64,000 nt of DNA, from assembly GCA_005400705.1 (NCBI GenBank), contig GCA_005400705.1_4079.1. One strand, written 5' to 3'. Positions 1 through 64,000 of this stretch are shown here, one piece after another. Numbering within the stretch: position 1 is the first letter of the stretch; every line of letters begins with the position of its first letter. The translations under genes and the position numbers were made by a program. This DNA comes from Escherichia coli (GTDB lineage Bacteria; Pseudomonadota; Gammaproteobacteria; Enterobacterales; Enterobacteriaceae). Below the pieces are notes generated by a model. It saw only the letters and a list, made by a program, of their open reading frames with translations. It was not told the DNA's origin and searched no databases.

Positions 1-143
1 ATAAGAGCATCTCTATTGACCTGAAGCACGCAATGAAAGCTGAACTCTATGTAGGAGCACTATTGGGGACAAACTATCAACAAATGTATGTAGACCTATG
101 GATTGATGCATTAGTCAAGGAGGTCCAAAGTAAATGCAAATGA
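1..143 (+). CDS. family A small protein (5' truncated at window edge)
   Basis: ORF runs in from window start, stop TGA 141-143; C-terminal LLGTNYQQ motif shared with downstream array. Confidence 0.55.
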   Translation, partial: KSISIDLKHAMKAELYVGALLGTNYQQMYVDLWIDALVKEVQSKCK

Positions 144-352
144 TTAATTTAAGTAAAGATGAATTTTATGTTCTACTGGCGAAAACTTATTCATTACGCA
201 AGGCCGTTTATGATAGTCACATTATTGAACCAACAAAGAAGTTGATTTTAGTATCTGAGATAAAGATGCTTTCAGTCTTAGGAACAAACTACCAAGAGAA
301 TGCTGTACTGTTGTTAATTGATGCCCTCAAGAGAGAGATACAAAGTAAATGA
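134..352 (+). CDS. family A small protein
   Basis: Tiling ORF; motif VLGTNYQEN; ATG overlaps upstream stop (ATGCAAATGA). Confidence 0.65.
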   Translation: MQMINLSKDEFYVLLAKTYSLRKAVYDSHIIEPTKKLILVSEIKMLSVLGTNYQENAVLLLIDALKREIQSK

Positions 353-588
353 TTCATTTATCTTACCATGATTATCAAAAACGTTTAAATGCATCAAGGG
401 ATATAAGAATTCAAATCTTCAATAACAAAAAATTGAAACCTGACACCAGAAGAATCAAAATAATCGAAGCAGAGTTATGCAACTTCCTGGGGACGAACTA
501 TCAGGCAGGTAAGGTAAAAAACTATCTTAGAGAACTCATGAATTGTATCGAAAATAAATGCGATGCTTTGGAGGATAAAAATGATTAA
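349..588 (+). CDS. family A small protein
   Basis: Tiling ORF; motif FLGTNYQAG; ATGA overlap with upstream stop. Confidence 0.65.
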   Translation: MIHLSYHDYQKRLNASRDIRIQIFNNKKLKPDTRRIKIIEAELCNFLGTNYQAGKVKNYLRELMNCIENKCDALEDKND

Positions 589-838
589 TTTAAATTCTGA
601 TGAATATCATGAACGCATGGCTAAAATCTCAACTAAACGAAATGAAATCTATCACAACCCAGAAATTCAACACAGTAAGAAAATGATTATGATGCGTGAG
701 TTAAAGTTGGGTGTATTCTTAGGAACAAACTATCAAGAACCAGAGGTCCAACGCGTATTAAATGAATTACTAATGGAAATCAGAGGTAAGCTTTACTTTC
801 ATCAAATGACCCAACCACTGAGGTGTACTGTGAAATGA
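581..838 (+). CDS. family A small protein
   Basis: Start re-chosen at ATG 581 (GGAGG 570-574, N-terminus MINLNSDEY like other members); motif FLGTNYQEPE. Confidence 0.6.
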   Translation: MINLNSDEYHERMAKISTKRNEIYHNPEIQHSKKMIMMRELKLGVFLGTNYQEPEVQRVLNELLMEIRGKLYFHQMTQPLRCTVK

Positions 839-1050
839 TCAACATCACATTACAAGAAAGATTCATCCGAATCAACTATGCAATTTCCAAATTAGATGCT
901 ACAATAGGATTTCAAAGTCTACCGTTCAAAACCAGAATGATATTAGAGTGCGAAGCCAGGTTAGGTGTACTGTTAGGGACGCAACACCAACAACGATATG
1001 TGGAAATCTGGATTGATCTTTTAACCCAAAATGCACATGAGAGAATGTAA
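835..1050 (+). CDS. family A small protein
   Basis: Start at ATG 835 overlapping upstream TGA (ATGA); motif LLGTQHQQRY. Confidence 0.6.
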   Translation: MINITLQERFIRINYAISKLDATIGFQSLPFKTRMILECEARLGVLLGTQHQQRYVEIWIDLLTQNAHERM

Positions 1051-1281
1051 ATGCAAAATGAAATGATATACTTAACACATGATGAATTTCAAGAGAAGAT
1101 GTTAAAAGCCAATAACATTACTCTTAAGTTCGTTCCAAATCAATCAATATATGAAATGTCTGCGAATGTATTGTTTGAGAAGCTACCATACGTTCTTGGA
1201 ACTGATAAACAAGAATTTATGGTTCAAAATATGATTGAGCATCTTGCAATGAGTATTATGGAAAAAGTAAATGCAAAATGA
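1051..1281 (+). CDS. family A small protein
   Basis: Tiling ORF; motif VLGTDKQEF; N-terminus MQNEMIYLT repeated in next two genes. Confidence 0.65.
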   Translation: MQNEMIYLTHDEFQEKMLKANNITLKFVPNQSIYEMSANVLFEKLPYVLGTDKQEFMVQNMIEHLAMSIMEKVNAK

Positions 1282-1531
1282 AATGAAATACTTAACATAT
1301 AATGAATACGTCGAGAGATTAGTTAGTGCCAAGAGATATGCCAATCAACTTCCTAATGATCCAAACCAAACCCCAGAGGAAAAGAATGCGGAAGCTCTAT
1401 TCCAAGCACTACCATACCTTCTTGGAACTGATAGGCAGGAGTATCACGTTGAACGTATAATTAAATCTCTTAAAATCACTATTAAGGAAAAAGTAAATGC
1501 AAAAGGAAATGATATACTTAACAGACGATGA
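1271..1531 (+). CDS. family A small protein
   Basis: Motif LLGTDRQEYH; N-terminus MQNEMKYLT; start overlaps upstream stop. Confidence 0.65.
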   Translation: MQNEMKYLTYNEYVERLVSAKRYANQLPNDPNQTPEEKNAEALFQALPYLLGTDRQEYHVERIIKSLKITIKEKVNAKGNDILNRR

Positions 1532-1754
1532 GTTAAAAGAACGATTAATTAAATCCAGAAAACTTACAAATCAACTTCCAAACGACACAAACAAGTCACC
1601 TGCCGAAAGGAGTGCAGAAGTTTTATACATTCAACTCATGTACTTTCTTGGAACTGACAGACAAGAGTATTACATTGAAAGTATGCTTCGATATCTTAAA
1701 TTCTCTATAAAGGAAAAGATACATGCTCAAGAATTTAAAAATCCTAACAGCTAA
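1497..1754 (+). CDS. family A small protein
   Basis: Motif FLGTDRQEYY; N-terminus MQKEMIYLT; close paralog of 1271-1531. Confidence 0.65.
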   Translation: MQKEMIYLTDDELKERLIKSRKLTNQLPNDTNKSPAERSAEVLYIQLMYFLGTDRQEYYIESMLRYLKFSIKEKIHAQEFKNPNS

Positions 1755-1980
1755 TGAATATCATAAGATTGTAATGGAAACTAATAGTGCTTACGCTAAA
1801 AAATCAAACCCAAAGTATATACTGGAACACACATTTGAAGAACGTCAATTAGCTCTAGTTGAAGCAAAACTTCTTGCACTATTAGGAACAAACTATCAGG
1901 AAGAATACAATAGAAAACTAATATACCTTTTAACTAAACACATCAGGAAAAGAAAAAAGCATGAAACACTTGACAGATGA
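1723..1980 (+). CDS. family A small protein
   Basis: Motif LLGTNYQEEY; tiling ORF. Confidence 0.65.
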   Translation: MLKNLKILTANEYHKIVMETNSAYAKKSNPKYILEHTFEERQLALVEAKLLALLGTNYQEEYNRKLIYLLTKHIRKRKKHETLDR

Positions 1981-2191
1981 TGAACATGGGCTTATAGTAA
2001 TGGATGTAATCAACATCGAATTCAAAAAGTTGATACGCTACCGTTGTTATGAAGATAAGCAACTCGTTCTAGCAGAACAGAAGTTGTTTCGACTCTTAAA
2101 CACAAACTACCAAGCACAATACGAAGAATCGTATATGTACCTTTTGGCGAGGAAAGCAAAAAGAGATTATGAAAATTTTAAGCCACGATAA
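1961..2191 (+). CDS. family A small protein
   Basis: Motif LLNTNYQAQY; tiling ORF. Confidence 0.6.
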   Translation: MKHLTDDEHGLIVMDVINIEFKKLIRYRCYEDKQLVLAEQKLFRLLNTNYQAQYEESYMYLLARKAKRDYENFKPR

Positions 2192-2384
2192 ACAAACAGA
2201 ATTGTTAATCTTTAATACAAGTAAATTCTTAAACATAACATTGTCTGATATAGATGAGGATGAAAAAGAGTTACTTAGAGCAGATTTAAGAGTTCTTTTA
2301 TATATTGGAACTAACTTCCAAGAGCAATTCGTTGAGGACTACATCGATGAACTTAAAGAATCTGTACTGAGAACATGCAAATGA
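2169..2384 (+). CDS. family A small protein
   Basis: Motif YIGTNFQEQF; tiling ORF. Confidence 0.6.
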   Translation: MKILSHDKQTELLIFNTSKFLNITLSDIDEDEKELLRADLRVLLYIGTNFQEQFVEDYIDELKESVLRTCK

Positions 2385-2626
2385 AAATCCTTTCACCAAG
2401 TGAATACCACGAACTATTAAGTAGTTTAATTCTAAAATTGTATATAGCAAAGACCACAGATTTACCAGATGAAGAAAAAAATATTCTAATGAGTGAAATC
2501 TATGTTAATTCTACCCTAGGGACTAACTATCAAGAATGTAATATTAATGATTACATCAAAGAACTAAAAAGGTTTATCCAATGCAAATGCGAATCATTAC
2601 CGGAGAAGAATACCGAACAATCATAA
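2375..2626 (+). CDS. family A small protein
   Basis: Motif TLGTNYQECN; N-terminus MQMKILS. Confidence 0.65.
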   Translation: MQMKILSPSEYHELLSSLILKLYIAKTTDLPDEEKNILMSEIYVNSTLGTNYQECNINDYIKELKRFIQCKCESLPEKNTEQS

Positions 2627-2823
2627 ATGGACTGTTTTTGAAGTTATTTGCCATTAACACATCAAAACTACCAGATACGGATAAAATTATTAAGTTAAAT
2701 GAAATCTACGTTCAAGCAACTCTAGGAACTAACTATCAAGAAGCCAATGTTTATAATTACATTAATACACTTAAAAGGGTAATACAATTAAAATGCACAG
2801 ACAGCACATACACAAACCCCTAG
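2581..2823 (+). CDS. family A small protein
   Basis: Motif TLGTNYQEAN; close paralog of 2375-2626. Confidence 0.65.
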   Translation: MQMRIITGEEYRTIINGLFLKLFAINTSKLPDTDKIIKLNEIYVQATLGTNYQEANVYNYINTLKRVIQLKCTDSTYTNP

Positions 2824-3023
2824 GAACAGCAGAATACATTGAACTAATGGCAGCAAACTTCTCATCCTTTCAGAAACTGATGCAAGAATCAAATAATGAT
2901 TTAGAATATCATATCAAAAGTTCAGATTTAAGATTGTTACTCACTCTAGGAACAGACAGTCAGTACAAATTCGTACAGGAGCATATTAGAGCACTTTTAA
3001 ATGGCATCAGGAATAAACTATGA
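2793..3023 (+). CDS. family A small protein
   Basis: Motif TLGTDSQYKF; tiling ORF. Confidence 0.6.
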   Translation: MHRQHIHKPLGTAEYIELMAANFSSFQKLMQESNNDLEYHIKSSDLRLLLTLGTDSQYKFVQEHIRALLNGIRNKL

Positions 3024-3235
3024 AGGTAATATCAAACCAAGAGTACTTGGCACTATTCAGAAAAAATAGTCAAGAATTTCTGAATCTTGATACAAGAACT
3101 GATATAAGTGAACTTGAAAAAAATCTTTTGCGTTCAGAGATGATAGTACTGACACTCTTAGGAACACAGCACCAAGAGAGAACTGTTAATTCACACATAG
3201 GGATTCTTATACAGATAGTACAGGAAAAGATATGA
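3020..3235 (+). CDS. family A small protein
   Basis: Motif LLGTQHQERT; ATGA overlap. Confidence 0.65.
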   Translation: MKVISNQEYLALFRKNSQEFLNLDTRTDISELEKNLLRSEMIVLTLLGTQHQERTVNSHIGILIQIVQEKI

Positions 3236-3453
3236 GAATCATAACACAACAAGATATTCTTAAGTTCACAAGGGTTCATGCATCTGAATTTGATGCTATA
3301 TTATCAAAAAGTTACAACAACCCTTATACAGAAGATGTACACTACAGTGAATTATGGGTGTATATACTTTTAGGTACAGATCATCAAGAGCAAGCAGTAC
3401 AGAAGTATTTGTTAGCGTTAAGTACTGCTACTGCTAATGGAGTATGTGTTTAA
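3232..3453 (+). CDS. family A small protein
   Basis: Motif LLGTDHQEQA; ATGA overlap. Confidence 0.65.
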   Translation: MRIITQQDILKFTRVHASEFDAILSKSYNNPYTEDVHYSELWVYILLGTDHQEQAVQKYLLALSTATANGVCV

Positions 3454-3454
3454 T

Positions 3455-3697
3455 ATGAAAGTACTGACAGAATTAGAAATGTATCATAGATTTAATAAGT
3501 ACTATCATTTACTTAAACCTATACAGAGGATTAAGTGTCCCTTTGTAGTGAAACAGGTATTAATTTATGAGCATAAGTTATTTGTATCATTAGGTACGAA
3601 TGAACAAGAGTATTATTTGAAGTTGTACTTAATTACTTTAATTGAATTGATTAATTACAAAACTCAGAAAGCGAAGAAATCTAAAAATGAAAACTAA
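3455..3697 (+). CDS. family A small protein
   Basis: Start re-chosen at ATG 3455 (GGAG upstream, directly after upstream stop); motif SLGTNEQEYY. Confidence 0.6.
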   Translation: MKVLTELEMYHRFNKYYHLLKPIQRIKCPFVVKQVLIYEHKLFVSLGTNEQEYYLKLYLITLIELINYKTQKAKKSKNEN

Positions 3698-4028
3698 AAT
3701 TCAACTCAGGGTATACATATCGTATGAAAATATATACGTTAAAAGTAGTCTATGTAAAGATGTAATGGACTACAAAGGTAAACCATTCACAGTTACTTAC
3801 AGTTTAACAGGAGGTTTATATATCTCTTTTGCTAATTACGAAAATAATATGTACGAACACATTGACATTGAAGATTTAAGTACTTTATCACCAGAGGAAT
3901 ACTTCCAGGAATCATTAGTATGGGATTTAGAGTTCCCTATGCCATTAGTACATAAGATGATAGTACTAATGAAAGAATCTAAACAGGAGCCTAATAGTGC
4001 TTATGAAGAACACATTATTGAGTATTAA
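3687..4028 (+). CDS. family B protein
   Basis: Tiling ORF; core motif EEYFQESLVWD. Confidence 0.65.
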   Translation: MKTKIQLRVYISYENIYVKSSLCKDVMDYKGKPFTVTYSLTGGLYISFANYENNMYEHIDIEDLSTLSPEEYFQESLVWDLEFPMPLVHKMIVLMKESKQEPNSAYEEHIIEY

Positions 4029-4040
4029 GAGTACTGATAT

Positions 4041-4256
4041 ATGAAAAGATTATCATACAAAGATTACAGTAAACTTATCAGTACTTTACAACCAGAAATT
4101 AGAAGAATTAATTATCTTCCTATATCTAACGAAGAACGTGTAGTACTGAAAAATGAGTTAATCTTAAAACGCACAGTAGGTACTAACTATCAAGATAATA
4201 GTGTTCGCGATTTAATTAGAGGGTTAATGATCACAATAAAGGCCAAGTGCTATTGA
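4041..4256 (+). CDS. family A small protein
   Basis: Motif TVGTNYQDNS. Confidence 0.65.
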   Translation: MKRLSYKDYSKLISTLQPEIRRINYLPISNEERVVLKNELILKRTVGTNYQDNSVRDLIRGLMITIKAKCY

Positions 4257-4262
4257 CAGTAC

Positions 4263-4291
4263 TTGACGGAGCTTTTCATTACTGATATAGT
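4263..4291 (+). promoter_or_regulatory. sigma70-like promoter (TTGACG-17-TATAGT, TG-extended)
   Basis: -35 TTGACG 4263-4268, 17-nt spacer, -10 TATAGT 4286-4291 preceded by TG; about 30 nt upstream of ATG 4321. Confidence 0.5.
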
Positions 4292-4320
4292 GCATCAACG
4301 TTAATCATAGGGTACAGATT

Positions 4321-4566
4321 ATGTTAAAATTTTTAAATTTCCTTATCGTCTTGTGTATTGTTCTTGGAATTGCACCGTTTGTATTAGCGTATCTGGATTC
4401 AGATGAAATGCAGAAGATGAATTGCACAAAGACAGGACAGAGTAGAGAAGAGACGGTTATGATGCCTGTAACGGTTATTGTGAATAACATACCAATTACG
4501 AACATGATTCCTACCCTAACGACAACGTACCAGTACTCTTGTGCTGACGGAGAGAGGTGGAGATGA
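4321..4566 (+). CDS. small membrane protein
   Basis: Hydrophobic N-terminus LNFLIVLCIVLGIAPFVLAYL; follows promoter. Confidence 0.55.
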   Translation: MLKFLNFLIVLCIVLGIAPFVLAYLDSDEMQKMNCTKTGQSREETVMMPVTVIVNNIPITNMIPTLTTTYQYSCADGERWR

Positions 4567-4874
4567 AATTTAATATAGCAAAAACATCGAGTATATGTAT
4601 TTTTGGTTATTCCTATGAATTGGGTGATATTGACATTCTATTGTACAAAACGAATGGTGTTATGCATTTCAAGTACCAGGATGAAGAGGCAGACAATTAT
4701 CTTTTACCTAATTTAGTACAAATGCAGGAAGAGGAATTATTCCAGTACAGCTTAATATACGACATTGATATTTGCACGATGCCAGTATTAATTAGTATTC
4801 AAAAAGTGATGCTCGATATGTATGATAAGCTAATACAAGGTATGTCAGGGAGGATCATTGAAATCGATATATAA
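4563..4874 (+). CDS. family B protein
   Basis: ATG 4563 overlapping upstream TGA (ATGA), GGAG-rich upstream; motif EEELFQYSLIYD. Confidence 0.65.
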   Translation: MKFNIAKTSSICIFGYSYELGDIDILLYKTNGVMHFKYQDEEADNYLLPNLVQMQEEELFQYSLIYDIDICTMPVLISIQKVMLDMYDKLIQGMSGRIIEIDI

Positions 4875-5070
4875 GAATTTACCTAATGAATATTTGTTGA
4901 AGTACAAAGAGTTTATTAAAGATGTATATGTAGATCCTTTTAATATCAAATTTGCAGAGTTCGAAGTATCATTTTATCTAGGGACAATAGTACAGGACCA
5001 ATACGTTGATAATCTAATAAGGTGTTTGAAAAAGGAGATACAATGCAGACCCAAATGTACAAAAAAATAA
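4858..5070 (+). CDS. family A small protein
   Basis: Motif YLGTIVQDQY; no in-frame ATG, apparent TTG start so start uncertain. Confidence 0.45.
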   Translation: MKSIYKNLPNEYLLKYKEFIKDVYVDPFNIKFAEFEVSFYLGTIVQDQYVDNLIRCLKKEIQCRPKCTKK

Positions 5071-5306
5071 ACTGTTATTTGTATGCATCAAAGTACAGGG
5101 ATTTTTGTTTACGAGGGGGAGAGGAAGATTTTGCTCTGAGATTATCGGAATTTAATATGTTATTTTATCTTGGTACATCAGTACAAGAAGAAATGGTACA
5201 GAAATTTATCAATCACCTTGTACAAAAAATTAATATGCAAATTTTGATGCTTGAGTTACAGAATGAGATAAACAAATATGAACCCAACAATAGTACAGGA
5301 TCTTAA
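5043..5306 (+). CDS. family A small protein
   Basis: ATG 5043 with AAGGAG 5031-5036; motif YLGTSVQEEM. Confidence 0.6.
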   Translation: MQTQMYKKINCYLYASKYRDFCLRGGEEDFALRLSEFNMLFYLGTSVQEEMVQKFINHLVQKINMQILMLELQNEINKYEPNNSTGS

Positions 5307-5667
5307 ACAAGTAATATTCCTTTTGAATACAAGAAGTGAAATGTATACAGAGTTTAAAGAGATTAATGCATTTTATCAGAATTTTGTAATTCAAGAGTTC
5401 AGTGATTTAATTACAGATGCATTATTTGAATTATCGGAAAAATACAAAGGAACAGAGTTCAGTGTTAAAAATGTATTACGTTCTTTATCAACGCGTATAA
5501 TAAAATTAGATCATTTCAAATTTGAAAATAAAGATTTATTCAGTCACAATCCAAGTACAGCTTTATATTTTATTCCTGATTCAGACAAAAATCATCCTAT
5601 TCATTACGGATGGATTTTGTCGTACATAGTACAAGGAAAGGAGTATCCTATTAAATGGAACGATTAG
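5278..5667 (+). CDS. hypothetical protein
   Basis: Tiling 129-aa ORF; possible degenerate B-like core (NAFYQNFVIQ). Confidence 0.5.
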   Translation: MNPTIVQDLKQVIFLLNTRSEMYTEFKEINAFYQNFVIQEFSDLITDALFELSEKYKGTEFSVKNVLRSLSTRIIKLDHFKFENKDLFSHNPSTALYFIPDSDKNHPIHYGWILSYIVQGKEYPIKWND

Positions 5668-5815
5668 GGCGATTAGATTATTACACAATTAATACAAATT
5701 ATTTGTTGCGTAATATAAAATCCGATTACAAAATATGGATAAAGAACAGAGATAGTATGTGTTATGAATTTTATTTAGATTATGCCATCAAACGCTTTTT
5801 AAGAGAAGAACATTA

Positions 5816-6007
5816 ATGCACACACCGCACAAAGAGCACAAAAATACAAAAACGATAAATGTTTTAAATGATTCTTTATTGGTGAGTATAAATTTATATT
5901 ATAAAATTCATTTAAATGGTGGTATTGAAAATTTTAGTTATTATTTGAGTGCAATATCGCAAGAGCATTTAATATACCAAGATCATTTATTGCACCCGAA
6001 TCCATAA
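5816..6007 (+). CDS. hypothetical small protein
   Basis: 63-aa ORF in AT-rich gap between arrays; no motif, no clear RBS. Confidence 0.25.
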   Translation: MHTPHKEHKNTKTINVLNDSLLVSINLYYKIHLNGGIENFSYYLSAISQEHLIYQDHLLHPNP

Positions 6008-6015
6008 GGCGAATT

Positions 6016-6561
6016 ATGAATGAGATAGAATTATTAGCACACAAGATTAGTACAATAATGCTTATCCTAAATAACAACCATCCTATATCGCAGATAGATG
6101 GAATCCTGAGTCAGAGGACAGGTGGTAGTTTATATTTGACATTAACAGAGGTTATCGCAAGGAATTACATTGATATTGAAATCGAGAACAGTGATGCATC
6201 AGGAAAGGTTGATGTAGGTGCATTAATCAGTTCAAATCCAGTATCAGCATCCCCATTGACCAAAGGTGTTAGTACAGGATTCGAAGGGTATTTGTGGTAC
6301 AATACCAATGATGATTATTTTATATATCAGCATTCCAATACAAATTATGATGAAGACAAATTTCAGTTCATAGACCCTTATGATGAAGCTGAAGTATTTC
6401 AAAAATCATTAATCACAAAACCGCATGAGATGATGTATCTAATGTTATTCAGTACAATGCATTTGAATCCATTAATTAAAGGTTTAAAATTTTATATTCA
6501 ATTAAATTTAGTCCATGTAGTTTATGATTTATTAATGCAAGGATATAGTTATGAAGTATAA
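6016..6561 (+). CDS. family B protein
   Basis: Core motif EAEVFQKSLIT. Confidence 0.65.
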   Translation: MNEIELLAHKISTIMLILNNNHPISQIDGILSQRTGGSLYLTLTEVIARNYIDIEIENSDASGKVDVGALISSNPVSASPLTKGVSTGFEGYLWYNTNDDYFIYQHSNTNYDEDKFQFIDPYDEAEVFQKSLITKPHEMMYLMLFSTMHLNPLIKGLKFYIQLNLVHVVYDLLMQGYSYEV

Positions 6562-6862
6562 AATGATGTATACCCCAGATATGATTTATGTTGAATTAGA
6601 AGATGATGACGATGGGTGGAATTTGATTTATTCAAGAAGTTCAGGTTGGTACATGGCACATTTAAATGATTCGATAGTTACAGATTATTTTGTAGATTTC
6701 AATACATTATCCGATGAAGAATTGTTCCAACAGCAATTAGTGATTGACACGGGTGGTTATGATGTCTTATTATTAAAAAAGATACAAAAAGCTGTTATTG
6801 ATTTTAAGCCCATGATATGGCAAAGGAAATATTATGACCTCGAAGTACCATACCAGCAATGA
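6551..6862 (+). CDS. family B protein
   Basis: Core motif DEELFQQQLVID. Confidence 0.65.
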   Translation: MKYKMMYTPDMIYVELEDDDDGWNLIYSRSSGWYMAHLNDSIVTDYFVDFNTLSDEELFQQQLVIDTGGYDVLLLKKIQKAVIDFKPMIWQRKYYDLEVPYQQ

Positions 6863-7400
6863 AATTCAGTACACCTACGCTAATGCAATCCTTATGGGAC
6901 AAAAGTTAGCTTGTATTGTTGCAGCCTTATATAATGCCCAGAAATATCACAAGCGTCATTTCCACAAATGTATTGGTATTATTCCATCGAAGTACAATAC
7001 ATATATTGCGTGCACGAGTCATTTTGATAAACGATTCAATACACCTGATACCCCAAATGCCAGTAGTGTTATTGGTCTTTTGGATTTCGCACCTGGTGCT
7101 GTTATTGGAAAGAATGATTTAGAGTACACATGGTATAATAAAAATGCCCCGTTAGTAATGGGAAAATATGATACAGAAACGAATAAAACAATAGAGTACA
7201 ATACATATAAATCAGAGGAAGAATTTTTCCAAGGTTCATTGCTTGTACCAGTGCGTTTGTTGTTTTATAATGTCCTTATTAGTACAGTACACAATAGTCC
7301 ATTACACAAGAATCACAAAATTAATTTCAATTTTTGTGCTTATGCGATTGATGGTGTGTATGAGTGTTTAATGGAGGTATTGAGCTATGAAGCTGAATAA
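6834..7400 (+). CDS. family B protein
   Basis: Core motif EEEFFQGSLLV. Confidence 0.65.
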   Translation: MTSKYHTSNEIQYTYANAILMGQKLACIVAALYNAQKYHKRHFHKCIGIIPSKYNTYIACTSHFDKRFNTPDTPNASSVIGLLDFAPGAVIGKNDLEYTWYNKNAPLVMGKYDTETNKTIEYNTYKSEEEFFQGSLLVPVRLLFYNVLISTVHNSPLHKNHKINFNFCAYAIDGVYECLMEVLSYEAE

Positions 7401-7728
7401 TACATTTGATATTAATAAGTTAAGAGAATGGTTTTATAGTATTGAAATTGAAGCCATCCCGTATCATAGATATGAACAATATAATTTAACCAGTATTGAT
7501 ATCCGTGAGTTGTACGCGTATTATCAAAGTGCATTAGAGATGCATAAGTTATTTTTGAGTACAGATTTTGTTATAAATTACAATTTTGAGGAATTTAATA
7601 ATTATAATTTAGTACAGAAATATGTAGTAGCAAAGTACATGTACCTTCAAGGAATTACAAGTAATTTGGAATTCAATACAGTCCTGGCTTTAGTTGAGGT
7701 AATTTTATGCAGTACATGTATGATTTAG
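7387..7728 (+). CDS. hypothetical protein (degenerate family B-like)
   Basis: Tiling ORF; weak core EEFNNYNLVQ. Confidence 0.5.
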   Translation: MKLNNTFDINKLREWFYSIEIEAIPYHRYEQYNLTSIDIRELYAYYQSALEMHKLFLSTDFVINYNFEEFNNYNLVQKYVVAKYMYLQGITSNLEFNTVLALVEVILCSTCMI

Positions 7729-8213
7729 AGTTTAGTTTAGATGCTGCCTTTAAATTTGTTCACAAGATAGAAACAATATACAGTACATTATGTGCAATAC
7801 AATCAGTATCATCTGAGTTTGATGTTGGTGAAAAATATCAGGTATGGAATAATACATTTCTAAACAAAGAACGTTGCTCTACGGGGTTTAATATTTTAAC
7901 ATTTAACCCCAGCAATTGTTACCCAGAGAAGCATGAACGTTATCCGAATGACGACATGTGGTTTGATTACACAAAAGATGGTGATATGTCATCCCTTGTA
8001 GTTCCTGATGATTTTAATGCCGAAGATTTAACGAAAGAGTGGTGGTTTCAACAGAATTTAGTACACGATGATATTGATTTATTTTTTTATGTAGTATTTA
8101 AAATGCTTTACCACAACAATATATTAAAAGATAGTGTGTTTTTTTCATGTCTATATATTGATGATTTGTACAATGAAATCCAAATCAACATGCCCAGAAC
8201 GCCTGTATCGTAA
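7707..8213 (+). CDS. family B protein
   Basis: Core motif KEWWFQQNLVHD. Confidence 0.65.
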   Translation: MQYMYDLEFSLDAAFKFVHKIETIYSTLCAIQSVSSEFDVGEKYQVWNNTFLNKERCSTGFNILTFNPSNCYPEKHERYPNDDMWFDYTKDGDMSSLVVPDDFNAEDLTKEWWFQQNLVHDDIDLFFYVVFKMLYHNNILKDSVFFSCLYIDDLYNEIQINMPRTPVS

Positions 8214-8238
8214 GATATGGGCTTTTTTCGTTTTGGTA

Positions 8239-8267
8239 TTGACAAAGAAGTGCAAAGCTGTTATCAT
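8239..8267 (+). promoter_or_regulatory. sigma70-like promoter (TTGACA-17-TATCAT)
   Basis: -35 TTGACA 8239-8244, 17-nt spacer, -10 TATCAT 8262-8267; upstream of RBS AAGGAG 8282-8287. Confidence 0.5.
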
Positions 8268-8295
8268 GTGTAATCATTTTAAAGGAGAACATATA

Positions 8296-8817
8296 GTGAG
8301 TTTCATAATCCCAAGTACATACGAAGATGCATCAAGTGCAGTGTATAAGGTTCATTATATTTTTAATTTAATTATTAGTGCATCAAAAAATAAAATGTAT
8401 GCACCTCTTGTGAAATATGATAAAAATGAGGAAATTTTTGTTAGCACAGAACAAACGATTTTTCCATATTTCAAAGAAGATAGATTGTGGTTCATGCATT
8501 CAGTCGCATTACAAAGATATAATATAACAAGGTCCAATGAGCATGATTATTTGGATATACAATTAGATCAACCCGATATTGGAGAGGATGAATATTTTCA
8601 GTACAGCACAGTACACCACCATGAAGATATCTTTGCTGCTATGCTTATTGCTAAATTGAACACCGTTGATTTGGAGCAGCACAAATACAATAATAAATCA
8701 TGTAAGATCATAATCCCTGCATTCATTGCTCTTTATGATTACATTGTGCATAACAAAAAAGATGATACATATGCTTTCAATGAAGAGTATTTGAATTTTT
8801 TTAAGGAGAACATATGA
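8296..8817 (+). CDS. family B protein
   Basis: Start placed at in-frame GTG 8296, 8 nt after AAGGAG; core motif EDEYFQYSTVHH. Confidence 0.55.
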   Translation: MSFIIPSTYEDASSAVYKVHYIFNLIISASKNKMYAPLVKYDKNEEIFVSTEQTIFPYFKEDRLWFMHSVALQRYNITRSNEHDYLDIQLDQPDIGEDEYFQYSTVHHHEDIFAAMLIAKLNTVDLEQHKYNNKSCKIIIPAFIALYDYIVHNKKDDTYAFNEEYLNFFKENI

Positions 8818-9341
8818 GCAGTGAAGTGCTGAAATCAATGACATTCAATGAAATTGGTGCATTTAAAGATAAGATCATTGATTGCATTGAATACATGATT
8901 TGTAGTAATATCGAAAGTATTGAGATATTTAACAAGACAAATCGCTCTTACCATATGATGTACATTGCAAACAATAATGGTATCATTCCATTTATTTCGG
9001 ATAGTACAATATGGTACGCATGTGATACGAAAAAAACCACAATAGGTTTACATTCATTTGAGACACATTATGATCTAATTATTCCTGAACATTGTATGCA
9101 AGAAGAAGAATATTTTCAAATGCAATGTATACATTCACCATTAGTGTTGTTTAGTTTATATATTATACCTTATATCACCAAATGTGTTCATGAGAATAAA
9201 GCTCCGTGGAATCATGAATTTGTATCGTTGAAGTTATTGTATAATGTATTAGTAGAATATTATGATTACAGGCACAATGGTACAATCAGTGATGTATGGG
9301 ATTTTGAATCGCTAAGGGTGAAAACATACACAGGTGAATGA
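8814..9341 (+). CDS. family B protein
   Basis: Core motif EEEYFQMQCIH; ATGA overlap. Confidence 0.65.
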   Translation: MSSEVLKSMTFNEIGAFKDKIIDCIEYMICSNIESIEIFNKTNRSYHMMYIANNNGIIPFISDSTIWYACDTKKTTIGLHSFETHYDLIIPEHCMQEEEYFQMQCIHSPLVLFSLYIIPYITKCVHENKAPWNHEFVSLKLLYNVLVEYYDYRHNGTISDVWDFESLRVKTYTGE

Positions 9342-9342
9342 T

Positions 9343-9957
9343 ATGACCAGAATTAAAATGTATGATTTGATGCAGTACAGTAAAATTGCCATTCCAGTGC
9401 TTAATAAAGTGCTGGATGCATTCATTGCCAAATACCCTGAGAATTCAGTGTTATGTATTCCATTTAGTGTTCCAGATAAAGATGATATATTCCAAGTGAA
9501 TGTCAGTACACGTGGTATTACATTGCAGCAGAAATACATGGATACGGAATATTATGGAATAAAGTTGGATTCAGTACAGGGTTCAAAATCAGCCTATGAT
9601 TTTTTTGTTCCTAATAATATAGAGTCATGGGAAACAAACATTTCAAAGAAAGATGAAAATGATGTTCCTATTAGTGGTGTGTTCAACAATAAAGTTTTTT
9701 ATTATTACGAAACCGACAAATTCCCTGAAGAGTTATATTACAATTCAGAAATGAATGAAGATGTAGATGCATTCATGTTTCAATTATCGTTAGTACATGA
9801 TATCATTGATGTTCAAGAGTTAAGAGCAGAAATCAATTTAGCTAAAGAGTTATCGGACATGCTGCCACCGTTTAGTATGCTTTTTTGTGAAGGAGGTTAT
9901 TTTTCAAAAGAAGTGTTTGAACATTTCGTAGATGTTGTAAAAGGGTTGGATATATAG
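9343..9957 (+). CDS. family B protein
   Basis: ATG 9343 just after upstream stop; core motif DAFMFQLSLVHD. Confidence 0.6.
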   Translation: MTRIKMYDLMQYSKIAIPVLNKVLDAFIAKYPENSVLCIPFSVPDKDDIFQVNVSTRGITLQQKYMDTEYYGIKLDSVQGSKSAYDFFVPNNIESWETNISKKDENDVPISGVFNNKVFYYYETDKFPEELYYNSEMNEDVDAFMFQLSLVHDIIDVQELRAEINLAKELSDMLPPFSMLFCEGGYFSKEVFEHFVDVVKGLDI

Positions 9958-9958
9958 T

Positions 9959-10153
9959 ATGCTTACAGTTGATGTTAAACAAAAATACCGTAAGTTTGAT
10001 TGGTTCACCGACAGTTTCCAGCTTGAATTATTACATTTGAATATCTGTGAAACATTATGTGCAGAAACACAAGATGAATTTGATGATAGAGTGCTTCACA
10101 TCGTAGTTCTTTCTTGCTTTAAACATTTTGGTTATTTTTTCGGACAGAATTGA
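9959..10153 (+). CDS. hypothetical small protein
   Basis: 64-aa tiling ORF; contains DSFQLELL. Confidence 0.45.
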   Translation: MLTVDVKQKYRKFDWFTDSFQLELLHLNICETLCAETQDEFDDRVLHIVVLSCFKHFGYFFGQN

Positions 10154-10161
10154 GGTAAAAA

Positions 10162-10680
10162 ATGCATCAACACAAGCATCATTCATATGATTTTGCAATT
10201 AACATTATGAAGTTCATTCGAGCGTTGGAGGATGGGAAGCTTAGTCATAAGTACACCAAAGTGGGTGACAATTGGTTCAGAAATGATGATGATGAGTTCA
10301 GAAGTCATAAGATTGTTTACAGCAATAATTACAGTGCCAATTACCTACAAGATGTAGTGATGTGTTTTGAATACGTGTTACAGTTCAGGGGTTCCATCAG
10401 TCCTGAGCTAAGAGAACACATGTACATTCGATACCTACCAATGCTTAAGGATGAGAAATCAATATTCAATTCAGTACACCACAGAGTACGAGAGAGAACA
10501 TTCAGAGATATTTTGGAAGATGAAGCTGCCTATTTTCAGCAATCATTGATTGATGCTCCTGATGTGTTACAGATGCAGAATTTGTATAATGTATTAGATG
10601 CGAACATCGATACGGATATCTTTTTTTCCTTAAGTGATTATGAAACATTTTTGGAAGATTTAAAGGAAATAGGATTATGA
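10162..10680 (+). CDS. family B protein
   Basis: RBS GAGG upstream; core motif EAAYFQQSLID. Confidence 0.65.
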   Translation: MHQHKHHSYDFAINIMKFIRALEDGKLSHKYTKVGDNWFRNDDDEFRSHKIVYSNNYSANYLQDVVMCFEYVLQFRGSISPELREHMYIRYLPMLKDEKSIFNSVHHRVRERTFRDILEDEAAYFQQSLIDAPDVLQMQNLYNVLDANIDTDIFFSLSDYETFLEDLKEIGL

Positions 10681-11021
10681 GTAGATTTTCAGTTTATATA
10701 GTAAACGTCAGTAAAGATGGTAGTTTAATTGAATTTGATGTAGTTGATAACAATGATAATTCATATGGTATTAAGGTACAGGACAATGATGTACAGTTCA
10801 GTACAAGGACAAATTTTGAGAATCCAGTCCAAGTTCCGAATTTCATAGAAGATGAAGCTGCACGATTCCAATACGAAACGGCCTTTGATAATTTAGCGAT
10901 GCATATTATTATGCAAGAAAGTTTAGTTCAATTGCTTCAGGTATTCAGACAAAATATATATGTACATGAAGTGTCGATTAATGGCATTCAAAGTTCCGTT
11001 TTGTTCGGTACAAATATGTAA
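10677..11021 (+). CDS. family B protein
   Basis: ATGA overlap; core motif EAARFQYETAFD. Confidence 0.6.
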   Translation: MSRFSVYIVNVSKDGSLIEFDVVDNNDNSYGIKVQDNDVQFSTRTNFENPVQVPNFIEDEAARFQYETAFDNLAMHIIMQESLVQLLQVFRQNIYVHEVSINGIQSSVLFGTNM

Positions 11022-11031
11022 GGAAAGTACA

Positions 11032-11586
11032 ATGAGTTCAATGAGTTTATTAGATACATTAGAAAAAGACAGAAGTGCCATTAAGAGATTAAAAAATCTT
11101 GTCCAGAGCATTGCGAACAACGCTGAGAAGTTCAGTGACAATCTTAGTATAGGTGATATAACCAGTACAGGAATAAAATCCCTGAAGTCAGATTTATTAA
11201 TTCATAAGGAAGATAAATTATTATTTGTATTGAGTTCAGATTTAATGGTTGCAAGTAATGGTTTCAATTCGATATCAACACAAGATGGTAGCACAGGATT
11301 ATATCTATCACAGGGTGTCCAGACGAACGAACAGAAGTGTTTTAGTTCAGGAGTACAGAATCCCTTTAAGTTCAGTACAGAACAAGCTACAGAGCTTTTA
11401 GAGGCTTCAGAAGAGATGTTATTTCAGTACAAAACGGTTCATACAGATTTTGAATTACGATGCATGTACGCTGTTAAGCATTATGTTCAGGAGTTCGAGG
11501 ATTTAAGTTATCTTTTAGTTCGAACGAATACAAAGAACATTGGTGCATTAGAAGATTACATTTCAAAAGTTGTTAAAGGTTGTTAA
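11032..11586 (+). CDS. family B protein
   Basis: ATG 11032 with AAGGA upstream; core motif EEMLFQYKTVH. Confidence 0.6.
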   Translation: MSSMSLLDTLEKDRSAIKRLKNLVQSIANNAEKFSDNLSIGDITSTGIKSLKSDLLIHKEDKLLFVLSSDLMVASNGFNSISTQDGSTGLYLSQGVQTNEQKCFSSGVQNPFKFSTEQATELLEASEEMLFQYKTVHTDFELRCMYAVKHYVQEFEDLSYLLVRTNTKNIGALEDYISKVVKGC

Positions 11587-11595
11587 AGGGTGCTG

Positions 11596-11757
11596 ATGAA
11601 AGAGTTATTTGAAGAACAGTTCGATACATATGTGGATAATATTCTTTATTCTAGCCGTGCTAGTCAACGAGGAAATCGTGCTTACAACATAGATTACCTA
11701 TTAACGGTGCTGAGTTCACAGTACACCTACGCTGTACAGAGGACATATTATGAATAA
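11596..11757 (+). CDS. hypothetical small protein (53 aa, absent from ORF track)
   Basis: ATG 11596 to TAA 11755-11757 fills an otherwise empty gap; AAGGG upstream. Confidence 0.3.
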   Translation: MKELFEEQFDTYVDNILYSSRASQRGNRAYNIDYLLTVLSSQYTYAVQRTYYE

Positions 11758-11953
11758 TTTTAGAGATGTTGCAAAGGAGAAGTTCAAGTGCAGTTTAGAT
11801 TACGGTTTAAATGATTTTCTTACATGCACAATGTACAGGAATGATGATTATGAGCAATCCGTAATTTCGTTGCACAGATATTTCGAAATAATTTACGCAA
11901 GATATCTTAGAAGGTTAGATGGGATAGGGGATTGGAATTATGATTACGTTTGA
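11750..11953 (+). CDS. hypothetical small protein
   Basis: 67-aa tiling ORF. Confidence 0.5.
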   Translation: MNNFRDVAKEKFKCSLDYGLNDFLTCTMYRNDDYEQSVISLHRYFEIIYARYLRRLDGIGDWNYDYV

Positions 11954-12164
11954 AGAGCCGGAAGTGGTATATTGCTTTAGTGTGAAAGGTTTTGAATACA
12001 TGATGGATTCGATTTTGAAGGATACATATTTGGTTCAGATTGCAGTTACAGATAATACAGATAATGCATTACAGCGTGTAATGAATATGTACGAGAAGAC
12101 AAGTCGAAGGCTTTGTGCAATGAAAAGGATTGAAGAAATCAAGGTTTCTAGGCTGAATAAATAG
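11940..12164 (+). CDS. hypothetical small protein
   Basis: 74-aa tiling ORF overlapping upstream stop. Confidence 0.5.
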   Translation: MITFEEPEVVYCFSVKGFEYMMDSILKDTYLVQIAVTDNTDNALQRVMNMYEKTSRRLCAMKRIEEIKVSRLNK

Positions 12165-12364
12165 AGACGTTTCATTTTGACAGGCCGCAGGGGGGTCAAA
12201 AAAATTTCCGCTGAAAAACATGCTAAGGTATATGTTTAATATAAAGTTTTATATTGTGTTTTTCAGAGTACAGTTTATGTTTCCTGAAACAAAAAAAAAA
12301 TACCCCGCCACCGAACGTGCTCCTTATATTGGAGTTTACCTTATTAATTATAGTAGAGATTAAG

Positions 12365-12742
12365 ATGGAAATAAAATATAATGAATTTTGTGCAAGGACA
12401 TGGATGTACACTGGTGAGTTAGTTACGCACTCTAACTTATACAAGGGTGATTTAAACTACGCTAGGGACAAGATTTTAAAGTACTGGAATGCTGACTTTT
12501 ATTTGATGGATTTTAGTACTGGGTTTAGGGGTAAAGCAACCGAGATGTTGGACTATACAGTACTTGATGATGCTGCACTGTTTCAGGAGGCATTAGTATT
12601 TGATAAGAAGTACATCTGTACATTAGAAGAGATGATTGAATTACAGCGTAGAATTAAATGTATTCACAGGGAATGTATAGATATCTGGTGCAGTACTGGT
12701 GAAGTTGATTTTTGTAATCATTTCAATCTAGGGGAAGTGTGA
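12365..12742 (+). CDS. family B protein (subfamily B1)
   Basis: ATG 12365 preferred over track start 12254; core DDAALFQEALVFDKKYICTLEE. Confidence 0.65.
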   Translation: MEIKYNEFCARTWMYTGELVTHSNLYKGDLNYARDKILKYWNADFYLMDFSTGFRGKATEMLDYTVLDDAALFQEALVFDKKYICTLEEMIELQRRIKCIHRECIDIWCSTGEVDFCNHFNLGEV

Positions 12743-13098
12743 TGGAATTTGATTTTTTAATATCAGTACATTCTTTTAAGCACAGTTTTCAGTACTTTTG
12801 TAATTTAAACAAAGGTGATTTAATGCACAGTGCGAATGAGTATATTCATTTTACTGATGGTAAATTCTCATTTATTGATTACAGTTCATTAGATTTTCCA
12901 TACACTGATATGCCGGACTATACATTGATGGATGCTGGTGAACTATTTCAAGCTGCATTAGTATTTGACAAGAAGTACATCTGTACATTTGAAGAAGTAA
13001 TTACTATACAAAATGAAATGAAGGTGTATGCATCGTTGAATAAACCTAATGAATGTATTAATCAAGAATACAAATTCAATATAGGAATTCCAAAATGA
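12739..13098 (+). CDS. family B protein (subfamily B1)
   Basis: Core DAGELFQAALVFDKKYICTFEE; ATGA overlap. Confidence 0.7.
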   Translation: MMEFDFLISVHSFKHSFQYFCNLNKGDLMHSANEYIHFTDGKFSFIDYSSLDFPYTDMPDYTLMDAGELFQAALVFDKKYICTFEEVITIQNEMKVYASLNKPNECINQEYKFNIGIPK

Positions 13099-13454
13099 CA
13101 TATGATTATTCTATGTACTATTATAAGTTACCTAAAGGATGGGACTTGTGCTGTAATCTTATTAAGGGAGACTCGGAACATGAGTTGAGTTTATATATGC
13201 ACTACAAAGATTCTTGTTTTAAATTTATTCATGTATTACATGATGGCTATGACTATGAATCTGAGAGTCTTATAGATTATACAGTACTGGACGATGGTGA
13301 ACTATTTCAGGAAGCATTAGTGTTTGATAAGAATAAGTACTCCTGTACATTTGAAGAAATGGTTTCTTTGCAAAATGAAATGAAGAGATTTGAAAAAGAA
13401 AACGTATTTAATCCATCCCCATCAAGAACGAATAATTATTATTTCAATATATGA
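13095..13454 (+). CDS. family B protein (subfamily B1)
   Basis: Core DDGELFQEALVFDKNKYSCTFEE; ATGA overlap. Confidence 0.7.
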   Translation: MTYDYSMYYYKLPKGWDLCCNLIKGDSEHELSLYMHYKDSCFKFIHVLHDGYDYESESLIDYTVLDDGELFQEALVFDKNKYSCTFEEMVSLQNEMKRFEKENVFNPSPSRTNNYYFNI

Positions 13455-13463
13455 GATTATAAA

Positions 13464-13958
13464 ATGACATTACAGAGTTCATTGGAAAAAGCAAAGAAGA
13501 TTCATGAGTACATGAATATGGCAAAAGAAGGTTCAGTTTACGGTGTTTTCAAAGACACAAGTACTCAATATTATGTGCCGGATAACCTCCTTTATAATGA
13601 CTGCTCAGATACAGAAACGTGCGTACTGGATACAGAAACGTGCATACTAGATACCGACCCTAATGATTATGAATGTTTCATTGATATGCATAATGAGTAC
13701 ATGGTCTATATTAATGATGCAGATATTACCATATACAGTACTGACTGCGATTCCGATGACATTATAATTCCGAGTGAAGTACTAGAAGGTCAGTGGGATA
13801 GTGAAGAGTATTACTTCCAACAAAGTACTGTTTACGATGATGAAGTACTTGAAGTATTAGTTATTATGTGGTACTTTAAAAGTATTGGTTCTGGGAACTT
13901 CTATTTCGATTACAGATACGTAACGAAAACTGTAGATAACGGTATTAACAGGGGTTGA
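13464..13958 (+). CDS. family B protein (subfamily B2)
   Basis: N-terminus MTLQSSLEKAKKIHEYM; core WDSEEYYFQQSTVYDDEVLEVLVIMWYFKS. Confidence 0.7.
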   Translation: MTLQSSLEKAKKIHEYMNMAKEGSVYGVFKDTSTQYYVPDNLLYNDCSDTETCVLDTETCILDTDPNDYECFIDMHNEYMVYINDADITIYSTDCDSDDIIIPSEVLEGQWDSEEYYFQQSTVYDDEVLEVLVIMWYFKSIGSGNFYFDYRYVTKTVDNGINRG

Positions 13959-13959
13959 A

Positions 13960-14430
13960 ATGAGTTTAGAAAGAGCATTAGAGATTGCGAAGTTAATTGA
14001 TTTATGCAGCAAAGAAATTGTATCAAATTGTCTCAATGGATATCTATTCAAGGAAGGTAAATCATATTGTCGAATGATATACGATGACAGTAGTGAATAT
14101 ATCCATATGTATGAAGAAAACTTAGATGATTCTGACATAGTACTCACAGGATGTGATGTTAATTTGGAAGATAATTACATGTACTTCTGCCGTGATGCTG
14201 ATATTTTAATCCAAGATTCATTAATTCAAACAGGTGCACCAGAGGTATATCTTCCGTATTCAGTACTGGATAATAACTGGGGTAGTGAAGATTACTATTT
14301 CCAGCAGAGTACTATATATAATGAAGATATACTTGACAAACTTGTTATTTCTTGGTACTTTCATAACACGGATTATAGTAGCTTCTACATAGACTTGGAT
14401 CTACTAAGAGTACTTAAAGAGGATATATGA
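13960..14430 (+). CDS. family B protein (subfamily B2)
   Basis: N-terminus MSLERALEIAK; core EDYYFQQSTIYNED. Confidence 0.7.
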   Translation: MSLERALEIAKLIDLCSKEIVSNCLNGYLFKEGKSYCRMIYDDSSEYIHMYEENLDDSDIVLTGCDVNLEDNYMYFCRDADILIQDSLIQTGAPEVYLPYSVLDNNWGSEDYYFQQSTIYNEDILDKLVISWYFHNTDYSSFYIDLDLLRVLKEDI

Positions 14431-14867
14431 GTTTAGAAAAAGCACTAGAACTAGCCAACAAAATACATCAGTACCATGATAAAATAAAAAGTGGGTTCTA
14501 TGCTGATAAAGTACATGCATATGGGAATGAATATTACCTCACTGGAGTAAAGAGATACTCTAATGATATTTTACTTATGGGTCATGATAAAGACAATAAT
14601 ATACAGTACTCTTCATGTAGTCAATATACTAGTTTTATGGTATATATTCCTGGTACTAAGATTACTTTTGACACATCAAATACACCTGTTGACTTCGGAG
14701 TACTTGATGGCCCGTGGGGTACTGAAGAGTATTACTTCCAACAGAGTCTCATTTTTAACCAAGAAATGCTTGATTCCTTGGTTGTGTTGTGGTACTTTAA
14801 GGAATTGAATTTTGAACCATTCTTTCTTGACTGGGGATCATGTGAGTATTTAATTTCAGGGGAATAA
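14427..14867 (+). CDS. family B protein (subfamily B2)
   Basis: N-terminus MSLEKALELANK; core EEYYFQQSLIFNQE. Confidence 0.7.
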   Translation: MSLEKALELANKIHQYHDKIKSGFYADKVHAYGNEYYLTGVKRYSNDILLMGHDKDNNIQYSSCSQYTSFMVYIPGTKITFDTSNTPVDFGVLDGPWGTEEYYFQQSLIFNQEMLDSLVVLWYFKELNFEPFFLDWGSCEYLISGE

Positions 14868-14869
14868 TA

Positions 14870-15358
14870 ATGTCATTACAAAGTGCATTGAAAGAAGCAA
14901 AGAAAATTCATGAGTACATGATTATGGTACAGGAAGGTTCAGTACCAGGTGTATACAAAACATCAGATACGGAATTCTTCGTTAAGGATAGAGATGATTA
15001 TGACGAATCAGAGGTATGTGCAGAAACATTAGTACTGCACACTGATACTGGTGACAGTGATAACTGTGAATATCATATGTACAACCAGTACATTAGTTAT
15101 TGCCGTAATGAAGATATTACCATCTACAACACAGATAGTGATGCTGATGACACTATCATTCCTTATTCAGTACTGGAAGGTCAGTGGGATAGTGAAGAAT
15201 ATTACTTCCAGAATAGTACTATCTACAATGAAGAAGAACTGGATGTTATTGTGATTATGTGGTATTTCAAAAGTATTGACTCCAGTAGTTTCTATTTTGA
15301 TTATGAATATGTAGAGAATACAGTAGGAGAAGGTAATGTCATTACAAAGTGCTCTTGA
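14870..15358 (+). CDS. family B protein (subfamily B2)
   Basis: N-terminus MSLQSALKEAKKIHEYM; core EEYYFQNSTIYNEE. Confidence 0.7.
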   Translation: MSLQSALKEAKKIHEYMIMVQEGSVPGVYKTSDTEFFVKDRDDYDESEVCAETLVLHTDTGDSDNCEYHMYNQYISYCRNEDITIYNTDSDADDTIIPYSVLEGQWDSEEYYFQNSTIYNEEELDVIVIMWYFKSIDSSSFYFDYEYVENTVGEGNVITKCS

Positions 15359-15788
15359 AAAAGCAAAAGAACTACATGGATACTTTGAAGATATAAAGGC
15401 CGGAAAGTTCAAAGAAGTGTACAAAGCCGAGAACGGTAACTACTACAAAGATGAAATGTATAATAACTCCGTTAGTGTAAGGGTTATTCTTGGGTTGAAT
15501 TCCAATAGTCCTATATCGTTTTCTGAATACAATAGAGATGCAGAATTTATTAGTTATGTTGAAAATGGTAGCATTCGTTTTATTAATAGACAAAAACCAT
15601 TAATTTTGAATTATGAAGTACTGAATGGTCCGTGGAATAGTGAAGAGTATTACTTCCAAAACAGTACTGTATATGATGATGAAGTACTTGAAGCATTAGT
15701 TATTATGTGGTACTTCAAGAGTGTTAGCTGTCCTCGATTTTATTTGGATTTCGAAGATCTTCGTAAAGATCCAGAAGGTATAGAATGA
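15336..15788 (+). CDS. family B protein (subfamily B2)
   Basis: N-terminus MSLQSALEKAKELH; core EEYYFQNSTVYDDEVLEALVIMWYFKS. Confidence 0.7.
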   Translation: MSLQSALEKAKELHGYFEDIKAGKFKEVYKAENGNYYKDEMYNNSVSVRVILGLNSNSPISFSEYNRDAEFISYVENGSIRFINRQKPLILNYEVLNGPWNSEEYYFQNSTVYDDEVLEALVIMWYFKSVSCPRFYLDFEDLRKDPEGIE

Positions 15789-16099
15789 AAAACTTATTCA
15801 GTGTTCAGTACGTTCCTGGTGAAATTGGTTTATTGTATCTATTTGACCATGATAATTCATTATTACTAGTAGTGAAGAAATGCCAAGCTAGTTCGTTTGT
15901 TGAATACATTCACGATAGTGAATACATTCCTGATTTCCTAGAGTGTGATTATCACGATGAACATGAATCATTTATTTTTCAGGAATCACTCGTTTGGAAT
16001 AAGTCTATTAACTTCTTTACGTTAATTGAATTACAAAAGCAGGTGAAGTATCATTGGGATTACTTAATTACACAGGATTACATTGAGATAGAAATATAA
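15785..16099 (+). CDS. family B protein
   Basis: Core ESFIFQESLVWN; ATGA overlap. Confidence 0.65.
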   Translation: MKNLFSVQYVPGEIGLLYLFDHDNSLLLVVKKCQASSFVEYIHDSEYIPDFLECDYHDEHESFIFQESLVWNKSINFFTLIELQKQVKYHWDYLITQDYIEIEI

Positions 16100-16407
16100 T
16101 GACTAAAAATGAATTTGATTCACTTTGTACGGTTTATAATTCATTGACAGAAATACCTGACTTTATTAATTACATTTCAGCTTTAAATCAAATTATGCAT
16201 AGTTTTGAACAATCGTTTGAAGAGAAATATGCAGGTAGAAAAGTTCTATGTCATATGTCAATGTACTTGGGAGATGGTGAGCCTTACACTACCAGTACTA
16301 CATGTGAAATAAAAAAATATAATATATTATTGGGGACAATAGAATTCAAGGTATCCAATGGTGGTAGTTATATGTACTTTAGAGATGGAGTGGTTGAATT
16401 ATTATGA
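16099..16407 (+). CDS. family D-like small protein
   Basis: Motif EEKYAGRKVLCHMSMY; tiling ORF. Confidence 0.55.
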   Translation: MTKNEFDSLCTVYNSLTEIPDFINYISALNQIMHSFEQSFEEKYAGRKVLCHMSMYLGDGEPYTTSTTCEIKKYNILLGTIEFKVSNGGSYMYFRDGVVELL

Positions 16408-16853
16408 GTTACGAAAGTGCAATCAAGAAAGCAAATGATATTCTAAAAGTTGTTAAGTTCTTCAAAGAAAATCCTGAATACTTAGCTGATGAAAACCATG
16501 ATCACGATGAGAGATTGAGACGAAAAATTGTTTCTTTATTTGACACTAATGCAGATAATTATAGTCTAATTGAGTTAGCATACGATTATATTTCATTGAA
16601 CCGAAACGGAAATTTAGTTAATATAGAAAGACATGAGAGTGAAGAATCTTTTAAAATTTCAGACATTTTATCCCTGAGTACTGAAGAAGGGTACTTCCAG
16701 GGTAGTACTGTTTATGAACAAGGAACACTTGACAATCTATGCACATTCAGTGTAATATATCAGAAATCAGTACTGGATGTATTTTATCTTGACACTGCTG
16801 AACTGGATACACTAACCAATTTTGTTACTACTGAAGAGGCCACATTCGAGTGA
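16404..16853 (+). CDS. family B protein
   Basis: Core EEGYFQGSTVYE. Confidence 0.65.
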   Translation: MSYESAIKKANDILKVVKFFKENPEYLADENHDHDERLRRKIVSLFDTNADNYSLIELAYDYISLNRNGNLVNIERHESEESFKISDILSLSTEEGYFQGSTVYEQGTLDNLCTFSVIYQKSVLDVFYLDTAELDTLTNFVTTEEATFE

Positions 16854-17386
16854 TGAAAGTTAACATCAATGACTTTGATGCATTACAAGATTTATCAAAA
16901 AAGATTCGTATCATCGTACCAGTACTAAAAAAATGCAGTACTGGTTTAATTGATCCTAGTACTGTTGTTAATGAGAAGTACAATTTTCATCGTGTATTAC
17001 AGGGTACAGGTGCATTTCAGAAGTGTGATGTACGTGAGAAACACGTAATTGATACATCATTGTTTTCTATTGGTGCACCTGTGTCGAATAATTCTATTTT
17101 CTTGGATAACGCAGGAAATATTCAACAATTAACATTTAAGAAAAGGAAAAAGAACAATAACATTGGTGTGTACGCGATGAAGTGGGGGCAACCTGATTTG
17201 AAGCGTGAAATTCACATCCCTAAGTACAATTACAATGCATTTGACGAACAGTGTTTTCAACTATCGTGTACTGACCCTGACTATGCAATCATTCAGTTCT
17301 ATATGGAATTGCAGATAGCATTTAATAGTAATTTGTATATTAACTTATTGGCGATGAACATCGATGAAGTATTCAAAAACATTTAA
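16850..17386 (+). CDS. family B protein
   Basis: Core DEQCFQLSCTD. Confidence 0.6.
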   Translation: MMKVNINDFDALQDLSKKIRIIVPVLKKCSTGLIDPSTVVNEKYNFHRVLQGTGAFQKCDVREKHVIDTSLFSIGAPVSNNSIFLDNAGNIQQLTFKKRKKNNNIGVYAMKWGQPDLKREIHIPKYNYNAFDEQCFQLSCTDPDYAIIQFYMELQIAFNSNLYINLLAMNIDEVFKNI

Positions 17387-17582
17387 TCGAATTGAATACA
17401 TGAGAACTGTGAGTGCAGTGTGGGATATATGGTTCACTACTAAACCAAAAATGGATTACCATGACTTTAAGCTATTGTTCTTCATTGGCTCTAACAAACA
17501 GGATGTTGCAATGAAGGGTTATATTCAGCACTTACAGGAACTAATACAGAAGAGGGTTAATGAAAATAATAGACCAAGATGA
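17364..17582 (+). CDS. family A-like small protein
   Basis: Motif FIGSNKQDVA; start could instead be ATG 17400. Confidence 0.5.
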   Translation: MKYSKTFNRIEYMRTVSAVWDIWFTTKPKMDYHDFKLLFFIGSNKQDVAMKGYIQHLQELIQKRVNENNRPR

Positions 17583-17751
17583 TATTGCTAAACTATTCAA
17601 TATATATTCTACTAGAATGATGCAAACAGACTCATATAGTACTGAATTCAAAGAGTTGAAAGTACTGATGTACTTGGGAACCCAATATCAGGAACAAGTT
17701 ATTTTGGAATATATTAATTCGTTGAAGAAGGATATCCGTTATGTACGATGA
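17560..17751 (+). CDS. family A small protein
   Basis: Motif YLGTQYQEQV; isolated inside the B array. Confidence 0.6.
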   Translation: MKIIDQDDIAKLFNIYSTRMMQTDSYSTEFKELKVLMYLGTQYQEQVILEYINSLKKDIRYVR

Positions 17752-18301
17752 TTTAGATCTTGCGTTTGAACGTATGGTAATTTTAATGCAATGTGCAGAA
17801 ATGCATGAAACAATCCGTCGCACCAAAGGGATTGAATATACAAGTAAACTATTCTCATACGAAAGTCGTCGAGGGATGGATCATTTTTACTGCACTGATT
17901 GTTCAAAGTTTTCAGTACTGAAATATTATCATCCTACTGTTTCCAATAATAGTTTAATATCCACATATGATGGTGATCTGTTTAGTGTAATGTATGACAC
18001 ATTACATCCATCAATTTCAATCTATAAAGATTGCGATAGTAGTTTATCGTATATAATTGAAGATTACTTATCTCCTAATACTGAAGAGAATATTTTTCAG
18101 AACAGTGTGTTGCATGATGAATTAAGTATAAAATGCATCTATATGTTCAATAAGTTAAAAGAGTACGCCGATAATAATTACTTCATTGATGATTTAGCGG
18201 TATTGTCTGTTTCCGTTTTTAATACAAATGATATTGATATGAAATACTATAATGAGATTTGTAAAGTACATCATATGTATAAGGAACTATTATGTCAATA
18301 A
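17741..18301 (+). CDS. family B protein
   Basis: Core EENIFQNSVLHD. Confidence 0.65.
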   Translation: MYDDLDLAFERMVILMQCAEMHETIRRTKGIEYTSKLFSYESRRGMDHFYCTDCSKFSVLKYYHPTVSNNSLISTYDGDLFSVMYDTLHPSISIYKDCDSSLSYIIEDYLSPNTEENIFQNSVLHDELSIKCIYMFNKLKEYADNNYFIDDLAVLSVSVFNTNDIDMKYYNEICKVHHMYKELLCQ

Positions 18302-18894
18302 ATGCAAATAAATGTTGTAGTGCAAATGTGCATTTGTTTTTTAAGAAATTAGCAAATGATATTATATATATGCAGGAAATGATTTATCACAAACGAGCGG
18401 ATTTAGAAAAAGCATTAGTACAGTTCTCATTTATGCTTGATGGTGATATATTTCTAGAGAGTGATGCATTGCGAATAGTATTAGACAAAAATGCTAAAAG
18501 ATTTTTATTTCATATAGATAATAAATTATGTTCCTCCGTATGTCGTACTTTTTATAATCGTGATTCGGACTTATATCAATTCCTTTATTCCAAAGGTGCA
18601 GTAGAAGCATCATATGGTGATGGTTATGCCCTAGGAAAGAGTATTCCATTTATGAAATCATTTAAAATAGAACACATCAGTACTGATGAAGATGCAATGT
18701 TCACAAATGATATAACTATGGGACGTGAAGATGCAATGCGATATATTACAAATTCTATGCATACATTCTTTCAACGAACAGAATTTGATAATGTATATAT
18801 ATCAAATGTAAATATTTTCAATGACCTGTGTCAGTACTTGAGAAGTGTTTGTGACTTCGATGAAAGTTATTGTAAGCTATACACTGAGGTATAA
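18292..18894 (+). CDS. hypothetical protein (degenerate family B-like)
   Basis: 200-aa tiling ORF; weak core DAMFTNDIT. Confidence 0.5.
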   Translation: MSINANKCCSANVHLFFKKLANDIIYMQEMIYHKRADLEKALVQFSFMLDGDIFLESDALRIVLDKNAKRFLFHIDNKLCSSVCRTFYNRDSDLYQFLYSKGAVEASYGDGYALGKSIPFMKSFKIEHISTDEDAMFTNDITMGREDAMRYITNSMHTFFQRTEFDNVYISNVNIFNDLCQYLRSVCDFDESYCKLYTEV

Positions 18895-18899
18895 AACAA

Positions 18900-19262
18900 A
18901 TGAACACATTAAGTATTACATACTATACAACTAAAAAATTAGTTACTTGTTTAATATCTTTGAAGACAAACCATGATGATATGTTTGATATGGCTGCATA
19001 TGAATTAGAATTATCAGAAGATGGCTTCAAGAGCTATGAATTATATAGCTATGTCCGTGAAGATGTAATTGACACTACACTAATGCAAGAGGATGAGTTA
19101 TTCCAAGAAAGTTTAGTATGGGATAATAAGTACGATTGTAACTTTGATTTCTTATGTTTAATCCAGAAAGAAATGAAAAGAATCTTTGATAATTATCCAA
19201 TCAAACGTTTCAGTACTGCACCTGAGCAATATAAAAGGATTATATTCACCTATGAAGATTGA
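18900..19262 (+). CDS. family B protein
   Basis: Core EDELFQESLVWDNKY. Confidence 0.65.
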   Translation: MNTLSITYYTTKKLVTCLISLKTNHDDMFDMAAYELELSEDGFKSYELYSYVREDVIDTTLMQEDELFQESLVWDNKYDCNFDFLCLIQKEMKRIFDNYPIKRFSTAPEQYKRIIFTYED

Positions 19263-19629
19263 ATTTGAAGTTATTACATATAGTATAGGTGATGGTATCC
19301 GTTGCTATGTACAAGCAAGGCATATGGTTCCTGATGATAAACTGTCACCCAAAAGCTTCTGTATCACACAAGATCTCTTAGATATCAACGGAGAGTACAA
19401 GTACATATATTATCTTACTAAGGGTTATTGTAGTACACGTGGTTTTAATATTGTAGCTGTTTCTAGAGATGAAATTGATGATTTAACTGAGTACGGGGAA
19501 GAAGAGATGTTCCAGTACAGTACTGTTTTTAATGAACTGGATGTGTTTCTGTTACGAAAAATACAACACATTATGCAAAAATGTTTGCATCATAAGAGAG
19601 GTATTGTATGCGACGTGAATCTGAATTAG
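19252..19629 (+). CDS. family B protein
   Basis: ATG 19252 overlapping upstream end; core EEEMFQYSTVFN. Confidence 0.6.
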   Translation: MKIEFEVITYSIGDGIRCYVQARHMVPDDKLSPKSFCITQDLLDINGEYKYIYYLTKGYCSTRGFNIVAVSRDEIDDLTEYGEEEMFQYSTVFNELDVFLLRKIQHIMQKCLHHKRGIVCDVNLN

Positions 19630-19949
19630 TTAAAGTAATGTACGCTACTCATATTAAACTACTACTTGTTAAATTTGATTATAATAAAAAACATAATGAT
19701 TTCTATACTTTAATTCGTGATGAAAATACATTCTCCTTGCGATGCAACAATATACCCTTGAAGATAAATGATTTTACTTCACTTGACGAGGGGGAATTAT
19801 TTCAAGAATCATTAGTTTTTAATAGTAATATAAAAATTGATATAGAAGTTATTAAAAAATACCAGATTCTATTGAACAAAATTATGAATTGTTATCCATG
19901 TGAAATAGGTGGTCATATGCAGTTCAAATCAAAAATGTATGAATTATGA
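19608..19949 (+). CDS. family B protein
   Basis: Core EGELFQESLVFN. Confidence 0.65.
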   Translation: MRRESELVKVMYATHIKLLLVKFDYNKKHNDFYTLIRDENTFSLRCNNIPLKINDFTSLDEGELFQESLVFNSNIKIDIEVIKKYQILLNKIMNCYPCEIGGHMQFKSKMYEL

Positions 19950-19956
19950 GGTTTAT

Positions 19957-20493
19957 ATGTTAGATAAAAAAATGAACTCTGGAACCCAATATAATCATCT
20001 TAAGTTGGATACATTCGAATCAGCTATCAGTACAGCACAAGATATAATTGATATTATCAAGTTCATTAAAGAAGATAAGTTCAAATGTTTGAAAATACTA
20101 AATCGTTCAATGTACCGTGATAAAAATATTCATGTATCAGTACGTAGACCGAAAGATCAAGAAAGTGGGAGAGATTTCTATAACAACAGTGAGCAGTTCG
20201 AATGTGAATATGATCCAGAATTTAGAGGTGGTTTCATGTGTTACTGTATGAAGGATACCTCACACATTGAGATACGTTCATCGAAAGGTGGCATACGTAC
20301 ATTAGAGTTTATTGATATAGTTTTAAATCAGGAATACTACTTTCAACTATCATTATTGTTTCCTGCATACGATTTAGGAGTTCTATTCATGTATAAGTAC
20401 TTTTATGAGCACTGGAATGAAGACTTCTATCTGGACTTAGAAGATTACCAATTAGTTTGGAAAGAAATGGTAAAACTTCGCAACCCATCTTGA
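19957..20493 (+). CDS. family B protein
   Basis: ATG 19957 with GAGG upstream; core NQEYYFQLSLLF. Confidence 0.6.
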   Translation: MLDKKMNSGTQYNHLKLDTFESAISTAQDIIDIIKFIKEDKFKCLKILNRSMYRDKNIHVSVRRPKDQESGRDFYNNSEQFECEYDPEFRGGFMCYCMKDTSHIEIRSSKGGIRTLEFIDIVLNQEYYFQLSLLFPAYDLGVLFMYKYFYEHWNEDFYLDLEDYQLVWKEMVKLRNPS

Positions 20494-20519
20494 CACCCTC
20501 CGATTCTTTGTGATATAAT
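20490..20519 (+). promoter_or_regulatory. sigma70-like promoter with extended -10 (TTGACA-18-TGATATAAT)
   Basis: -35 TTGACA 20490-20495, -10 TATAAT 20514-20519 preceded by TGA; the box forms the 5' arm of a 9-bp inverted repeat GTGATATAA / TTATATCAC whose 3' arm abuts ATG 20553. Confidence 0.65.
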
Positions 20520-20552
20520 CTCTTTATATTAATTGTAAAGGGTTATATCACA

Positions 20553-21035
20553 ATGTCCAAAGACCTATCATTTAGCAATGCACAAAAAATCGCACAAAAT
20601 ATCATTAAACTTCATAAGTTCCTTTTAACAGTTAAAGAGAATATAATTCTCCCACGATGCACACTTTATGCGTACAAAAATTATTTGTCAATGAATAGCA
20701 ATTTGTTGCATACTACAGATGAGAATTTCTGTGGTATTCGTGTACTTGACGATGCACCAACAGGGGATTTTATCTCATATTGTTTCCATACATCTGATAG
20801 TTTTAAGTACTATCATCCTAGATTTAATGATGATGAATATGAATATGACACATTTAATGTTAGATCAGAAGAAGAATTCTTCCAGTACAGTACTTTGTAC
20901 AATGAGAGAATCGTGTTTAGTTCTACAATTTTTACAGTACTTAAAGATGAACTCAATGACGCAGATGATAGATTCTATATGGATTTAAACTTCGTAGATG
21001 AAATCATTGAGTACATGGAGAAAAATGGTCTATGA
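20553..21035 (+). CDS. family B protein
   Basis: Core EEEFFQYSTLYN; downstream of promoter. Confidence 0.65.
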   Translation: MSKDLSFSNAQKIAQNIIKLHKFLLTVKENIILPRCTLYAYKNYLSMNSNLLHTTDENFCGIRVLDDAPTGDFISYCFHTSDSFKYYHPRFNDDEYEYDTFNVRSEEEFFQYSTLYNERIVFSSTIFTVLKDELNDADDRFYMDLNFVDEIIEYMEKNGL

Positions 21036-21514
21036 TTACAACAGAATATGATTACGATGGTGTTTTAGAATTTGCATCTAACATTCATCGCATTGCAAAG
21101 GAGTTCAGAAGTCCCCAACCTTTCGGTGGAATGCCTTTTGGTGGAATGTTCCAATATGACCAATTCAGTTCAACCAAAGGAAGACTTGCCTTTAAAAATA
21201 ATAAGGGCAATCAAGTATATGCTGAGTTCTTTGACGATAATGACTTTCACTACAGAGCTGAATATATTTCATATTGTCAAGGGTCTGATTTGAAGATTAA
21301 CATTGATACATTTAGAGATTCAGTGTTTATCCCTTATAGTGAGTTAGTTTTCATGACAGAAGAAATGTACTTCCAAGGGTCTTGTATTCATGATGCAAAA
21401 GTACTTAATGCTATATTACTTTATGGTGCACTACTTCATCATTACAAATACAAACAACGATTCTTTATAGATTTAGTTGTATACCATCAATGCGTGGATT
21501 ATTTGAATGCATAA
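21032..21514 (+). CDS. family B protein
   Basis: Core EEMYFQGSCIHD; ATGA overlap. Confidence 0.65.
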   Translation: MITTEYDYDGVLEFASNIHRIAKEFRSPQPFGGMPFGGMFQYDQFSSTKGRLAFKNNKGNQVYAEFFDDNDFHYRAEYISYCQGSDLKINIDTFRDSVFIPYSELVFMTEEMYFQGSCIHDAKVLNAILLYGALLHHYKYKQRFFIDLVVYHQCVDYLNA

Positions 21515-21869
21515 TACAACAACAATTCAGTACATGACGGATGGCAATGATTGCTTTGCTTCAAGATATGAATTCATCAAGAACCATTTCGTAACCTATA
21601 TCCCTGAATATAATCAGTTTTATCTACAGATTTACCAAAATGATTCATATATGAATGAGATATATTCTGAAATAAAAATCCCTGATTATAGTACTTTATC
21701 AGAAGAGGAATTGTTTCAGGAGAGCACTGTCAATACTGAAGATGTGTACGAACTAATGGAATACCAGAAGGTACTTAAATATTTCCATGAAGTTCAGGAT
21801 ATACAAATGGATAGTGTTAAAACGTGGAATTATAACACATACGAGGTAAATTATGTTCGAAATGATTAA
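21507..21869 (+). CDS. family B protein
   Basis: Core EEELFQESTVN. Confidence 0.65.
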   Translation: MHNTTTIQYMTDGNDCFASRYEFIKNHFVTYIPEYNQFYLQIYQNDSYMNEIYSEIKIPDYSTLSEEELFQESTVNTEDVYELMEYQKVLKYFHEVQDIQMDSVKTWNYNTYEVNYVRND

Positions 21870-22266
21870 AATTATGCAACGATGCATTGTTGACCAACAT
21901 GGAATATATGGATATAGTTTAAGTGCAGCTATTGACAAAAACAAAACAACCTATGTAAGATATAATGCAGTACTTGGATTTGATATATTCATTGATGCTA
22001 ACAATAAAATCAAACAAGCTAAGGATGTGTCTATAATGACCCCTGACGAGTTATTTCAGTACAGCTTAGTTCTGCCCACCTGTATTGATTTACAACGCCT
22101 AGGAGCTATACAGAAGGTTTTACGCGAACATAAAGTACAACCAAATAAAATTACACACATCCCAGAAACATTCTACAAACCAATAGAAGTAGAAACACCT
22201 GATTATATGTTAAGTGATGATGAGTTCTACAAGAAACACTTCCCTGGTAAAGTTTGGAGAGAATAA
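21853..22266 (+). CDS. family B protein
   Basis: Core PDELFQYSLVL. Confidence 0.65.
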   Translation: MFEMIKIMQRCIVDQHGIYGYSLSAAIDKNKTTYVRYNAVLGFDIFIDANNKIKQAKDVSIMTPDELFQYSLVLPTCIDLQRLGAIQKVLREHKVQPNKITHIPETFYKPIEVETPDYMLSDDEFYKKHFPGKVWRE

Positions 22267-22748
22267 TGAACAGAAAGTACAGAGAAACTATGAAGTTCGC
22301 TAAGGAGTGTTTAGAGACAGTTGATTTCATTTTCGATAACAAAGACTCATTGGGTCGCCACTTCGTAATTACAAAGAAAGAAGATAAGAGATACAAATGT
22401 CAACGATTAGGATACAGTATTGAGTTCTCCTTAATGATTGACGGAATGATAAACTCCTTATATGAATGTGGTAAGACTGATTACATTTCATTTAGATCAT
22501 GGAGTGAAGGTATCATGTTCTTGAGAACAAATGGAGTTATATATCCTTTTATTGATGATTTATCAGAAGAAAGTTACTTTCAAAATACTTTAATTTACAC
22601 AGAAAAAGAACTCAAGATGCTATTCATTATGTCGTACTTTAAAAAGTACTGCAAATTTAAATCATTAGCTTTTGAGATTTCTGCAATGAAAGTATTCATT
22701 AAAAATGTAAAAGAATTAAAGAGGATTTACGATGTACATAGAAAATGA
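22266..22748 (+). CDS. family B protein
   Basis: ATG 22266 in TAATG overlap with upstream stop; core EESYFQNTLIY. Confidence 0.6.
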   Translation: MNRKYRETMKFAKECLETVDFIFDNKDSLGRHFVITKKEDKRYKCQRLGYSIEFSLMIDGMINSLYECGKTDYISFRSWSEGIMFLRTNGVIYPFIDDLSEESYFQNTLIYTEKELKMLFIMSYFKKYCKFKSLAFEISAMKVFIKNVKELKRIYDVHRK

Positions 22749-23274
22749 TAATGTAAAATGCATTACTGACATTTGTATAAAATTAATGAAAATTTTCATT
22801 AACCCAAAATACAAGACTCGTTCTTTACGTCATAACATTGATGATCATTGTGTAATTACTATTCTAGGTAGTATGCTTGATGTAAAATACGATGGTAAAT
22901 TGTTATTCGGTGTCCGAGAAGAGAAGATAGATGATGCATTCTTTTCCTGTAAAGATAAATTTGAACCTTCTGATTATAAAGTAATTATTCGTGATGATAG
23001 CATCTACATTAGTAGTGATTATTCAAATTACTTCGATAAAATATACACTGAAAACGTTGACTACCATTATGAAATGATAGATTTACCAGTAACAGACATT
23101 GATATGGAGAGAATCAAATTTTCATTATCAGATAATGAGTACTTAGGTATACAAACATATTATTCACTACAAGGAAAGATTCCACCTGCTATGTATATAA
23201 GGATTGAGATTGGTAATGTATTCAATGATAAGGTTATATCAATTGCTGATAAAATATTGAGGGTTGAATTATGA
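22732..23274 (+). CDS. hypothetical protein (degenerate family B-like)
   Basis: 180-aa tiling ORF; no clean FQ core. Confidence 0.5.
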   Translation: MYIENDNVKCITDICIKLMKIFINPKYKTRSLRHNIDDHCVITILGSMLDVKYDGKLLFGVREEKIDDAFFSCKDKFEPSDYKVIIRDDSIYISSDYSNYFDKIYTENVDYHYEMIDLPVTDIDMERIKFSLSDNEYLGIQTYYSLQGKIPPAMYIRIEIGNVFNDKVISIADKILRVEL

Positions 23275-23834
23275 ATATCAATGATTACCAATTTCATAGG
23301 CTTGAATTTCGTCATTGTGTTGCATTTGCAAAAACATTGATGTGCATCATTGACACTCTTTCATCCAAACAATTTCGTAAGGATAATGATTTATTTCTGA
23401 AAAAAGGTCGTGTAACATCAACTGATATCGGTATTGAACTATTTGTTGATATCAGTGTTGATACCGGAGACAGTACAAGGGTTGGTTGTATAGGTCATAT
23501 TGGTACACATTGCTTCACATGGAATCCAAATACAAGTCAAGTGCGAATTGATTATAGAAATTCACGTTGGGTTGATCTTAGTACTGAATCAGATTTAGAA
23601 TCAGCTATGTTCCAGCTAAGTTTAATTCATAATCCTAATGAACTTCTTTACATTATTACTTTCAGTTATCTGTTACAAAACTACGATAATCCATCAGGGT
23701 TTTTCATGGAATCGGATATAGAAGAAATTATGGCAGTGTTTCCTAGTTTAAAGGATATTCTGGAAGAAAAAGATTTCTATGAAGACTTCAGAGATTTATA
23801 CGACATGCACTTGGAGTTATTTAAGAATGGATAA
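23271..23834 (+). CDS. family B protein
   Basis: Core ESAMFQLSLIHN; ATGA overlap. Confidence 0.65.
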   Translation: MNINDYQFHRLEFRHCVAFAKTLMCIIDTLSSKQFRKDNDLFLKKGRVTSTDIGIELFVDISVDTGDSTRVGCIGHIGTHCFTWNPNTSQVRIDYRNSRWVDLSTESDLESAMFQLSLIHNPNELLYIITFSYLLQNYDNPSGFFMESDIEEIMAVFPSLKDILEEKDFYEDFRDLYDMHLELFKNG

Positions 23835-24345
23835 AGATGATATTCTAATTAGACTAATTAATAGTTTAATAAAGTTCTCAAATAATGATGTCGATACATA
23901 CAAAGTAGGGGATATTGAATTTAAATCATTTGGTATGTACGGTGAGGATAAAACATATTATGCGTCAATGAAATTTCAAGATTTTCACGAGATGTTAATA
24001 TCGTTATCATATGAAGATGTTGATCCAAGATGGAGTTCCAGTATTTCACTATCGAGAATGGTAATTCGTAGTAAGCATCGTTATATTTCGTCAAAGAATA
24101 CTCCTAACTTGATTAATATTGTGTTGAATGAAAATACAAATCCCCTATCTAAACATGATATCGTACCGTTAACCGATGAAGTTCTTTTTCAATTGAGTAC
24201 CATTTGTGATGAAGATGTGATATCATGTATGAAAATTTATGAGAAGGTTGGGAGTGATATTCCCATGAACTATTACCTAACTATAGATGGAACGTACCTT
24301 CGAGATGAGGTTCTAGCGTACATTGACAGTGTTTTACCAAAATAA
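23827..24345 (+). CDS. family B protein
   Basis: ATG 23827 overlapping upstream stop; core DEVLFQLSTICD. Confidence 0.6.
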   Translation: MDKDDILIRLINSLIKFSNNDVDTYKVGDIEFKSFGMYGEDKTYYASMKFQDFHEMLISLSYEDVDPRWSSSISLSRMVIRSKHRYISSKNTPNLINIVLNENTNPLSKHDIVPLTDEVLFQLSTICDEDVISCMKIYEKVGSDIPMNYYLTIDGTYLRDEVLAYIDSVLPK

Positions 24346-24367
24346 AGACCCGTATGGGTCTTTTTGT
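24345..24367 (+). terminator. rho-independent terminator
   Basis: Hairpin GACCC-GTAT-GGGTC followed by TTTTT. Confidence 0.75.
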
Positions 24368-24376
24368 GTTTATGGC

Positions 24377-24405
24377 TTTACAAGAGCATTCAGGTGTGTT
24401 ATACT
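24377..24405 (+). promoter_or_regulatory. sigma70-like promoter (TTTACA-17-TATACT, TG-extended)
   Basis: -35 TTTACA 24377-24382, -10 TATACT 24400-24405 with TG at 24397-24398; sits between terminator and RBS GGAGGA 24423-24428. Confidence 0.55.
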
Positions 24406-24432
24406 TGATTTTAAATAGAGTTGGAGGAATCT

Positions 24433-24999
24433 ATGAGTACTGAATTAATTAAAGAAGTCACATTACTTCTGAAGCATTGTTTTAAGTTCATTCCTGATAC
24501 TGGTTCCCGCCAGTACATTAAAGTCAATGAGAAATATAACATCAATATCCTTGCATCCGAAACTGCAAGCAGTTATGCTAACATTGAGTTGGATTCTGAA
24601 GAAAAATATACAGTATTACAAATCATATCAGATGTACAACGTAAACAAGATTATCGTTCTTCATTTTACAACGATCATCTGTGTGTTTGCTCAAACTTCA
24701 GTGAGAATAAAATTGTGTATACGAATTTATACACACATGAAGTGATTGATACATATAATTATAAAATTTCATCTGATGAATACAATGTTCTAATGTTCAA
24801 CGCAAACCTTTTGTATGATGCCAGTACTGTACGCTGTTTAGAGTTAGCATATAAAATTCCAAAGATCATGGAAAGAAAAGATTTGATTCACTTTAAAACT
24901 ATTTTAAAATACAGTACAAAAGAATTAGAGGATTTAGTACAGGCTCTTAAGAATTTCATTAATGAACATGTACCTGTTAAATTCGAGGATGCACAATGA
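24433..24999 (+). CDS. hypothetical protein (degenerate family B-like)
   Basis: ATG 24433 after GGAGGA; weak core VLMFNANLLYD. Confidence 0.55.
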   Translation: MSTELIKEVTLLLKHCFKFIPDTGSRQYIKVNEKYNINILASETASSYANIELDSEEKYTVLQIISDVQRKQDYRSSFYNDHLCVCSNFSENKIVYTNLYTHEVIDTYNYKISSDEYNVLMFNANLLYDASTVRCLELAYKIPKIMERKDLIHFKTILKYSTKELEDLVQALKNFINEHVPVKFEDAQ

Positions 25000-25580
25000 A
25001 CCATATCAGAACTAAAATTTTGAGACTCATGCATGACATTGCAGAACTTTCAGAGATTCATGACATTACGGAAATTGTTGAATTTGATAATTATCGACTG
25101 AAAATTGAAAACAAATCCAAACATCGTTTTGGTTCAGTTCAGTTGGATGTATATAAAACTTATGAATTTTCTAAAAAAATTAAAAGTTCATGGGATACGA
25201 TTACTATGTACATTCGCACATCCAGAAATCGTGAACGTATTGGTTCTATTTCTTATAATATGGTATTTGCGAATGCATTACATGAAAAAATGAATAAAAT
25301 TGTAGAATCTAATTTCAGTGAAGATGATGGTTTTATTGGTTTGGAAGTTCCACCAGAATTAGACCAAAGTGAAGATATTCGAGATGCATTCATTTTCCAG
25401 AAATCATTGTTGGACAATTACAAAGAATTCGAGTACTTAATGCTTTGTTACGATACTGCAAAAGTTCTTGATTGTGGTGAACTAGTTATGTACAATGATT
25501 TTATCAATTGCAAGACTGATGTTCTGAATACACTACTTCAAAATATAGAATCTGTTAAGGAAAAATATGAACGCTTATAG
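24996..25580 (+). CDS. family B protein
   Basis: Core RDAFIFQKSLLD; ATGA overlap. Confidence 0.65.
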   Translation: MNHIRTKILRLMHDIAELSEIHDITEIVEFDNYRLKIENKSKHRFGSVQLDVYKTYEFSKKIKSSWDTITMYIRTSRNRERIGSISYNMVFANALHEKMNKIVESNFSEDDGFIGLEVPPELDQSEDIRDAFIFQKSLLDNYKEFEYLMLCYDTAKVLDCGELVMYNDFINCKTDVLNTLLQNIESVKEKYERL

Positions 25581-26145
25581 TTATATGACAGAACGCCATC
25601 AGTTATTATATGATATCAGTAAAAAAATGCTATCAATTGTTGGTAGTGCGAAAGAAATTGAAAAACAATCTCTCATCCGTGATGTAGCAATTTCATCTAA
25701 ATGTTGGTCAAATGAATATTACGACCACGGTATTCTTACTATTTCTGGGGCCAGAAATATTTGTATTGTAAAAAATAAAAGTAAAAGTAATGAAGAGTGT
25801 GAGATTAGAACCGATATACAAATTAAGGATGATGGAAGTTTTTCACATCACCCATTCCATATTAGTACTGTTGGTGTTTTATATAATATTAAAGTTCTAT
25901 TCGGTGATGAAGAGTATGTGTTAAAAGCTATCAATCCAGATTCAAGTACAGTTGAAGAAGAACTGTTCCAGATGAGCACTGTTATACCTGAAGAGGTTCT
26001 TAGTACTGTTATTTTTTGTAGTTTAATTTATCATGAATACAAAAAGAACCAGTTCGATTTCCACATGTTAGGAACGTACATCTTCAATAATTTGAATGTA
26101 GATCGTTTAAAAGCATTAAATTCAGCAATGGATAAGGTGCTATAA
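25567..26145 (+). CDS. family B protein
   Basis: Core EEELFQMSTVI. Confidence 0.65.
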   Translation: MNAYSYMTERHQLLYDISKKMLSIVGSAKEIEKQSLIRDVAISSKCWSNEYYDHGILTISGARNICIVKNKSKSNEECEIRTDIQIKDDGSFSHHPFHISTVGVLYNIKVLFGDEEYVLKAINPDSSTVEEELFQMSTVIPEEVLSTVIFCSLIYHEYKKNQFDFHMLGTYIFNNLNVDRLKALNSAMDKVL

Positions 26146-26573
26146 TGACAAGAGATGATTGTTTGTACATATGGGATATAATTGAAACTACACTTTCAAA
26201 TCCAGAAAATTATAAAACACAAAAAAGACAACGACACAAAACATGGATAGATTTGTTCGTTGAGGACATACACGCAGTGACTATTTGGGATTCACCGAGG
26301 ACATCAGCATCTACTCTGTTGGACAATGAATGCATTGATTGTATTAATTCCACTTTTCATCTCCACGGTACTACAATTTTTGGTACATTTCTGGATATTG
26401 AAAGTAAAGATGATATTGATTCACTTGCGTTACAATACCAAGTACTGTATAATACTAAATTAATTTACGATTTAGTACTAGCTTCTTATGTGTATAAATT
26501 AATGATGAAATATAATCATATTTCTGTTTCAGTTTATACTAAGGATATTCTTTCATTAAGAGACAAAACATGA
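26145..26573 (+). CDS. hypothetical protein (degenerate family B-like)
   Basis: Tiling ORF; weak core LALQYQVLYN. Confidence 0.5.
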   Translation: MTRDDCLYIWDIIETTLSNPENYKTQKRQRHKTWIDLFVEDIHAVTIWDSPRTSASTLLDNECIDCINSTFHLHGTTIFGTFLDIESKDDIDSLALQYQVLYNTKLIYDLVLASYVYKLMMKYNHISVSVYTKDILSLRDKT

Positions 26574-27079
26574 GTTTATTAAATGCACGCGAATTGGTTG
26601 AGATGTATGAGATTTTGTCTTCATATAAAAATTCTCATGGAGATGTGATTCTCGACAAAAAGTTCCATGTCAGTGTTGAAAATATATCAAATATAGATAT
26701 GATTTCTTTGGTGGAAAGTAATAAGTCAGGTCTTGAACGCGATATCATGCGTTTGATTTATATTCCCAAACCATCATATACTAATGATAGTTCAATTAGT
26801 AATGAGACATTCATGTATAGTCCTGGTACGGATTCTACTATAGTATCGCTGTCCAATAAATCAATGGGTACTTTCCAATTCATCTATACCAGTACTGATA
26901 ACATTGAAGAAATTGAATTTCAAAACAATACATTAAGTCCATGTAGTAGTGTTATAACCTTTATGTCATATCTATGGTCAACTAAAACAAGTGCTGTTGT
27001 ATATAGTTCAAATTATACACAAGATAGTATTGTTGAATCATATAAAGTTCTAAAGGAATACTATGAAAATAACAAATGA
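26570..27079 (+). CDS. family B protein
   Basis: Core EEIEFQNNTLS; ATGA overlap. Confidence 0.6.
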   Translation: MSLLNARELVEMYEILSSYKNSHGDVILDKKFHVSVENISNIDMISLVESNKSGLERDIMRLIYIPKPSYTNDSSISNETFMYSPGTDSTIVSLSNKSMGTFQFIYTSTDNIEEIEFQNNTLSPCSSVITFMSYLWSTKTSAVVYSSNYTQDSIVESYKVLKEYYENNK

Positions 27080-27644
27080 TTTTATTAAAAGTGTAGTACA
27101 CCCTATGCTTAGTATTATGAAAAAAATACAGAATCTACCGGAAGATAACGATTACAAGTTTAATCGTTTTGATTCAGATGTGTTTTGTATTGAAATTGAA
27201 ATTAATAACAATCGCAATTTACATTTAAAATTCAAAGAATCGTCAAGTCCGTACTACAACTTTGATATGAATTTTAAAATAGATACTGACATTGAAGAAA
27301 ACGTAATATCAAATCATACTAGCAAAAATGGTTTTATGCATAGAACTACTATGTACAATAATAAAAATAGTATTATATCTAAATGGAATCATCAATTCAC
27401 TAAAATTTGTGAAATTGTATATAGTGATTTTGGTGAAGAGAATTACTTTCAGTTAAGTACAATTCATGAACTTCCACCGTATGATTATGTTAAAACATGG
27501 TTTGATATTCATAATATAATTGATGATGCAATCAAACTTCCATTTGGTGTGTCAATATCATATACTGCTCCTAAAACATTTGTTTTTACTGAAGATATGA
27601 TTATGAAAAAGATATGGGCAATTATCCCACTTATGATGGATTAA
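27063..27644 (+). CDS. family B protein
   Basis: Core EENYFQLSTIHE. Confidence 0.65.
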   Translation: MKITNDFIKSVVHPMLSIMKKIQNLPEDNDYKFNRFDSDVFCIEIEINNNRNLHLKFKESSSPYYNFDMNFKIDTDIEENVISNHTSKNGFMHRTTMYNNKNSIISKWNHQFTKICEIVYSDFGEENYFQLSTIHELPPYDYVKTWFDIHNIIDDAIKLPFGVSISYTAPKTFVFTEDMIMKKIWAIIPLMMD

Positions 27645-27658
27645 ATTCGTACCAGGGG

Positions 27659-27688
27659 TTGACTCTGGTATTTTTGTATGATACATTG
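27659..27688 (+). promoter_or_regulatory. possible promoter (TTGACT-18-TACATT)
   Basis: -35 TTGACT 27659-27664 and -10-like TACATT 27683-27688 in the 60-nt gap before RBS AAGGAG. Confidence 0.3.
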
Positions 27689-27705
27689 TCCTAAAGGAGA
27701 ATTTT

Positions 27706-28257
27706 ATGAACTACAATCATGATCTTTTTACATTATGTGCATCCAAATGTGTTGATGGATGGACAGATAAAATCAATACCATAATTCATCGATATCTGGT
27801 CTTTAGTTCTCGTGCACGAAGTGAGGGGGCTATGGATTTCAAATATACACTATCTATTGATGGTGTAACTATCCATGCAGACGAAGAACGTCTGAGCATT
27901 AATTTGTATGATTCCTGTGTATTTGCTATTCACCAAAAGATGGGGAAAGGATGGGGTTGTAATAACATTAACTCAAAAGCTATCTTTTGGGTTGGTCACC
28001 ACCAGACAGTACTTGATCCTTCAATCAAATCTAATCTTTTATCCGATAATATGGTTTATGATTTATTGTACTCCGAAGAACAACATTTTCAGTTAAGTAC
28101 ATTACATGATCTGGCACAGTACGAGGATTGTTACAAAACATTAGAACTATGCCATTCCCTTGAACTTAAAGATAAATTGATACAAGTTTACCCTTCATTC
28201 TTTCATGAAGAAGTACAAAGTACACTAGATCATATTTTATATGGATACGATAAATGA
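27706..28257 (+). CDS. family B protein
   Basis: RBS AAGGAG; core EEQHFQLSTLHD. Confidence 0.65.
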   Translation: MNYNHDLFTLCASKCVDGWTDKINTIIHRYLVFSSRARSEGAMDFKYTLSIDGVTIHADEERLSINLYDSCVFAIHQKMGKGWGCNNINSKAIFWVGHHQTVLDPSIKSNLLSDNMVYDLLYSEEQHFQLSTLHDLAQYEDCYKTLELCHSLELKDKLIQVYPSFFHEEVQSTLDHILYGYDK

Positions 28258-28856
28258 GAAAAAGTTATCAAGAAGCTATTGACTTAATTCGTGAAGTTAT
28301 CAAGGTGGCTCCTGCTGCTATTGAGTTCAAGAAGTCCATATACAAGAAGTATGGTTCAATGTCGAGTATGTGCTTTCAAAAGAAACGTAGAGCATTCACT
28401 ACCCAGTACTGGAATGATTCTATCATCCTGAGCAATGAGACTCAGCGTATTTTAACACTAGAATCTGAACCTAATGAGTACGGGGAAGGGAACATTTGTG
28501 TACCTGATTATGATGAAATTAACTTCAACTGCGGTGATTTTGAAACAACATTATTACTTCATGAGGGTTATCCAGAAGGTGATGTATTAGCTGAGTACAA
28601 TCCAAAAACTAAAATTCTCAAAAGAGGAATCCAGTTCACTATTAATAACAAAGATGATGTTCAAGCAGCACTGATGCAACTGAGTACAAGTGAACCTATC
28701 ACTATTAGTGTAGAAGAGTTATGGGGAATTATTTCAGTACTCAATGAGTGCTATAAAGTAAAATCATTGCGTAAACACAGCATTATATTACATACCAATA
28801 TGGCAAATATAAAATGTAAGCACATTCAAGAAATGGTGGTTCCAGATGGACTTTAA
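28254..28856 (+). CDS. family B protein (MQ variant)
   Basis: Core QAALMQLSTSE; ATGA overlap. Confidence 0.6.
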   Translation: MRKSYQEAIDLIREVIKVAPAAIEFKKSIYKKYGSMSSMCFQKKRRAFTTQYWNDSIILSNETQRILTLESEPNEYGEGNICVPDYDEINFNCGDFETTLLLHEGYPEGDVLAEYNPKTKILKRGIQFTINNKDDVQAALMQLSTSEPITISVEELWGIISVLNECYKVKSLRKHSIILHTNMANIKCKHIQEMVVPDGL

Positions 28857-29430
28857 AGAAATTGAAAGTAAATTAAAGTACTTCAAAGATATCAAACTTC
28901 TTTGGGAAAAGTATAAAGTTGATTACAATTTCAGTGATGATGACACTGTAAAAACAATTGAGATTAATATCAAAATCAAGTTCAAGAATAATAATTATGG
29001 TGAAGTAACCTTAAATCATACTGGTATATCACTCAAGGACTATGATGGTTCAACACTCGCATATTTTGACTTCACACCAGAACCAGGTGAAACACTACTT
29101 AGTGAGATAAATTCCTATGACATGGAAGTGTTCGGCGGGAATCCGTTACTGTTCCGACTTTCTGAAGATTGGAGTGAAGAATACTACACTTACAAAGATG
29201 GTGTAGTACTTGACATTAATGGTGAAGTTGTGAATGACTTGGAAGAACGCTTGTTCCAAGAATTGTGTGTTTCAAATACTTCATATGCATACAATCATAT
29301 CCTTGACATGTTTGATTTATATAGTAAAATAGATGCTGAAATGAATGCACATGGTATTCATTATCTTACAATCAACGACTATGCTCAACTTGAAACTGTA
29401 GTGAAAGCATTGACTAAAGTACTGAAATAG
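28846..29430 (+). CDS. family B protein
   Basis: Core EERLFQELCVS. Confidence 0.6.
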   Translation: MDFKEIESKLKYFKDIKLLWEKYKVDYNFSDDDTVKTIEINIKIKFKNNNYGEVTLNHTGISLKDYDGSTLAYFDFTPEPGETLLSEINSYDMEVFGGNPLLFRLSEDWSEEYYTYKDGVVLDINGEVVNDLEERLFQELCVSNTSYAYNHILDMFDLYSKIDAEMNAHGIHYLTINDYAQLETVVKALTKVLK

Positions 29431-29439
29431 GAATGAAAT

Positions 29440-29853
29440 ATGAAACTGTATCATGCGAGTACTGTAAAAATTGATAACTTTTATATCCCGTATGGTGGTC
29501 TTCATATGGGAGGTAAACACAGTGCTTTGGAAGCTGCATTACGCAAGCTCAGAAGTCCACTGAACGTAGTAGACGCATGTACAGTATACTTGCATACCTT
29601 AGAAGTTGATGTTGATAACGTGCTTCTGTGTGAAGATTTAGGCAGTGATGATGAGTGGCGTTCACTTATTGAGAATTGCACTGCTCAAGGTTATGATGCT
29701 GTTCAGTACAAAAATGATTACGAGCCAGACAATGTTCCTAGTTTTATGATTTGGGATGCATCTAAAGTTCGCATCATTGAAGTTGATGCTATGCATATGG
29801 ATGAAGCTGAAATGATTATCGAAGATTTTCTTGATGAATATGAAGGTGTATAA
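29440..29853 (+). CDS. hypothetical protein (non-family insert)
   Basis: 137-aa tiling ORF lacking the FQ core; acidic C-terminus. Confidence 0.55.
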   Translation: MKLYHASTVKIDNFYIPYGGLHMGGKHSALEAALRKLRSPLNVVDACTVYLHTLEVDVDNVLLCEDLGSDDEWRSLIENCTAQGYDAVQYKNDYEPDNVPSFMIWDASKVRIIEVDAMHMDEAEMIIEDFLDEYEGV

Positions 29854-30371
29854 TGATTGAACCTATGACAGTACTAGCACGTACTAAATTATTATTGAGG
29901 ATTGGTGAGATATTCACTGATATTTTGTACAGTGGGATTGATATACTTGAATTAGGCATTAAGCAACCGTGGGAATTAACCAAGTTCTCTGCGTTCCATC
30001 GTTTATCCTATAAAGGGGAAACGGTTCTTGACTTGAACCCCAAAGCCAGATTCATGGACTATGCAGCTTTATATGGAACATGTGGAGGAATAACAAATGA
30101 TTTCAAAGAAATTAAAGTTCAAACAGCGTCACATGAATTTAATGATTTATTATATCCAGAATTTAAGTTAACAGAAGAATCATTCTTCCAGTACTCATTG
30201 ATTTTAAAAGATCTTAATGATTTAGAGTACTACAAAGAGTTAGTAGATATTTTTATTAATACACGACTTTCAAAAGATATTGTGATATTCTGGTATACAG
30301 AGCATGTTACGGAGGAATTGCTTACTGAATTTCTTCTAAATATGACAGCTATAAAGGAGAAGTTATGTTAG
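29853..30371 (+). CDS. family B protein
   Basis: Core EESFFQYSLIL. Confidence 0.65.
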   Translation: MIEPMTVLARTKLLLRIGEIFTDILYSGIDILELGIKQPWELTKFSAFHRLSYKGETVLDLNPKARFMDYAALYGTCGGITNDFKEIKVQTASHEFNDLLYPEFKLTEESFFQYSLILKDLNDLEYYKELVDIFINTRLSKDIVIFWYTEHVTEELLTEFLLNMTAIKEKLC

Positions 30372-30838
30372 ATATTTTAGGAAACATCGACACTGCAAAT
30401 TATTTTATTCAAGATGCATTGTTTAATACAGTACAACAAGGTTTAGAAGTTCACCACAATGTTTATCAGGGTGATGGATATTTTGTTGATATTATCGAGA
30501 CACGTAAAAATACATTTAATGTTAACATTACGACGCTTGGAAGACAGAACATTGCACGAATTTTAGTAAGTAAAGATGAAATAGTACTGAGATACAGTGC
30601 TAAGTTTATGTTGACTTATAAGAAAAAAACTGATATGTTCAGTACTAATTTATTTGATGAGCCATTTGACCTTGAAGATATTGAAGCTACTTTCTTTACT
30701 CAAAGTACTATGGTAAAATACACTGATGTTCAATTTTCTGCTGATGTAATGTCAGAAACATTACAAATGATCAAGGTATTATTTTATGCATTTGAGCAAT
30801 TTAGAGAAGAAAGAAACAAGGTTAACAACCACAGATGA
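30365..30838 (+). CDS. family B protein
   Basis: Core EATFFTQSTMV. Confidence 0.6.
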   Translation: MLDILGNIDTANYFIQDALFNTVQQGLEVHHNVYQGDGYFVDIIETRKNTFNVNITTLGRQNIARILVSKDEIVLRYSAKFMLTYKKKTDMFSTNLFDEPFDLEDIEATFFTQSTMVKYTDVQFSADVMSETLQMIKVLFYAFEQFREERNKVNNHR

Positions 30839-31199
30839 ACTAATAGAGGCGATCACTAAGGAGTCAAAATACCATAAAGGTATTCGTCTATACTTTATAG
30901 ATACTGGTTCGATGGAAGGTACATACATTTATGGTTCACAATCGTTGTCTTATGATGCAATGCCAAATAAACATGTTAAAATCTTTTTAGGTTCAAGTAA
31001 TAAAACTTTCTTGACAATTAATGATAGCAGTGTTATTATGAATTCGTTGGGTCATGATAAGGTGGAAATTGATCTAAACACGCTGGAGGATATTGATTTT
31101 TTTCAATACGAGTGTTTAGGTGTTGACTTACATGGCATTAGTAGCGATATGATAAAATCATTAATCAAATATTTCGAAGGTGTTCATAAATGTATCTAA
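30786..31199 (+). CDS. family B protein
   Basis: Core DIDFFQYECLG; 53-nt overlap with upstream gene so start uncertain. Confidence 0.5.
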   Translation: MHLSNLEKKETRLTTTDELIEAITKESKYHKGIRLYFIDTGSMEGTYIYGSQSLSYDAMPNKHVKIFLGSSNKTFLTINDSSVIMNSLGHDKVEIDLNTLEDIDFFQYECLGVDLHGISSDMIKSLIKYFEGVHKCI

Positions 31200-31687
31200 C
31201 TAAATCAATGAAAAATTCATTTGATAAAATCAAGAGTTGTCTTGATGGAGAAAATATTACAAGTGTTACACAAACTGCTGACCAAATTCAAAGCAGTTCA
31301 AGTGATTGCACTGTTATTTTTGGTTTACATAGTCTGCGTTTATCAATAGTAAATAATATTGACAACACTGCTATTGTAATCACACCATGCAATATTCAAA
31401 ATGAGAATGGTGTATATCTTCATCACATGGGAACAGTATTTCACATTTTCAATTCAAACGAAAACATTGTTAAGGAATACAATACTCTTAATATTGATTC
31501 AGGTGAATTATTTCAAATGAGTACTTTGTACTCATGTAATTTTACAGATACTTCATGTATTTTGCCATTTTTCTTGGAAATTATTAAGAAAATGGAAAAT
31601 TTAAAACGTGAATACAATAAAGAAATGGTTCCTGAAGCTATATTAAATATTACTAATGCTATAGAGAAGTATAATGCAGTGACTTAA
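31190..31687 (+). CDS. family B protein
   Basis: Core SGELFQMSTLYS. Confidence 0.65.
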   Translation: MYLTKSMKNSFDKIKSCLDGENITSVTQTADQIQSSSSDCTVIFGLHSLRLSIVNNIDNTAIVITPCNIQNENGVYLHHMGTVFHIFNSNENIVKEYNTLNIDSGELFQMSTLYSCNFTDTSCILPFFLEIIKKMENLKREYNKEMVPEAILNITNAIEKYNAVT

Positions 31688-31729
31688 TAAAAACGCACAT
31701 GGAGTGCATTAGAAGATCAAGGATAGATC

Positions 31730-32203
31730 ATGGAGATTAAAACTGTTGAAAATGGGAAAATTGATGACATTTTAGAGTTGGACGCATTCAAAGTTCATGA
31801 TATAATGTTTAATGTGAAGGACATTATTCAATGTCTATTTTTGTGTAGCAAGACAATGCATGATTTTTTTCACAACCCAAATACTAACGTTTTTATACTA
31901 ACAATCAGTACTGAAAACTCGTTTATCATGGGTATGCCTATGAGTACAAATGAACAATATATTGATTGTGTTATTCGTAATAACGATAGTATTACGCCAC
32001 AATCTGAAGTACGTAAAAAGAAAAACACCTACACAATCAAAGATGATAAAATTATGATGTGCTGTAGTAAAGGGTTTATATTAGATAATTTTATCGTAAA
32101 AGACAGTTATCACGACTTTAAAGTATCTGAAAATCAATCCAATGTAGTTCTTTATGCGAGTGACATAGAAAGTCTAACAGTTAAAGATCCCAGTTTGGAG
32201 TAA
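31730..32203 (+). CDS. hypothetical protein
   Basis: 157-aa tiling ORF; no family motif. Confidence 0.55.
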   Translation: MEIKTVENGKIDDILELDAFKVHDIMFNVKDIIQCLFLCSKTMHDFFHNPNTNVFILTISTENSFIMGMPMSTNEQYIDCVIRNNDSITPQSEVRKKKNTYTIKDDKIMMCCSKGFILDNFIVKDSYHDFKVSENQSNVVLYASDIESLTVKDPSLE

Positions 32204-32205
32204 GT

Positions 32206-32337
32206 ATGGCTAAGAAAGTAAACAATTTCGTACAGAAACACATGAATGAGTTTAACAAGCCTCAGACACATGTGGATCGTAAAAAAGAAATGAAAAATGG
32301 TAAAGTAAAACACAAGTCGAGATTTATTCTCGACTAA
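32206..32337 (+). CDS. small basic protein (43 aa, absent from ORF track)
   Basis: ATG 32206 seven nt after GGAG; lysine-rich MAKKVNNFVQKHMNEFNKPQTHVDRKKEMKNGKVKHKSRFILD; followed by terminator. Confidence 0.45.
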   Translation: MAKKVNNFVQKHMNEFNKPQTHVDRKKEMKNGKVKHKSRFILD

Positions 32338-32343
32338 TTTTTT
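32316..32343 (+). terminator. rho-independent terminator
   Basis: Hairpin GTCGAG-atttatt-CTCGAC followed by T-run. Confidence 0.6.
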
Positions 32344-32366
32344 GTATAAATTTATGAGGATTGTAT

Positions 32367-33215
32367 ATGTTAGACATTTCAGATTTTCTTAATTTTAAAA
32401 AGTATTCAGTACTTGAACATATCAACGAATTTCTGAATTCTACTACACCATTTGGTATCAGTACATCAGATGTATACGATGGATATACAATCTTCCCATA
32501 CAATGACTTTCAAATTTCCGTCAAAAAAGGTTTTACAAAAGAAGTTGCAATTCGTGATGTAGTAATGTATAGCGATTCTTCTATTTCTTACTGTCATGAT
32601 GTGAACAAGTTTGAATCTCTTGCAACACCTAATTGTTCATACTACAAATCCCATGACACGATGATGTATAAAGAACAACATATCAATGGTGTTTCGTTCT
32701 ATAAAACTAGCAGTGATAAATCATATACATCTAGAGATGATTTTGGAAAATACACATGTACTATGCACACGGATAATGAAAAAACAAATTACACTCATTC
32801 ATTCGAGTCCAAATTCCAAGAGAGTGAAGTTTCAAATATCACTATACAAGAACAGGTTTCAGAAGGCATTGTATATCGTAGCACTGCATTCTTTCGCATG
32901 AAAGATATTGTCACAGGCAGACCAATGATGTACAATATTGACATATACATGAAAGGTGATATATCCGAAGTAGTGATTAGTACTGGTTATCGTGAAAAAT
33001 ATACAGTTACAATGGAATCACCAGATGCATCATTAGTTCACCTCTTTAACAATTTATATACATTCCAATTCGAACTTAGTTTCGATCCAAATGAATATCA
33101 AATATTTGATATATTAAAAAGTAATATTATTAATAAGTTAGAATATTACTACAAGTTAGGTGGTAAGATGTGCATAGTTAATACTATGTTACATAACATA
33201 AAAGAAACATTATAA
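32367..33215 (+). CDS. hypothetical protein (possible family B-like)
   Basis: ATG 32367 six nt after GAGGA; 283 aa; contains SKFQESEVS. Confidence 0.55.
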   Translation: MLDISDFLNFKKYSVLEHINEFLNSTTPFGISTSDVYDGYTIFPYNDFQISVKKGFTKEVAIRDVVMYSDSSISYCHDVNKFESLATPNCSYYKSHDTMMYKEQHINGVSFYKTSSDKSYTSRDDFGKYTCTMHTDNEKTNYTHSFESKFQESEVSNITIQEQVSEGIVYRSTAFFRMKDIVTGRPMMYNIDIYMKGDISEVVISTGYREKYTVTMESPDASLVHLFNNLYTFQFELSFDPNEYQIFDILKSNIINKLEYYYKLGGKMCIVNTMLHNIKETL

Positions 33216-33231
33216 ATCTGGAGGATTTGGT

Positions 33232-33525
33232 ATGGATACTAAATTCAAAATTATTTTTAAAACTAAGCCGTATATTCCACATACAGCAGAACGTTTTATA
33301 CCACATGGTGCTGAGGAAATTATTCACCAAGATGGTACTAAGTTATACCTTGTTCCTTGTTCTTATGAACGTGCAGTAGAAATGTTGCTAATGAATGCTA
33401 GACTATGCAAAAACAAGTACATTAGTTACCTATACAATGAACATATTTTAGATTTCAATGATGAAAATATGTTCATTCTAGCAATTGAGGATTTTGATAA
33501 CTGGTACAATATTATTAAAATCTAA
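33232..33525 (+). CDS. hypothetical protein
   Basis: 97-aa ORF with GGAGG RBS. Confidence 0.55.
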   Translation: MDTKFKIIFKTKPYIPHTAERFIPHGAEEIIHQDGTKLYLVPCSYERAVEMLLMNARLCKNKYISYLYNEHILDFNDENMFILAIEDFDNWYNIIKI

Positions 33526-33534
33526 TGAAAATAA

Positions 33535-33580
33535 TGTGAACATATTAGATTCTTGTGATATAATGTTCACATCTTTTTTT
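33535..33580 (+). promoter_or_regulatory. extended -10 promoter box inside a hairpin plus T-run element
   Basis: TGATATAAT 33556-33564 lies between 9-bp inverted repeat arms TGTGAACAT 33535-33543 and ATGTTCACA 33563-33571, followed by T-run 33572-33580. Confidence 0.5.
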
Positions 33581-33596
33581 GATAACGGAGATATAG

Positions 33597-33983
33597 ATGA
33601 ATACAAGTTCAGTCCTAAAAGCAATTGGTGGTGTTTTACTCATTGAAGTAAAAGGTGAGCCAAAGCTATGCTGTTTAGAAGATATGAAGAATACAAAACA
33701 CTTCAGTACTGGTCAGATTTTCAATGCCATTCGTATTCTAAATGACAAATCCATTGCTGATTATGGAAAAGTTTGGCCTGTATATCAAAATGCTGATGGT
33801 GATATCAGTACTGATTGGAAAACAATTGAGGCGGTACGACAAAGTTGTGAGAGTGATTGGGACTTCATTGTTGAAGTTTGTGATCAACTACAAGAAGATG
33901 TTCCAGAAATTGTTGAACGAAAAGAAGTTCTAGCACGACTTGAAAAATTCCGTCACGGAACACTACAGTATGACACAATCTAA
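33597..33983 (+). CDS. hypothetical protein
   Basis: 128-aa ORF after GGAG RBS. Confidence 0.55.
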   Translation: MNTSSVLKAIGGVLLIEVKGEPKLCCLEDMKNTKHFSTGQIFNAIRILNDKSIADYGKVWPVYQNADGDISTDWKTIEAVRQSCESDWDFIVEVCDQLQEDVPEIVERKEVLARLEKFRHGTLQYDTI

Positions 33984-34032
33984 TCTGCTTATTAAAAATA
34001 TCTAATTAACATTATATAAAAGGAATTTAAAA

Positions 34033-34338
34033 ATGGAAGACAATGGAATGAAATTTGATATGTTTGAAGGTGTACCAGAGTTCGATTTCAACAAACTTGA
34101 AGAAGGTGAGGAATCAGAACTAGTTAGTGTTACACTTAAAGCAGATTCTAAAAAGAAATATTCATCATCAGTACGTTCACGTTCACAAGAAGAATACGAA
34201 TCATTTATTGAAAGTATTCATTATGAAACATTCCATCACGCAGATGGAACTCCATATGAAGTACGTGTAACAGTACTGAAGCCTGAAGTAAATCCAATGG
34301 AAAATCTACGTCCTGTTTACTGCTGGGCAAGTCACTAA
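34033..34338 (+). CDS. hypothetical protein
   Basis: 101-aa ORF with AAGGAA RBS; followed by terminator. Confidence 0.55.
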   Translation: MEDNGMKFDMFEGVPEFDFNKLEEGEESELVSVTLKADSKKKYSSSVRSRSQEEYESFIESIHYETFHHADGTPYEVRVTVLKPEVNPMENLRPVYCWASH

Positions 34339-34347
34339 TAAACCAAA

Positions 34348-34378
34348 GGACGGGATTTGTTATCTCGTCCTTTTTTTT
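34348..34378 (+). terminator. rho-independent terminator
   Basis: Hairpin GGACGGGAT-ttgtt-ATCTCGTCC (one G-U pair) followed by T8. Confidence 0.75.
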
Positions 34379-34390
34379 GTCTGGAGATGT

Positions 34391-35245
34391 ATGAAACTTT
34401 ATCTAATCGTTGACTACAATAAGGATTATGCTGGTAACTTCACCGAAGATTCGGATGGATATTGCACATCGACTAATGTCAATGTACGTAGCAGTAGTGC
34501 TCATGAACATGAATCTTGTAAAAATCTAAAAGATTTTATCGCATACCGAGCATTTGAAAAGAACTTCTGCCGCAGTAGATATTCGAAGTTTGAGTACCCG
34601 TTAATTGATGTTCCTGATGATTTAATGTTCCAGTTAATGCTGACTGGAGTTCAAGATTATGATTACATAGCGTATAATCATATTACTAAGAAAATTTATA
34701 TTGGTACATCATCACATGACACTTCTATGTATGCATCATGCCCAGATGATCGAATGAATGATAGAAAATCATACTATAGTGGGTCAGTTGGTTTAAATGA
34801 TTCATTAAATAAAAATTCATTCTTTGAGTATGTTTATGATTACCATCATGAGAAAAAAGAACGTGAAGATTACTGTATAGCAATTGATAGTACTAATGGT
34901 TATGAAGACGTGAAAGAAGCACTTATGCCGTACATTATTGAAAAGTACTACAAAGATTTTCAGTACTGTAGTAATTTTCTAATCAGAAATTCTATTATAA
35001 TCGGTCGCCAATCTAGTGCATACTCTCAGTACTATAATGATTCACCAGTAGCATCGGCAAATGAAATGTGTGATATTTTACAAATTCCACGTGAAGATAT
35101 GGCATTCATTTTTACATCTTTTATTGAAGATGATGAGTTGTATATTAAAAATAAACACCGTTTCATGCCAAGCAAGATTGAGGTTATTCGAAGTTTTAGT
35201 GTTGATATACTAACAAATTTCACAGAAAAAACCGAATATAACTGA
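34391..35245 (+). CDS. family B protein (long member)
   Basis: 284 aa; core DDLMFQLMLTG. Confidence 0.6.
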   Translation: MKLYLIVDYNKDYAGNFTEDSDGYCTSTNVNVRSSSAHEHESCKNLKDFIAYRAFEKNFCRSRYSKFEYPLIDVPDDLMFQLMLTGVQDYDYIAYNHITKKIYIGTSSHDTSMYASCPDDRMNDRKSYYSGSVGLNDSLNKNSFFEYVYDYHHEKKEREDYCIAIDSTNGYEDVKEALMPYIIEKYYKDFQYCSNFLIRNSIIIGRQSSAYSQYYNDSPVASANEMCDILQIPREDMAFIFTSFIEDDELYIKNKHRFMPSKIEVIRSFSVDILTNFTEKTEYN

Positions 35246-35262
35246 GACAAATGATAAGTTAA

Positions 35263-35307
35263 TGATATAATATAAGGTGACAACATAATATGTTAGTCAC
35301 CTTTTTT
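35263..35307 (+). terminator. rho-independent terminator preceded by a TGATATAAT box
   Basis: TGATATAAT 35263-35271, then hairpin GGTGACAACAT-aat-ATGTTAGTCACC 35276-35301 and T6 35302-35307. Confidence 0.65.
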
Positions 35308-35830
35308 AATCCTGAAAGGTTCCCATAAGGAAATGATTAAAAGCCTAATCCACTCGAAAATGTAGAGGGTAGATGAGTAGTCCTTTCAGTACGAACAGCA
35401 GATGAAACCCGTTAGATGATGGCATAGTTTGAACCACTCACGGCAATGCGGCTGTATAAAGAACTCCAATAGGATAAAGAGAGTTCCTCGATAGACATAT
35501 AAGGATCGCACCTTACCAATTATCTAAGGGAGATTTCATAAGAAATATGCGGTCGGAATTATACAATATAGTTGCGTCCAAATTTTGTGAAATCAAATAC
35601 AAGTACTGGTCATATGGTATTTGTATTATGTGTCGGGATGTTTAAGACCGACGACCGTTGCTACAAGAACCGCGATAGAGAGAAACAGAGCAACCCGCTT
35701 TCGTCTCGTAAGAGAATTCGTGATATGAACTATGTGAAGGCCACCAGCGTCAAATTTTTTTGTTCTTTCCCCTGCGGGGGGATGAAATATGCTCAAGCAA
35801 ACCCCGTCAATATTAATTAAAAGAAAATAG
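35308..35830 (+). ncRNA. candidate structured non-coding RNA or regulatory island (GC-enriched, ORF-free)
   Basis: About 520 bp with no tiling ORF in a genome that is otherwise saturated with coding sequence; visibly higher GC; several local hairpins (GTCGG..CCGAC near 35632-35652, GTTGCT..AGCAAC 35658-35693, CCCCTGCGGGGGG 35770-35782); strand uncertain. Confidence 0.3.
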
Positions 35831-35847
35831 TACTTGTAGAATTAGAC

Positions 35848-36468
35848 ATGCGTAGCATGATAATTCTACTGATGTTGATGCAATCAACGTCACGTATATT
35901 CATTGATGTTTCCATAGGAATAATGATGGCATTTATTAGAAAAGAAAAAACTGTTACTTATAAAACTTTGAATTTTGATGATTGCATTAATCAATCACAA
36001 GACGAAGATATCTTTACTGGATATGTGGTTATTAAAGAAAAAGGATGCATTTCTTATATAAAGGAATTACAAAATGGAATTGAAGTGACTTCAGTTAAAT
36101 TACTTCCTACTCAAAAACCAACAATATCAAAAGCCCAGTATGGTAATTATTTTGAAGAAAGATATAGTAATAATTCAATAAGTGTTAAGGCTCATATTAT
36201 TAAAGGAGAACTAGAAGGAGAATATAGAAAATACAACCCACAAGGAAAATGTGTTTGGGTTAAATACTTCAATTCAGGATATGATGTAACATCTGAAATT
36301 ATAGAATTCTTGGGTTTAAAATGTACCCCTGAGACTATTCATGATTACAAGTTCAATACTGAAGAAGAGTTTAATCTGATGATGCGTTACGGTTCACATT
36401 TTAAATTTTTATATGAATATAACATTGACAGTAGTACTTTTGATAAGATAGTACACAACTGTCTCTAA
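35848..36468 (+). CDS. hypothetical protein
   Basis: 206-aa ORF; several in-frame ATGs so start uncertain. Confidence 0.5.
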   Translation: MRSMIILLMLMQSTSRIFIDVSIGIMMAFIRKEKTVTYKTLNFDDCINQSQDEDIFTGYVVIKEKGCISYIKELQNGIEVTSVKLLPTQKPTISKAQYGNYFEERYSNNSISVKAHIIKGELEGEYRKYNPQGKCVWVKYFNSGYDVTSEIIEFLGLKCTPETIHDYKFNTEEEFNLMMRYGSHFKFLYEYNIDSSTFDKIVHNCL

Positions 36469-36484
36469 CAAAAGGAATTATATA

Positions 36485-37006
36485 ATGTCGAAGAAGGATG
36501 CTTCGAAAAAACATTCAGTACATTTCAGTACTGGAAAAGATAACTGGACAACTCCCAAAGATTTCTTTGAAGATTTGGATGAGTTATGGGGATTTACACT
36601 TGATGCTGCTTGTGTTGATGAGACTGCATTGTGTGATAATTTTTTCACTCCAGAAGATGATTCACTATCACAGGATTGGGGAAATAATATAGTTTGGTTG
36701 AATCCACCATACAGTGACTTGAAAACTTGGTTATCTAAAGCAGTAGATGCATATAATAACGGGGCAACTGTAGTTATTCTTGTACCCTCAAGAACCGACA
36801 CAATTGCTTTTCAGGATTATGCTGCTAAAATATGTGATTGTATTTGTTTTATTAAGGGAAGATTACGATTTGGTATACCAGAAGAACCCGATAAGAAAAC
36901 AGATTCAGCACCATTTCCTTCGTGTCTGATAGTACTGGATAAGTACTTAACCACTGCTAAAATCAATTATCTTAAATCTCTTGGGTTGGTGATGAAGAAT
37001 TTATGA
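36485..37006 (+). CDS. dam: DNA N6-adenine methyltransferase (phage Dam-type)
   Basis: NPPY catalytic motif in VWLNPPYSDLKTWLSKA, with the upstream WTTPKDFFEDLDE context typical of small phage Dam enzymes. Confidence 0.7.
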   Translation: MSKKDASKKHSVHFSTGKDNWTTPKDFFEDLDELWGFTLDAACVDETALCDNFFTPEDDSLSQDWGNNIVWLNPPYSDLKTWLSKAVDAYNNGATVVILVPSRTDTIAFQDYAAKICDCICFIKGRLRFGIPEEPDKKTDSAPFPSCLIVLDKYLTTAKINYLKSLGLVMKNL

Positions 37007-37536
37007 AAGAAACATGTGTATTAACGTTTGGTCGTATTAATCCTGTACATCGTGGACATGGTTTAGTTTTTGAAAAGGCCAAAACATTACAAGAACAGTA
37101 CAATGCTGATTTAAAAATATATCTAAGCACCAGTACTGACAATATAAAAAACCCACTCCCACCTGAACTAAAAATGTATTATACAGAGGGATTCTATCCT
37201 TCAGTGCAAGAGAACATCTACACAGAAGACAATCTGTTTGATATAATGAGAGAACTGGATGGAAAGTACTTAGATGTTCTTTTCATATGTGGTTCTGACC
37301 GTATTGATTCTTTTCAAAAAACTCTTGACATGTACAATGGTAAGTTGTATAATTTTTGTAGTATAAAAGCAATTCAGGCAGGTATTGACCGTAATGTAAG
37401 TCAATATAGCTCAACACAAATGCGTAACTTCGCAAAAAATGAAGATTTTGATAGTTTTCGTGAGTTTTTACCTGGAAATGACGAGGACTTAAAAATACAA
37501 TTATTTGAAGACGTTATAAAATACATGAGGAAATAA
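37003..37536 (+). CDS. HxGH-family nucleotidyltransferase (NadM-like NMN adenylyltransferase candidate)
   Basis: N-terminal FGRINPVHRGH matches the (H/T)xGH motif of archaeal-type NMNAT and cytidylyltransferases; ATGA overlap with dam. Confidence 0.5.
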   Translation: MKETCVLTFGRINPVHRGHGLVFEKAKTLQEQYNADLKIYLSTSTDNIKNPLPPELKMYYTEGFYPSVQENIYTEDNLFDIMRELDGKYLDVLFICGSDRIDSFQKTLDMYNGKLYNFCSIKAIQAGIDRNVSQYSSTQMRNFAKNEDFDSFREFLPGNDEDLKIQLFEDVIKYMRK

Positions 37537-37538
37537 TT

Positions 37539-37832
37539 ATGTCAGTACTGTTCAAAACCAATCCAGTACTTTGGGATCAAAATGAGCAATCAGGATTTCG
37601 TTCCATCCATGTTGAATACAAAGGTAATACTGTAGTTGCAATTATTGCTAACAAAACTCTAGGAAACTGGACTGCACAGGTTGTTCCTATGGGATATTCT
37701 TACACATCTGATGAGGTTCAATTCCTGGCTGAACTATATCGTCAAGTGCCGTTTATCATTAATGTACTAGAAGGTAATGATACATTATCACATGAAGATG
37801 TGATTAATTTTCTTGGAAACTTACATGTGTGA
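37539..37832 (+). CDS. hypothetical protein
   Basis: 97-aa tiling ORF. Confidence 0.55.
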   Translation: MSVLFKTNPVLWDQNEQSGFRSIHVEYKGNTVVAIIANKTLGNWTAQVVPMGYSYTSDEVQFLAELYRQVPFIINVLEGNDTLSHEDVINFLGNLHV

Positions 37833-38112
37833 TGAAATAAATCTTACAGGATATTTTTTACAAGAATCAATGATTAAATTTAGTGATAAATTTTCAGTAC
37901 TGGATGGTATCGAAATGTGGCATGTCAAACCACTGTTCCACACTTTCAGTAAAGAGCACAAAATGTTATTGACTGAAGCCAGTAAATCAAATAACATATG
38001 TGAAATCAAAATTGGTGTAAATGTCTATAAAGGGATGGTTATCTTTTTTGACAATAACAGCAACTACTTTTATATTGTTAAGGAGCATTACGTTGACAAA
38101 TACAAATACTAA
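37825..38112 (+). CDS. hypothetical protein
   Basis: ATG 37825 overlapping upstream TGA (ATGTGTGA). Confidence 0.5.
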   Translation: MCDEINLTGYFLQESMIKFSDKFSVLDGIEMWHVKPLFHTFSKEHKMLLTEASKSNNICEIKIGVNVYKGMVIFFDNNSNYFYIVKEHYVDKYKY

Positions 38113-38707
38113 TACATATTTCCGTTATCTTCGCTTAGGTCTTTCCCTACGTCCGATCCGTGGAAAGTGCGATTCACTCGCTGACCTTGACTATGCATAT
38201 GCATTACATCATGAAGGTGTACAGTATGTATTGGGTGATTATGGTGAATTTGAAGAAACAAATGACAGTACTGGAATTAATGCTGGTGTAGAAAATCTTA
38301 ACAACATTGCTAACAGTTCTCGCCATGACATTGTGTTACAGATTCAAAACTTTATTGAGCAGCACACAGGTAAACGTGTTTGGTGCTATGTCGGTACGGA
38401 TGCACAAATGTCAATTTCATTCGGTAACGATGAAGGATATGTTGCACAGCTTATTATGGATTTTGAATCTGAAGAGAAGTTTTTAGAATTCAAAGAAAAG
38501 ATTATTCAGTCACTTGTTGATATGGGTATCCCCGAAGATAAAATGCCAGAAGTCCAAAACATTGATGAATTTGTTTTGATTCCATCTGATGAGAAATATG
38601 ATGCAATGTTTACTGCTCTTAATATTCCAGGAGTTATTGTGGAGTACTTTGATGATGGTGATGATAGTATCTATATCGATCTAGATGACGATGACGACGA
38701 TGAATAA
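38093..38707 (+). CDS. hypothetical protein with poly-acidic C-terminal tail
   Basis: No ATG after upstream stop; start placed at in-frame TTG 38093, 7 nt after AAGGAG 38080-38085; C-terminus YFDDGDDSIYIDLDDDDDDE. Confidence 0.45.
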   Translation: MTNTNTNTYFRYLRLGLSLRPIRGKCDSLADLDYAYALHHEGVQYVLGDYGEFEETNDSTGINAGVENLNNIANSSRHDIVLQIQNFIEQHTGKRVWCYVGTDAQMSISFGNDEGYVAQLIMDFESEEKFLEFKEKIIQSLVDMGIPEDKMPEVQNIDEFVLIPSDEKYDAMFTALNIPGVIVEYFDDGDDSIYIDLDDDDDDE

Positions 38708-38713
38708 TGTACA

Positions 38714-38741
38714 TAGCCCGACATAAGTTCGGGCTATTTTT
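38714..38741 (+). terminator. rho-independent terminator
   Basis: Hairpin ATAGCCCGA-cataagt-TCGGGCTAT followed by TTTTT. Confidence 0.75.
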
Positions 38742-38753
38742 GTAAGGGGATAT

Positions 38754-39029
38754 ATGAATTATAAAGTTCTACAATATACATACAGTGTTTTGTTTGATTT
38801 ACATCACAATGGAAGATATCTCAATACAATACGAGAAAACACATTCACTCATACTATCTGGATTAATCACTTAATAATGATACGTGAATATTTTGTTAAT
38901 AGTGAGATAATCATTCGTGGTAAAAAACAGAAGATAGAACAAGTTAATAGTTTTGGTGGTAAATTAGTACTATCATTTATAGATAGTAATACTAATGAAA
39001 GATATAGTATAGATTTGGTGGACATATGA
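38754..39029 (+). CDS. family C small protein
   Basis: N-terminus MNYKVLQYTYSVLFDL. Confidence 0.6.
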   Translation: MNYKVLQYTYSVLFDLHHNGRYLNTIRENTFTHTIWINHLIMIREYFVNSEIIIRGKKQKIEQVNSFGGKLVLSFIDSNTNERYSIDLVDI

Positions 39030-39292
39030 ATTATAAAGATTTCCTACTAACATACAAGATTATTCGAGATTTAGCACACGACAATGATAGCCCTAGTCTA
39101 GAAGACACATGCACTGAAATGATTCATACAATTCGTGGTAAGATTAAAAAAAAATTCAGTACTGTTATTATTGGTGATGACCATGCAGAATTTTCTGATA
39201 TAATCATTAGACGTGATGGTAAAGTTGAGGTTCAGTACTACACTGATTTTGGATTTACCAGTATTCCGTTGGAGATATTCCCTTGGGATTAA
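39026..39292 (+). CDS. family C small protein
   Basis: N-terminus MNYKDFLLTYKIIRDL; ATGA overlap. Confidence 0.6.
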   Translation: MNYKDFLLTYKIIRDLAHDNDSPSLEDTCTEMIHTIRGKIKKKFSTVIIGDDHAEFSDIIIRRDGKVEVQYYTDFGFTSIPLEIFPWD

Positions 39293-39594
39293 ATTTAAAT
39301 GATATACAATTCACTTATAAGATCCTATATGATTTGTATGATTTATACCTTGTTAGTAACAAAATAGGTTCACATAACTCATCCAAAGAACAACCATTTA
39401 TTGATTTATATATTGAGTACTTAGATTCAGTAGGTGAATATATAAAAAAGAATTACAGTACTTTTAACGATGGAAATGATATATTCGAGTTCTCTGGAGT
39501 TAAATCATACAATGGGATTATCCATGTTGAATTTCTTGAAATAACCGATAGGGGATTTATCGAGATTAAAGTTGTGAAGTTGGTGAATTTATAA
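39283..39594 (+). CDS. family C small protein
   Basis: LNDIQFTYKILYDLYD; apparent TTG start after GGAG. Confidence 0.5.
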   Translation: MGLNLNDIQFTYKILYDLYDLYLVSNKIGSHNSSKEQPFIDLYIEYLDSVGEYIKKNYSTFNDGNDIFEFSGVKSYNGIIHVEFLEITDRGFIEIKVVKLVNL

Positions 39595-39604
39595 GAGGTT
39601 ACAT

Positions 39605-39916
39605 ATGTTATTAAATGATATACAATTCACATACAAATTTTTGTATATCCAATACGCTACGGTTGATGCTGGAGAATATCTCTACGGTGAAATCTATCGT
39701 TCGGTATGGATAAAGTTTTTGGATGAATTACATGAATATTACCATGATTTGTGTATAGTTCGTGATAATAAAATATACAAATTCCGCGATATTGTTAGTC
39801 ATAGCGGTAAGCTACGATTGGAATTAAGTACTGATAGTGATGTTGATTGGATTGGTGTAAATTTACTGGAGTTGGAGAATGAAAAACAACTTAAAGGAAA
39901 TACAAGTATTTTATAA
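39605..39916 (+). CDS. family C small protein
   Basis: N-terminus MLLNDIQFTYKFLYIQY; RBS GAGG. Confidence 0.6.
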   Translation: MLLNDIQFTYKFLYIQYATVDAGEYLYGEIYRSVWIKFLDELHEYYHDLCIVRDNKIYKFRDIVSHSGKLRLELSTDSDVDWIGVNLLELENEKQLKGNTSIL

Positions 39917-40163
39917 ATTCTTATACTTGTCATATGTAAAAGATGAGTACTATGAAAGTGTGTATTATTTTTTATGGCAACATTACCGTACTATAGTAAG
40001 AGATTTATATATAGGAAAATCTATCATATCCAATGGTGAAAAATGTATATGTACTGATGTTGTTAGTTTTAATGGTTCTTTAACACTGTGTTTCAGATGC
40101 GATAATAATAGTGGGTCATTTTCATTAAACGTATATCAGTTAGAAGGAATAAATTTTGAATAA
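39879..40163 (+). CDS. family C small protein
   Basis: EIQVFYKFLYLSY. Confidence 0.55.
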   Translation: MKNNLKEIQVFYKFLYLSYVKDEYYESVYYFLWQHYRTIVRDLYIGKSIISNGEKCICTDVVSFNGSLTLCFRCDNNSGSFSLNVYQLEGINFE

Positions 40164-40356
40164 ATGTCCATATTGTAACAGTACTCAATTAGCTCGTTTC
40201 CGTTTAGATTCAGACTGGGCGACTGGTGCTGGTGATTTCTTCCCTATTAATGATGATGCGGAATACACCGAAGAACAGCACAAAGATTTTGATAAATCAT
40301 GGCGACCTGACATTGAGTGCATTTATTGCCTTAATTGTGAGCGTGTTCATGACTAA
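40156..40356 (+). CDS. small zinc-ribbon protein
   Basis: Two CxxC pairs: CPYCNS and CIYCLNCERV. Confidence 0.55.
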   Translation: MNKCPYCNSTQLARFRLDSDWATGAGDFFPINDDAEYTEEQHKDFDKSWRPDIECIYCLNCERVHD

Positions 40357-40612
40357 AGCTGAACTAATAGTTCATACATATAAAATGATATCAAGTACTA
40401 AGTTATCATATAGTGAAGATAATCCAGTACTGGATTATTTTGTTGAATTATTGAAAGAGCATTATATTGGTAAATCACTGATTCTTAATAATATTAATTT
40501 CACGGTAAAGGATGTAGCACCTGGAAAAAACGTACTAATAGTATGTGTTACTTCATCTGATAACCCAGTATACCCAATATCAATAATTTTTGAGATATTA
40601 GGAGATTTATGA
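40349..40612 (+). CDS. family C-like small protein
   Basis: ATG 40349 overlapping upstream stop; MTKAELIVHTYKMI ... EHYIGKSLI. Confidence 0.5.
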   Translation: MTKAELIVHTYKMISSTKLSYSEDNPVLDYFVELLKEHYIGKSLILNNINFTVKDVAPGKNVLIVCVTSSDNPVYPISIIFEILGDL

Positions 40613-40899
40613 ATATCATTTTAATGCAGAAAACATATGCTATATTGGTGAAAGATTATTCCATTACTTTCGATTCACAAGAAAGTGCTCTACATAACCT
40701 ATACAAAAACGTAACACAAGAATACAGAAATATGTTTTCTGACTTAGTAGTAGGAAGGTATTTCAGTACTAGAAAATACCCAAAACTTCAAATAGTTGAT
40801 GTTTCTTTTTATTTCAATGGTCATATTACTATTCATAGTTTAGACCAAGATTCAACAACGTACTTAAACTTTTCATTTGATGAGGTAACATTTTTATGA
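40609..40899 (+). CDS. family C small protein
   Basis: MNIILMQKTYAILVKDY; ATGA overlap. Confidence 0.6.
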   Translation: MNIILMQKTYAILVKDYSITFDSQESALHNLYKNVTQEYRNMFSDLVVGRYFSTRKYPKLQIVDVSFYFNGHITIHSLDQDSTTYLNFSFDEVTFL

Positions 40900-41072
40900 G
40901 AACAGTATTTTTTATCTGGAGTCTTTTTTCATTGGCAGTACTGACAGTATGTGGGATTTGTTTCCTTTCATCAATTAATACTTGGTATATCAATTTACTA
41001 TTTCCATTTGTCTGTGTTGGTTTAGGGTTTACTTTGCATAGTGTATGTAAGGATTACAATGAGAACAAATGA
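40896..41072 (+). CDS. small membrane protein (58 aa, absent from ORF track)
   Basis: ATG 40896 in ATGA overlap with upstream stop; two hydrophobic segments (FFIWSLFSLAVLTVCGICFL, LLFPFVCVGLGF). Confidence 0.45.
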   Translation: MRTVFFIWSLFSLAVLTVCGICFLSSINTWYINLLFPFVCVGLGFTLHSVCKDYNENK

Positions 41073-41337
41073 AGTACTTATTGCTGAAACAATGAAGATG
41101 ATTTACAATATCACGTCAGCACAGAATATGCCCTATCCAACTAAGTCTTTATTGAGGACTGTGTATCTGGGGATAGTACAGGAGTACTACAAATCCAAGC
41201 ACCGAAGCATTATTAGTGTTTATCGTGATTATGAAAGGATTCGTATTTTATTCTGGAACAAGAATCGAGTACGTTCTGAATGTGACCTAGTGGACTTTAA
41301 ATTAGAGAATCTTTATTGCTATAAACAGGGACAATAG
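41059..41337 (+). CDS. family A-like small protein
   Basis: ATG 41059 after AAGGA; motif YLGIVQEYY. Confidence 0.5.
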   Translation: MRTNEVLIAETMKMIYNITSAQNMPYPTKSLLRTVYLGIVQEYYKSKHRSIISVYRDYERIRILFWNKNRVRSECDLVDFKLENLYCYKQGQ

Positions 41338-41345
41338 TTTAATTC

Positions 41346-41354
41346 ATGATATAA
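41346..41354 (+). promoter_or_regulatory. extended -10 box TGATATAAT
   Basis: Exact TGATATAAT about 40 nt upstream of ATG 41396; no good -35. Confidence 0.4.
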
Positions 41355-41395
41355 TAATGGGTAAGGAACAATAATTAACACAAGGAGTGTGTGAA

Positions 41396-42124
41396 ATGCT
41401 TGACCGTATCCGTTTCGCTACAGAGATGGCGAATGAATTAAACATGGCAAATTTCCAAATGTTAACATCAGTAATGGCTGAACATGCATGTGCTTATTCT
41501 GTAAGTGGTGTGCAGTGTGGTCAGGAGAATATGTTAGCAGATGTTTATAGTGAAGTGCAAAGTAAGCAATATAGTGTAAAGACATATAAGGATAAGTTTG
41601 TTAGTCTTTATATGAACGAAGATATTGCCGAAGACCGTAAATTCACTGATTTTATTATTGAACGACGAGTATCAGGTGTATCTAATCCTAATGCATCAAG
41701 CGAGGAAGTTTTTGCAGAAGTACTGAAAGATATATACGAAAATGAATTAAAAAGTAAGAATCATTACAATGTACGTGAAACTAACACAGTGCTCTTGGGA
41801 TATGATGAAGACGAAGAATACTATTATTTTCGTATGACTGAAGTTCCTTTTGAATACAAATCTCCATATACAACTACAGTGAAAGAATTTACTGAAAAAA
41901 GTAAAAACTTCATGAAGCATGAAGGAAATCGTTGTAGTATAAATGGTTACGACGAAAATGGCATTCACATTTATGAATGGGTTCACCCAAATTGTCAGAC
42001 ATACACTCGTTGCTTGAAAAAACGTTATAATTTAGAAGAGCATGAATCATTCTATTTTAAAGTTAAGAAGCAAGGTTACACTCGCCCCGCCGATTCTGAA
42101 TTGATGGGTATGATATATTTCTAA
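41396..42124 (+). CDS. hypothetical protein
   Basis: ATG 41396 nine nt after AAGGAG 41382-41387; 242 aa. Confidence 0.6.
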   Translation: MLDRIRFATEMANELNMANFQMLTSVMAEHACAYSVSGVQCGQENMLADVYSEVQSKQYSVKTYKDKFVSLYMNEDIAEDRKFTDFIIERRVSGVSNPNASSEEVFAEVLKDIYENELKSKNHYNVRETNTVLLGYDEDEEYYYFRMTEVPFEYKSPYTTTVKEFTEKSKNFMKHEGNRCSINGYDENGIHIYEWVHPNCQTYTRCLKKRYNLEEHESFYFKVKKQGYTRPADSELMGMIYF

Positions 42125-42134
42125 GGAAACTTCT

Positions 42135-42416
42135 ATGGATTTTTATCTACACACATGGACATACGAACAATATATTACATTATATCTTGAAATTATTAAC
42201 ACAGAACCTAGGTGTGGTTGTTGGTTCGCAGATATCATAAAAGAGTATGCTGACGAGTTCGAGTTTGTGTATCTTGGGTCTGATATATTTGTAAAAAGTG
42301 TAGGTAAAACCGGACGAATCACTGATATAGATTACGACACTGTTAGTGTGAATTTCTATGTTGATTTTCCTGATGCTGGCGTTGATGGTGTATATTGTCT
42401 TTATGAAATAATTTAA
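42135..42416 (+). CDS. hypothetical protein
   Basis: 93-aa ORF followed by terminator. Confidence 0.55.
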   Translation: MDFYLHTWTYEQYITLYLEIINTEPRCGCWFADIIKEYADEFEFVYLGSDIFVKSVGKTGRITDIDYDTVSVNFYVDFPDAGVDGVYCLYEII

Positions 42417-42423
42417 ATTCTTA

Positions 42424-42447
42424 GGCCAGCGTTTGCTGGTCTTTTTT
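42424..42447 (+). terminator. rho-independent terminator
   Basis: Hairpin GGCCAGC-gttt-GCTGGTC followed by T6. Confidence 0.75.
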
Positions 42448-42460
42448 CGCAGGTACAAAG

Positions 42461-42763
42461 ATGTTCAGTATAGATTTAATTAACAGTACTATCAAAATGT
42501 TGGCTGATTTGGTGAGACAATCAAATGGAACTTTATATTCTGCAATGTATAAAATGTTTGACCGATATATCAAGGATTGTAACATATCATTATATGGACT
42601 TGCTGTTGATATAGACGATTACTATGGAATTAATACTTCATATAAAACAGGAATTTTAATTGGTATTAATATAAAGATGGGGTATTTCCCTTATTACTGT
42701 ATAGGATTACCAGATAATACTTTGGTAGAATATCCAGCCAGTACTATTAAATTAAGAGGATAA
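42461..42763 (+). CDS. hypothetical protein
   Basis: 100-aa tiling ORF. Confidence 0.55.
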   Translation: MFSIDLINSTIKMLADLVRQSNGTLYSAMYKMFDRYIKDCNISLYGLAVDIDDYYGINTSYKTGILIGINIKMGYFPYYCIGLPDNTLVEYPASTIKLRG

Positions 42764-42770
42764 AACTAAA

Positions 42771-43349
42771 ATGAATGTATTAGAATTAAGTACTAAGCTG
42801 ATTAGTATGCGTAATGAGTGGTACGATTGGTTTTATAATGGTACTGATATGGATTTTTCAAAATATCCATTTATGGAATCAGGATGTGATGCAAGATACC
42901 GCTGGTTGAGCAAAGATTGTTCTGGTTTACATATTCTAGTTGACGATAGTGGTCAGGGAATTATAAAAGATTTACTTCAAGTTGAACAACTCGTCCATGA
43001 TAATTGGTGTGATAACGATCCATACCTTGGAAATATGATTTATGTAAGTGAAGATGATTGCATATTCGTTATCCAGCGTCATGGTAATTCTATGTTTTAT
43101 GTAGCAGACAGCAGTACTCCAGAAGGTGCAGCAGCCGATGGTCTTATGCCTAAGATTGATATATTGGAATTTGGATTACCTGAGCACTTCCAGATTAGTA
43201 CTTTATACGATATTCCACCACTTGAGTTCTTTGAAGAATTTAAATTGTACTACAATGATCTTCAAAAATTGAGTACTGATCGACGCATTGAAATAACTGT
43301 TAAGTACATGGACGGAACGAAATTAACTGATACGGGGATAGAATTTTGA
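42771..43349 (+). CDS. family B protein
   Basis: Core PEHFQISTLYD; isolated from the main array. Confidence 0.6.
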   Translation: MNVLELSTKLISMRNEWYDWFYNGTDMDFSKYPFMESGCDARYRWLSKDCSGLHILVDDSGQGIIKDLLQVEQLVHDNWCDNDPYLGNMIYVSEDDCIFVIQRHGNSMFYVADSSTPEGAAADGLMPKIDILEFGLPEHFQISTLYDIPPLEFFEEFKLYYNDLQKLSTDRRIEITVKYMDGTKLTDTGIEF

Positions 43350-44035
43350 TTAAAGATTTAGATAGAATTTTATATGTACTAAGGGGTGTAATTACATTAC
43401 ATCCACAAATCAATCGAATTGAAAGTACATTTCAGTTGGAGTCAAGAGAAACTCCATATTCACATATATCAAATGTAGTTGGTTCACTCAGTACTGAAGA
43501 CTCGCCTTACGATATTTGTGTATGTGAAGTACAACCAAGTTCGGATCTTGGATTTGCTATTTTTGATAAAAATCAAAATCTCATTAGTATGTTTCAGTGC
43601 AATAATCCTTTTTGGAAAACATGCCTGTATCCAGAGTGGGCGATGCTTGATCCAACCAAGAGTACCATTAAAGTTTATGACTCTAAAAATGATGAAGTCG
43701 TTATTGATTTGGATGAGTCAATGTCAGAGGAAGAACACTTTCAGCTAATGATGATGCGTGCTATGCCTGAGTACAATGCAATGATTAACACTGTGCAATA
43801 CATTAAGGATACTATGCCATCATTGCGTACACATGAGTTTTGTCATCCTGTATTGTATGAACATTTGGATTTAGATTTCAGTACTATTAAATTTAAAGAT
43901 AGTGTTATTAGATATATCCAAGAGGTTACTAAATTTGATTTTATTAGTACTATGAACAATAATCCAAAAACTAATTTTAGGCATCAGTACAATGAATCTT
44001 TGTCCGGTGGACGCGATACAAGTTGGTGGAAATAA
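43346..44035 (+). CDS. family B protein
   Basis: Core EEEHFQLMMMR; ATGA overlap. Confidence 0.6.
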   Translation: MIKDLDRILYVLRGVITLHPQINRIESTFQLESRETPYSHISNVVGSLSTEDSPYDICVCEVQPSSDLGFAIFDKNQNLISMFQCNNPFWKTCLYPEWAMLDPTKSTIKVYDSKNDEVVIDLDESMSEEEHFQLMMMRAMPEYNAMINTVQYIKDTMPSLRTHEFCHPVLYEHLDLDFSTIKFKDSVIRYIQEVTKFDFISTMNNNPKTNFRHQYNESLSGGRDTSWWK

Positions 44036-44036
44036 T

Positions 44037-44300
44037 ATGAATATTAAAGATAGATTACAATTACTATACACTATTGAACAGGCTGCTTTTGAACTTGTTA
44101 ATAAAATCTCCGAAGAACTTCCCAAAGGAACTATAGTTCGTGTAATTGAGAGGGATTATGAATCTGGAGAAATTGAAGAACTAGTACTAACCGTGAATAA
44201 AGTAACATACTATGAATCTGAGTTGGCTATCCAATGTATATCGGAAGATGGTAAAATATACTATTATGACACTGGTGTAGATATAGAGGTAATAAAATGA
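44037..44300 (+). CDS. hypothetical protein
   Basis: ATG 44037 after GGTGGA. Confidence 0.5.
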   Translation: MNIKDRLQLLYTIEQAAFELVNKISEELPKGTIVRVIERDYESGEIEELVLTVNKVTYYESELAIQCISEDGKIYYYDTGVDIEVIK

Positions 44301-45439
44301 CCCTTTTACAAATATATGAAGATTTAATGCACTTATGTAATACAAACGATGCGTTTTTTTATGTGGATCATAAAAGTCCTGCTGGTGGTACGTATCGTGT
44401 ATTCAGTTATCGTCTAGCATCATACACTGATTTCATGCAACCAAATGCGTTGGAAACCCGTGGCTCTATGTGGGAAATTGATGAAGAAGGTGACATGATA
44501 CGTTGTGCAGCACGTACAATGAAAAAGTTCTTCAATGCTTACGAGAATCCTGCTACAATGTTCCCTGCTAACACCACATGCGATGACATTGCGGTAGTGA
44601 TGCCTAAGTTGGATGGTTCGATTATCAGTACTTATCGTGATAATGATGGTGAGATTCGTTGTAAATCACATACTGCATTGTATTCTGACCATGCGATTAA
44701 CAGTACTCGACTTATTAACGAGAACCAGAATTTGTACCAGTACATCGACGAAGCGGAACGTTTAGGTTACACAGTTAATATGGAGTATACAAGCCCAGAG
44801 TACCGAATTGTATTACCATATCAGGTAGAACAACTGTTTGTACTGAACGTTCGACATCGTGTGAGTGGTGAGTTGCTATGTGGTAAAGCACTACGTGATA
44901 AGTTTCCATGTCTTGCACAGTACAGTACTAATATGACTGGAAAAGATATTCATCACACTTTTCCGGTACGAAATACCTTCCGTGAAAGCGTGGAGGAAGT
45001 TCATAAAATGCTTGATATTGAGGGTTTTGTGTGCATCCTAAATAATGGGACAATGTGTAAAATAAAGACTGACTGGTACAGTTCATTACATCTTACAAAA
45101 GATAGTATTATTATTGATTCTCATTTATATGAAGCCGTATTAAATGGTTCAAGTGATGATTTAAAACAATTGTTCAGTACTGATGAATATGCTATGCAAA
45201 AGATATTAAGAATGGAACAATTGGTATTTTCGTGCTATAATGCATTACAAGATGAAGTAGAAAGCTTCGTCAAGGAACACAAGCACTTGGAGCGAAAGGA
45301 ATTCGCAATGAAGGTTCAGGAGTGTTTAACTAATGAACTGAATCGTCAGGGCTTGGCCTTTGCAATGTATAACAATAAGAAAGTTGATTACAAAGAGACT
45401 CTTATAAAATACATGAAAATTGTACTAAAGGATTTTTAG
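44297..45439 (+). CDS. rnlA: RNA ligase 1 (T4 RnlA-like)
   Basis: Remembered similarity to T4 Rnl1: N-terminal TYRVFSYRLASYTDF, RGSMWE and lysine-adenylation motif PKLDGSIIS; length 380 aa. Confidence 0.8.
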   Translation: MTLLQIYEDLMHLCNTNDAFFYVDHKSPAGGTYRVFSYRLASYTDFMQPNALETRGSMWEIDEEGDMIRCAARTMKKFFNAYENPATMFPANTTCDDIAVVMPKLDGSIISTYRDNDGEIRCKSHTALYSDHAINSTRLINENQNLYQYIDEAERLGYTVNMEYTSPEYRIVLPYQVEQLFVLNVRHRVSGELLCGKALRDKFPCLAQYSTNMTGKDIHHTFPVRNTFRESVEEVHKMLDIEGFVCILNNGTMCKIKTDWYSSLHLTKDSIIIDSHLYEAVLNGSSDDLKQLFSTDEYAMQKILRMEQLVFSCYNALQDEVESFVKEHKHLERKEFAMKVQECLTNELNRQGLAFAMYNNKKVDYKETLIKYMKIVLKDF

Positions 45440-45469
45440 TACTATCTAGCCTAAGCACAAGGAGAAGTG

Positions 45470-45724
45470 ATGGCTAAACCTAAGTATAAAAATGACGGTT
45501 CCCTTTCTCCGACTGAGTTCAGGAAAATACAAGAAGAAATCGATGAATTACAGCACAAACGCTCAATGAAAGGTGTGAAGATAAGTAAGAAACGAATCGA
45601 GAATACCTTCGGATGTAGTAGTACTGAATACAAGAAGAAAAGGAAACCAAAAGGTGTTAAGCCGAGAATACATGATGTAACTCGCTATACATCGAAACGT
45701 GAAAATAAATTTGATCCACTATAA
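45470..45724 (+). CDS. small basic protein
   Basis: ATG 45470 five nt after AAGGAG; lysine/arginine-rich. Confidence 0.55.
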   Translation: MAKPKYKNDGSLSPTEFRKIQEEIDELQHKRSMKGVKISKKRIENTFGCSSTEYKKKRKPKGVKPRIHDVTRYTSKRENKFDPL

Positions 45725-45733
45725 GGAGTTCAT

Positions 45734-45964
45734 ATGAAAGTTGAAGTTCAGCATAGTATTGTTCAGGATATGTCAGTAGTTAAATTTCTTTCTCTGAAAG
45801 ATTACTTCAGATGTATCAAGTTCCTAGAAGAATCTCAATTACAGTGGACCCCATTAAAGTACAGTTCATCCAATGATACAGCTAGTATTCGTTGTGATGA
45901 ATCTGTACTTGTGAAAATCTCCAAACGATTTGGAGTAGGAAAAGTTAATGAGCACAGTAAGTGA
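45734..45964 (+). CDS. hypothetical small protein
   Basis: 76-aa ORF after AAGGAG. Confidence 0.55.
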   Translation: MKVEVQHSIVQDMSVVKFLSLKDYFRCIKFLEESQLQWTPLKYSSSNDTASIRCDESVLVKISKRFGVGKVNEHSK

Positions 45965-46202
45965 CCTAAAATACTACAACAAAACTGCGGATACGTTTAT
46001 TACTCATTTATATGAAGAATTTAGTCGTATCCGTAAGGAATATACAGGTAAATGTATTTTATATAGTTCTTATCATAGTGGTGGAATTGAAAGTGCTTAC
46101 ATTACTAAAGTGAAGTTTTCTGATGACTATCAATTACTCTTTGAATTAGATGATTGTTTCGTTATTGAAGCTTGTTTGATAGTGGATGTTCTAGATAATT
46201 GA
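45948..46202 (+). CDS. family D-like small protein
   Basis: Motif KEYTGKCILYSSY. Confidence 0.5.
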   Translation: MSTVSDLKYYNKTADTFITHLYEEFSRIRKEYTGKCILYSSYHSGGIESAYITKVKFSDDYQLLFELDDCFVIEACLIVDVLDN

Positions 46203-46208
46203 GGACAT

Positions 46209-46523
46209 ATGAATAAAGAACTTGCATTTGAGAGGATCGAAAAGTTAAAGTACATTGAAAAGGAACTAATAAAATCTGTCGAATCAATGGTCGAAGATTA
46301 CGTTTTCGATTTTAAGAAAACATTGATTGGATGTAAAGTTAAATGCTGGGATCATACAATCAGAGAATGGTTCAGTACTATAATTCTTGATGTTAAAGTA
46401 TCGCGTACTGCTATTGGTAATTTAGTAAATGGTGAATGCTTTGTATACACTGAATACAATAACGGAACAAGAAACCTTTCAAGAGGATGGCACAAACTCG
46501 AAGATGTAGAATTCATTGAGTAA
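46209..46523 (+). CDS. family D small protein
   Basis: Motif KTLIGCKVKCWDH; RBS GAGGA. Confidence 0.55.
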   Translation: MNKELAFERIEKLKYIEKELIKSVESMVEDYVFDFKKTLIGCKVKCWDHTIREWFSTIILDVKVSRTAIGNLVNGECFVYTEYNNGTRNLSRGWHKLEDVEFIE

Positions 46524-46535
46524 CAAGGAGTAATA

Positions 46536-47468
46536 ATGCCAACTATTACACTAACAGTTGGATTACCTGGGTGTGGTAAAACCACATGGGCAGTTCAAGA
46601 AATTAAAAATGCCAAATCCAAGACTATCAACATCAACCGTGATGATATTCGTGAATCTATGGCTGGGTCACATGATGCTTACAAATTCAACGATGCTAAT
46701 GAGCAGTACGTAACTAATTTACAGTTCAGTGCAGCAAATTCAGCAGCAGAGAATGGTTGGAACATCATCATATCCGATACAAACCTTAAACAACATTTCC
46801 GTAATCTCTGGAAAGTATGGGCTAAAGATAATGGTTATGATTACAAAGAAAAGAACTTCTATGATGATTTTGTACCTAATGAAGACCGTGGTGCAGATGT
46901 TCATGAATTCTTTAAGATTAAAGAGTTCGTAAAACTTTGTAAGAAATATAACCTTCAGCGTGAGCGTTCAGTACAAGATAATATCATTGACACAATGGCA
47001 GATACGTACTATTATAGTAAGGCATTGCACATTGGTTACTATGGTAATTCACGAGAAGCTGCTGTTATCGTTGATATTGACGGTACTCTTGCTCATAAAT
47101 GGGGTCGTAATCCTTACGATGAAAGTACTGTTCTTCAGGATACACCTGATGAAGAAGTTATTTTGTCTATTATCGCTGAAGCAGTTTTTCATAAACGCAA
47201 GATTATCGTCATGAGTGGGCGTACTGAAGGGTGTCGTACTGACACCGAACAGTGGCTTAAGAATTGGGGTGTTCCTTACGATGCATTGTTTATGCGAGGC
47301 ATCGATGATAAACGTCCTGATGATGTTGTTAAATTCGACCTGTACATGAAAAATGTGGTTAATCAATACGATGTTAAAAAGGTATATGATGACCGCGAAG
47401 CCGTGACGTTCATGTGGCGTAAGCTACTTGGTTTGAAGGTATTTCAAGTAGATTTTGGACGTTTTTGA
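46536..47468 (+). CDS. pseT: polynucleotide 5'-kinase / 3'-phosphatase (T4 Pnk-like)
   Basis: N-terminal P-loop LTVGLPGCGKTTWA and HAD phosphatase motif VIVDIDGTLA; 310 aa. Confidence 0.8.
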   Translation: MPTITLTVGLPGCGKTTWAVQEIKNAKSKTININRDDIRESMAGSHDAYKFNDANEQYVTNLQFSAANSAAENGWNIIISDTNLKQHFRNLWKVWAKDNGYDYKEKNFYDDFVPNEDRGADVHEFFKIKEFVKLCKKYNLQRERSVQDNIIDTMADTYYYSKALHIGYYGNSREAAVIVDIDGTLAHKWGRNPYDESTVLQDTPDEEVILSIIAEAVFHKRKIIVMSGRTEGCRTDTEQWLKNWGVPYDALFMRGIDDKRPDDVVKFDLYMKNVVNQYDVKKVYDDREAVTFMWRKLLGLKVFQVDFGRF

Positions 47469-47508
47469 TAAAATAAATAGTGCATATATGACAAAAAGGA
47501 CTTTCTAT

Positions 47509-48195
47509 ATGCACTATTATATTATATATAAAATAACCAATTTAATTAATAATAAAATTTATATTGGTGCTCATATGACTGATGACATAAATGATGAATA
47601 TATGGGTTCAGGTGTTCTGATAAAGAAATCCATTAAGAAATATGGAATTGAAAAATTCAATAAAGAAATACTTTATATTTTTGATAATAAAGAAGAAATG
47701 TATAACAAAGAAAGAGAAATTGTTAATGAACAATTTATACAAAGAAGCGACACATATAACATCAAACGTGGTGGAGAAGGTGGCTACGGCGTAATTGATA
47801 AAGAAAATTGGAAAAAACAAATATCAACGGCACAAAAGAAGCGATATTCTTCAGGTGTTGTGGCTTGGAATAAAGGTAAATCTGTATCAGAAGAAACACG
47901 TATTCAAATGAGTCAGAGGATGAAAGGTCGTTTCCCTGGAGATAAAAATCCTATGCATGGTAAACCCTGTACATATAAAATGACAGATGAAGAAAAAACA
48001 TCATGGTCCAACAATATAAAGAAATCAAACACTGGTAAAAAGAGAACTGATGTTCAAAAACAAAAATATTCTTCGGTCGCGTCAAAACGAATTTGGTTAG
48101 TTCATAAAAGTGGTAAAGTTACTAATACACAAAATGAAAATGACCCACGTTTGAATGATCCAGATTGGCAACGTGGTCAAAAGTGGAGAGAATGA
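47509..48195 (+). CDS. GIY-YIG homing endonuclease
   Basis: YIIYKITNLINNKIYIGAH ... NIKRGGEGG motifs and NUMOD-like WNKGKS repeats; very AT-rich; start could be ATG 47488. Confidence 0.7.
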   Translation: MHYYIIYKITNLINNKIYIGAHMTDDINDEYMGSGVLIKKSIKKYGIEKFNKEILYIFDNKEEMYNKEREIVNEQFIQRSDTYNIKRGGEGGYGVIDKENWKKQISTAQKKRYSSGVVAWNKGKSVSEETRIQMSQRMKGRFPGDKNPMHGKPCTYKMTDEEKTSWSNNIKKSNTGKKRTDVQKQKYSSVASKRIWLVHKSGKVTNTQNENDPRLNDPDWQRGQKWRE

Positions 48196-48220
48196 ATATT
48201 TTTATGGATTATAATTTTTG

Positions 48221-48246
48221 AGGGATCATAATTTGGTCCCTTTTTC
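48221..48246 (+). terminator. rho-independent terminator
   Basis: Hairpin GGGATCA-taatt-TGGTCCC followed by TTTTT. Confidence 0.6.
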
Positions 48247-48439
48247 TTTTAAGGTACATTATAGTGAATGTAACAACACAGATGTTATTGCGAAAAGACT
48301 ACTTAGAAAATATAGAAAGATTCTATAGAATGTCTTTGTATGAAAATAAACATAAAAATTATAATTTTGATAAACTACTAAATTCCAGTACTGATGATTA
48401 TCTATTTTCATCAATGTTTTATGTGAGAGGTTTATTATA

Positions 48440-48700
48440 ATGGATAAATTTCACACAGATATAACACAGATAGGTAATCTTATCAATAGTCTAATTACTG
48501 ATTTAGAAGAAAAGTATTTAGGTCGAAATGTATACGTAGAAATGTATGAAACATATGGTGTTATTGATATGATTTATTACAGTGCATTGAAGTGTGAAAT
48601 ACGTTTAACAGTATGTTTGTTTGAAAAAAATACATTCAACAGAAGTACTGCAATTCGCCAAGTTGGAGTTGATGATATAGAATTATACGAGGAACAATGA
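48440..48700 (+). CDS. family D small protein
   Basis: Motif DLEEKYLGRNVYVEMY. Confidence 0.55.
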   Translation: MDKFHTDITQIGNLINSLITDLEEKYLGRNVYVEMYETYGVIDMIYYSALKCEIRLTVCLFEKNTFNRSTAIRQVGVDDIELYEEQ

Positions 48701-48951
48701 TGTTTGAGCAGGACTTAGAGATATTCAAAAGTCATATTGATTACTTGACTATATTAGAAAATGATTTAACTACAAAGTACAAAGGTATTCGTGTTCTGTG
48801 CTGGTATGATGATTGGGATTATAAACGTGAACTCACTATTGATCGAATTTATTTCAGTGACGGTGTACTAAATGTACATGGTGTAAATGATTTTGGTCAT
48901 TCATATACATATTCTAATAATGCTAAATTTAAAAGGATCTGCAATGAATGA
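48697..48951 (+). CDS. family D small protein
   Basis: Motif DLTTKYKGIRVLCWYD; ATGA overlap. Confidence 0.55.
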   Translation: MMFEQDLEIFKSHIDYLTILENDLTTKYKGIRVLCWYDDWDYKRELTIDRIYFSDGVLNVHGVNDFGHSYTYSNNAKFKRICNE

Positions 48952-49246
48952 ATATTATCATAATTTATTCGATTACATAAAACTAATAGATGATCTTTCT
49001 TTTGAATTTCTCAGTACTGAAAAAGTTCTTGAACCTCTCTATTATGATTGTATTAGTTCACTATCTTTAGATGAAAAAGAGATATTATCAAATAATTTAC
49101 CGTCAACCGTCTGTGTAATCAATGGTTCCAAGGCTGTGGTGTCTGAGGTTAATTTTCATAAATCACTTAATACAATTGTTTACAAGTTCGATAACACTTG
49201 GATCAATCATGTAACCAGTAATATTAAATCTGTGAGATTTTTATGA
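48944..49246 (+). CDS. hypothetical protein
   Basis: ATG 48944 overlapping upstream stop; AAAGGA upstream. Confidence 0.5.
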   Translation: MNEYYHNLFDYIKLIDDLSFEFLSTEKVLEPLYYDCISSLSLDEKEILSNNLPSTVCVINGSKAVVSEVNFHKSLNTIVYKFDNTWINHVTSNIKSVRFL

Positions 49247-49539
49247 ATATAAAAAAATTATTTGAACAAGTAAATTTATTGTACTGGTGTTCAGACGGTT
49301 CAGATAAGGAATATAGTGAAGTTTATTTAGAACTGTTTAGAACTGAAATTCATTATATTCGAAGATACTTAATTGATAACAAAACTAAAGTACAAGTAAG
49401 ATACCATAACGGTACTTTAAAGGATGGTATAATTATTGGATTGATAGTTGCACGATGGTCTAGTAATATTAAAGTTGCAGTAAGATTAATGACTGATGAT
49501 GGTGTCTACACAATAGAAGCTAGTGAGATTATATATTAA
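49243..49539 (+). CDS. hypothetical protein
   Basis: 98-aa tiling ORF; ATGA overlap. Confidence 0.55.
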   Translation: MNIKKLFEQVNLLYWCSDGSDKEYSEVYLELFRTEIHYIRRYLIDNKTKVQVRYHNGTLKDGIIIGLIVARWSSNIKVAVRLMTDDGVYTIEASEIIY

Positions 49540-49845
49540 ATGGATATACAAACATTCAATAAGCTAAAGTACTATGATAATGGTTTTGCATTAATAATTA
49601 ACGAACTTGATGGGATACCATACGAATATCATAATCAATTAATGAAGATAGTAAAATGTATATGTGAAGAATTAAAAAGTATGTTTAAAAATGAATATGT
49701 TTATGATTTAGGTAATAGTAGCAAAAAACTATACATAAAGAAATTCTGGGGAACGCATTGTGGTTTAATGGTCGATTTAGGTTTAAGTTTAGACGATAAT
49801 TCTGAATCATGTTCATTATATATAGATGAAATGCGAATATCATGA
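49540..49845 (+). CDS. hypothetical protein
   Basis: 101-aa tiling ORF. Confidence 0.55.
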   Translation: MDIQTFNKLKYYDNGFALIINELDGIPYEYHNQLMKIVKCICEELKSMFKNEYVYDLGNSSKKLYIKKFWGTHCGLMVDLGLSLDDNSESCSLYIDEMRIS

Positions 49846-49860
49846 GACGTATCAGAATTC

Positions 49861-49885
49861 GGTGATATAATTTGATTACATCACC
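49861..49885 (+). promoter_or_regulatory. TGATATAAT box embedded in a hairpin
   Basis: TGATATAAT 49863-49871 inside inverted repeat GGTGAT 49861-49866 / ATCACC 49880-49885; just upstream of RBS GGAGAAG. Confidence 0.45.
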
Positions 49886-49902
49886 AATGTGGAGAAGTTG
49901 AA

Positions 49903-50229
49903 GTGAATGGTTCGTTTTTAACAATTTTAGAAAAGACATCCGAGATGCTTTCTAGTTCGTTAATGCACATTTTCAGTACTAATAATTTATACAATACCCA
50001 GGTGTTAGATTCAATTAGTAATAACTATGTGGTAAGTATATCTGATGAAATATGTCCATTTAATGCGTATACGAATTATAGTGTAGAAGAGTTTCATATA
50101 TCCGAAATTCGATGTGGTTTTGGTGCTTGGTTAGTTCTAAATGAACGTTCAGGGACGTCTTTATACATCGAAGAAATTGATAAATTTATATACAAAGGAG
50201 TAGAATATGTTAACCCCAATCATTCTTAG
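49903..50229 (+). CDS. hypothetical protein
   Basis: 108-aa ORF; apparent GTG start after GGAGAAG. Confidence 0.45.
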   Translation: MNGSFLTILEKTSEMLSSSLMHIFSTNNLYNTQVLDSISNNYVVSISDEICPFNAYTNYSVEEFHISEIRCGFGAWLVLNERSGTSLYIEEIDKFIYKGVEYVNPNHS

Positions 50230-50836
50230 CAGTGCATATGTAATCGGTATTATTATTTCTGGTATGCTTGCATATAACTATAACAGAAGTGTTCTAGGTT
50301 ATGTAGTACTTGGTACAGTACTAAGTCCAGTGATTGCTATTGGTCTTCTTGTTATGCTAGGTGAGAAAAATACAAACTTCTTTATTACTAAAGAACTTGA
50401 TAAAATCACCCCAGCACCAGAAACAGTTATTCCAGAAGTTAAAGAAGAAGTTAAAGAAGTTGAAGTGCAAATGCAAGTTAAAGTGTATAATACACTTGAA
50501 GAAACTGACCCTAAAGTTGTAGTGAATGTAGTTCCAGTCGTTGAAGATGTGAAACCAAAAGCTCCTAAAGCACAGAAAAATACTAAAACTGCAAAGAAAG
50601 CTCGTTACACTAAAGGTAAGAACAAAGGTAAATCTAAGGATGAACCACAACTAGGTGTTCATGACCATACTGCACAAATTGCAACGGCAGCGACCGCAGC
50701 AGCAATCGTAACATCACCAATCTACAACAATGATGATTACAGTGATTATAGCCGTCACAGCAGTTCTTCCTCTGATTCTTGTTCCTATGATAGCTCTAGT
50801 TCTGATTCAAGTTCATCTTCTGGAAGTTGTGATTAA
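50207..50836 (+). CDS. membrane protein with low-complexity C-terminal region
   Basis: Two N-terminal hydrophobic helices; lysine-rich middle; Ser/Asp-rich tail SSSSSDSCSYDSSSSDSSSSSGSCD. Confidence 0.6.
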   Translation: MLTPIILSSAYVIGIIISGMLAYNYNRSVLGYVVLGTVLSPVIAIGLLVMLGEKNTNFFITKELDKITPAPETVIPEVKEEVKEVEVQMQVKVYNTLEETDPKVVVNVVPVVEDVKPKAPKAQKNTKTAKKARYTKGKNKGKSKDEPQLGVHDHTAQIATAATAAAIVTSPIYNNDDYSDYSRHSSSSSDSCSYDSSSSDSSSSSGSCD

Positions 50837-51165
50837 TGTCAATGAAACCACTAATTCAACATAATATTTTTTATAGGTCATTATTCAAAATTCAAGATGA
50901 TTTTTATCAGACGTTGAGTAATGATCTTATAGGTAAAACTGTACGATATTCGGAACAATACATCAAACGTATGACAAGTCAGTATATTGACCCTGAATAC
51001 GAATACGACATTGAACACATTAATCCCAATACTAGAATGAAAATCATTGAGATATTTAAGAATGGGAGAACTATAGGTGCTGAAATTGAGTACTTGAATT
51101 GTGATTGTTACATAGATACAGAGTTGAGTTTGGATTATCTTGTTTTAGTGGATGATGAGGAATAA
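50836..51165 (+). CDS. family D small protein
   Basis: Motif NDLIGKTVRYSEQY; TAATG overlap. Confidence 0.55.
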   Translation: MSMKPLIQHNIFYRSLFKIQDDFYQTLSNDLIGKTVRYSEQYIKRMTSQYIDPEYEYDIEHINPNTRMKIIEIFKNGRTIGAEIEYLNCDCYIDTELSLDYLVLVDDEE

Positions 51166-51167
51166 TT

Positions 51168-51383
51168 ATGATAACATTTTTCGCAATATATGGATTTGTA
51201 GCATTTGTTACATTTATAACCAACTTTCTAGTACTTAATTGGGGTTGTTTTAAAGATGAAATCATGATTATCATGAATCTCCAAACAGCAGCACTGATGG
51301 CTATTATTTGGCCTGTAACGTTAGTATATATTTTTATTTCACTTACCCAAGATATTATTAACAAATATAAGAGAAAGAAATAA
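51168..51383 (+). CDS. small membrane protein
   Basis: Two hydrophobic segments; RBS GAGGA. Confidence 0.55.
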   Translation: MITFFAIYGFVAFVTFITNFLVLNWGCFKDEIMIIMNLQTAALMAIIWPVTLVYIFISLTQDIINKYKRKK

Positions 51384-51634
51384 TGTTCAACAACGACTTA
51401 TCACATTTGCGATATCTTATGTCTTTGGCTGATGATTTTATAAATGATCTGAAGCCAAAATATATTGGTCAAGAAGTACGATTAATAAACTCCAGAGGGT
51501 ATGGAAAATATATTATTACTGATATGTATATTAGTGGTGGTGAATGGCGTTTTAAAATTAATACTTATCTTAAAGATGGTTCTTTTGCTGGAACACAAGT
51601 TACTAAACACACTAATATTATATGGTTGGAGTAA
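51383..51634 (+). CDS. family D small protein
   Basis: Motif DLKPKYIGQEVRLINS; TAATG overlap. Confidence 0.55.
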   Translation: MFNNDLSHLRYLMSLADDFINDLKPKYIGQEVRLINSRGYGKYIITDMYISGGEWRFKINTYLKDGSFAGTQVTKHTNIIWLE

Positions 51635-51636
51635 TA

Positions 51637-52380
51637 ATGAAACATTTCTTAGAAGTAACCGTACCTGATGATAAAGATTTATACATTGTAGGTGATTTGC
51701 ATGGTAATGGTAAACTATGGGATGCTACAGTGAAAGAATTTGGTATTACACACAATGATTATGTTTTCAGTGTAGGTGATATTATCGACCGTGGAGAACA
51801 AAATTCAAAGCTCCTTTTTGAATTTTTGTTCGGAGAAAATCGTTACATGATTGCAGGTAATCATGAGATGATGTGCGTTGATTCGGAAACACTTCGAGAT
51901 TGGTATCATTGTTGGATAAGTAATGGTGGTGATAAATTCCTTGATGAAGTTGGAGGAACAGGCATTCAATTCTTTCGTCAGTACTTAAAAGATCTCCCTA
52001 TGATTATCCAAATCAATCACCGAGGCTTGAAGATTGGGTTAGTTCATGCTGGAGTTCCGTTGGAATATACAACATGGGAACGATTTGTTAATGGGACAAA
52101 ATCACTTAGTGCTGATATAATTGATAAGTGCTTGTGGGATAGGAAAACATTCGATTATTGTAGAACGAATAATACCTATTATGCACCTAAGTTAGATGGA
52201 GTGCATTGTGTCTTTAGTGGACATACAGCAGTTACTGATCCACTCATTTATGGTAATCGCATTTGGATTGATAGTCAGTTCTTGACGGGTGACTTAACTC
52301 TCGCTACTCCACAAAGTGGTGGGATGAGATACTTACGTAAAGAAAAAGATGAATACTCATTCAATCGTTTCAAAAGGTAA
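51637..52380 (+). CDS. Ser/Thr protein phosphatase (lambda-PPase-like metallophosphoesterase)
   Basis: Motifs GDLHGN, GDIIDRG and GNHE in canonical order; ATG 51637 after GGAG (track start 51622 is in frame but overlaps the upstream gene). Confidence 0.8.
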   Translation: MKHFLEVTVPDDKDLYIVGDLHGNGKLWDATVKEFGITHNDYVFSVGDIIDRGEQNSKLLFEFLFGENRYMIAGNHEMMCVDSETLRDWYHCWISNGGDKFLDEVGGTGIQFFRQYLKDLPMIIQINHRGLKIGLVHAGVPLEYTTWERFVNGTKSLSADIIDKCLWDRKTFDYCRTNNTYYAPKLDGVHCVFSGHTAVTDPLIYGNRIWIDSQFLTGDLTLATPQSGGMRYLRKEKDEYSFNRFKR

Positions 52381-52385
52381 TAATT

Positions 52386-52655
52386 ATGCATGATGTAGTT
52401 AAAAAATATTTGAATGATAGATATATTATGAAAAAATCTATTAATTCTATCCTAAAAGATCATGCTAATCAAATACGTGAGATTCTATCAAATAAACTTA
52501 TTGGTTGTTCAGTTGAGTTCAATTACAAAAAGAATGTAGTGAAGATTGGAGTTATTAAACGTGTAGTTGCTGTTTATGACCAAAATGTATATGTTGAAAT
52601 TGAATATGATGGTAAATTATCACAATTAAGTACTGAAGATTTAACATTTTTATAA
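52386..52655 (+). CDS. family D small protein
   Basis: Motif NKLIGCSVEFNYK. Confidence 0.55.
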   Translation: MHDVVKKYLNDRYIMKKSINSILKDHANQIREILSNKLIGCSVEFNYKKNVVKIGVIKRVVAVYDQNVYVEIEYDGKLSQLSTEDLTFL

Positions 52656-52665
52656 GGAAATAGAA

Positions 52666-52893
52666 ATGAAAGTAATTCAAGTTATGGTAGAAAAATACCA
52701 AACTGAAGATGGTCGTATTTTTGATTCAGCTAAACAAGCTGAACACCATGAACGTATTATTTCGGGTGCACGTAAAGTGTGTCCTACATGTAATGGAACA
52801 CAACAAGTACCGTCAGAAGATTACCGCAGCTTTTATGCTTGTCCACACTGTGATGGGAAAGGCTATGTAGAAAAACAAGAGGTATGGAAATGA
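52666..52893 (+). CDS. small zinc-ribbon protein
   Basis: CPTCNG ... CPHCDGKG. Confidence 0.55.
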   Translation: MKVIQVMVEKYQTEDGRIFDSAKQAEHHERIISGARKVCPTCNGTQQVPSEDYRSFYACPHCDGKGYVEKQEVWK

Positions 52894-53303
52894 AATTGTA
52901 TTGCTTAACTAATATGTACTGTCAAGGTGTCCAAGCTGGTATTCAAGCATTCCATGCTGGTGTTAAACTAATTAAAGAATATGAAGGTACTGCTTTCAGT
53001 ACTATTATTGATGAATGGTACTATGAACACGAAACTATTGTAGTACTAAATGCTGGTGGACATGATAAATTAAATTCTTATTATAACAACCTTAGCAAAC
53101 AGGGGAAAGTTCCGTTTGCCAAGTTCAATGAAGCTGGATTGAATGATGCTATTACCTGTGTAGCAGTACTGTGTACGTCTGAAATGATTGAAGACATGGC
53201 TGTTATGCGTATGAATCTTCCTGCTGGTGATCAACTAATGCAAGTAAAATATGGTGCATTGTTTGACACACTAAAAGCAATCAGTACAATGAGGACTATT
53301 TGA
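52890..53303 (+). CDS. hypothetical protein
   Basis: ATG 52890 in ATGA overlap, nine nt after GAGG. Confidence 0.55.
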   Translation: MKLYCLTNMYCQGVQAGIQAFHAGVKLIKEYEGTAFSTIIDEWYYEHETIVVLNAGGHDKLNSYYNNLSKQGKVPFAKFNEAGLNDAITCVAVLCTSEMIEDMAVMRMNLPAGDQLMQVKYGALFDTLKAISTMRTI

Positions 53304-54502
53304 TGGATTTTCCAGAGAAGTTATTTGTTGCACGTTCCTATGTAAACCACAACCAAGTTGATGGTTTTATTATCGATGCAACAAAATCACATACAAAAGC
53401 GTTTGAAACAAAGAAAGAGAGAGCAGAGTACTGGGCAAAGAAGAACAATCTTCCATCGTTATATATTGACAACGTTCCAACTACTGGATTTTGTGTAGTT
53501 GATAAATTAACAATTCATGCACGAGAAACATATTTCACAATCCGTCACCCAGAAGGATTTGAATTTATGATTAGTGCCAAAAACATGAATGATTTAATTA
53601 TCAATAACGATATAATCAAAGGTGTTTTTGTAGACCCAATGTTTTTCAACAATAACTTAGAATTAATTAATGGTAAAACAAAAACATTTGCTAAGTTAGT
53701 TGAAAAAGAAAATAAAAAAGAACAACAAAAAGAAACTGTAGCAGGTCTTAAAGTTGGTGATGGTTTCACGTATCTCAAAGAAGATTACTATTACTGCGGT
53801 AAAGTACATGCAATTTGTATAAAGAAAACTAAAGAATTTGCATACCCCGACAAAAGTTCTGTTTATCATTTACTTTTTAACAGTACTCGTGGAACTTATG
53901 CATTGAATCAACGTTTGGATAATTACAATCTTGAACCTCGTGCACTCTTGAATAAGAAGACTACGGCAGATGAAGAAATTAAACTTGCTAATGAATTTTG
54001 GCAAAGCTATAGAACAAACAGACATAACCCATTAGGTGAATCTAACATTCCAGTACTGGTACACAATAAATCATTTAAAGCAAAAGACCTAAAAATTAAA
54101 TATGAAGAAATAAATGTTGATGATCTTATGAATAATGGACGTTTCAACGAGAACGTACCATTTATGACTAAAGATAATGAACAATCTTATCGCGTATTTT
54201 TTGGTGTAAGTAATAATACAACACGTAGTTATTATGGACGTAGCGGGGATTATAATATTCATTATAATGATAAATTTGAACGCTTTAGTGCATACCCAGT
54301 TCAAATTGATGATAATGGAATTATGTCAATGGATGTTGATATTAATGAGCACACATCATTTAGTACATGGAACGGTTATCGTTCACCATTCTTTCCACCA
54401 AATGAACGTAAAACATCAAGTAGTCGTTACTACCAAGATAAGCCGTGCCACGTCCAGCTATCAATTAATAATCCACTTTATATTGGAAAGTATTATCTAT
54501 AA
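53303..54502 (+). CDS. hypothetical protein
   Basis: 399-aa ORF; TGATG overlap; no motif recognised. Confidence 0.6.
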   Translation: MDFPEKLFVARSYVNHNQVDGFIIDATKSHTKAFETKKERAEYWAKKNNLPSLYIDNVPTTGFCVVDKLTIHARETYFTIRHPEGFEFMISAKNMNDLIINNDIIKGVFVDPMFFNNNLELINGKTKTFAKLVEKENKKEQQKETVAGLKVGDGFTYLKEDYYYCGKVHAICIKKTKEFAYPDKSSVYHLLFNSTRGTYALNQRLDNYNLEPRALLNKKTTADEEIKLANEFWQSYRTNRHNPLGESNIPVLVHNKSFKAKDLKIKYEEINVDDLMNNGRFNENVPFMTKDNEQSYRVFFGVSNNTTRSYYGRSGDYNIHYNDKFERFSAYPVQIDDNGIMSMDVDINEHTSFSTWNGYRSPFFPPNERKTSSSRYYQDKPCHVQLSINNPLYIGKYYL

Positions 54503-54513
54503 AGGAATATACA

Positions 54514-55932
54514 ATGAGCATTTTAGCAATTCTTGAAAGCATTAAAAATACTAGCAGTACTCTAGGAAAAAAAGCTATTCTTGAACAAAATAAAGATAAT
54601 GTAACTTTACAAAAAGTACTGAAATATACACTCGATCCTAGTATTGTAAGTGGGTATAAAAAGCTACCAGACGCTGATAACGTGTATCAACATATGACAT
54701 TGGATGAAGCTATTGATAAACTAGAATGCATCTATAAGCGTGCATTGACGGGACATACAGGGCGTGATTTCATTGCTTCAGTACTAGGTAGTGTGAGTCC
54801 AGATGATGCTGAAGTTCTTCGTAAGATGCTTACAAAGAACTTAGATTGTGGTATTCAAGAAAAGAACTGCAATGATGTATTTGGTAAAGGATTTATTAAA
54901 GATGAACCATATATGCGTTGTTCTTTGCTTGATAAAAAGACTGTTAAGAACATCAACTTCAAAGGTCATGGTTATGCTGTCTCCGAGGTCAAGATGGATG
55001 GTCAGTACTTAAACCATGTAGTCATTAATGGTGCTCTTACCTCTTCCTCCCGTAATGGTAAACTATATGACTTCTTAGGTTGTCGTGATGGTGAGATGGC
55101 AGGTCTTGCACATCAAATTCAAATGAATGATGAACGTTTTAGTAGTGGTGTCGTCTTTATGGGTGAAGGTCTAGTACTTGATAATGACGGTGAAACTATT
55201 CTTCCACGAACAACTGGTAATGGTATCATTCAGAAGGCTGGTAAAGATAGTATTAGTCAGAATGAAGCAATGCGTACTGTATTTGTACTATGGGATGTTG
55301 TTCCGTATGATGCATTCTGTGAAGGTACATGGAATGTAAAACGTAAAGAACGTCGCGAACTTCTTGAATCTGCCATCAATGTATTGGGTAGTGATTTTGT
55401 ACGTATGGTGAAATACCGTAAGGTTCAAAACATTAAAGAAGCATTTGAGTACAATAACGAACTCATGGATCAGGGTGAAGAAGGATCAGTACTGAAATGT
55501 GAAGATGGTATCTGGAAATCACATACATCTCCTAAGCAGTTGAAAGTAAAACTAAAAATGCAATTGGATTTGCGTATTGTTGGTTTCAACGAAGGTGAAG
55601 GTAAGCGTAAAGGTTCACTTGGTTCGTTACAACTTGAAAGTGCATGTGGCACACTGAAGGTAAATGTAGGAACAGGTATCCGTGAAAAAGATGCAGAGTG
55701 GACATTCAAAACCATTTGGGAACGAATGCAAGAACTAATTGGTAAAGTCGTTACCGTTGAGTGCAATGAGATTGTAATCGACAAGCGTACAGGTGAACCA
55801 TCACTATTTTTACCAGTGTTTATTGAATTTAGATTTGACAAAAACACTTGTGACGATTATACTCGTATCTTAGAAATTCGTGATAGTGCTGTTGAGGTGT
55901 TCTCTAACAGTATTATTGAAGCACTTAGCTAA
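54514..55932 (+). CDS. ATP-dependent DNA ligase (T4 gp30-like)
   Basis: N-terminal ILESIKNTSSTLGKKAILEQNKDN resembles the T4 ligase N-terminus as remembered; adenylation lysine motif EVKMDGQYL; 472 aa. Confidence 0.8.
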   Translation: MSILAILESIKNTSSTLGKKAILEQNKDNVTLQKVLKYTLDPSIVSGYKKLPDADNVYQHMTLDEAIDKLECIYKRALTGHTGRDFIASVLGSVSPDDAEVLRKMLTKNLDCGIQEKNCNDVFGKGFIKDEPYMRCSLLDKKTVKNINFKGHGYAVSEVKMDGQYLNHVVINGALTSSSRNGKLYDFLGCRDGEMAGLAHQIQMNDERFSSGVVFMGEGLVLDNDGETILPRTTGNGIIQKAGKDSISQNEAMRTVFVLWDVVPYDAFCEGTWNVKRKERRELLESAINVLGSDFVRMVKYRKVQNIKEAFEYNNELMDQGEEGSVLKCEDGIWKSHTSPKQLKVKLKMQLDLRIVGFNEGEGKRKGSLGSLQLESACGTLKVNVGTGIREKDAEWTFKTIWERMQELIGKVVTVECNEIVIDKRTGEPSLFLPVFIEFRFDKNTCDDYTRILEIRDSAVEVFSNSIIEALS

Positions 55933-55951
55933 TCATTTATTGGAGGTAATT

Positions 55952-56743
55952 ATGAAATTTGTTGTAACATCTGACGTACACGGTGGAACTGATTACCTCC
56001 ATAGCGGTGATTACAGTGATGTAGTACTGATCATTGCTGGTGACTTTGATGAAGTGAAGCGTAGTCGTTATCGTACTGGTATCGAATCACTGTGTAAGCA
56101 GTTCAAAAATGTAGTACTGGTTCCAGGTAATCACGAATATTATGGTTCCAATATCATCAAAACGCATAAAGTACTGTCCGATATGCAAGATGAGATTCCA
56201 AATTTCATCTTTTTGCAAAACAAATTTGTATGGCTGGATGGAGTACTGCTTGTTGGTAGTACTCTGTGGACAGACTTCGATAAAGGTAATTCTTTGACGA
56301 AGTTTGATGCTCGTCAGAAGATGAACGATTACAAACATATCCGTCATGGAACAACATCAGAGCCTTGGCGTAAGAAACTGACACCTGATGATACTGAGTT
56401 TATGCATCACAAAGATAAACAATTTATCAAAAATTCTATTGACACAGTTCGCTTTATGCATGATAATGATTTCAAGGTCATCGTGATTACTCATCACGCA
56501 CCAAGTTATCAAAGTGTTTCACCAAAATATAAAAATGATTCACTAAATGGTTGTTACTGTTCCGATATGGATCAGTACATTGAAGATTTGGGTGCTGATG
56601 TTTGGATTCATGGTCATGTTCATAGTAGCTTTGACTACCACATTGGTAAGACACGTATCATTTGTAATCCACGAGGCTATGAATCGTATAGTGGAGCTTG
56701 TGAGAATTTTTATTACAATCCTAAATTTGTATTTGAAATTTAA
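55952..56743 (+). CDS. calcineurin-like metallophosphoesterase
   Basis: ATG 55952 after GGAGG; motifs TSDVHGG, AGDFD, PGNHEYY, ITHHAP, HGHVH. Confidence 0.7.
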   Translation: MKFVVTSDVHGGTDYLHSGDYSDVVLIIAGDFDEVKRSRYRTGIESLCKQFKNVVLVPGNHEYYGSNIIKTHKVLSDMQDEIPNFIFLQNKFVWLDGVLLVGSTLWTDFDKGNSLTKFDARQKMNDYKHIRHGTTSEPWRKKLTPDDTEFMHHKDKQFIKNSIDTVRFMHDNDFKVIVITHHAPSYQSVSPKYKNDSLNGCYCSDMDQYIEDLGADVWIHGHVHSSFDYHIGKTRIICNPRGYESYSGACENFYYNPKFVFEI

Positions 56744-56761
56744 TGTGAGGATACAGTGTCA

Positions 56762-57139
56762 TTGATTTATTTTGAACTACCAGAATATACCAATTATCCA
56801 AGCCGAGTTATTTGCTCAGTTTATAGTAATGCATATCATCACTTGTTAGTGAATAGTAATAAAGCTGTGCATTATTATCGAAATAAAGAACCACGTACAT
56901 TAAAGAATCGTTATGGTTTTGACCCAACTAACACTGAAGTTGAACTCTGTGATCTGTTTGGGGAAGTAATGGTGGTGTTGAAACGAGATATTCATCTTTT
57001 CCATACATACAAACTTAATCAGTACTTTATGGAAACACTGTCTATACGTTCCCATGCTCCGATGATTAAAGTTGATTTGAATTATGTTGATGATAAATTG
57101 AAATATGATTTCATAAATTCACTTGTTTATTTGGAGTAA
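56762..57139 (+). CDS. hypothetical protein
   Basis: No ATG available; TTG 56762 eight nt after GAGGA (GTG 56756 also possible). Confidence 0.45.
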   Translation: MIYFELPEYTNYPSRVICSVYSNAYHHLLVNSNKAVHYYRNKEPRTLKNRYGFDPTNTEVELCDLFGEVMVVLKRDIHLFHTYKLNQYFMETLSIRSHAPMIKVDLNYVDDKLKYDFINSLVYLE

Positions 57140-57140
57140 T

Positions 57141-57545
57141 ATGAATATACGTTCAGTACGAATATTTTCATTTGTTGATATGAATGAAAAACACTCTTAT
57201 GTGTTTGAAACTGTCAATAAGTTAAATCCTCATACGGCAAAAATGATTGAAACCATGAAGATCTTGAGTTTGCATATAGAAGTTTACTATCTTCATGACG
57301 ATTCTGTTTTTGTATATGATGATGGATGGTATGACGGTGTGTTTTATGATGACATTAGCACTACTGCTGATTACTACTTTCTAGTGAGTAACCCACTATT
57401 CAGTACTAAAACTTTGTTTGACATTACCGATACAAGCGTGTATGATACAACTCATGTTGAGTTACTTAAGTTTGATCCAGTATTATTCAACAAAGAGACG
57501 GCGTATTGGATGACTGATTTCTTTTCAAATATTCCAGTAAAATAG
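57141..57545 (+). CDS. hypothetical protein
   Basis: ATG 57141 five nt after TGGAG. Confidence 0.55.
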   Translation: MNIRSVRIFSFVDMNEKHSYVFETVNKLNPHTAKMIETMKILSLHIEVYYLHDDSVFVYDDGWYDGVFYDDISTTADYYFLVSNPLFSTKTLFDITDTSVYDTTHVELLKFDPVLFNKETAYWMTDFFSNIPVK

Positions 57546-57546
57546 T

Positions 57547-57575
57547 TTGGACATTTTAAATCTTAGTGATATAAT
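57547..57575 (+). promoter_or_regulatory. sigma70-like promoter with extended -10 (TTGGAC-17-TGATATAAT)
   Basis: -35-like TTGGAC 57547-57552, -10 TATAAT 57570-57575 preceded by TGA; upstream of clpP RBS AGAGGAAA. Confidence 0.6.
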
Positions 57576-57609
57576 ACTCACAACAACGAAATAATAGAGG
57601 AAATTAATA

Positions 57610-58305
57610 ATGGTTGAACAATTCATGTTTGGTGGTTATGCTAATGGCGAAGTACGTAACATTTCTATTCCTTACGTAGTTGAGAAAGTTAATGGTTCAG
57701 AACGTACATATGATCTAGCATCTCGTATGATGCAAGACCGTATCATTTTCCTTGATACTGATTTCAATGATCAAATGGCACATATCATCAAACAACAATT
57801 GGTATGGTTAGACTCACAAGGTGATTCCCCTATTACATTCTACATTAGTTCACCGGGTGGTTCAGTACACGCAGGTTTGGGTATTGCAGATGTTGCTAAG
57901 TCTTGTATTTCGCCAATTCGCACTGTAGTAATGGGCTATGCAGCATCAATGGGTTGCTATACACAATCTGTTATTGGGACTAAAGGTTTCCGTTTAGGTG
58001 GTAAACGCTCATACTTCATGTGTCACCAAGTAAGTTCTGGTACACAAGGTCTAATTACAGACCAGAAGATTTCCCTACAACATTCTGATGCACTGAATAC
58101 ATTGTTGACCAAAGAAATTGCAGAAGCTGTAGGTGTATCACATGAACAATTACTAAAAGATGCTGACCGCGATTTGTGGTTAAATGCAGAAGAAGCACTT
58201 GAATATGGTGAACATGGTTTCATTGATGGTATTATTCTTGGTCCACGTAACGAAGAAGGCAAGTACTTAGTTAAGCGTCGCGGTGGTGTAGAAGAGTGGG
58301 TGTAA
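57610..58305 (+). CDS. clpP: ATP-dependent Clp protease proteolytic subunit (ClpP-like)
   Basis: ERIIFLD, ISSPGGSVHAG, GYAASMG (catalytic Ser) and downstream His (MCHQ) in ClpP order. Confidence 0.75.
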   Translation: MVEQFMFGGYANGEVRNISIPYVVEKVNGSERTYDLASRMMQDRIIFLDTDFNDQMAHIIKQQLVWLDSQGDSPITFYISSPGGSVHAGLGIADVAKSCISPIRTVVMGYAASMGCYTQSVIGTKGFRLGGKRSYFMCHQVSSGTQGLITDQKISLQHSDALNTLLTKEIAEAVGVSHEQLLKDADRDLWLNAEEALEYGEHGFIDGIILGPRNEEGKYLVKRRGGVEEWV

Positions 58306-58353
58306 GATAGATTTTGATGCCTCAATATGGGGCATCATCTTTGTGGAGATTAT

Positions 58354-58644
58354 ATGAAAGTACTAGTACGTAATAATACGGAAGTAGCAAATGTATTAGA
58401 AGATTCCGATTTTATTAATGTTGCGTTCGATCAAATTAGTGCAGTAGCACTTGAATTAAAAAATGTAGATGAATCTGAGCGTGTGCTGAATGGTTTTGCA
58501 ATTGTACTTGAATTAATGAATGAAGTACTAATTAAAAAGAACATTAATCCAGTTGATGCGGTTCAACATGCAGAAGCTGTGCGTAAAGAACACGGTACAT
58601 TCTCTGACAAAAAATACATTCAAACTGATGAGGTAAAAGAATAA
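58354..58644 (+). CDS. hypothetical small protein
   Basis: ATG 58354 after GGAG. Confidence 0.5.
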   Translation: MKVLVRNNTEVANVLEDSDFINVAFDQISAVALELKNVDESERVLNGFAIVLELMNEVLIKKNINPVDAVQHAEAVRKEHGTFSDKKYIQTDEVKE

Positions 58645-58645
58645 T

Positions 58646-59092
58646 ATGTCCAATGCACAATATAAAGATGGTTATGACGCATACAAAGCAAAAGTAGTTC
58701 TAAGTGCTGAACAGCTAAAAATGCAGCATCCATTCTATCGTCAGGGCTATCGTGCAGCACAAGCAGAAGCAATGAAGAAAAATAATGTAACTTTCCCTAC
58801 TACACTATATGATATTCCAAAACGTCCACACATTTTTAAAGCTGAATGGACTGATATTATGGCAGCGACAAAGCGTCCACGCTTTGCTAAATTACACACC
58901 GATGAAGGTCGCTGGTTGCTAATGGGGATTATGAAAGCAGTTGAGAATCAATCTCATAAGATTGTTCGTTATAAAGATGTTGTTGCTATGGTTGATAAAG
59001 CATTTGACCTTGTACTTCAATATGGTTATGATGAAGGTGTTCTAACTGTTTCTGATTGTGAAAAATATCAGTACACCCCATATCAAAAATAA
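58646..59092 (+). CDS. hypothetical protein
   Basis: 148-aa ORF followed by terminator. Confidence 0.55.
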   Translation: MSNAQYKDGYDAYKAKVVLSAEQLKMQHPFYRQGYRAAQAEAMKKNNVTFPTTLYDIPKRPHIFKAEWTDIMAATKRPRFAKLHTDEGRWLLMGIMKAVENQSHKIVRYKDVVAMVDKAFDLVLQYGYDEGVLTVSDCEKYQYTPYQK

Positions 59093-59102
59093 TATTGTGA
59101 AA

Positions 59103-59131
59103 AGGAATCCTATCATGGGATTCCTATTTTT
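59103..59131 (+). terminator. rho-independent terminator
   Basis: Hairpin AGGAATCC-tatcatg-GGATTCCT followed by T-run. Confidence 0.75.
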
Positions 59132-59218
59132 ATTGCTGTATATCAATTTTCCATTGATCATATTTTGATCTATATGAGCTAAATACCCAAGGAATCATTG
59201 TTACTAGGGTAGGTGAAT

Positions 59219-59767
59219 ATGCAGCAATATAATTTAACTGAAGAACAAAGTGATATTTTTTACCATCATATGTTTTTAATTGATGAATTTGCTTTAAAAA
59301 TTAATTCTGAAGCAATTGATATATTGAAGAAATGGTATAGTTGTTATAATAAAAACAAAAAGTGGTATTGGTTTAATAGAAATATAAAATCATTTCTAAA
59401 AACAATCACATACACTGATAGTATTGAGTTAATACATAGTTCTATTGGATATAGTTACTTAACTAAACACAACAGTACTATGATGTTATCAGGGTTTAAA
59501 GTTGAAAGAATTTCCAAGTTAACAGGTTTGTCATTAGAAACAATTCTATATGATATTGAGAAAATTTGGAAAACTATAGAATTAATGCATAAAAATATGT
59601 CATTCATATATAGAAATTATGATATATTCACTGATGTACGACAATATCATAATAAACCGTATGTATTGGATGAAAAGTACTATAATCATATGGAAGTTTG
59701 TTCTAAACTCGTTGATGATTGGAATCTAGAGGGACATAATGAAATACACACACCTAAGTATAGATGA
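59219..59767 (+). CDS. hypothetical protein
   Basis: ATG 59219; very AT-rich. Confidence 0.5.
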   Translation: MQQYNLTEEQSDIFYHHMFLIDEFALKINSEAIDILKKWYSCYNKNKKWYWFNRNIKSFLKTITYTDSIELIHSSIGYSYLTKHNSTMMLSGFKVERISKLTGLSLETILYDIEKIWKTIELMHKNMSFIYRNYDIFTDVRQYHNKPYVLDEKYYNHMEVCSKLVDDWNLEGHNEIHTPKYR

Positions 59768-60263
59768 TACTAATATCTGGTTAGATAACATAATCAAGAC
59801 ATTAGAATTAATTAAACTTACATTACAAAAAACTACAGATATTGAAATTAATATTAAAAAAGAAATATTAAACTATTATCATAGAAACAAATATAGCACG
59901 TTTATCTCTAAATTAATTTATGGATTATATGATATTGAAGATATTTGCATCGGTTACAGTACTGGTATTTGCTTCACTGTTAATGGTTTAAAAAATGATT
60001 TAAATTTCAGACTTTCCGATGAAGAGCAAAAGTTTCGTAGATTTTGTGATAATATTATGGATACAGATAAAATTACATTTGTTATTGAATTAAATCAAAC
60101 GTGGTCTACATATGCAGATAAACCATTTGAAATTAATGAAACAGATGTGTTAAACTATATTCGAGTTATGAAAATTCATGATTTGTGTAAAAACGCATTG
60201 TTAAGTATTGGAGCTTATAATGAAACATACGACTTGGTTGAAGATAGCAGAAGTAGTTGCTGA
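59739..60263 (+). CDS. hypothetical protein
   Basis: 174-aa ORF; overlaps both neighbours. Confidence 0.5.
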   Translation: MKYTHLSIDDTNIWLDNIIKTLELIKLTLQKTTDIEINIKKEILNYYHRNKYSTFISKLIYGLYDIEDICIGYSTGICFTVNGLKNDLNFRLSDEEQKFRRFCDNIMDTDKITFVIELNQTWSTYADKPFEINETDVLNYIRVMKIHDLCKNALLSIGAYNETYDLVEDSRSSC

Positions 60264-60699
60264 GGAAAGTAAATGTATTTCACAAAAAGTTGGTTGTGTT
60301 ATTGTTAAAAATAACCGAGTATTGAGTACTGGTTACAATGGTACTCCATCAAAACAACCAAATTGCTGTGATGTGAATCAACACTTAGTCAATGATGGGC
60401 GTTTTCAAGACTGGGTTAGTGATGAAGCAAAGCATGAACATCATGAGTGGAGTAATATTCATGAAATCCATGCTGAAATGAACGCTTTACTCTATAGTTC
60501 TCCTACTGAACGTCAAGGTGCTACTCTTTACACAACACTACAACCATGTTATACTTGTTCTAAGTTGATCGCAGGTAGTGGGATTTCACGTGTAATTTAT
60601 CTCAAAAATTATCCTCGTACACCACCAGAAGCTATTAAAGTACTGGAAGATGCTGGAATTATTGTTAATTGCATTTATGATAAGGGTCTTGATAAATGA
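60220..60699 (+). CDS. cd: dCMP deaminase
   Basis: Zinc-binding HAEMNAL and PCYTCSKLI motifs of cytidine/deoxycytidylate deaminases; ATG 60220 after GGAG. Confidence 0.8.
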   Translation: MKHTTWLKIAEVVAEESKCISQKVGCVIVKNNRVLSTGYNGTPSKQPNCCDVNQHLVNDGRFQDWVSDEAKHEHHEWSNIHEIHAEMNALLYSSPTERQGATLYTTLQPCYTCSKLIAGSGISRVIYLKNYPRTPPEAIKVLEDAGIIVNCIYDKGLDK

Positions 60700-60953
60700 C
60701 AGTAATAATTATTATTGCTTTTCTAATAACAGTGTTTTTCATTTTTATGTTATATATAGTTGCTATGGATGAACCTAATACTTCTTTTCGAAATTATGAA
60801 GTTCGTTTTTCTGCACAAAATAATAAGTACTATATTGTAAACTGTATACACCGTAGTGAGAAAAGGGTAACAAGTAGATTTGGATTTACCATTTATTATA
60901 AAGACCGAGTAGAAGCTGATATGATTTGTCAGAAGCTTAATACTGTAGAATAA
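60696..60953 (+). CDS. small membrane protein
   Basis: Hydrophobic N-terminus MTVIIIIAFLITVFFIFMLYIVAM; ATGA overlap. Confidence 0.55.
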   Translation: MTVIIIIAFLITVFFIFMLYIVAMDEPNTSFRNYEVRFSAQNNKYYIVNCIHRSEKRVTSRFGFTIYYKDRVEADMICQKLNTVE

Positions 60954-60981
60954 AAAAAGGAGCCGTATGGCTCCTTTTTTG
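60952..60981. terminator. bidirectional rho-independent terminator
   Basis: A-run, hairpin GGAGCC-gtat-GGCTCC, T-run; lies between convergent gene ends 60953 (+) and 60982 (-). Confidence 0.75.
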
Positions 60982-61359
60982 TTAACCAGGGAGGTTACAA
61001 TAATACAAATCCCAAGGGTGATATTTCATCGCACCAGTACTCAATTTAATTTTATGAAACTGGAATGATTCGGCAAATGCACTATCGTCAATCTTAATAC
61101 AAAAAGTGTTTTTGGCTAGAGTTGGTGCAATTTCCAATGCTGTTTTAGATGCATCTAATCTGATTTTATCTTTATCAAAACTTGTTATAGTTACAAAACG
61201 ATAAACATTAAAATCAGTGTCGATAAGATCGTAAACACAACTAGAACGTTGATTAAAGATGTTCAAGTTATATTTCAATTCACCGTTTATATTAGCTGCG
61301 GTTACACAAAACCCGCCGATATTGAATGGTAGTTTACCTTGTGCTGCGATAGCTTTCAT
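60982..61359 (-). CDS. hypothetical protein (only minus-strand gene in the window)
   Basis: 125-aa ORF with AAGGA upstream of its ATG on the minus strand; not antisense to any plus-strand gene. Confidence 0.6.
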   Translation of the reverse strand: MKAIAAQGKLPFNIGGFCVTAANINGELKYNLNIFNQRSSCVYDLIDTDFNVYRFVTITSFDKDKIRLDASKTALEIAPTLAKNTFCIKIDDSAFAESFQFHKIKLSTGAMKYHPWDLYYCNLPG

Positions 61360-61429
61360 ATTTTATTTCCTTTTTTAAATATAAGTATGAAATATATTTG
61401 TTTTTTACATCAGATGCACCATGAACTAG

Positions 61430-61458
61430 TTGACAAAACATCAGTGGTATGATATGAT
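61430..61458 (+). promoter_or_regulatory. sigma70-like promoter (TTGACA-17-TATGAT, TG-extended)
   Basis: -35 TTGACA 61430-61435, 17-nt spacer, -10 TATGAT 61453-61458 in context TGATATGAT. Confidence 0.55.
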
Positions 61459-61585
61459 CTGTTATAAACTGTACACCTTAAGTTTTATTTTTTAAAAATT
61501 TGAGTTAAGTACAGAAAAAGTTTGACTTAAGTGTTTAAGTACTATATTATTTATATCTTCCTAAACAAAATTGAGGACTTGTTAT

Positions 61586-62194
61586 ATGAAAAGACTATGG
61601 CTTGAAGTGATACAAGCAGCAATGTTTCTATTGTTAATAAATTTTCCAGCCAGTGCTGGTATTGAAAGTAAAAATGTGATAAAGTATAATCCTGAAACCC
61701 GAAATGTATATTTCATATCAGATATTACAGATGGGTCACTCAAGAGAATGATAGAGTTGTATGATAAAGAACACTATGATACCATCACAATTACATCTCC
61801 TGGTGGTGATTTTGATGCAGGTATTCGAATGGCAAACTTTGTTAGAGACAATGGGATAAATTTAATTGTTTCTAGGTATTGCAATTCAGCATGTACTGTG
61901 GTATTCTTTAGTGTATCTCCCGAAAAGCGATATATGACAAATCGCTCAGTACTGGGTCTTCATAACATTTCGATTAAAAGTAATGTTACTGATGGTGATA
62001 ATTCATTTGTATCTGTAAGACAGCTATCAACTTTTACCGAAGAAATGGCAACAAAGGTAGGTTTCCTTTTTTCACTATATGCAGCAAATGGAATCCCACC
62101 AGAAGTACTATTTAGAGTTAGTCGTTCTCGTGGTGAAGATGTTGTAATATTAACAAAACCAGAACTGGTTTTTTACGGTTCAGTCAAACAATAA
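61586..62194 (+). CDS. secreted ClpP-fold (S49/NfeD-like) serine peptidase candidate
   Basis: ATG 61586 after GAGGA; signal-peptide-like N-terminus with ASAG; ITSPGGDFDAGIRMANF ... CNSACTVVF resembles the ClpP/NfeD SPGG...AG...SA pattern. Confidence 0.4.
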   Translation: MKRLWLEVIQAAMFLLLINFPASAGIESKNVIKYNPETRNVYFISDITDGSLKRMIELYDKEHYDTITITSPGGDFDAGIRMANFVRDNGINLIVSRYCNSACTVVFFSVSPEKRYMTNRSVLGLHNISIKSNVTDGDNSFVSVRQLSTFTEEMATKVGFLFSLYAANGIPPEVLFRVSRSRGEDVVILTKPELVFYGSVKQ

Positions 62195-62264
62195 AAATAA
62201 TTAAAATAACAGGATGATTATGATGTACTTCCTTTGTTATTAATTATATTGAGATTATATAACT

Positions 62265-62525
62265 ATGACAAACATCCAAAACTTGACATCTATTATTTTT
62301 TATGCTACTGTAGTAATGTATGCTACAGTTATTTTTCTAACAGTTTTCATTTACAAAGATTATCGCAATGGCTTTATTGATCCAACTACAATGAAGTTCA
62401 ATTCAAAATTCGAAGCAATAATTTATTATGTACTATCAACTTCATACTTGGTGTGCCTAATGTTGTTAGGAGCACTAATTTATATCTTATACACAACATT
62501 ATTTGCAATTGGAGCTATTTTATGA
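62265..62525 (+). CDS. small membrane protein
   Basis: Three hydrophobic segments. Confidence 0.5.
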   Translation: MTNIQNLTSIIFYATVVMYATVIFLTVFIYKDYRNGFIDPTTMKFNSKFEAIIYYVLSTSYLVCLMLLGALIYILYTTLFAIGAIL

Positions 62526-63115
62526 CCTGTATTATTGCACACACTAACGGAGTAAGTTCTTTTATTGCTGGGGATAAGTTAGGAAGCAATGGATTTACAA
62601 AAACTGTTCAAACTGAACCAAAGGTATTCGAGAAAGAATTTATCAAGTTACATGATGATGGACTAACAAGAACTAAAGAAGTAATGGCATTGGGTTATAC
62701 TACATCATTTCGTATGGGTCAGTTGTTAAATTATAACCTTAATTTACCTGAACAAGATGCTAGTCAAACATTTTCACAATATTTGGTTCTTAAAGTTATT
62801 CCAATTATTCGTCAAATGTTTAAAGAAGAATGGGGTGCACGAGATGCATCACAAGATGTAGGTGGTGGACAATTTATCATTCTCCACAATCATACAATCT
62901 ATGAAGTTCAAGAAGACTTTTCAGTACTACAACCTAAAACAAGAATTACCGCAGTAGGTAGTGGGACATATCATGCAATTGCAGCAATGCAAGCATATAT
63001 TGAAGTTGAGAACGAATCTAAAAAACCACTACACGAACGTATCAAATCAATTTTTAAAATTGTTAGTGATAATGTAACAAGCGTAAGCGAAGAGTTTGAT
63101 GTTTTAAAATATTAA
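62522..63115 (+). CDS. HslV-like Ntn-hydrolase peptidase
   Basis: ATG 62522 in ATGA overlap; Thr at position 2 (MTCIIAHTNG...IAGD) and C-terminal ITAVGSGTYHAIAAMQAY resembling HslV GSGG...A...A. Confidence 0.5.
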   Translation: MTCIIAHTNGVSSFIAGDKLGSNGFTKTVQTEPKVFEKEFIKLHDDGLTRTKEVMALGYTTSFRMGQLLNYNLNLPEQDASQTFSQYLVLKVIPIIRQMFKEEWGARDASQDVGGGQFIILHNHTIYEVQEDFSVLQPKTRITAVGSGTYHAIAAMQAYIEVENESKKPLHERIKSIFKIVSDNVTSVSEEFDVLKY

Positions 63116-63142
63116 AAGTACTAATATTATAAGAGAGAATAG

Positions 63143-63337
63143 ATGATGGCATACACAATTTATGAATGGGTTTTGAGTTTTTTTATAGTTTTTTCTATTG
63201 TTGTAATTTATAACCATGCTAAATGCTTATATAGGGACTTGAAATCCAATGGTTATCACAAAGATAATAATTTTATGTATGCCTATCATATTGGAATCAT
63301 TCTGTTATTATCAATATATTTAATTGTTTTTTTATAA
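63143..63337 (+). CDS. small membrane protein
   Basis: Two hydrophobic segments. Confidence 0.5.
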   Translation: MMAYTIYEWVLSFFIVFSIVVIYNHAKCLYRDLKSNGYHKDNNFMYAYHIGIILLLSIYLIVFL

Positions 63338-63346
63338 GGATTGAAT

Positions 63347-64000
63347 ATGATATCAGAAAAATTTATAAGCAATGAAGGTAAAAAGCGATTACTGATTATA
63401 TCAGGTGCAGGACTTTCTGTTGAAAGTGGTATGGAACCTTTTCGATTTGATGATGGTTTGTGGGATACATTTAAAATTAATGATGTATGTAACATTGCGA
63501 GTTTAACTACAAAATATCATGTTGTTCATTCTTTCTATAATACATTACGTGTAAAATTGGGACAATGCGAACCGAATGCAATGCATTATTTTATAAAATC
63601 GTTAGAAGATCAATATGGTGATTGCTTCCTTCATATGACTTCTAACATGGACGATCTTTATACTCGTATTGGTGGTCATGAGCTTAAACTTCATGGAAAC
63701 TTGTGTGAAGTTATTGAAAATTATAGTATCAATTCCGATGATTATAATGTTATTAACTGCGGATACGAACCATACATACCAAAACATGATGTTTTTGCTA
63801 AACCAAATGTAGTAATGATTGGAGAATATCATCGTTATGTTGATGGTATTCGCTTACCAATTTACGAAGAACGAAATAATGTGTTGAAATCTCTTAATGA
63901 AAATGATACAGTTATTGTAATTGGTAGTAGCGATACAGTACTGGTATGGTCGAGATTAGCAGCAGCATTGCCATGTTATAGTGTTAATGTTAACATTCGT
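63347..64000 (+). CDS. Sir2-family NAD-dependent deacylase / ADP-ribosyltransferase (3' truncated)
   Basis: ATG 63347; open to window end; N-terminal GAGLSVESGMEPFRFDDGLWD matches the Sir2 GAGIS..SGIP.FR...GLW motif, then HMTSNMDDLY and HGNL. Confidence 0.7.
   Translation, partial: MISEKFISNEGKKRLLIISGAGLSVESGMEPFRFDDGLWDTFKINDVCNIASLTTKYHVVHSFYNTLRVKLGQCEPNAMHYFIKSLEDQYGDCFLHMTSNMDDLYTRIGGHELKLHGNLCEVIENYSINSDDYNVINCGYEPYIPKHDVFAKPNVVMIGEYHRYVDGIRLPIYEERNNVLKSLNENDTVIVIGSSDTVLVWSRLAAALPCYSVNVNIR

Follow-up and report, generated by a model that had tools for sequence, protein, structure and literature searches.

The window, by which we mean the whole stretch of 64,000 nucleotides analysed here, is DNA of an Asteriusvirus, a PBECO4/121Q-like jumbo coliphage; identity to PBECO4 reaches 97-99% in the part considered below and is lower further left. 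Three peptidase-like genes lie within 5.5 kb of this part (Table 1), which confirms the cluster of less than 6 kb reported in a preliminary description. They encode ClpP, a ClpP-fold protein with a signal peptide (P2) and a proteasome-like hydrolase (P3). All three are intact open reading frames whose start codons agree with the public annotations of near-identical phages and follow a Shine-Dalgarno-like GAGG or GGAG by 9-11 nt. Their annotation as peptidases in public phage genomes is already known, the GenBank record of phage 121Q naming them ClpP-like (ClpP), ClpP-like (P2) and ClpYQ-like (P3) proteases. What is new here is modest: in the phage ClpP clade the pocket on which the ATPase docks is remodelled and the C-terminal tail is conserved, and P2 is a member of a large unnamed CxSxC family.

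The small membrane proteins described earlier as interspersed with the peptidase genes are real, both predicted products carrying hydrophobic segments. The stop codon of the 86-aa gene overlaps the P3 start as ATGA, and Asteriusvirus relatives (lineages L024, L026 and L027) are the only ones to keep this gene 5' of the HslV-like gene. The counterpart of the virion protein gene on the opposite strand is gene 471 of phage 121Q, annotated 'structural protein; Ig domain', and the mass of the window's protein (14.09 kDa) agrees with that of the phAPEC6 virion protein gp347 (14.10 kDa). Promoter-like sites are not in excess in this region (44 against a shuffled expectation of 41 +/- 5).

Table 1. 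Coordinates of the genes and sequence signals in the peptidase region of the window.
Feature	Position	Strand	Remarks
Sigma-70-like promoter match, TGGACA-16-TATAAT with upstream TG	57548..57575	+	Consensus match; 35 nt 5' of clpP start
clpP	57610..58305	+	231 aa, 25.5 kDa
Terminator-like hairpin, 10-bp stem	58315..58337	+	Pattern match; 10 nt 3' of clpP stop codon
Second hairpin	59103-59125		Pattern match; 3' of ORF 58646-59092
Gene for 125-aa (14.09 kDa) virion protein	60982..61359	-	PHROG 33171 'virion structural protein', 6e-88
Sigma-70-like promoter match, TTGACA-17-TATGAT with TG	61430..61458	+	Consensus match; 5' of P2 gene
Second sigma-70-like match upstream of P2 gene	61522-61550		Consensus match
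P2, exported ClpP-fold serine peptidase (predicted)	61586..62194	+	202 aa
86-aa membrane protein	62265..62525	+	At least 2 hydrophobic segments
P3, proteasome-like (HslV/BPH-like) N-terminal-nucleophile threonine hydrolase	62522..63115	+	197 aa
64-aa membrane protein	63143..63337	+	3' of P3; two hydrophobic segments; weak PHROG 18969 'membrane protein' match

The first gene encodes a genuine ClpP. Its product matches the Pfam CLP_protease family (E=4e-41) and solved ClpP structures in the PDB (E=1e-36), and is 37% identical to Escherichia coli ClpP, with Ser113 (nt 57946-57948), His139 (58024-58026) and Asp188 (58171-58173) aligned with the catalytic triad. The axial-loop motif IPYVVE comes after about 19 N-terminal residues, and an extension of about 22 aa peculiar to the clade closes the C-terminus with RRGGVEEWV. 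Triad and N-loop residues are invariant in all 65 members of the phage clade. The docking pocket, by contrast, departs from that of cellular ClpPs: L114 is replaced by G in 61 of the 65 members and F82 by N or S, and R192 is lost.

Several RefSeq and Pharokka-style annotations, among them the RefSeq records of PBECO4, RaK2 and GAP32, present this protein as the phage head-maturation (prohead) protease, and its top PHROG match is indeed phrog_94 'head maturation protease' (5e-44). We consider this assignment very improbable. The protein scores about 150 bits on the NCBIfam models of cellular ClpP against 51 bits on the ClpP-related head-maturation model, whose cut-off is 120, and it retains the axial-loop residues for ATPase coupling and co-occurs with a phage ClpA. 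Its neighbours are ligase, deaminase, Sir2 and PhoH genes, whereas the gene for PBECO4 gp520, a Peptidase_S77 protein of the T4 gp21 type, sits between those of the major head protein and of the portal. The S77 protease is found in phAPEC6 virions; no protein of 25.5, 22.7 or 22.2 kDa from the ClpP-P2-P3 region appears in the phAPEC6 virion proteome. A head-protease role for ClpP is thus largely refuted, the head module having its own gp21-type S77 enzyme.

The suggested search for ClpX or HslU partners proved productive in another direction. A genome-wide tblastn of PBECO4 detected neither ClpX nor HslU, only weak matches to the ClpA gene itself; PBECO4 gp539 is a ClpA orthologue that scores 755 bits on TIGR02639 and shares 43% identity with E. 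coli ClpA across 732 residues. A weak ClpS-like protein, gp457, has a marginal ClpS domain (24.7 bits against a cut-off of 23) in which some N-degron-pocket residues, judged by eye, are unaligned. Both genes lie outside the window and are taken from PBECO4 rather than from the window's own genome. Conservation of ClpA in Rak2-like phages had been reported (Attai et al. 2018; PMC6102473). Four phage ClpAs were examined: all contain Walker A and B motifs, and in place of the docking-loop tripeptide IGL they have IGM, IGV, LGM and MGM. Host genus by host genus, phage ClpA goes together with this ClpP clade, the ClpA/ClpP counts being 33/33 in phages of Escherichia, 8/8 of Salmonella, 8/8 of Erwinia, 4/4 of Yersinia, 2/2 of Cronobacter, 2/2 of Pectobacterium and 11/10 of Klebsiella.

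In our preferred reading, ClpP supplies the catalytic core of a cytoplasmic ClpAP protease that the phage encodes. The two-ring phage ClpA, whose Walker motifs are intact and whose docking loop is of the hydrophobic-Gly-hydrophobic type, would dock on the phage ClpP, and the altered pocket together with the RRGGVEEWV tail may shield the pair, at least in part, from the host's ClpX and ClpA. In infected cells such a ClpAP would break down selected proteins of the host or of the phage. The phage ClpP might instead work mainly with host ClpX or ClpA, or form mixed rings with host ClpP, and so hijack host substrate selection with no private ClpA pair. The conserved N-terminal axial-loop residues, which contact ClpX and ClpA in cellular ClpPs, and the identity of 37% to the host enzyme agree with this, as does the proposal that the ClpP and ClpS of jumbo phages use host systems to target proteins of the host (Iyer et al. 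2021; PMC7824862). That proposal anticipates the notion, put forward in the preliminary description and plausible in itself, of a phage remodelling host proteolysis. The systematic pocket differences from cellular ClpPs, and a phage ClpA that differs in its docking tripeptide and co-occurs strictly, nevertheless make the host-based alternative rather unlikely.

P2 is a more distant relative of ClpP. It stays under the Pfam ClpP cut-off (17.5 against 20.2 bits, a weak match), its profile aligns Ser and His with PDB ClpP structures at E=0.004, and its moderately confident AlphaFold (AF2) model (pLDDT 71, poor around His126-150) matches ClpP structures by Foldseek (E=2e-6, TM ~0.55). The N-terminal sequence MKRLWLEVIQAAMFLLLINFPASA, followed by G, is signal-peptide-like; a Sec signal peptide is predicted at aa 1-24 (nt 61586-61657) with cleavage between ASA and G, a call made by eye and from hydropathy. 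Orthologues from RaK2 and XaC1 carry signal peptides too, as do metagenomic relatives. P2 has 1,895 relatives at E<=1e-3, and no curated model covers the family, which may correspond to COG3904 'predicted periplasmic protein'. The motifs S71-P-G-G, C99-N-S101-A-C103 and H126-N make up a signature, SxGG...CxSxC...H, that holds in 136-149 of 149 family representatives. This signature leads us to read the active site as a putative dyad of Ser101 (nt 61886-61888) and His126 (nt 61961-61963); an Asp completing the triad is not conserved in the family. Of the earlier reading of P2, the signal peptide and the ClpP fold stand; a full second ClpP is not supported, and since P2 lacks the conserved Asp and is predicted to be exported, it would not be a subunit of a ClpXP- or ClpAP-type protease. 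Once exported by Sec, P2 would serve as a serine peptidase of the ClpP fold in the periplasm, where the two invariant cysteines flanking its nucleophile could form a disulfide; its targets, at a guess, would be envelope or periplasmic proteins.

By sequence, P3 (AlphaFold model at pLDDT 92) comes nearest, among characterised families, to HslV (profile E=1.6e-7). Across 37 homologues M1, T2, C3, D18, K34, G146 and G148 never vary, and the candidate active site comprises Thr2 (nt 62525-62527), which becomes Thr1 once Met is removed, Asp18 (62573-62575), Lys34 (62621-62623) and the G146-S-G148 loop; an insertion at about aa 38-56 is specific to Asteriusvirus. The name 'HslV-like N-terminal-threonine hydrolase' is apt for the Thr1/Asp/Lys constellation and the fold. 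It is not supported in the strict sense of HslV, as P3 obtains 18.9 bits on the HslV equivalog against a cut-off of 157.75 and the phage has no HslU. The best placement of P3 is with the group I proteasome-like homologues that a study of 2021 described in phages (PMC8665760). Removal of Met would expose Thr1 and render the enzyme active; P3 would then work in the cytoplasm as a small threonine hydrolase of the proteasome type, with no phage unfoldase dedicated to it, a mode of action proposed for BPH and phage-borne proteasome homologues.

P3 may use host HslU, and one could go further and regard it as a replacement or poison subunit of the host HslVU protease, activated by host HslU or sequestering it. 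HslU is present in the host, HslV is the nearest characterised family, and P3, having no propeptide, would become active on loss of Met, as does E. coli HslV. We hold this to be rather unlikely: the protein is far under the HslV equivalog thresholds, its structure resembles BPH, for which no unfoldase is known, as closely as it does HslV, and its family occurs in phages of many hosts without a conserved partner. No AAA+ protein was seen to co-occur with the new proteasome homologues (Fuchs et al. 2021; PMC8665760).

Neither P2 nor P3 reaches the threshold of a curated family and P2 lacks the third triad residue, so that one or both could be non-proteases, namely an acyl or amide hydrolase, a connectase-like ligase or an inactive scaffold keeping the ancestral fold. 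This appears improbable in view of the near-invariance of nucleophile and general base across very large and divergent families (Ser in 146 of 149 and His in 136 of 149 for P2; Thr, Asp and Lys in 37 of 37 for P3), and because proteases are the top structural matches of both by a wide margin. The preliminary description had named absent catalytic residues, or non-peptidase folds for P2 and P3, as findings against it. The Ser-His-Asp triad of ClpP and Thr1 of P3 are present, P2 and P3 match peptidase folds, and the nucleophiles are conserved in all three proteins; on this point the description therefore stands. We infer the activity, oligomeric state, partners and substrates of ClpP, P2 and P3.

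Do the three act together? By our own estimate, with about five peptidase genes placed randomly in 348 kb, some 0.01 such triples within 5.5 kb would be expected by chance. The proximity of the genes, the tight same-strand spacing of P2, membrane protein and P3 with its ATGA overlap, and a second, distant phage lineage (L014, L020-L022) in which a ClpP-fold gene directly precedes an HslV-like gene could all point to one proteolysis module, a phage 'degradosome' with shared substrates such as the FQxS paralogues. We judge this unlikely. P2 is predicted to be periplasmic, whereas ClpP and P3 are cytoplasmic; the opposite-strand virion gene and the hairpins set clpP and its downstream genes apart from P2 and P3. 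RaK2 and XaC1 retain ClpP and P2 in synteny and carry cytidyltransferase and NAPRTase genes in the P3 slot. The P3 family is widespread in phages, and across 88 loci of 38 HslV-like lineages a ClpP-fold neighbour occurs in only two, the other 36 including T5-like phages; in the same set no neighbour family is common to more than six lineages and membrane-protein neighbours are not enriched. The FQxS paralogue family exists, and nothing ties it to ClpP, P2 or P3. P2 and P3 adjoin in most Asteriusvirus-like phages, and this adjacency, with the second lineage, means that the ClpP-fold and HslV-like genes may be functionally linked in some lineages.

Comparative data suggest that the genes cluster because they share a syntenic block, and not because they form a functional unit. 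Our preferred explanation, to which we assign a probability of about 0.65, is that ClpP, P2 and P3 are separate peptidases of one conserved block and not subunits of one machine. They would be neighbours because they are common to a conserved 'auxiliary/early' block of Rak2-like jumbo phages, in the order DNA ligase ... ClpP ... dCMP deaminase ... exported peptidase ... Sir2-Nudix-PhoH. From the preliminary description this explanation keeps the peptidase folds and the partner ATPases; it drops joint action, a strict HslV, a full second ClpP and the processing of FQxS proteins.

With bacterial ClpP (MEROPS S14; E. coli ClpAP/ClpXP) the phage enzyme shares the fold, the Ser-His-Asp triad, a similar length, an N-terminal pre-sequence, the axial-loop residues P4, V6, E8, E14 and R15 and the Asp/Arg sensor residues, and phages of its type also encode an orthologue of ClpA and a ClpS-domain protein. 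It differs in its 37-45% identity to cellular ClpPs, in scores under the NCBIfam equivalog cut-offs, in its docking pocket (L114 to G, F82 to N/S, Y60 to T), in the 22-aa clade-specific tail ending in WV and in gene order, clpP not lying beside clpA or clpX but some 260 kb from its partner gene. Distant ClpP-fold homology and the name used by automated annotations relate it to the ClpP-related phage prohead proteases (PHROG 94; NF045542); its location outside the head module, the separate S77 protease and a score well under the family cut-off distinguish it from them.

SppA (S49) and NfeD/1510-N, ClpP-fold peptidases of the membrane or periplasm that have Ser-Lys dyads, resemble P2 in the ClpP fold, the SxGG oxyanion motif, a nucleophilic Ser at a helix start and a predicted location beyond the cytoplasm, and weak Pfam and PDB matches of P2 include NfeD1b_N and PH1510. 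P2 is set apart from them by the conserved His at the ClpP position and by its distinctive CxSxC motif. P3 and HslV (ClpQ) have in common the Ntn fold, aligned Thr1, Asp17, Lys33 and GSG loop, a similar size and the lack of a propeptide; P3 is only 15-19% identical to HslV, its phage encodes no HslU, and it has an invariant Cys3 and a GYTTSFR motif, both absent from HslV, as well as the lineage-specific insertion. The compact subunit, the catalytic triad and carriage by a phage are shared with BPH, AAH, CPH and PPH (Fuchs, Alva and Lupas 2021; PMC8665760), and, like the group I homologues, P3 has neither a co-occurring AAA+ protein nor a conserved context; at 197 aa with both helix pairs it differs from the PPH of about 140 residues.

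The interval 57000-63500 shares 99.3-99.4% identity with several Escherichia phages, including BF17, SP27, PBECO4 and G17, and 93% with phage 121Q; all are Asteriusvirus jumbo myoviruses of ~350 kb within the Rak2-like group. The whole window corresponds to PBECO4 ~66.5-129.3 kb in reverse orientation, with an identity of ~97% in its right two-thirds (20000-64000) versus 84-92%, with small gaps, at its left end (1-20000). This left portion is mosaic, paralogue-rich and faster-evolving. Elsewhere in PBECO4, ten tandem genes annotated as 'regulator of chromosome condensation' (RCC1-like) were noticed, several of whose homologues are virion proteins in phage phAPEC6.

The clustering of three peptidase-like genes announced in the preliminary description was confirmed, and all three encode proteins with intact nucleophiles: a ClpP, a ClpP-fold protein predicted to be exported that we call P2, and an N-terminal-threonine hydrolase that we call P3. 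The 121Q record already names them 'protease (ClpP-like)' (gene 464), 'protease (ClpP-like)' (gene 473) and 'protease (ClpYQ-like)' (gene 475), and Pharokka-style labels read 'head maturation protease', 'protease' and 'HslV family peptidase', respectively; the peptidase observation is thus correct yet already present in public annotation. Since the families are also discussed in the literature, novelty is low, and the gene cluster itself is ordinary. The phrase 'phage-encoded ClpP' gave no literature match. The new content is modest and consists of an amendment to the annotation 'head maturation protease', an apparently remodelled docking surface and a tail in the phage ClpP clade together with a co-occurring ClpA, and the CxSxC signature of a large unnamed family of putatively exported ClpP-fold proteins. 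Coordinates are collected in the table.

Location of the genes and loci discussed (L-numbers denote fetched comparison loci)
Feature	Record	Coordinates	Strand	Remark
FQxS-family ORF	window	6016-6561
FQxS-family ORF	window	8161-8817
FQxS-family ORF	window	23779-24345
FQxS-family ORF	window	27706-28257
ClpP, 231 aa	window	57610-58305	+
ORF of 125 aa, 14.09 kDa	window	60982-61359	-	Ig-domain virion protein in 121Q annotation
P2, 202 aa	window	61586-62194	+
P3, 197 aa	window	62522-63115	+
ClpA orthologue gp539	PBECO4 NC_027364.1	330788-333076 (L011:31788-34076)	-	outside window
ClpS-like protein gp457, 181 aa	PBECO4 NC_027364.1	249684-250229 (L010:684-1229)	-	outside window
Ten tandem RCC1-like genes	PBECO4 NC_027364.1	157841-170100		outside window
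Two different HslV-family genes (205 and 206)	Aeromonas phage 4L372XY	L019:3501-4897		side by side
FtsH-like protein, 604 aa	phage-like metagenomic contig	L015:2794-4608		~1.2 kb upstream of HslV-like gene
ClpP-fold/HslV-like adjacency	metagenomic contig	L014:6005-7549
ClpP-fold/HslV-like adjacency	metagenomic contig	L020:5103-6555
ClpP-fold/HslV-like adjacency	metagenomic contig	L021:5020-6564
ClpP-fold/HslV-like adjacency	metagenomic contig	L022:5138-6564
P2-family gene and ABC transporter	bacterial	L104:2945-5756
P2-family gene and ABC ATPase	bacterial	L105:1252-5750

ClpP matches Pfam CLP_protease at 4e-41 (141 bits for a cut-off of 20.2) and 109 solved ClpP chains in the PDB, the best at 1.4e-36. 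It shares 37% identity with E. coli ClpP, and the alignments put Ser113, His139 and Asp188 on S97, H122 and D171. Its scores fall under the NCBIfam equivalog and subfamily cut-offs (151.6 vs 308.6 bits for TIGR00493; 155.2 vs 249 bits for NF001368). The closest homologues, at 58-96% identity, constitute a well-populated clade found on contigs of ~350 kb and in GAP32, RaK2 and Erwinia phages, followed by cellular ClpPs at ~45%. Judged by these comparisons, the protein belongs to a divergent clade and is no close orthologue of cellular ClpP. The catalytic triad is invariant in 65/65 clade members, as are P4, V6, E8, E14 and R15 of the axial loop and the Asp/Arg sensor pair. Compared with 43 cellular ClpPs, the clade shows systematic differences at positions lining the hydrophobic pocket for the IGF/IGL loops of ClpX or ClpA, with L114->G in 61/65 members, F82->N/S, Y60->T and loss of R192; Y62, I90 and M92 are kept. 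The clade also carries a conserved C-terminal extension of ~22 residues (...G.RN..GQ..V.RR(G/D)G..(E/D)WV).

The label 'head maturation protease' is attached to this Rak2-like ClpP in RefSeq and by Pharokka (PBECO4 gp105, RaK2 gp046, GAP32, E9.1) and probably originates from PHROG 94. A role in head maturation was rejected. The corresponding NCBIfam ClpP-related model (NF045542) gives 51 bits for a cut-off of 120, compared with ~150 for cellular ClpP models; the gene sits among ligase, deaminase and PhoH genes, outside the head module; and PBECO4 possesses a Peptidase_S77 enzyme of the T4 gp21 type, gp520, with its gene located between those for the major head protein (gp518) and the portal (gp523). 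The published virion proteome of phAPEC6 includes this protease as 'prohead core scaffold and protease' and, from the ClpP neighbourhood, PhoH and a 14.10-kDa protein, and lists no protein of 25.5, 22.7 or 22.2 kDa from the peptidase region (PMC7247149). Iyer et al. (2021; PMC7824862) likewise considered the prohead protease to be the S77 enzyme and the ClpP of group 1 and 2.2 jumbo phages to be a patchily distributed, probably host-directed peptidase. Together, these elements indicate that the label is wrong for Rak2-like ClpPs. The 14.09-kDa ORF located on the opposite strand ahead of P2 has the mass of the phAPEC6 virion protein gp347 (14.10 kDa, 75% coverage), a match that identifies it as a structural gene inside a non-structural block.

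Partners were sought by reading the entire PBECO4 annotation and scanning candidates for domains. Two genes, which RefSeq names just 'ATP-dependent protease', were retained. The product of the first, gp539 (762 aa), is a full-length ClpA orthologue: it contains AAA, AAA_lid_9, AAA_2 and ClpB_D2-small domains, shows 43% identity with E. coli ClpA across 732 residues, reaches 755 bits with the ClpA model TIGR02639 and leaves no space for a ClpB middle domain. The second product, gp457, has a marginal ClpS domain (24.7 bits for a cut-off of 23). In the ClpAs of PBECO4, RaK2, CBB and XbC2, both rings have complete Walker A and B motifs, and the E. coli docking tripeptide IGL is replaced by IGM, IGV, LGM and MGM, respectively. 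Counts by host genus in the phage collection show ClpA (E<=1e-80) and the ClpP clade (E<=1e-40) in equal numbers of records for Escherichia (33 each), Salmonella (8), Erwinia (8), Yersinia (4), Cronobacter (2) and Pectobacterium (2), and in 11 and 10 records, respectively, for Klebsiella. The conservation of ClpA across Rak2-like phages has been reported previously (Attai et al. 2018; PMC6102473). Using E. coli ClpX and HslU as tblastn queries, neither was detected in the assembled PBECO4 genome, where weak matches fell on the ClpA gene alone, and the matches to E. coli ClpX in the phage collection belong to other phage groups. Of the partner ATPases sought, a phage ClpA was found, and a phage ClpX or HslU was not; the host has an HslU.

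From sequence, we infer a phage-encoded ClpAP pair. The ClpP clade would have a rebuilt ATPase-docking pocket (L114->G, F82->N/S) besides its conserved ...RRGGVEEWV tail, and the phage ClpA a co-varying docking loop (IGM, IGV, LGM, MGM); such a combination would insulate the phage protease from the host ClpX and ClpA; we hypothesize that the pocket change and the tail are what separates phage ClpP from host unfoldases. Phage ClpP may moreover be gated by its own C-terminal tail.

For P2 and P3, single-sequence searches against PDB sequences returned noise only, and profiles and structure prediction were needed. P2 scores 17.5 bits with Pfam CLP_protease, below the gathering score of 20.2, and its full length is matched by PHROG 26024 ('protease'). 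Its AlphaFold model, for which 9 sequences were used, reaches a pLDDT of 71, with poor stretches at residues 17-29 and 126-150; the best 50 Foldseek matches are all ClpPs, starting at E=2e-6 with a TM of ~0.55. Profile alignment with ClpP pairs the SPGG motifs of the two proteins and puts Ser101 at the nucleophile position and His126 at that of the catalytic His. Kinship with ClpP is therefore supported at the fold level only. Residues S71, G73, G74, C99, S101, C103, H126, N127, Y165, G169 and P171 are invariant in 20 full-length relatives, among which no acidic residue equivalent to Asp171 is conserved, leaving the Ser-His-Asp triad incomplete. The signal-peptide-bearing ClpP-fold protein of the preliminary description is accordingly retained as regards fold, signal peptide, Ser and His, and specified as a putative exported Ser-His enzyme lacking a conserved Asp.

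The N-terminus of P2 reads MKRLWLEVIQAAMFLLLINFPASA followed by G, a signal-peptide pattern (MKR, a hydrophobic stretch, then ASA before the G), and that of its XaC1 orthologue MKLLKYIVTVFIFTLSISSANA followed by G; the RaK2 orthologue also begins with a hydrophobic segment. P2 and its orthologues thus carry a predicted signal peptide at the N-terminus, unlike the cytoplasmic type with ATPase-coupling axial loops. A profile search of 1.84 billion representatives recovered 1,895 relatives at E<=1e-3. Among the 149 best of these, the Ser of SxGG is present in 149/149, the Ser nucleophile in 146/149, Cys at -2 and +2 of the nucleophile in 145/149 and 148/149, and the His in 136/149; by a crude test, 90/149 have signal-peptide-like N-termini. 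The family is without a Pfam or NCBIfam model. P2 is read as a putative periplasmic peptidase with a Ser-His dyad, the nucleophile lying between two cysteines that probably form a disulfide. If so, it would be a phage-encoded periplasmic ClpP-fold peptidase and the first to be studied in a large bacterial family that has no name. Bacterial relatives were inspected at two loci: one gene overlaps a C39-peptidase ABC transporter, and the other adjoins an ABC ATPase and an HlyD/AprE-type adaptor. The proximity to peptide-export systems at 2/2 loci is anecdotal.

The P3 model, built from 37 sequences, has a pLDDT of 91.9, and the family profile matches HslV chains at 1.6e-7. The alignment superimposes M-T-C-I on M-T-T-I, D18 on Asp17, K34 on Lys33 and VGSG on IGSG, as in the Ntn fold, and M1, T2, C3, D18, K34, G146 and G148 are invariant in 37 homologues. 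Thr1 is in place, and as P3 has no propeptide, removal of the Met would expose it. Scores are far under the HslV equivalog cut-offs (18.9 vs 157.75 bits for TIGR03692; 20 vs 137 bits), and HslU is missing from PBECO4 and from the neighbourhoods of 88 P3-homologue loci. What the preliminary description called HslV-like hence keeps its Ntn fold and Thr1/Asp/Lys residues and falls outside HslV proper; pairing with the HslU of the host is a candidate only. Members of the family occur in 198 phage records, among them those of T5-like Epseptimavirus, of Vibrio and Aeromonas phages, of Xanthomonas jumbo phages and of Salicola SCTP-2. Fuchs, Alva and Lupas (2021; PMC8665760) described group I proteasome homologues carried by phages (PPH, AAH and CPH), for which they detected no conserved context and no AAA+ partner that co-occurs. 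Identification of P3 with PPH is unlikely given its 197 aa and both helix pairs; P3 is a generic proteasome-like homologue without HslU.

The HslV-family pair of Aeromonas phage 4L372XY combines one gene of the MTC type, as P3, with one of the TT type bearing a C-terminal extension of ~100 aa, and the two products may form a hetero-oligomeric proteasome-like pair of the phage. In PBECO4, no second, canonical HslV-type gene of this kind was found. On a phage-like metagenomic contig, the FtsH-like protein located upstream of an HslV-like gene combines Peptidase_M41 with an AAA region, and the same contig encodes an Apyc1-like anti-Pycsar protein with a metallo-beta-lactamase fold.

The three peptidases had been proposed as protease subunits of the phage that could process the FQxS-core family or remodel host proteolysis. 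This interpretation is partly supported: their peptidase nature and a probable phage ATPase partner of ClpP stand; a single joint module does not. The clpP gene is separated from the P2/P3 genes by seven ORFs on the same strand and one virion-protein gene on the opposite strand, with terminator-like hairpins after clpP and after ORF 58646-59092. Upstream of clpP and of P2 there are high-scoring promoter-like sites, although such matches are no commoner overall than expected by chance, which makes the operon structure suggestive only. RaK2 (Klebsiella) and XaC1 (Xanthomonas) share the order ligase, ClpP, dCMP deaminase, opposite-strand structural gene, P2 and Sir2/Nudix/PhoH, and have cytidyltransferase, HNH and NAPRTase genes in the slot occupied by P3. 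Of the P3-family loci, 80 were fetched from IMG/VR and 88 analysed, representing 38 lineages at 60% identity. A general two-gene module of ClpP-fold and HslV-like proteins was rejected, a ClpP-fold neighbour occurring in just 2/38 lineages. A small membrane-protein partner of P3, suspected from the window, EPS7 and one further locus (L023), was also discarded, hydrophobic upstream neighbours amounting to 12-14% over the 88 loci for a background of 13%. No neighbour family, such as an ATPase, is common to more than 6/38 lineages, and the commonest are portal-like and PhoH.

P2 and P3 are nevertheless adjacent in most Asteriusvirus-like phages. A second, independent adjacency was observed in a distant lineage, where 4/4 metagenomic phage contigs (L014, L020-L022) display the order PhoH, ClpP-fold, small ORF, HslV-like and, further on, dCMP deaminase; the ClpP-fold protein there has 216-276 aa, no signal peptide, a Cys at -2 of the Ser and an acidic/Cys-rich C-terminus. 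The two adjacencies together mean that a lineage-specific link may exist; the three peptidases do not appear to form one module. The FQxS family itself is real: at least 30 same-strand ORFs of ~100-220 aa carry the motif at a similar relative position between 3600 and 33300, and these tandem paralogues correspond to the run of 'hypothetical proteins' at PBECO4 ~100-123 kb. Nothing was found connecting them to the peptidases, and their proposed processing is not supported.

A more novel reading, to which we give roughly one chance in four, is that Rak2-like jumbo phages possess an orthogonal, private ClpAP(S) machine along with an exported, disulfide-bracketed CxSxC ClpP-fold periplasmic peptidase. 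If the conclusions drawn here hold, this phage group would supply an ATP-dependent protease of its own, made of ClpA, ClpP and a ClpS-like adaptor, together with a periplasmic peptidase and a proteasome-like hydrolase, and would thereby control protein turnover in two host compartments, cytoplasm and periplasm, during the long jumbo-phage infection. This would bear on host takeover by large phages and possibly on counter-defence. A widespread mis-annotation of ClpP as 'head maturation protease' is corrected, and two tractable biochemical targets emerge, a putatively insulated ClpAP pair and the uncharacterised CxSxC ClpP-fold family with its ~1,900 representative clusters. With respect to known systems, P3 resembles the group I proteasome homologues in its compact beta-subunit-like fold, its catalytic triad, its phage-borne distribution and its lack of a dedicated AAA+ partner. 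SppA/S49 and NfeD-type peptidases use a Ser-Lys catalytic dyad. P2 differs from both (13.5 bits with NfeD1b_N for a cut-off of 40) in having a conserved His at the position of the ClpP His.

What the first reader, a model, noticed from the sequence alone, without database searches (positions are those of the whole stretch)
60952..61458. Single opposite-strand gene insulated by a bidirectional terminator and a divergent promoter region
Across 64 kb every credible gene is on the plus strand except 60982-61359. It is bounded at its 3' end by a symmetric A-run/hairpin/T-run terminator shared with the upstream plus-strand gene, and at its 5' end by a 210-bp AT-rich intergenic region that also carries the plus-strand TTGACA-17-TATGAT promoter. 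That layout is typical of a moron or independently regulated cassette.
Basis: seen in the sequence. Interest (0 to 1): 0.45.

Follow-up and report, generated by a model that had tools for sequence, protein, structure and literature searches.

The report
Late virion gene on opposite strand
The lone opposite-strand gene is a known, abundant virion protein of PBECO4/121Q-type jumbo coliphages, set up as its own late transcription unit with a T4-type late promoter and a two-way terminator; this is ordinary T4-style genome organisation, not a foreign "moron" insert.

Summary
Gene 60982-61359 is the only real minus-strand gene in the 64 kb. A symmetric A7-hairpin-T6 terminator (60952-60980) sits between it and the convergent plus-strand gene, and a 226-bp AT-rich spacer lies upstream.

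The moron reading does not hold. The window is an Asteriusvirus jumbo coliphage, 99% identical to SP27, PBECO4 and phAPEC6. The 125-aa product is 99% identical to phAPEC6 gp347 (97.6% to 121Q gp471). Mass spectrometry found gp347 in virions at 75% sequence coverage, the highest of 62 proteins. Composition and codon usage are typical of the phage. Homologues occupy the same slot, also antisense, in five other phage lineages.

The T4 late-promoter octamer TATAAATA occurs once in the whole window (about 15 expected), on the minus strand at 61548-61555, upstream of this gene. Its core ATAAATA is one of two invariant islands in the spacer across four diverged genomes. The conserved plus-strand promoter is TTGACT-17-TATTAT (61522-61550), and its -10 overlaps the late motif.

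The protein is the N-terminal domain of a family whose longer members carry Ig-like arrays. It has no solved structural relative. Overall this is known biology of modest interest.

The parts
60696..60953 (+). Convergent upstream neighbour, an 85-aa protein of unknown function. It is the last gene of the plus-strand run that includes the dCMP deaminase gene (60208-60699).
   Evidence: ORF list. Matches phrog_19937 at E 1e-31. Orthologues lie next to the cassette in 121Q, G17, A4, CBB, Munch and L014.
60952..60980 (.). Two-way intrinsic terminator: A7, GGAGCC, loop GTAT, GGCTCC, T6. It fills the 28-bp gap between the two convergent stop codons.
   Evidence: Sequence. Folding energy -20.4 and -19.1 kcal/mol on the two strands, z -4.2 and -5.3. 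G17 annotates a terminator at the same place. The same stem with varying loops follows the cassette in 121Q, EJP2, A4, CBB and L014. Munch (GGAGGCC/GGCCTCC) and RaK2 (GGAGAAC/GTTCTCC) have different stem sequences that still pair.
60982..61359 (-). Gene for a 125-aa virion protein, equivalent to phAPEC6 gp347 and 121Q gp471. It consists only of the N-terminal domain of a family found in RaK2-like jumbo phages.
   Evidence: phrog_33171 at E 6e-88, covering 125 of 125 positions. 99.2% identical to proteins of 17 phage records. phAPEC6 gp347 was detected in virions with 8 unique peptides and 75.2% coverage (PMC7247149 Table 1). No Pfam match. AlphaFold2 model with mean pLDDT 90.
61368..61372 (-). 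Ribosome-binding site AAGGA, 8 nt upstream of the ATG.
   Evidence: Read directly from the sequence. The stretch AGGAAATAAAATATG is identical in 121Q.
61373..61547 (-). Predicted long 5' leader, about 180 nt. Roughly 61373-61480 aligns, with gaps, to the region that in 121Q holds gp472, a remnant of an upstream paralogue; I read this stretch as a decayed remnant.
   Evidence: Alignment with 121Q. 121Q gp472 (43 aa) matches the family HMM at E 4.6e-12. No open frame or tblastn match remains in the window. In A4 and L014 the same slot holds further full-length paralogues.
61430..61458 (+). It is specific to the PBECO4 lineage.
   Evidence: 11 of 12 positions match. Identical in G17 but absent from 121Q. 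It belongs to a population of strong sites that is strand-biased: 16 on the plus strand against 2 on the minus strand.
61522..61550 (+). Conserved sigma-70-like promoter TTGACT-17-TATTAT for the ClpP-like protease gene, with its -10 ending 35 nt before the ATG at 61586.
   Evidence: It lies in an 85-bp block that is 100% identical to 121Q. The -35 sequence (GTCAA on the other strand) is invariant in the window, 121Q, A4 and L014. A4 has TTGACA-17-TACTAT at the same place.
61548..61555 (-). T4-type late promoter octamer TATAAATA, 188 nt upstream of the ATG. It overlaps the -10 of the plus-strand promoter by 3 bp.
   Evidence: It is the only TATAAATA in 64 kb on either strand, against 15.0 +/- 3.7 expected. 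The ATAAATA core is invariant in four diverged genomes at the same spot. The motif precedes genes for mass-spectrometry-confirmed virion proteins across the phAPEC6 genome.
61586..62194 (+). Divergent neighbour, a ClpP-like protease of 202 aa.
   Evidence: phrog_26024 at E 4e-119 and a weak match to Pfam CLP_protease. Annotated as protease in 121Q, gp473.

Best explanation
The gene is a late gene for an abundant virion protein, placed antisense inside an early/middle gene block of a T4-like jumbo myovirus.

Proposed transcription. Late in infection, host RNA polymerase carrying the phage's gp55-like late sigma factor starts at the TATAAATA motif (61548-61555, minus strand). It reads through a leader of about 180 nt, transcribes the 125-aa gene and stops at the two-way terminator (60952-60980). 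The same hairpin stops plus-strand transcripts coming from the dCMP deaminase side. Plus-strand transcription then restarts at the sigma-70-like promoter(s) in the spacer.

Proposed protein role. The protein is the conserved N-terminal domain of a family specific to RaK2-like jumbo phages. Other members extend this domain with one or many Ig-like domains. I infer that the domain anchors the protein to the virion, so this is an anchor-only decoration protein.

What is shown and what is inferred. Shown: the gene, the terminator structure, the uniqueness and conservation of the motif, virion presence (published mass spectrometry on a 99% identical protein), and conserved position and orientation. 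Inferred: late timing, actual use of the distal promoter, the anchor role, and where in the virion the protein sits.
For: Identity: the window is 99% identical to SP27, PBECO4 and phAPEC6 over this region.

Virion protein: phAPEC6 gp347, 99.2% identical, was found in virions with 8 peptides and 75.2% coverage, the highest of 62 proteins. The CBB homologue CBB_112 was also found in virions.

Late promoter:
- TATAAATA occurs once in 64 kb against 15 expected, on the correct strand and upstream of this gene.
- Over 295 kb of this phage type, ATAAATA is about 4-fold depleted. 65% of its copies lie 15-70 nt upstream of a co-oriented start codon with a ribosome-binding site, against 10% for control 7-mers.
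- It precedes the genes for the major capsid protein, scaffold protein, prohead protease and tail sheath.
- The genome encodes a gp55-like late sigma factor.
- ATAAATA and the neighbour's -35 are the only invariant islands of the spacer in the window, 121Q, A4 and L014.
- No sigma-70-like site lies on the minus strand between 61360 and 61600.

Terminator.

Conserved antisense slot. The paralogue phAPEC6 gp077 has the same cassette design.

Domain architecture: the domain is always N-terminal, in proteins of roughly 100-1859 aa, followed by Big_2, Invasin_D3, Big_1 or other Ig-like arrays.
Against: - The late motif lies 188 nt from the ATG, outside the usual 15-70 nt. The same long distance (145-180 nt) is seen in 121Q, A4 and L014.
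- No transcript data exist for this phage group, so timing and start site are unproven.
- Mass-spectrometry coverage is only a rough guide to abundance. The protein's location (capsid or tail) and its binding partner are unknown.
- No structural analogue supports the anchor role.
Confidence: 0.8

Rival explanations
1. The gene is late and virion-associated, but it is transcribed from an unrecognised promoter close to the gene rather than from the distal TATAAATA. On this view the distal motif is a relic that once served an upstream paralogue, now deleted.
For: The 188-nt distance is atypical. The sequence in between aligns to the remnant of another gene in 121Q. AT-rich near-matches such as CAAATATA and TATATTTA lie 30-50 nt upstream of the ATG. 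In A4 an internal TATAAATA lies 36 nt upstream of a downstream cassette gene.
Against: No ATAAATA or sigma-70-like site exists on the minus strand between 61360 and 61547. The proximal region is not conserved with 121Q beyond the ribosome-binding site. The distal motif is invariant in four genomes while its surroundings diverge. I saw no terminator-like hairpin between it and the gene.
Confidence: 0.15
2. The gene is a moron: a horizontally acquired, autonomously expressed accessory gene inserted between phage genes.
For: It has its own promoter region and terminator, and it lies in the opposite orientation to its neighbours.
Against: Composition and codon usage are typical of the phage. The slot and orientation are conserved across genera. 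The product is in the virion. All phage-record homologues are in RaK2-like jumbo phages (71 records).
Confidence: 0.02
3. The gene is a truncated relic. It lost the C-terminal Ig-like part that its closest relatives carry, and it persists as a dispensable passenger in the virion without a role of its own.
For: The closest relatives (66-67% identity) are 312 and 538 aa long and continue beyond the ...CN(L/I)P motif, close to where the window protein ends (...CNLPG). In L014 the orthologue is split into two 162-aa ORFs. The slot shows repeated gain, loss and decay of paralogues.
Against: The protein is 97.6-99.2% identical over its full length in 22 phage records. It was detected at very high coverage in virions. 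Short forms with the domain alone (about 100-141 aa) recur in several subclades.
Confidence: 0.1

Closest known systems
phAPEC6 gp347, 121Q gp471 and the PBECO4 'virion structural protein' (phrog_33171)
   Same: This is the same protein: 99.2% identical to phAPEC6 gp347 and the PBECO4 protein, 97.6% to 121Q gp471. It has the same neighbours and orientation. Its presence in phAPEC6 virions is published.
   Different: Nothing of substance differs. The 121Q note 'Ig domain' is not borne out for this short protein (no Pfam match). 121Q keeps a 43-aa remnant of a paralogue (gp472) upstream, which has no open frame left in the window.
Phage T4 late transcription units (TATAAATA promoters read with gp55)
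   Same: The same octamer is present, and the genome encodes a gp55-like sigma factor. Late virion genes lie on the strand opposite to early and middle genes, which is the known T4 organisation (from my own knowledge). The motif is strongly avoided elsewhere in the genome.
   Different: The leader is unusually long, at 188 nt. The CBB paper reports no homologues of the T4 co-factors gp33 and gp45 in that relative. No transcript mapping exists for this group.
Ig-bearing phage decoration proteins such as T4 Hoc and T5 pb10
   Same: The family architecture is a virion-binding module plus exposed Ig-like domains (Big_2, Invasin_D3, Big_1). Members are found in virions. The comparison with Hoc and pb10 comes from my own knowledge and was not tested.
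Morons of lambdoid prophages
   Same: A single gene bracketed by its own promoter and terminator.
   Different: The composition is native, the position is conserved across genera, the product is structural, and the phage is a T4-like jumbo myovirus (virulent, as far as I know).
Two-way intrinsic terminators between convergent genes
   Same: A GC-rich hairpin flanked by an A-run and a T-run, placed between two convergent stop codons and usable from either strand.
   Different: Nothing differs in structure. Function is inferred from sequence and conservation only.

Membership tests
T4-type late transcription unit | TATAAATA-type promoter upstream of the gene and in the same orientation | tested here: met
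   The only TATAAATA in the window is at 61548-61555 on the minus strand. Its ATAAATA core is conserved in 121Q, A4 and L014. The distance of 188 nt is longer than usual.
T4-type late transcription unit | The phage encodes a gp55-like late sigma factor | tested here: met
   phAPEC6 gp237c matches phrog_234, 'late sigma transcription factor', at E 8e-18. The gene lies outside the window, in a genome that is 98.8% identical to the window over the 1.9-kb stretch compared.
T4-type late transcription unit | The motif marks late genes across the genome | tested here: met
   52 copies in 295 kb, against 207 for control 7-mers. 65% lie 15-70 nt upstream of co-oriented start codons, against 10% for controls. 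It precedes the capsid, scaffold, prohead protease and sheath genes.
T4-type late transcription unit | The transcript appears late and starts just downstream of the motif | not testable with these tools
   I found no RNA-seq or 5'-end data for Asteriusvirus in the papers I checked.
Moron | Nucleotide composition differs from that of the host phage | tested here: not met
   GC 33.6% against 32.0 +/- 3.3% for the other genes. GC3 26.4% against 27.4 +/- 5.4%. Codon-usage z -0.14.
Moron | Patchy presence: an insertion between genes that are adjacent in relatives | tested here: not met
   A family member occupies the slot, antisense, in every relative examined.
Moron | Own promoter and terminator | tested here: met
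   This feature is not specific to morons.
Ig-like-domain decoration proteins (Hoc- or pb10-like) | The protein contains an Ig-like domain | tested here: not met
   No Pfam match at E up to 1. The model resembles SH3/Tudor-like barrels rather than an Ig fold. Longer homologues do carry Big_2, Invasin_D3 or Big_1 domains.
Ig-like-domain decoration proteins (Hoc- or pb10-like) | Present in mature virions | tested here: met
   Published mass spectrometry for phAPEC6 gp347 and for CBB_112.
Ig-like-domain decoration proteins (Hoc- or pb10-like) | Binds the outer surface of the capsid or tail | not testable with these tools
   The 10-A phAPEC6 map leaves its capsid and tail decoration densities unassigned.
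Major tail protein (a label used in RefSeq for homologues) | Tail-tube fold | tested here: not met
phrog_33171 / phrog_10468 family of RaK2-like jumbo phages | Profile match over the N-terminal domain | tested here: met
   E 6e-88 to phrog_33171 and E 1e-12 to phrog_10468. 76 cluster representatives match at E up to 0.001; apart from two weak hits, the domain sits at the N-terminus in all of them.
Two-way intrinsic terminator | GC-rich hairpin flanked by an A-run and a T-run between convergent genes | tested here: met
   The position is conserved, and the RaK2 and Munch stems differ in sequence but still pair.
Two-way intrinsic terminator | Terminates transcription in both directions in vivo | not testable with these tools
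   This needs 3'-end mapping (term-seq).

The most novel reading that the evidence does not exclude
Two things together. (1) The back-to-back promoters act as a temporal toggle. The late TATAAATA overlaps the -10 of the conserved sigma-70-like promoter of the ClpP-like protease gene by 3 bp, so late-sigma polymerase could shut that promoter off as it turns the virion gene on. (2) The slot is a hotspot where a family of surface-display proteins expands and shrinks, all sharing one undescribed virion-anchor domain. The anchor-only 14-kDa form would then be one of the unassigned high-copy decoration densities seen on 121Q and phAPEC6 particles.
Probability: 0.15. Interest if true: 0.45.

Novelty: already known. 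Interest (0 to 1): 0.2.

Why it matters
The value is mainly in annotation.

- It corrects labels such as 'major tail protein', 'Ig domain' and 'Sir2-like' that are attached to this gene family in public records.
- It shows that a simple count of TATAAATA/ATAAATA separates late genes from the rest in these largely unannotated 350-kb genomes.
- It names gp347/gp471 as one candidate for the decoration densities left unassigned in the phAPEC6 and 121Q cryo-EM maps.
- The N-terminal domain has no Pfam entry and no solved relative, and would merit a family definition.

None of this changes how such phages are understood.

Tried and rejected
- Pfam on the 125-aa protein gave no match.
- A sequence search of the solved structures gave only chance-level matches.
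- The word-indexed protein search found only 2 relatives. The exhaustive search was needed to see the family.
- I looked for a paralogue in phAPEC6 at 50-250 kb (L006, L007, L008, L012) and found none. phAPEC6 gp253 (375 aa) and gp172 (220 aa) were suspects, but neither region gave a family match. The paralogue is gp077.
- The C-terminal part of P0012 (641 aa) has no counterpart in isolated phages.
- The phiKp24 cryo-EM paper has a different capsid geometry (T = 27) and a much larger capsid protein (597 aa), so I did not use it.
- The Sharanji paper has no promoter, transcript or proteome data.
- No tRNA genes and no Rfam matches in the window.
- The consensus terminator scan missed the real terminator.

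Full report
**What the window is.** The region around the finding is 99% identical at the DNA level to Escherichia phages SP27, PBECO4, slurp01, JP4 and phAPEC6, and 91% identical to 121Q. These are jumbo myoviruses of about 350 kb in the genus Asteriusvirus, part of the RaK2-like group.

**Check of the observation.**
- Plus-strand ORFs of at least 60 aa cover 94% of the 64 kb. The only minus-strand ORF of at least 50 aa that is not shadowed by them is 60982-61359. The minus ORFs after 63338 lie over a Sir2 gene that runs off the window end.
- GC skew dips below zero only over this gene.
- The gap between the convergent stop codons (60951-60953 and 60982-60984) is filled by A7-GGAGCC-GTAT-GGCTCC-T6. 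It folds at -20.4 and -19.1 kcal/mol on the two strands, z -4.2 and -5.3, and no shuffle folds as well. G17 annotates a terminator at the same place.
- The upstream spacer, 61360-61585, is 226 bp; GC of 61360-61570 is 22.7%.
- TTGACA-17-TATGAT is present at 61430-61458.

**What the gene encodes.**
- The 125-aa product matches phrog_33171, 'virion structural protein', end to end at E 6e-88. It has no Pfam match.
- It is 99.2% identical to proteins of 17 phage records and 97.6% identical to 121Q gp471.
- The phAPEC6 copy is gp347. Wagemans et al. 2020 (PMC7247149) found gp347 in purified virions with 8 unique peptides and 75.2% sequence coverage. That is the highest coverage of the 62 virion proteins, just above the major capsid protein at 74.9%.
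- The same paper describes a capsid protein layer present in as many copies as the capsid protein, plus capsid and tail decorations, none of which could be assigned to a gene.
- The CBB homologue CBB_112 was also detected in virions.

**The protein family.**
- An exhaustive profile search found 76 cluster representatives. Apart from two weak, probably spurious matches, the similarity covers the first 100-125 residues of each protein, while total lengths run from roughly 100 to 1859 aa.
- The C-terminal parts of the longer members are Big_2 (one to seven copies), Invasin_D3, Big_1 and other Ig-like domains.
- The window protein is therefore the shared N-terminal module alone. The closest relatives (66-67% identical) are 312 and 538 aa long and continue past the ...CN(L/I)P motif, close to where the window protein ends (...CNLPG).
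- AlphaFold2 with a 67-sequence alignment gives a confident, mostly beta model with mean pLDDT 90. Confidence is lower for the first ten residues. The columns conserved in at least 90% of sequences lie mostly in the first 45 residues, and several (I4, G16) fall in the N-terminal stretch that has no regular secondary structure.
- I infer that the domain is a virion anchor that displays Ig-like arrays in other members. This is an inference from architecture, not a demonstrated function.
- The labels 'major tail protein' and 'Ig domain' do not fit this short protein.

**Not a moron and not a recent inversion.**
- GC, GC3 and synonymous codon choice are typical of the phage's genes (z -0.14).
- A family member sits next to the small hypothetical gene and the dCMP deaminase gene, antisense to its neighbours, in 121Q, A4, EJP2, RaK2, CBB, Munch and a metagenomic contig.
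- The slot varies in content. It holds one gene in the window, one gene plus a 43-aa N-terminal remnant in 121Q (gp472, HMM E 4.6e-12), and three ORFs in L014 (637 aa plus two of 162 aa). A4 has four ORFs (two fragments, one of 722 aa and one of 124 aa), and EJP2 has two genes on either side of the protease gene.
- In the window, about 61373-61480 aligns with gaps to the 121Q gp472 region, and no open frame or tblastn match remains. I read this as a decayed remnant.

**The promoter.**
- The CBB paper reports an ATAAATA motif upstream of structural genes in CBB and GAP32, resembling the T4 late promoter TATAAATA, together with a gp55-like sigma factor (PMC5259590). phAPEC6 gp237c is such a factor (phrog_234, E 8e-18).
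- In the window, TATAAATA occurs exactly once on both strands together, against 15.0 +/- 3.7 in shuffles. That copy is on the minus strand at 61548-61555, upstream of the only minus-strand gene. The 7-mer ATAAATA occurs 3 times against about 51 expected.
- Over 295 kb (the window plus five phAPEC6 segments) ATAAATA occurs 52 times, against a mean of 207 for 7-mers of the same composition. 65% of its copies lie 15-70 nt upstream of a co-oriented start codon with a ribosome-binding site, against 10% for controls.
- It precedes the genes for the major capsid protein, scaffold, prohead protease, tail sheath and several other mass-spectrometry-confirmed proteins.
- The weak point is distance: 188 nt to the ATG here. 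The same placement, about 30 nt from the protease gene's ATG and 145-180 nt from the first cassette gene, holds in 121Q, A4 and L014.
- In a four-genome alignment the only invariant islands are ATAAATA and GTCAA, the latter being the -35 of the neighbour's promoter.
- No sigma-70-like site lies on the minus strand in the spacer.

**The plus-strand promoters.**
- The conserved site is TTGACT-17-TATTAT at 61522-61550, inside an 85-bp block that is 100% identical to 121Q. Its -10 overlaps the late octamer by 3 bp.
- The flagged site may still work. Sites matching at least 11 of 12 positions number 16 on the plus strand and 2 on the minus strand, so many are probably real.

**The terminator in relatives.** The cassette ends with the same GGAGCC...GGCTCC hairpin, with different loops, in 121Q, EJP2 (both genes), A4, CBB and L014. 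Munch and RaK2 have hairpins at the same position whose stem sequences differ but still pair.

**A recurring design.** The paralogue phAPEC6 gp077 (384 aa, phrog_10468, found in virions with 10 peptides) is also a lone antisense gene. It has AATAAATA 31 nt upstream and an A-run/hairpin/T-rich terminator downstream. gp193 and gp210-211 are further late-motif genes set against their neighbours. Placing late genes on the strand opposite to early and middle genes is the known T4 organisation (my own knowledge).

**Verdict.** The finding is real and well described, but ordinary. It is a known virion-protein gene organised as a T4-style late transcription unit, with a conserved two-way terminator and back-to-back promoters. 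Three things are not in the papers I read:
- the near-total avoidance of the late motif outside promoters;
- the overlap of the late and sigma-70-like -10 elements;
- the view of this slot as a place where a family with a shared, structurally uncharacterised N-terminal domain expands and shrinks.

I score interest at 0.2.

Noticed in passing
window 47473-48195 (+): A 228-aa homing endonuclease (phrog_314, E 1e-48; the N-terminus looks GIY-YIG-like by eye) has AATAAATA 29 nt upstream of its ATG at 47509. This is one of only three ATAAATA copies in the window, so the gene may be expressed late, as some T4 homing endonuclease genes are (from my own knowledge).
   Followed up: partly
window 1-64000, both strands: The late-promoter words are strongly avoided. 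TATAAATA occurs once against about 15 expected, and ATAAATA 3 times against about 51. The overlapping word ATAAATAT does not occur at all. This could serve as a simple classifier of late genes in RaK2-like genomes.
   Followed up: yes
window 1-64000: Strong sigma-70-like sites (at least 11 of 12 positions) number 16 on the plus strand and 2 on the minus strand. Many lie inside ORFs, which suggests many internal early or middle promoters.
   Followed up: partly
window 12157-12163 (+): The third ATAAATA copy overlaps the stop codon of ORF 11940-12164, about 100 nt upstream of the next ORF. I did not establish whether it acts as a promoter.
   Followed up: no
window 134-4256, 12254-15788, 17560-22748 and 39283-40163 (+): Tandem arrays of paralogous small genes: one family of 11 members of about 75 aa, one of 7 members of about 160 aa, one of 5 members, and several smaller sets (all-against-all BLASTP at E below 1e-5).
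   Followed up: partly
window 57610-58305, 61586-62194 and 62453-63115 (+): Three protease-like genes lie within 6 kb: a ClpP-type protease (Pfam E 4e-41), a second divergent ClpP-like protein and an HslV-like peptidase. A Sir2 gene follows from about 63347.
   Followed up: no
L001 6956-7087 (121Q gp472); window about 61373-61480: 121Q gp472, annotated 'hypothetical protein', is a 43-aa N-terminal remnant of a paralogue resembling the 640-aa family members (MGEPIAGQDQFPFTLGGYLVDG...). The window aligns to that region with gaps but keeps no open frame.
   Followed up: yes
L014 5001-5974: In a metagenomic relative, the closest homologue of the window protein is followed by an overlapping second 162-aa ORF. 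Together they may be a roughly 312-aa gene split by a frameshift, either real or a sequencing error.
   Followed up: no
public records OQ708376.1, MT939486.1, NC_019526.1 and others: Homologues carry inconsistent product names, such as 'putative Sir2-like protein', 'putative major capsid protein', 'major tail protein' and 'invasin/intimin-like protein'. The names I could test on the window protein are not supported.
   Followed up: partly
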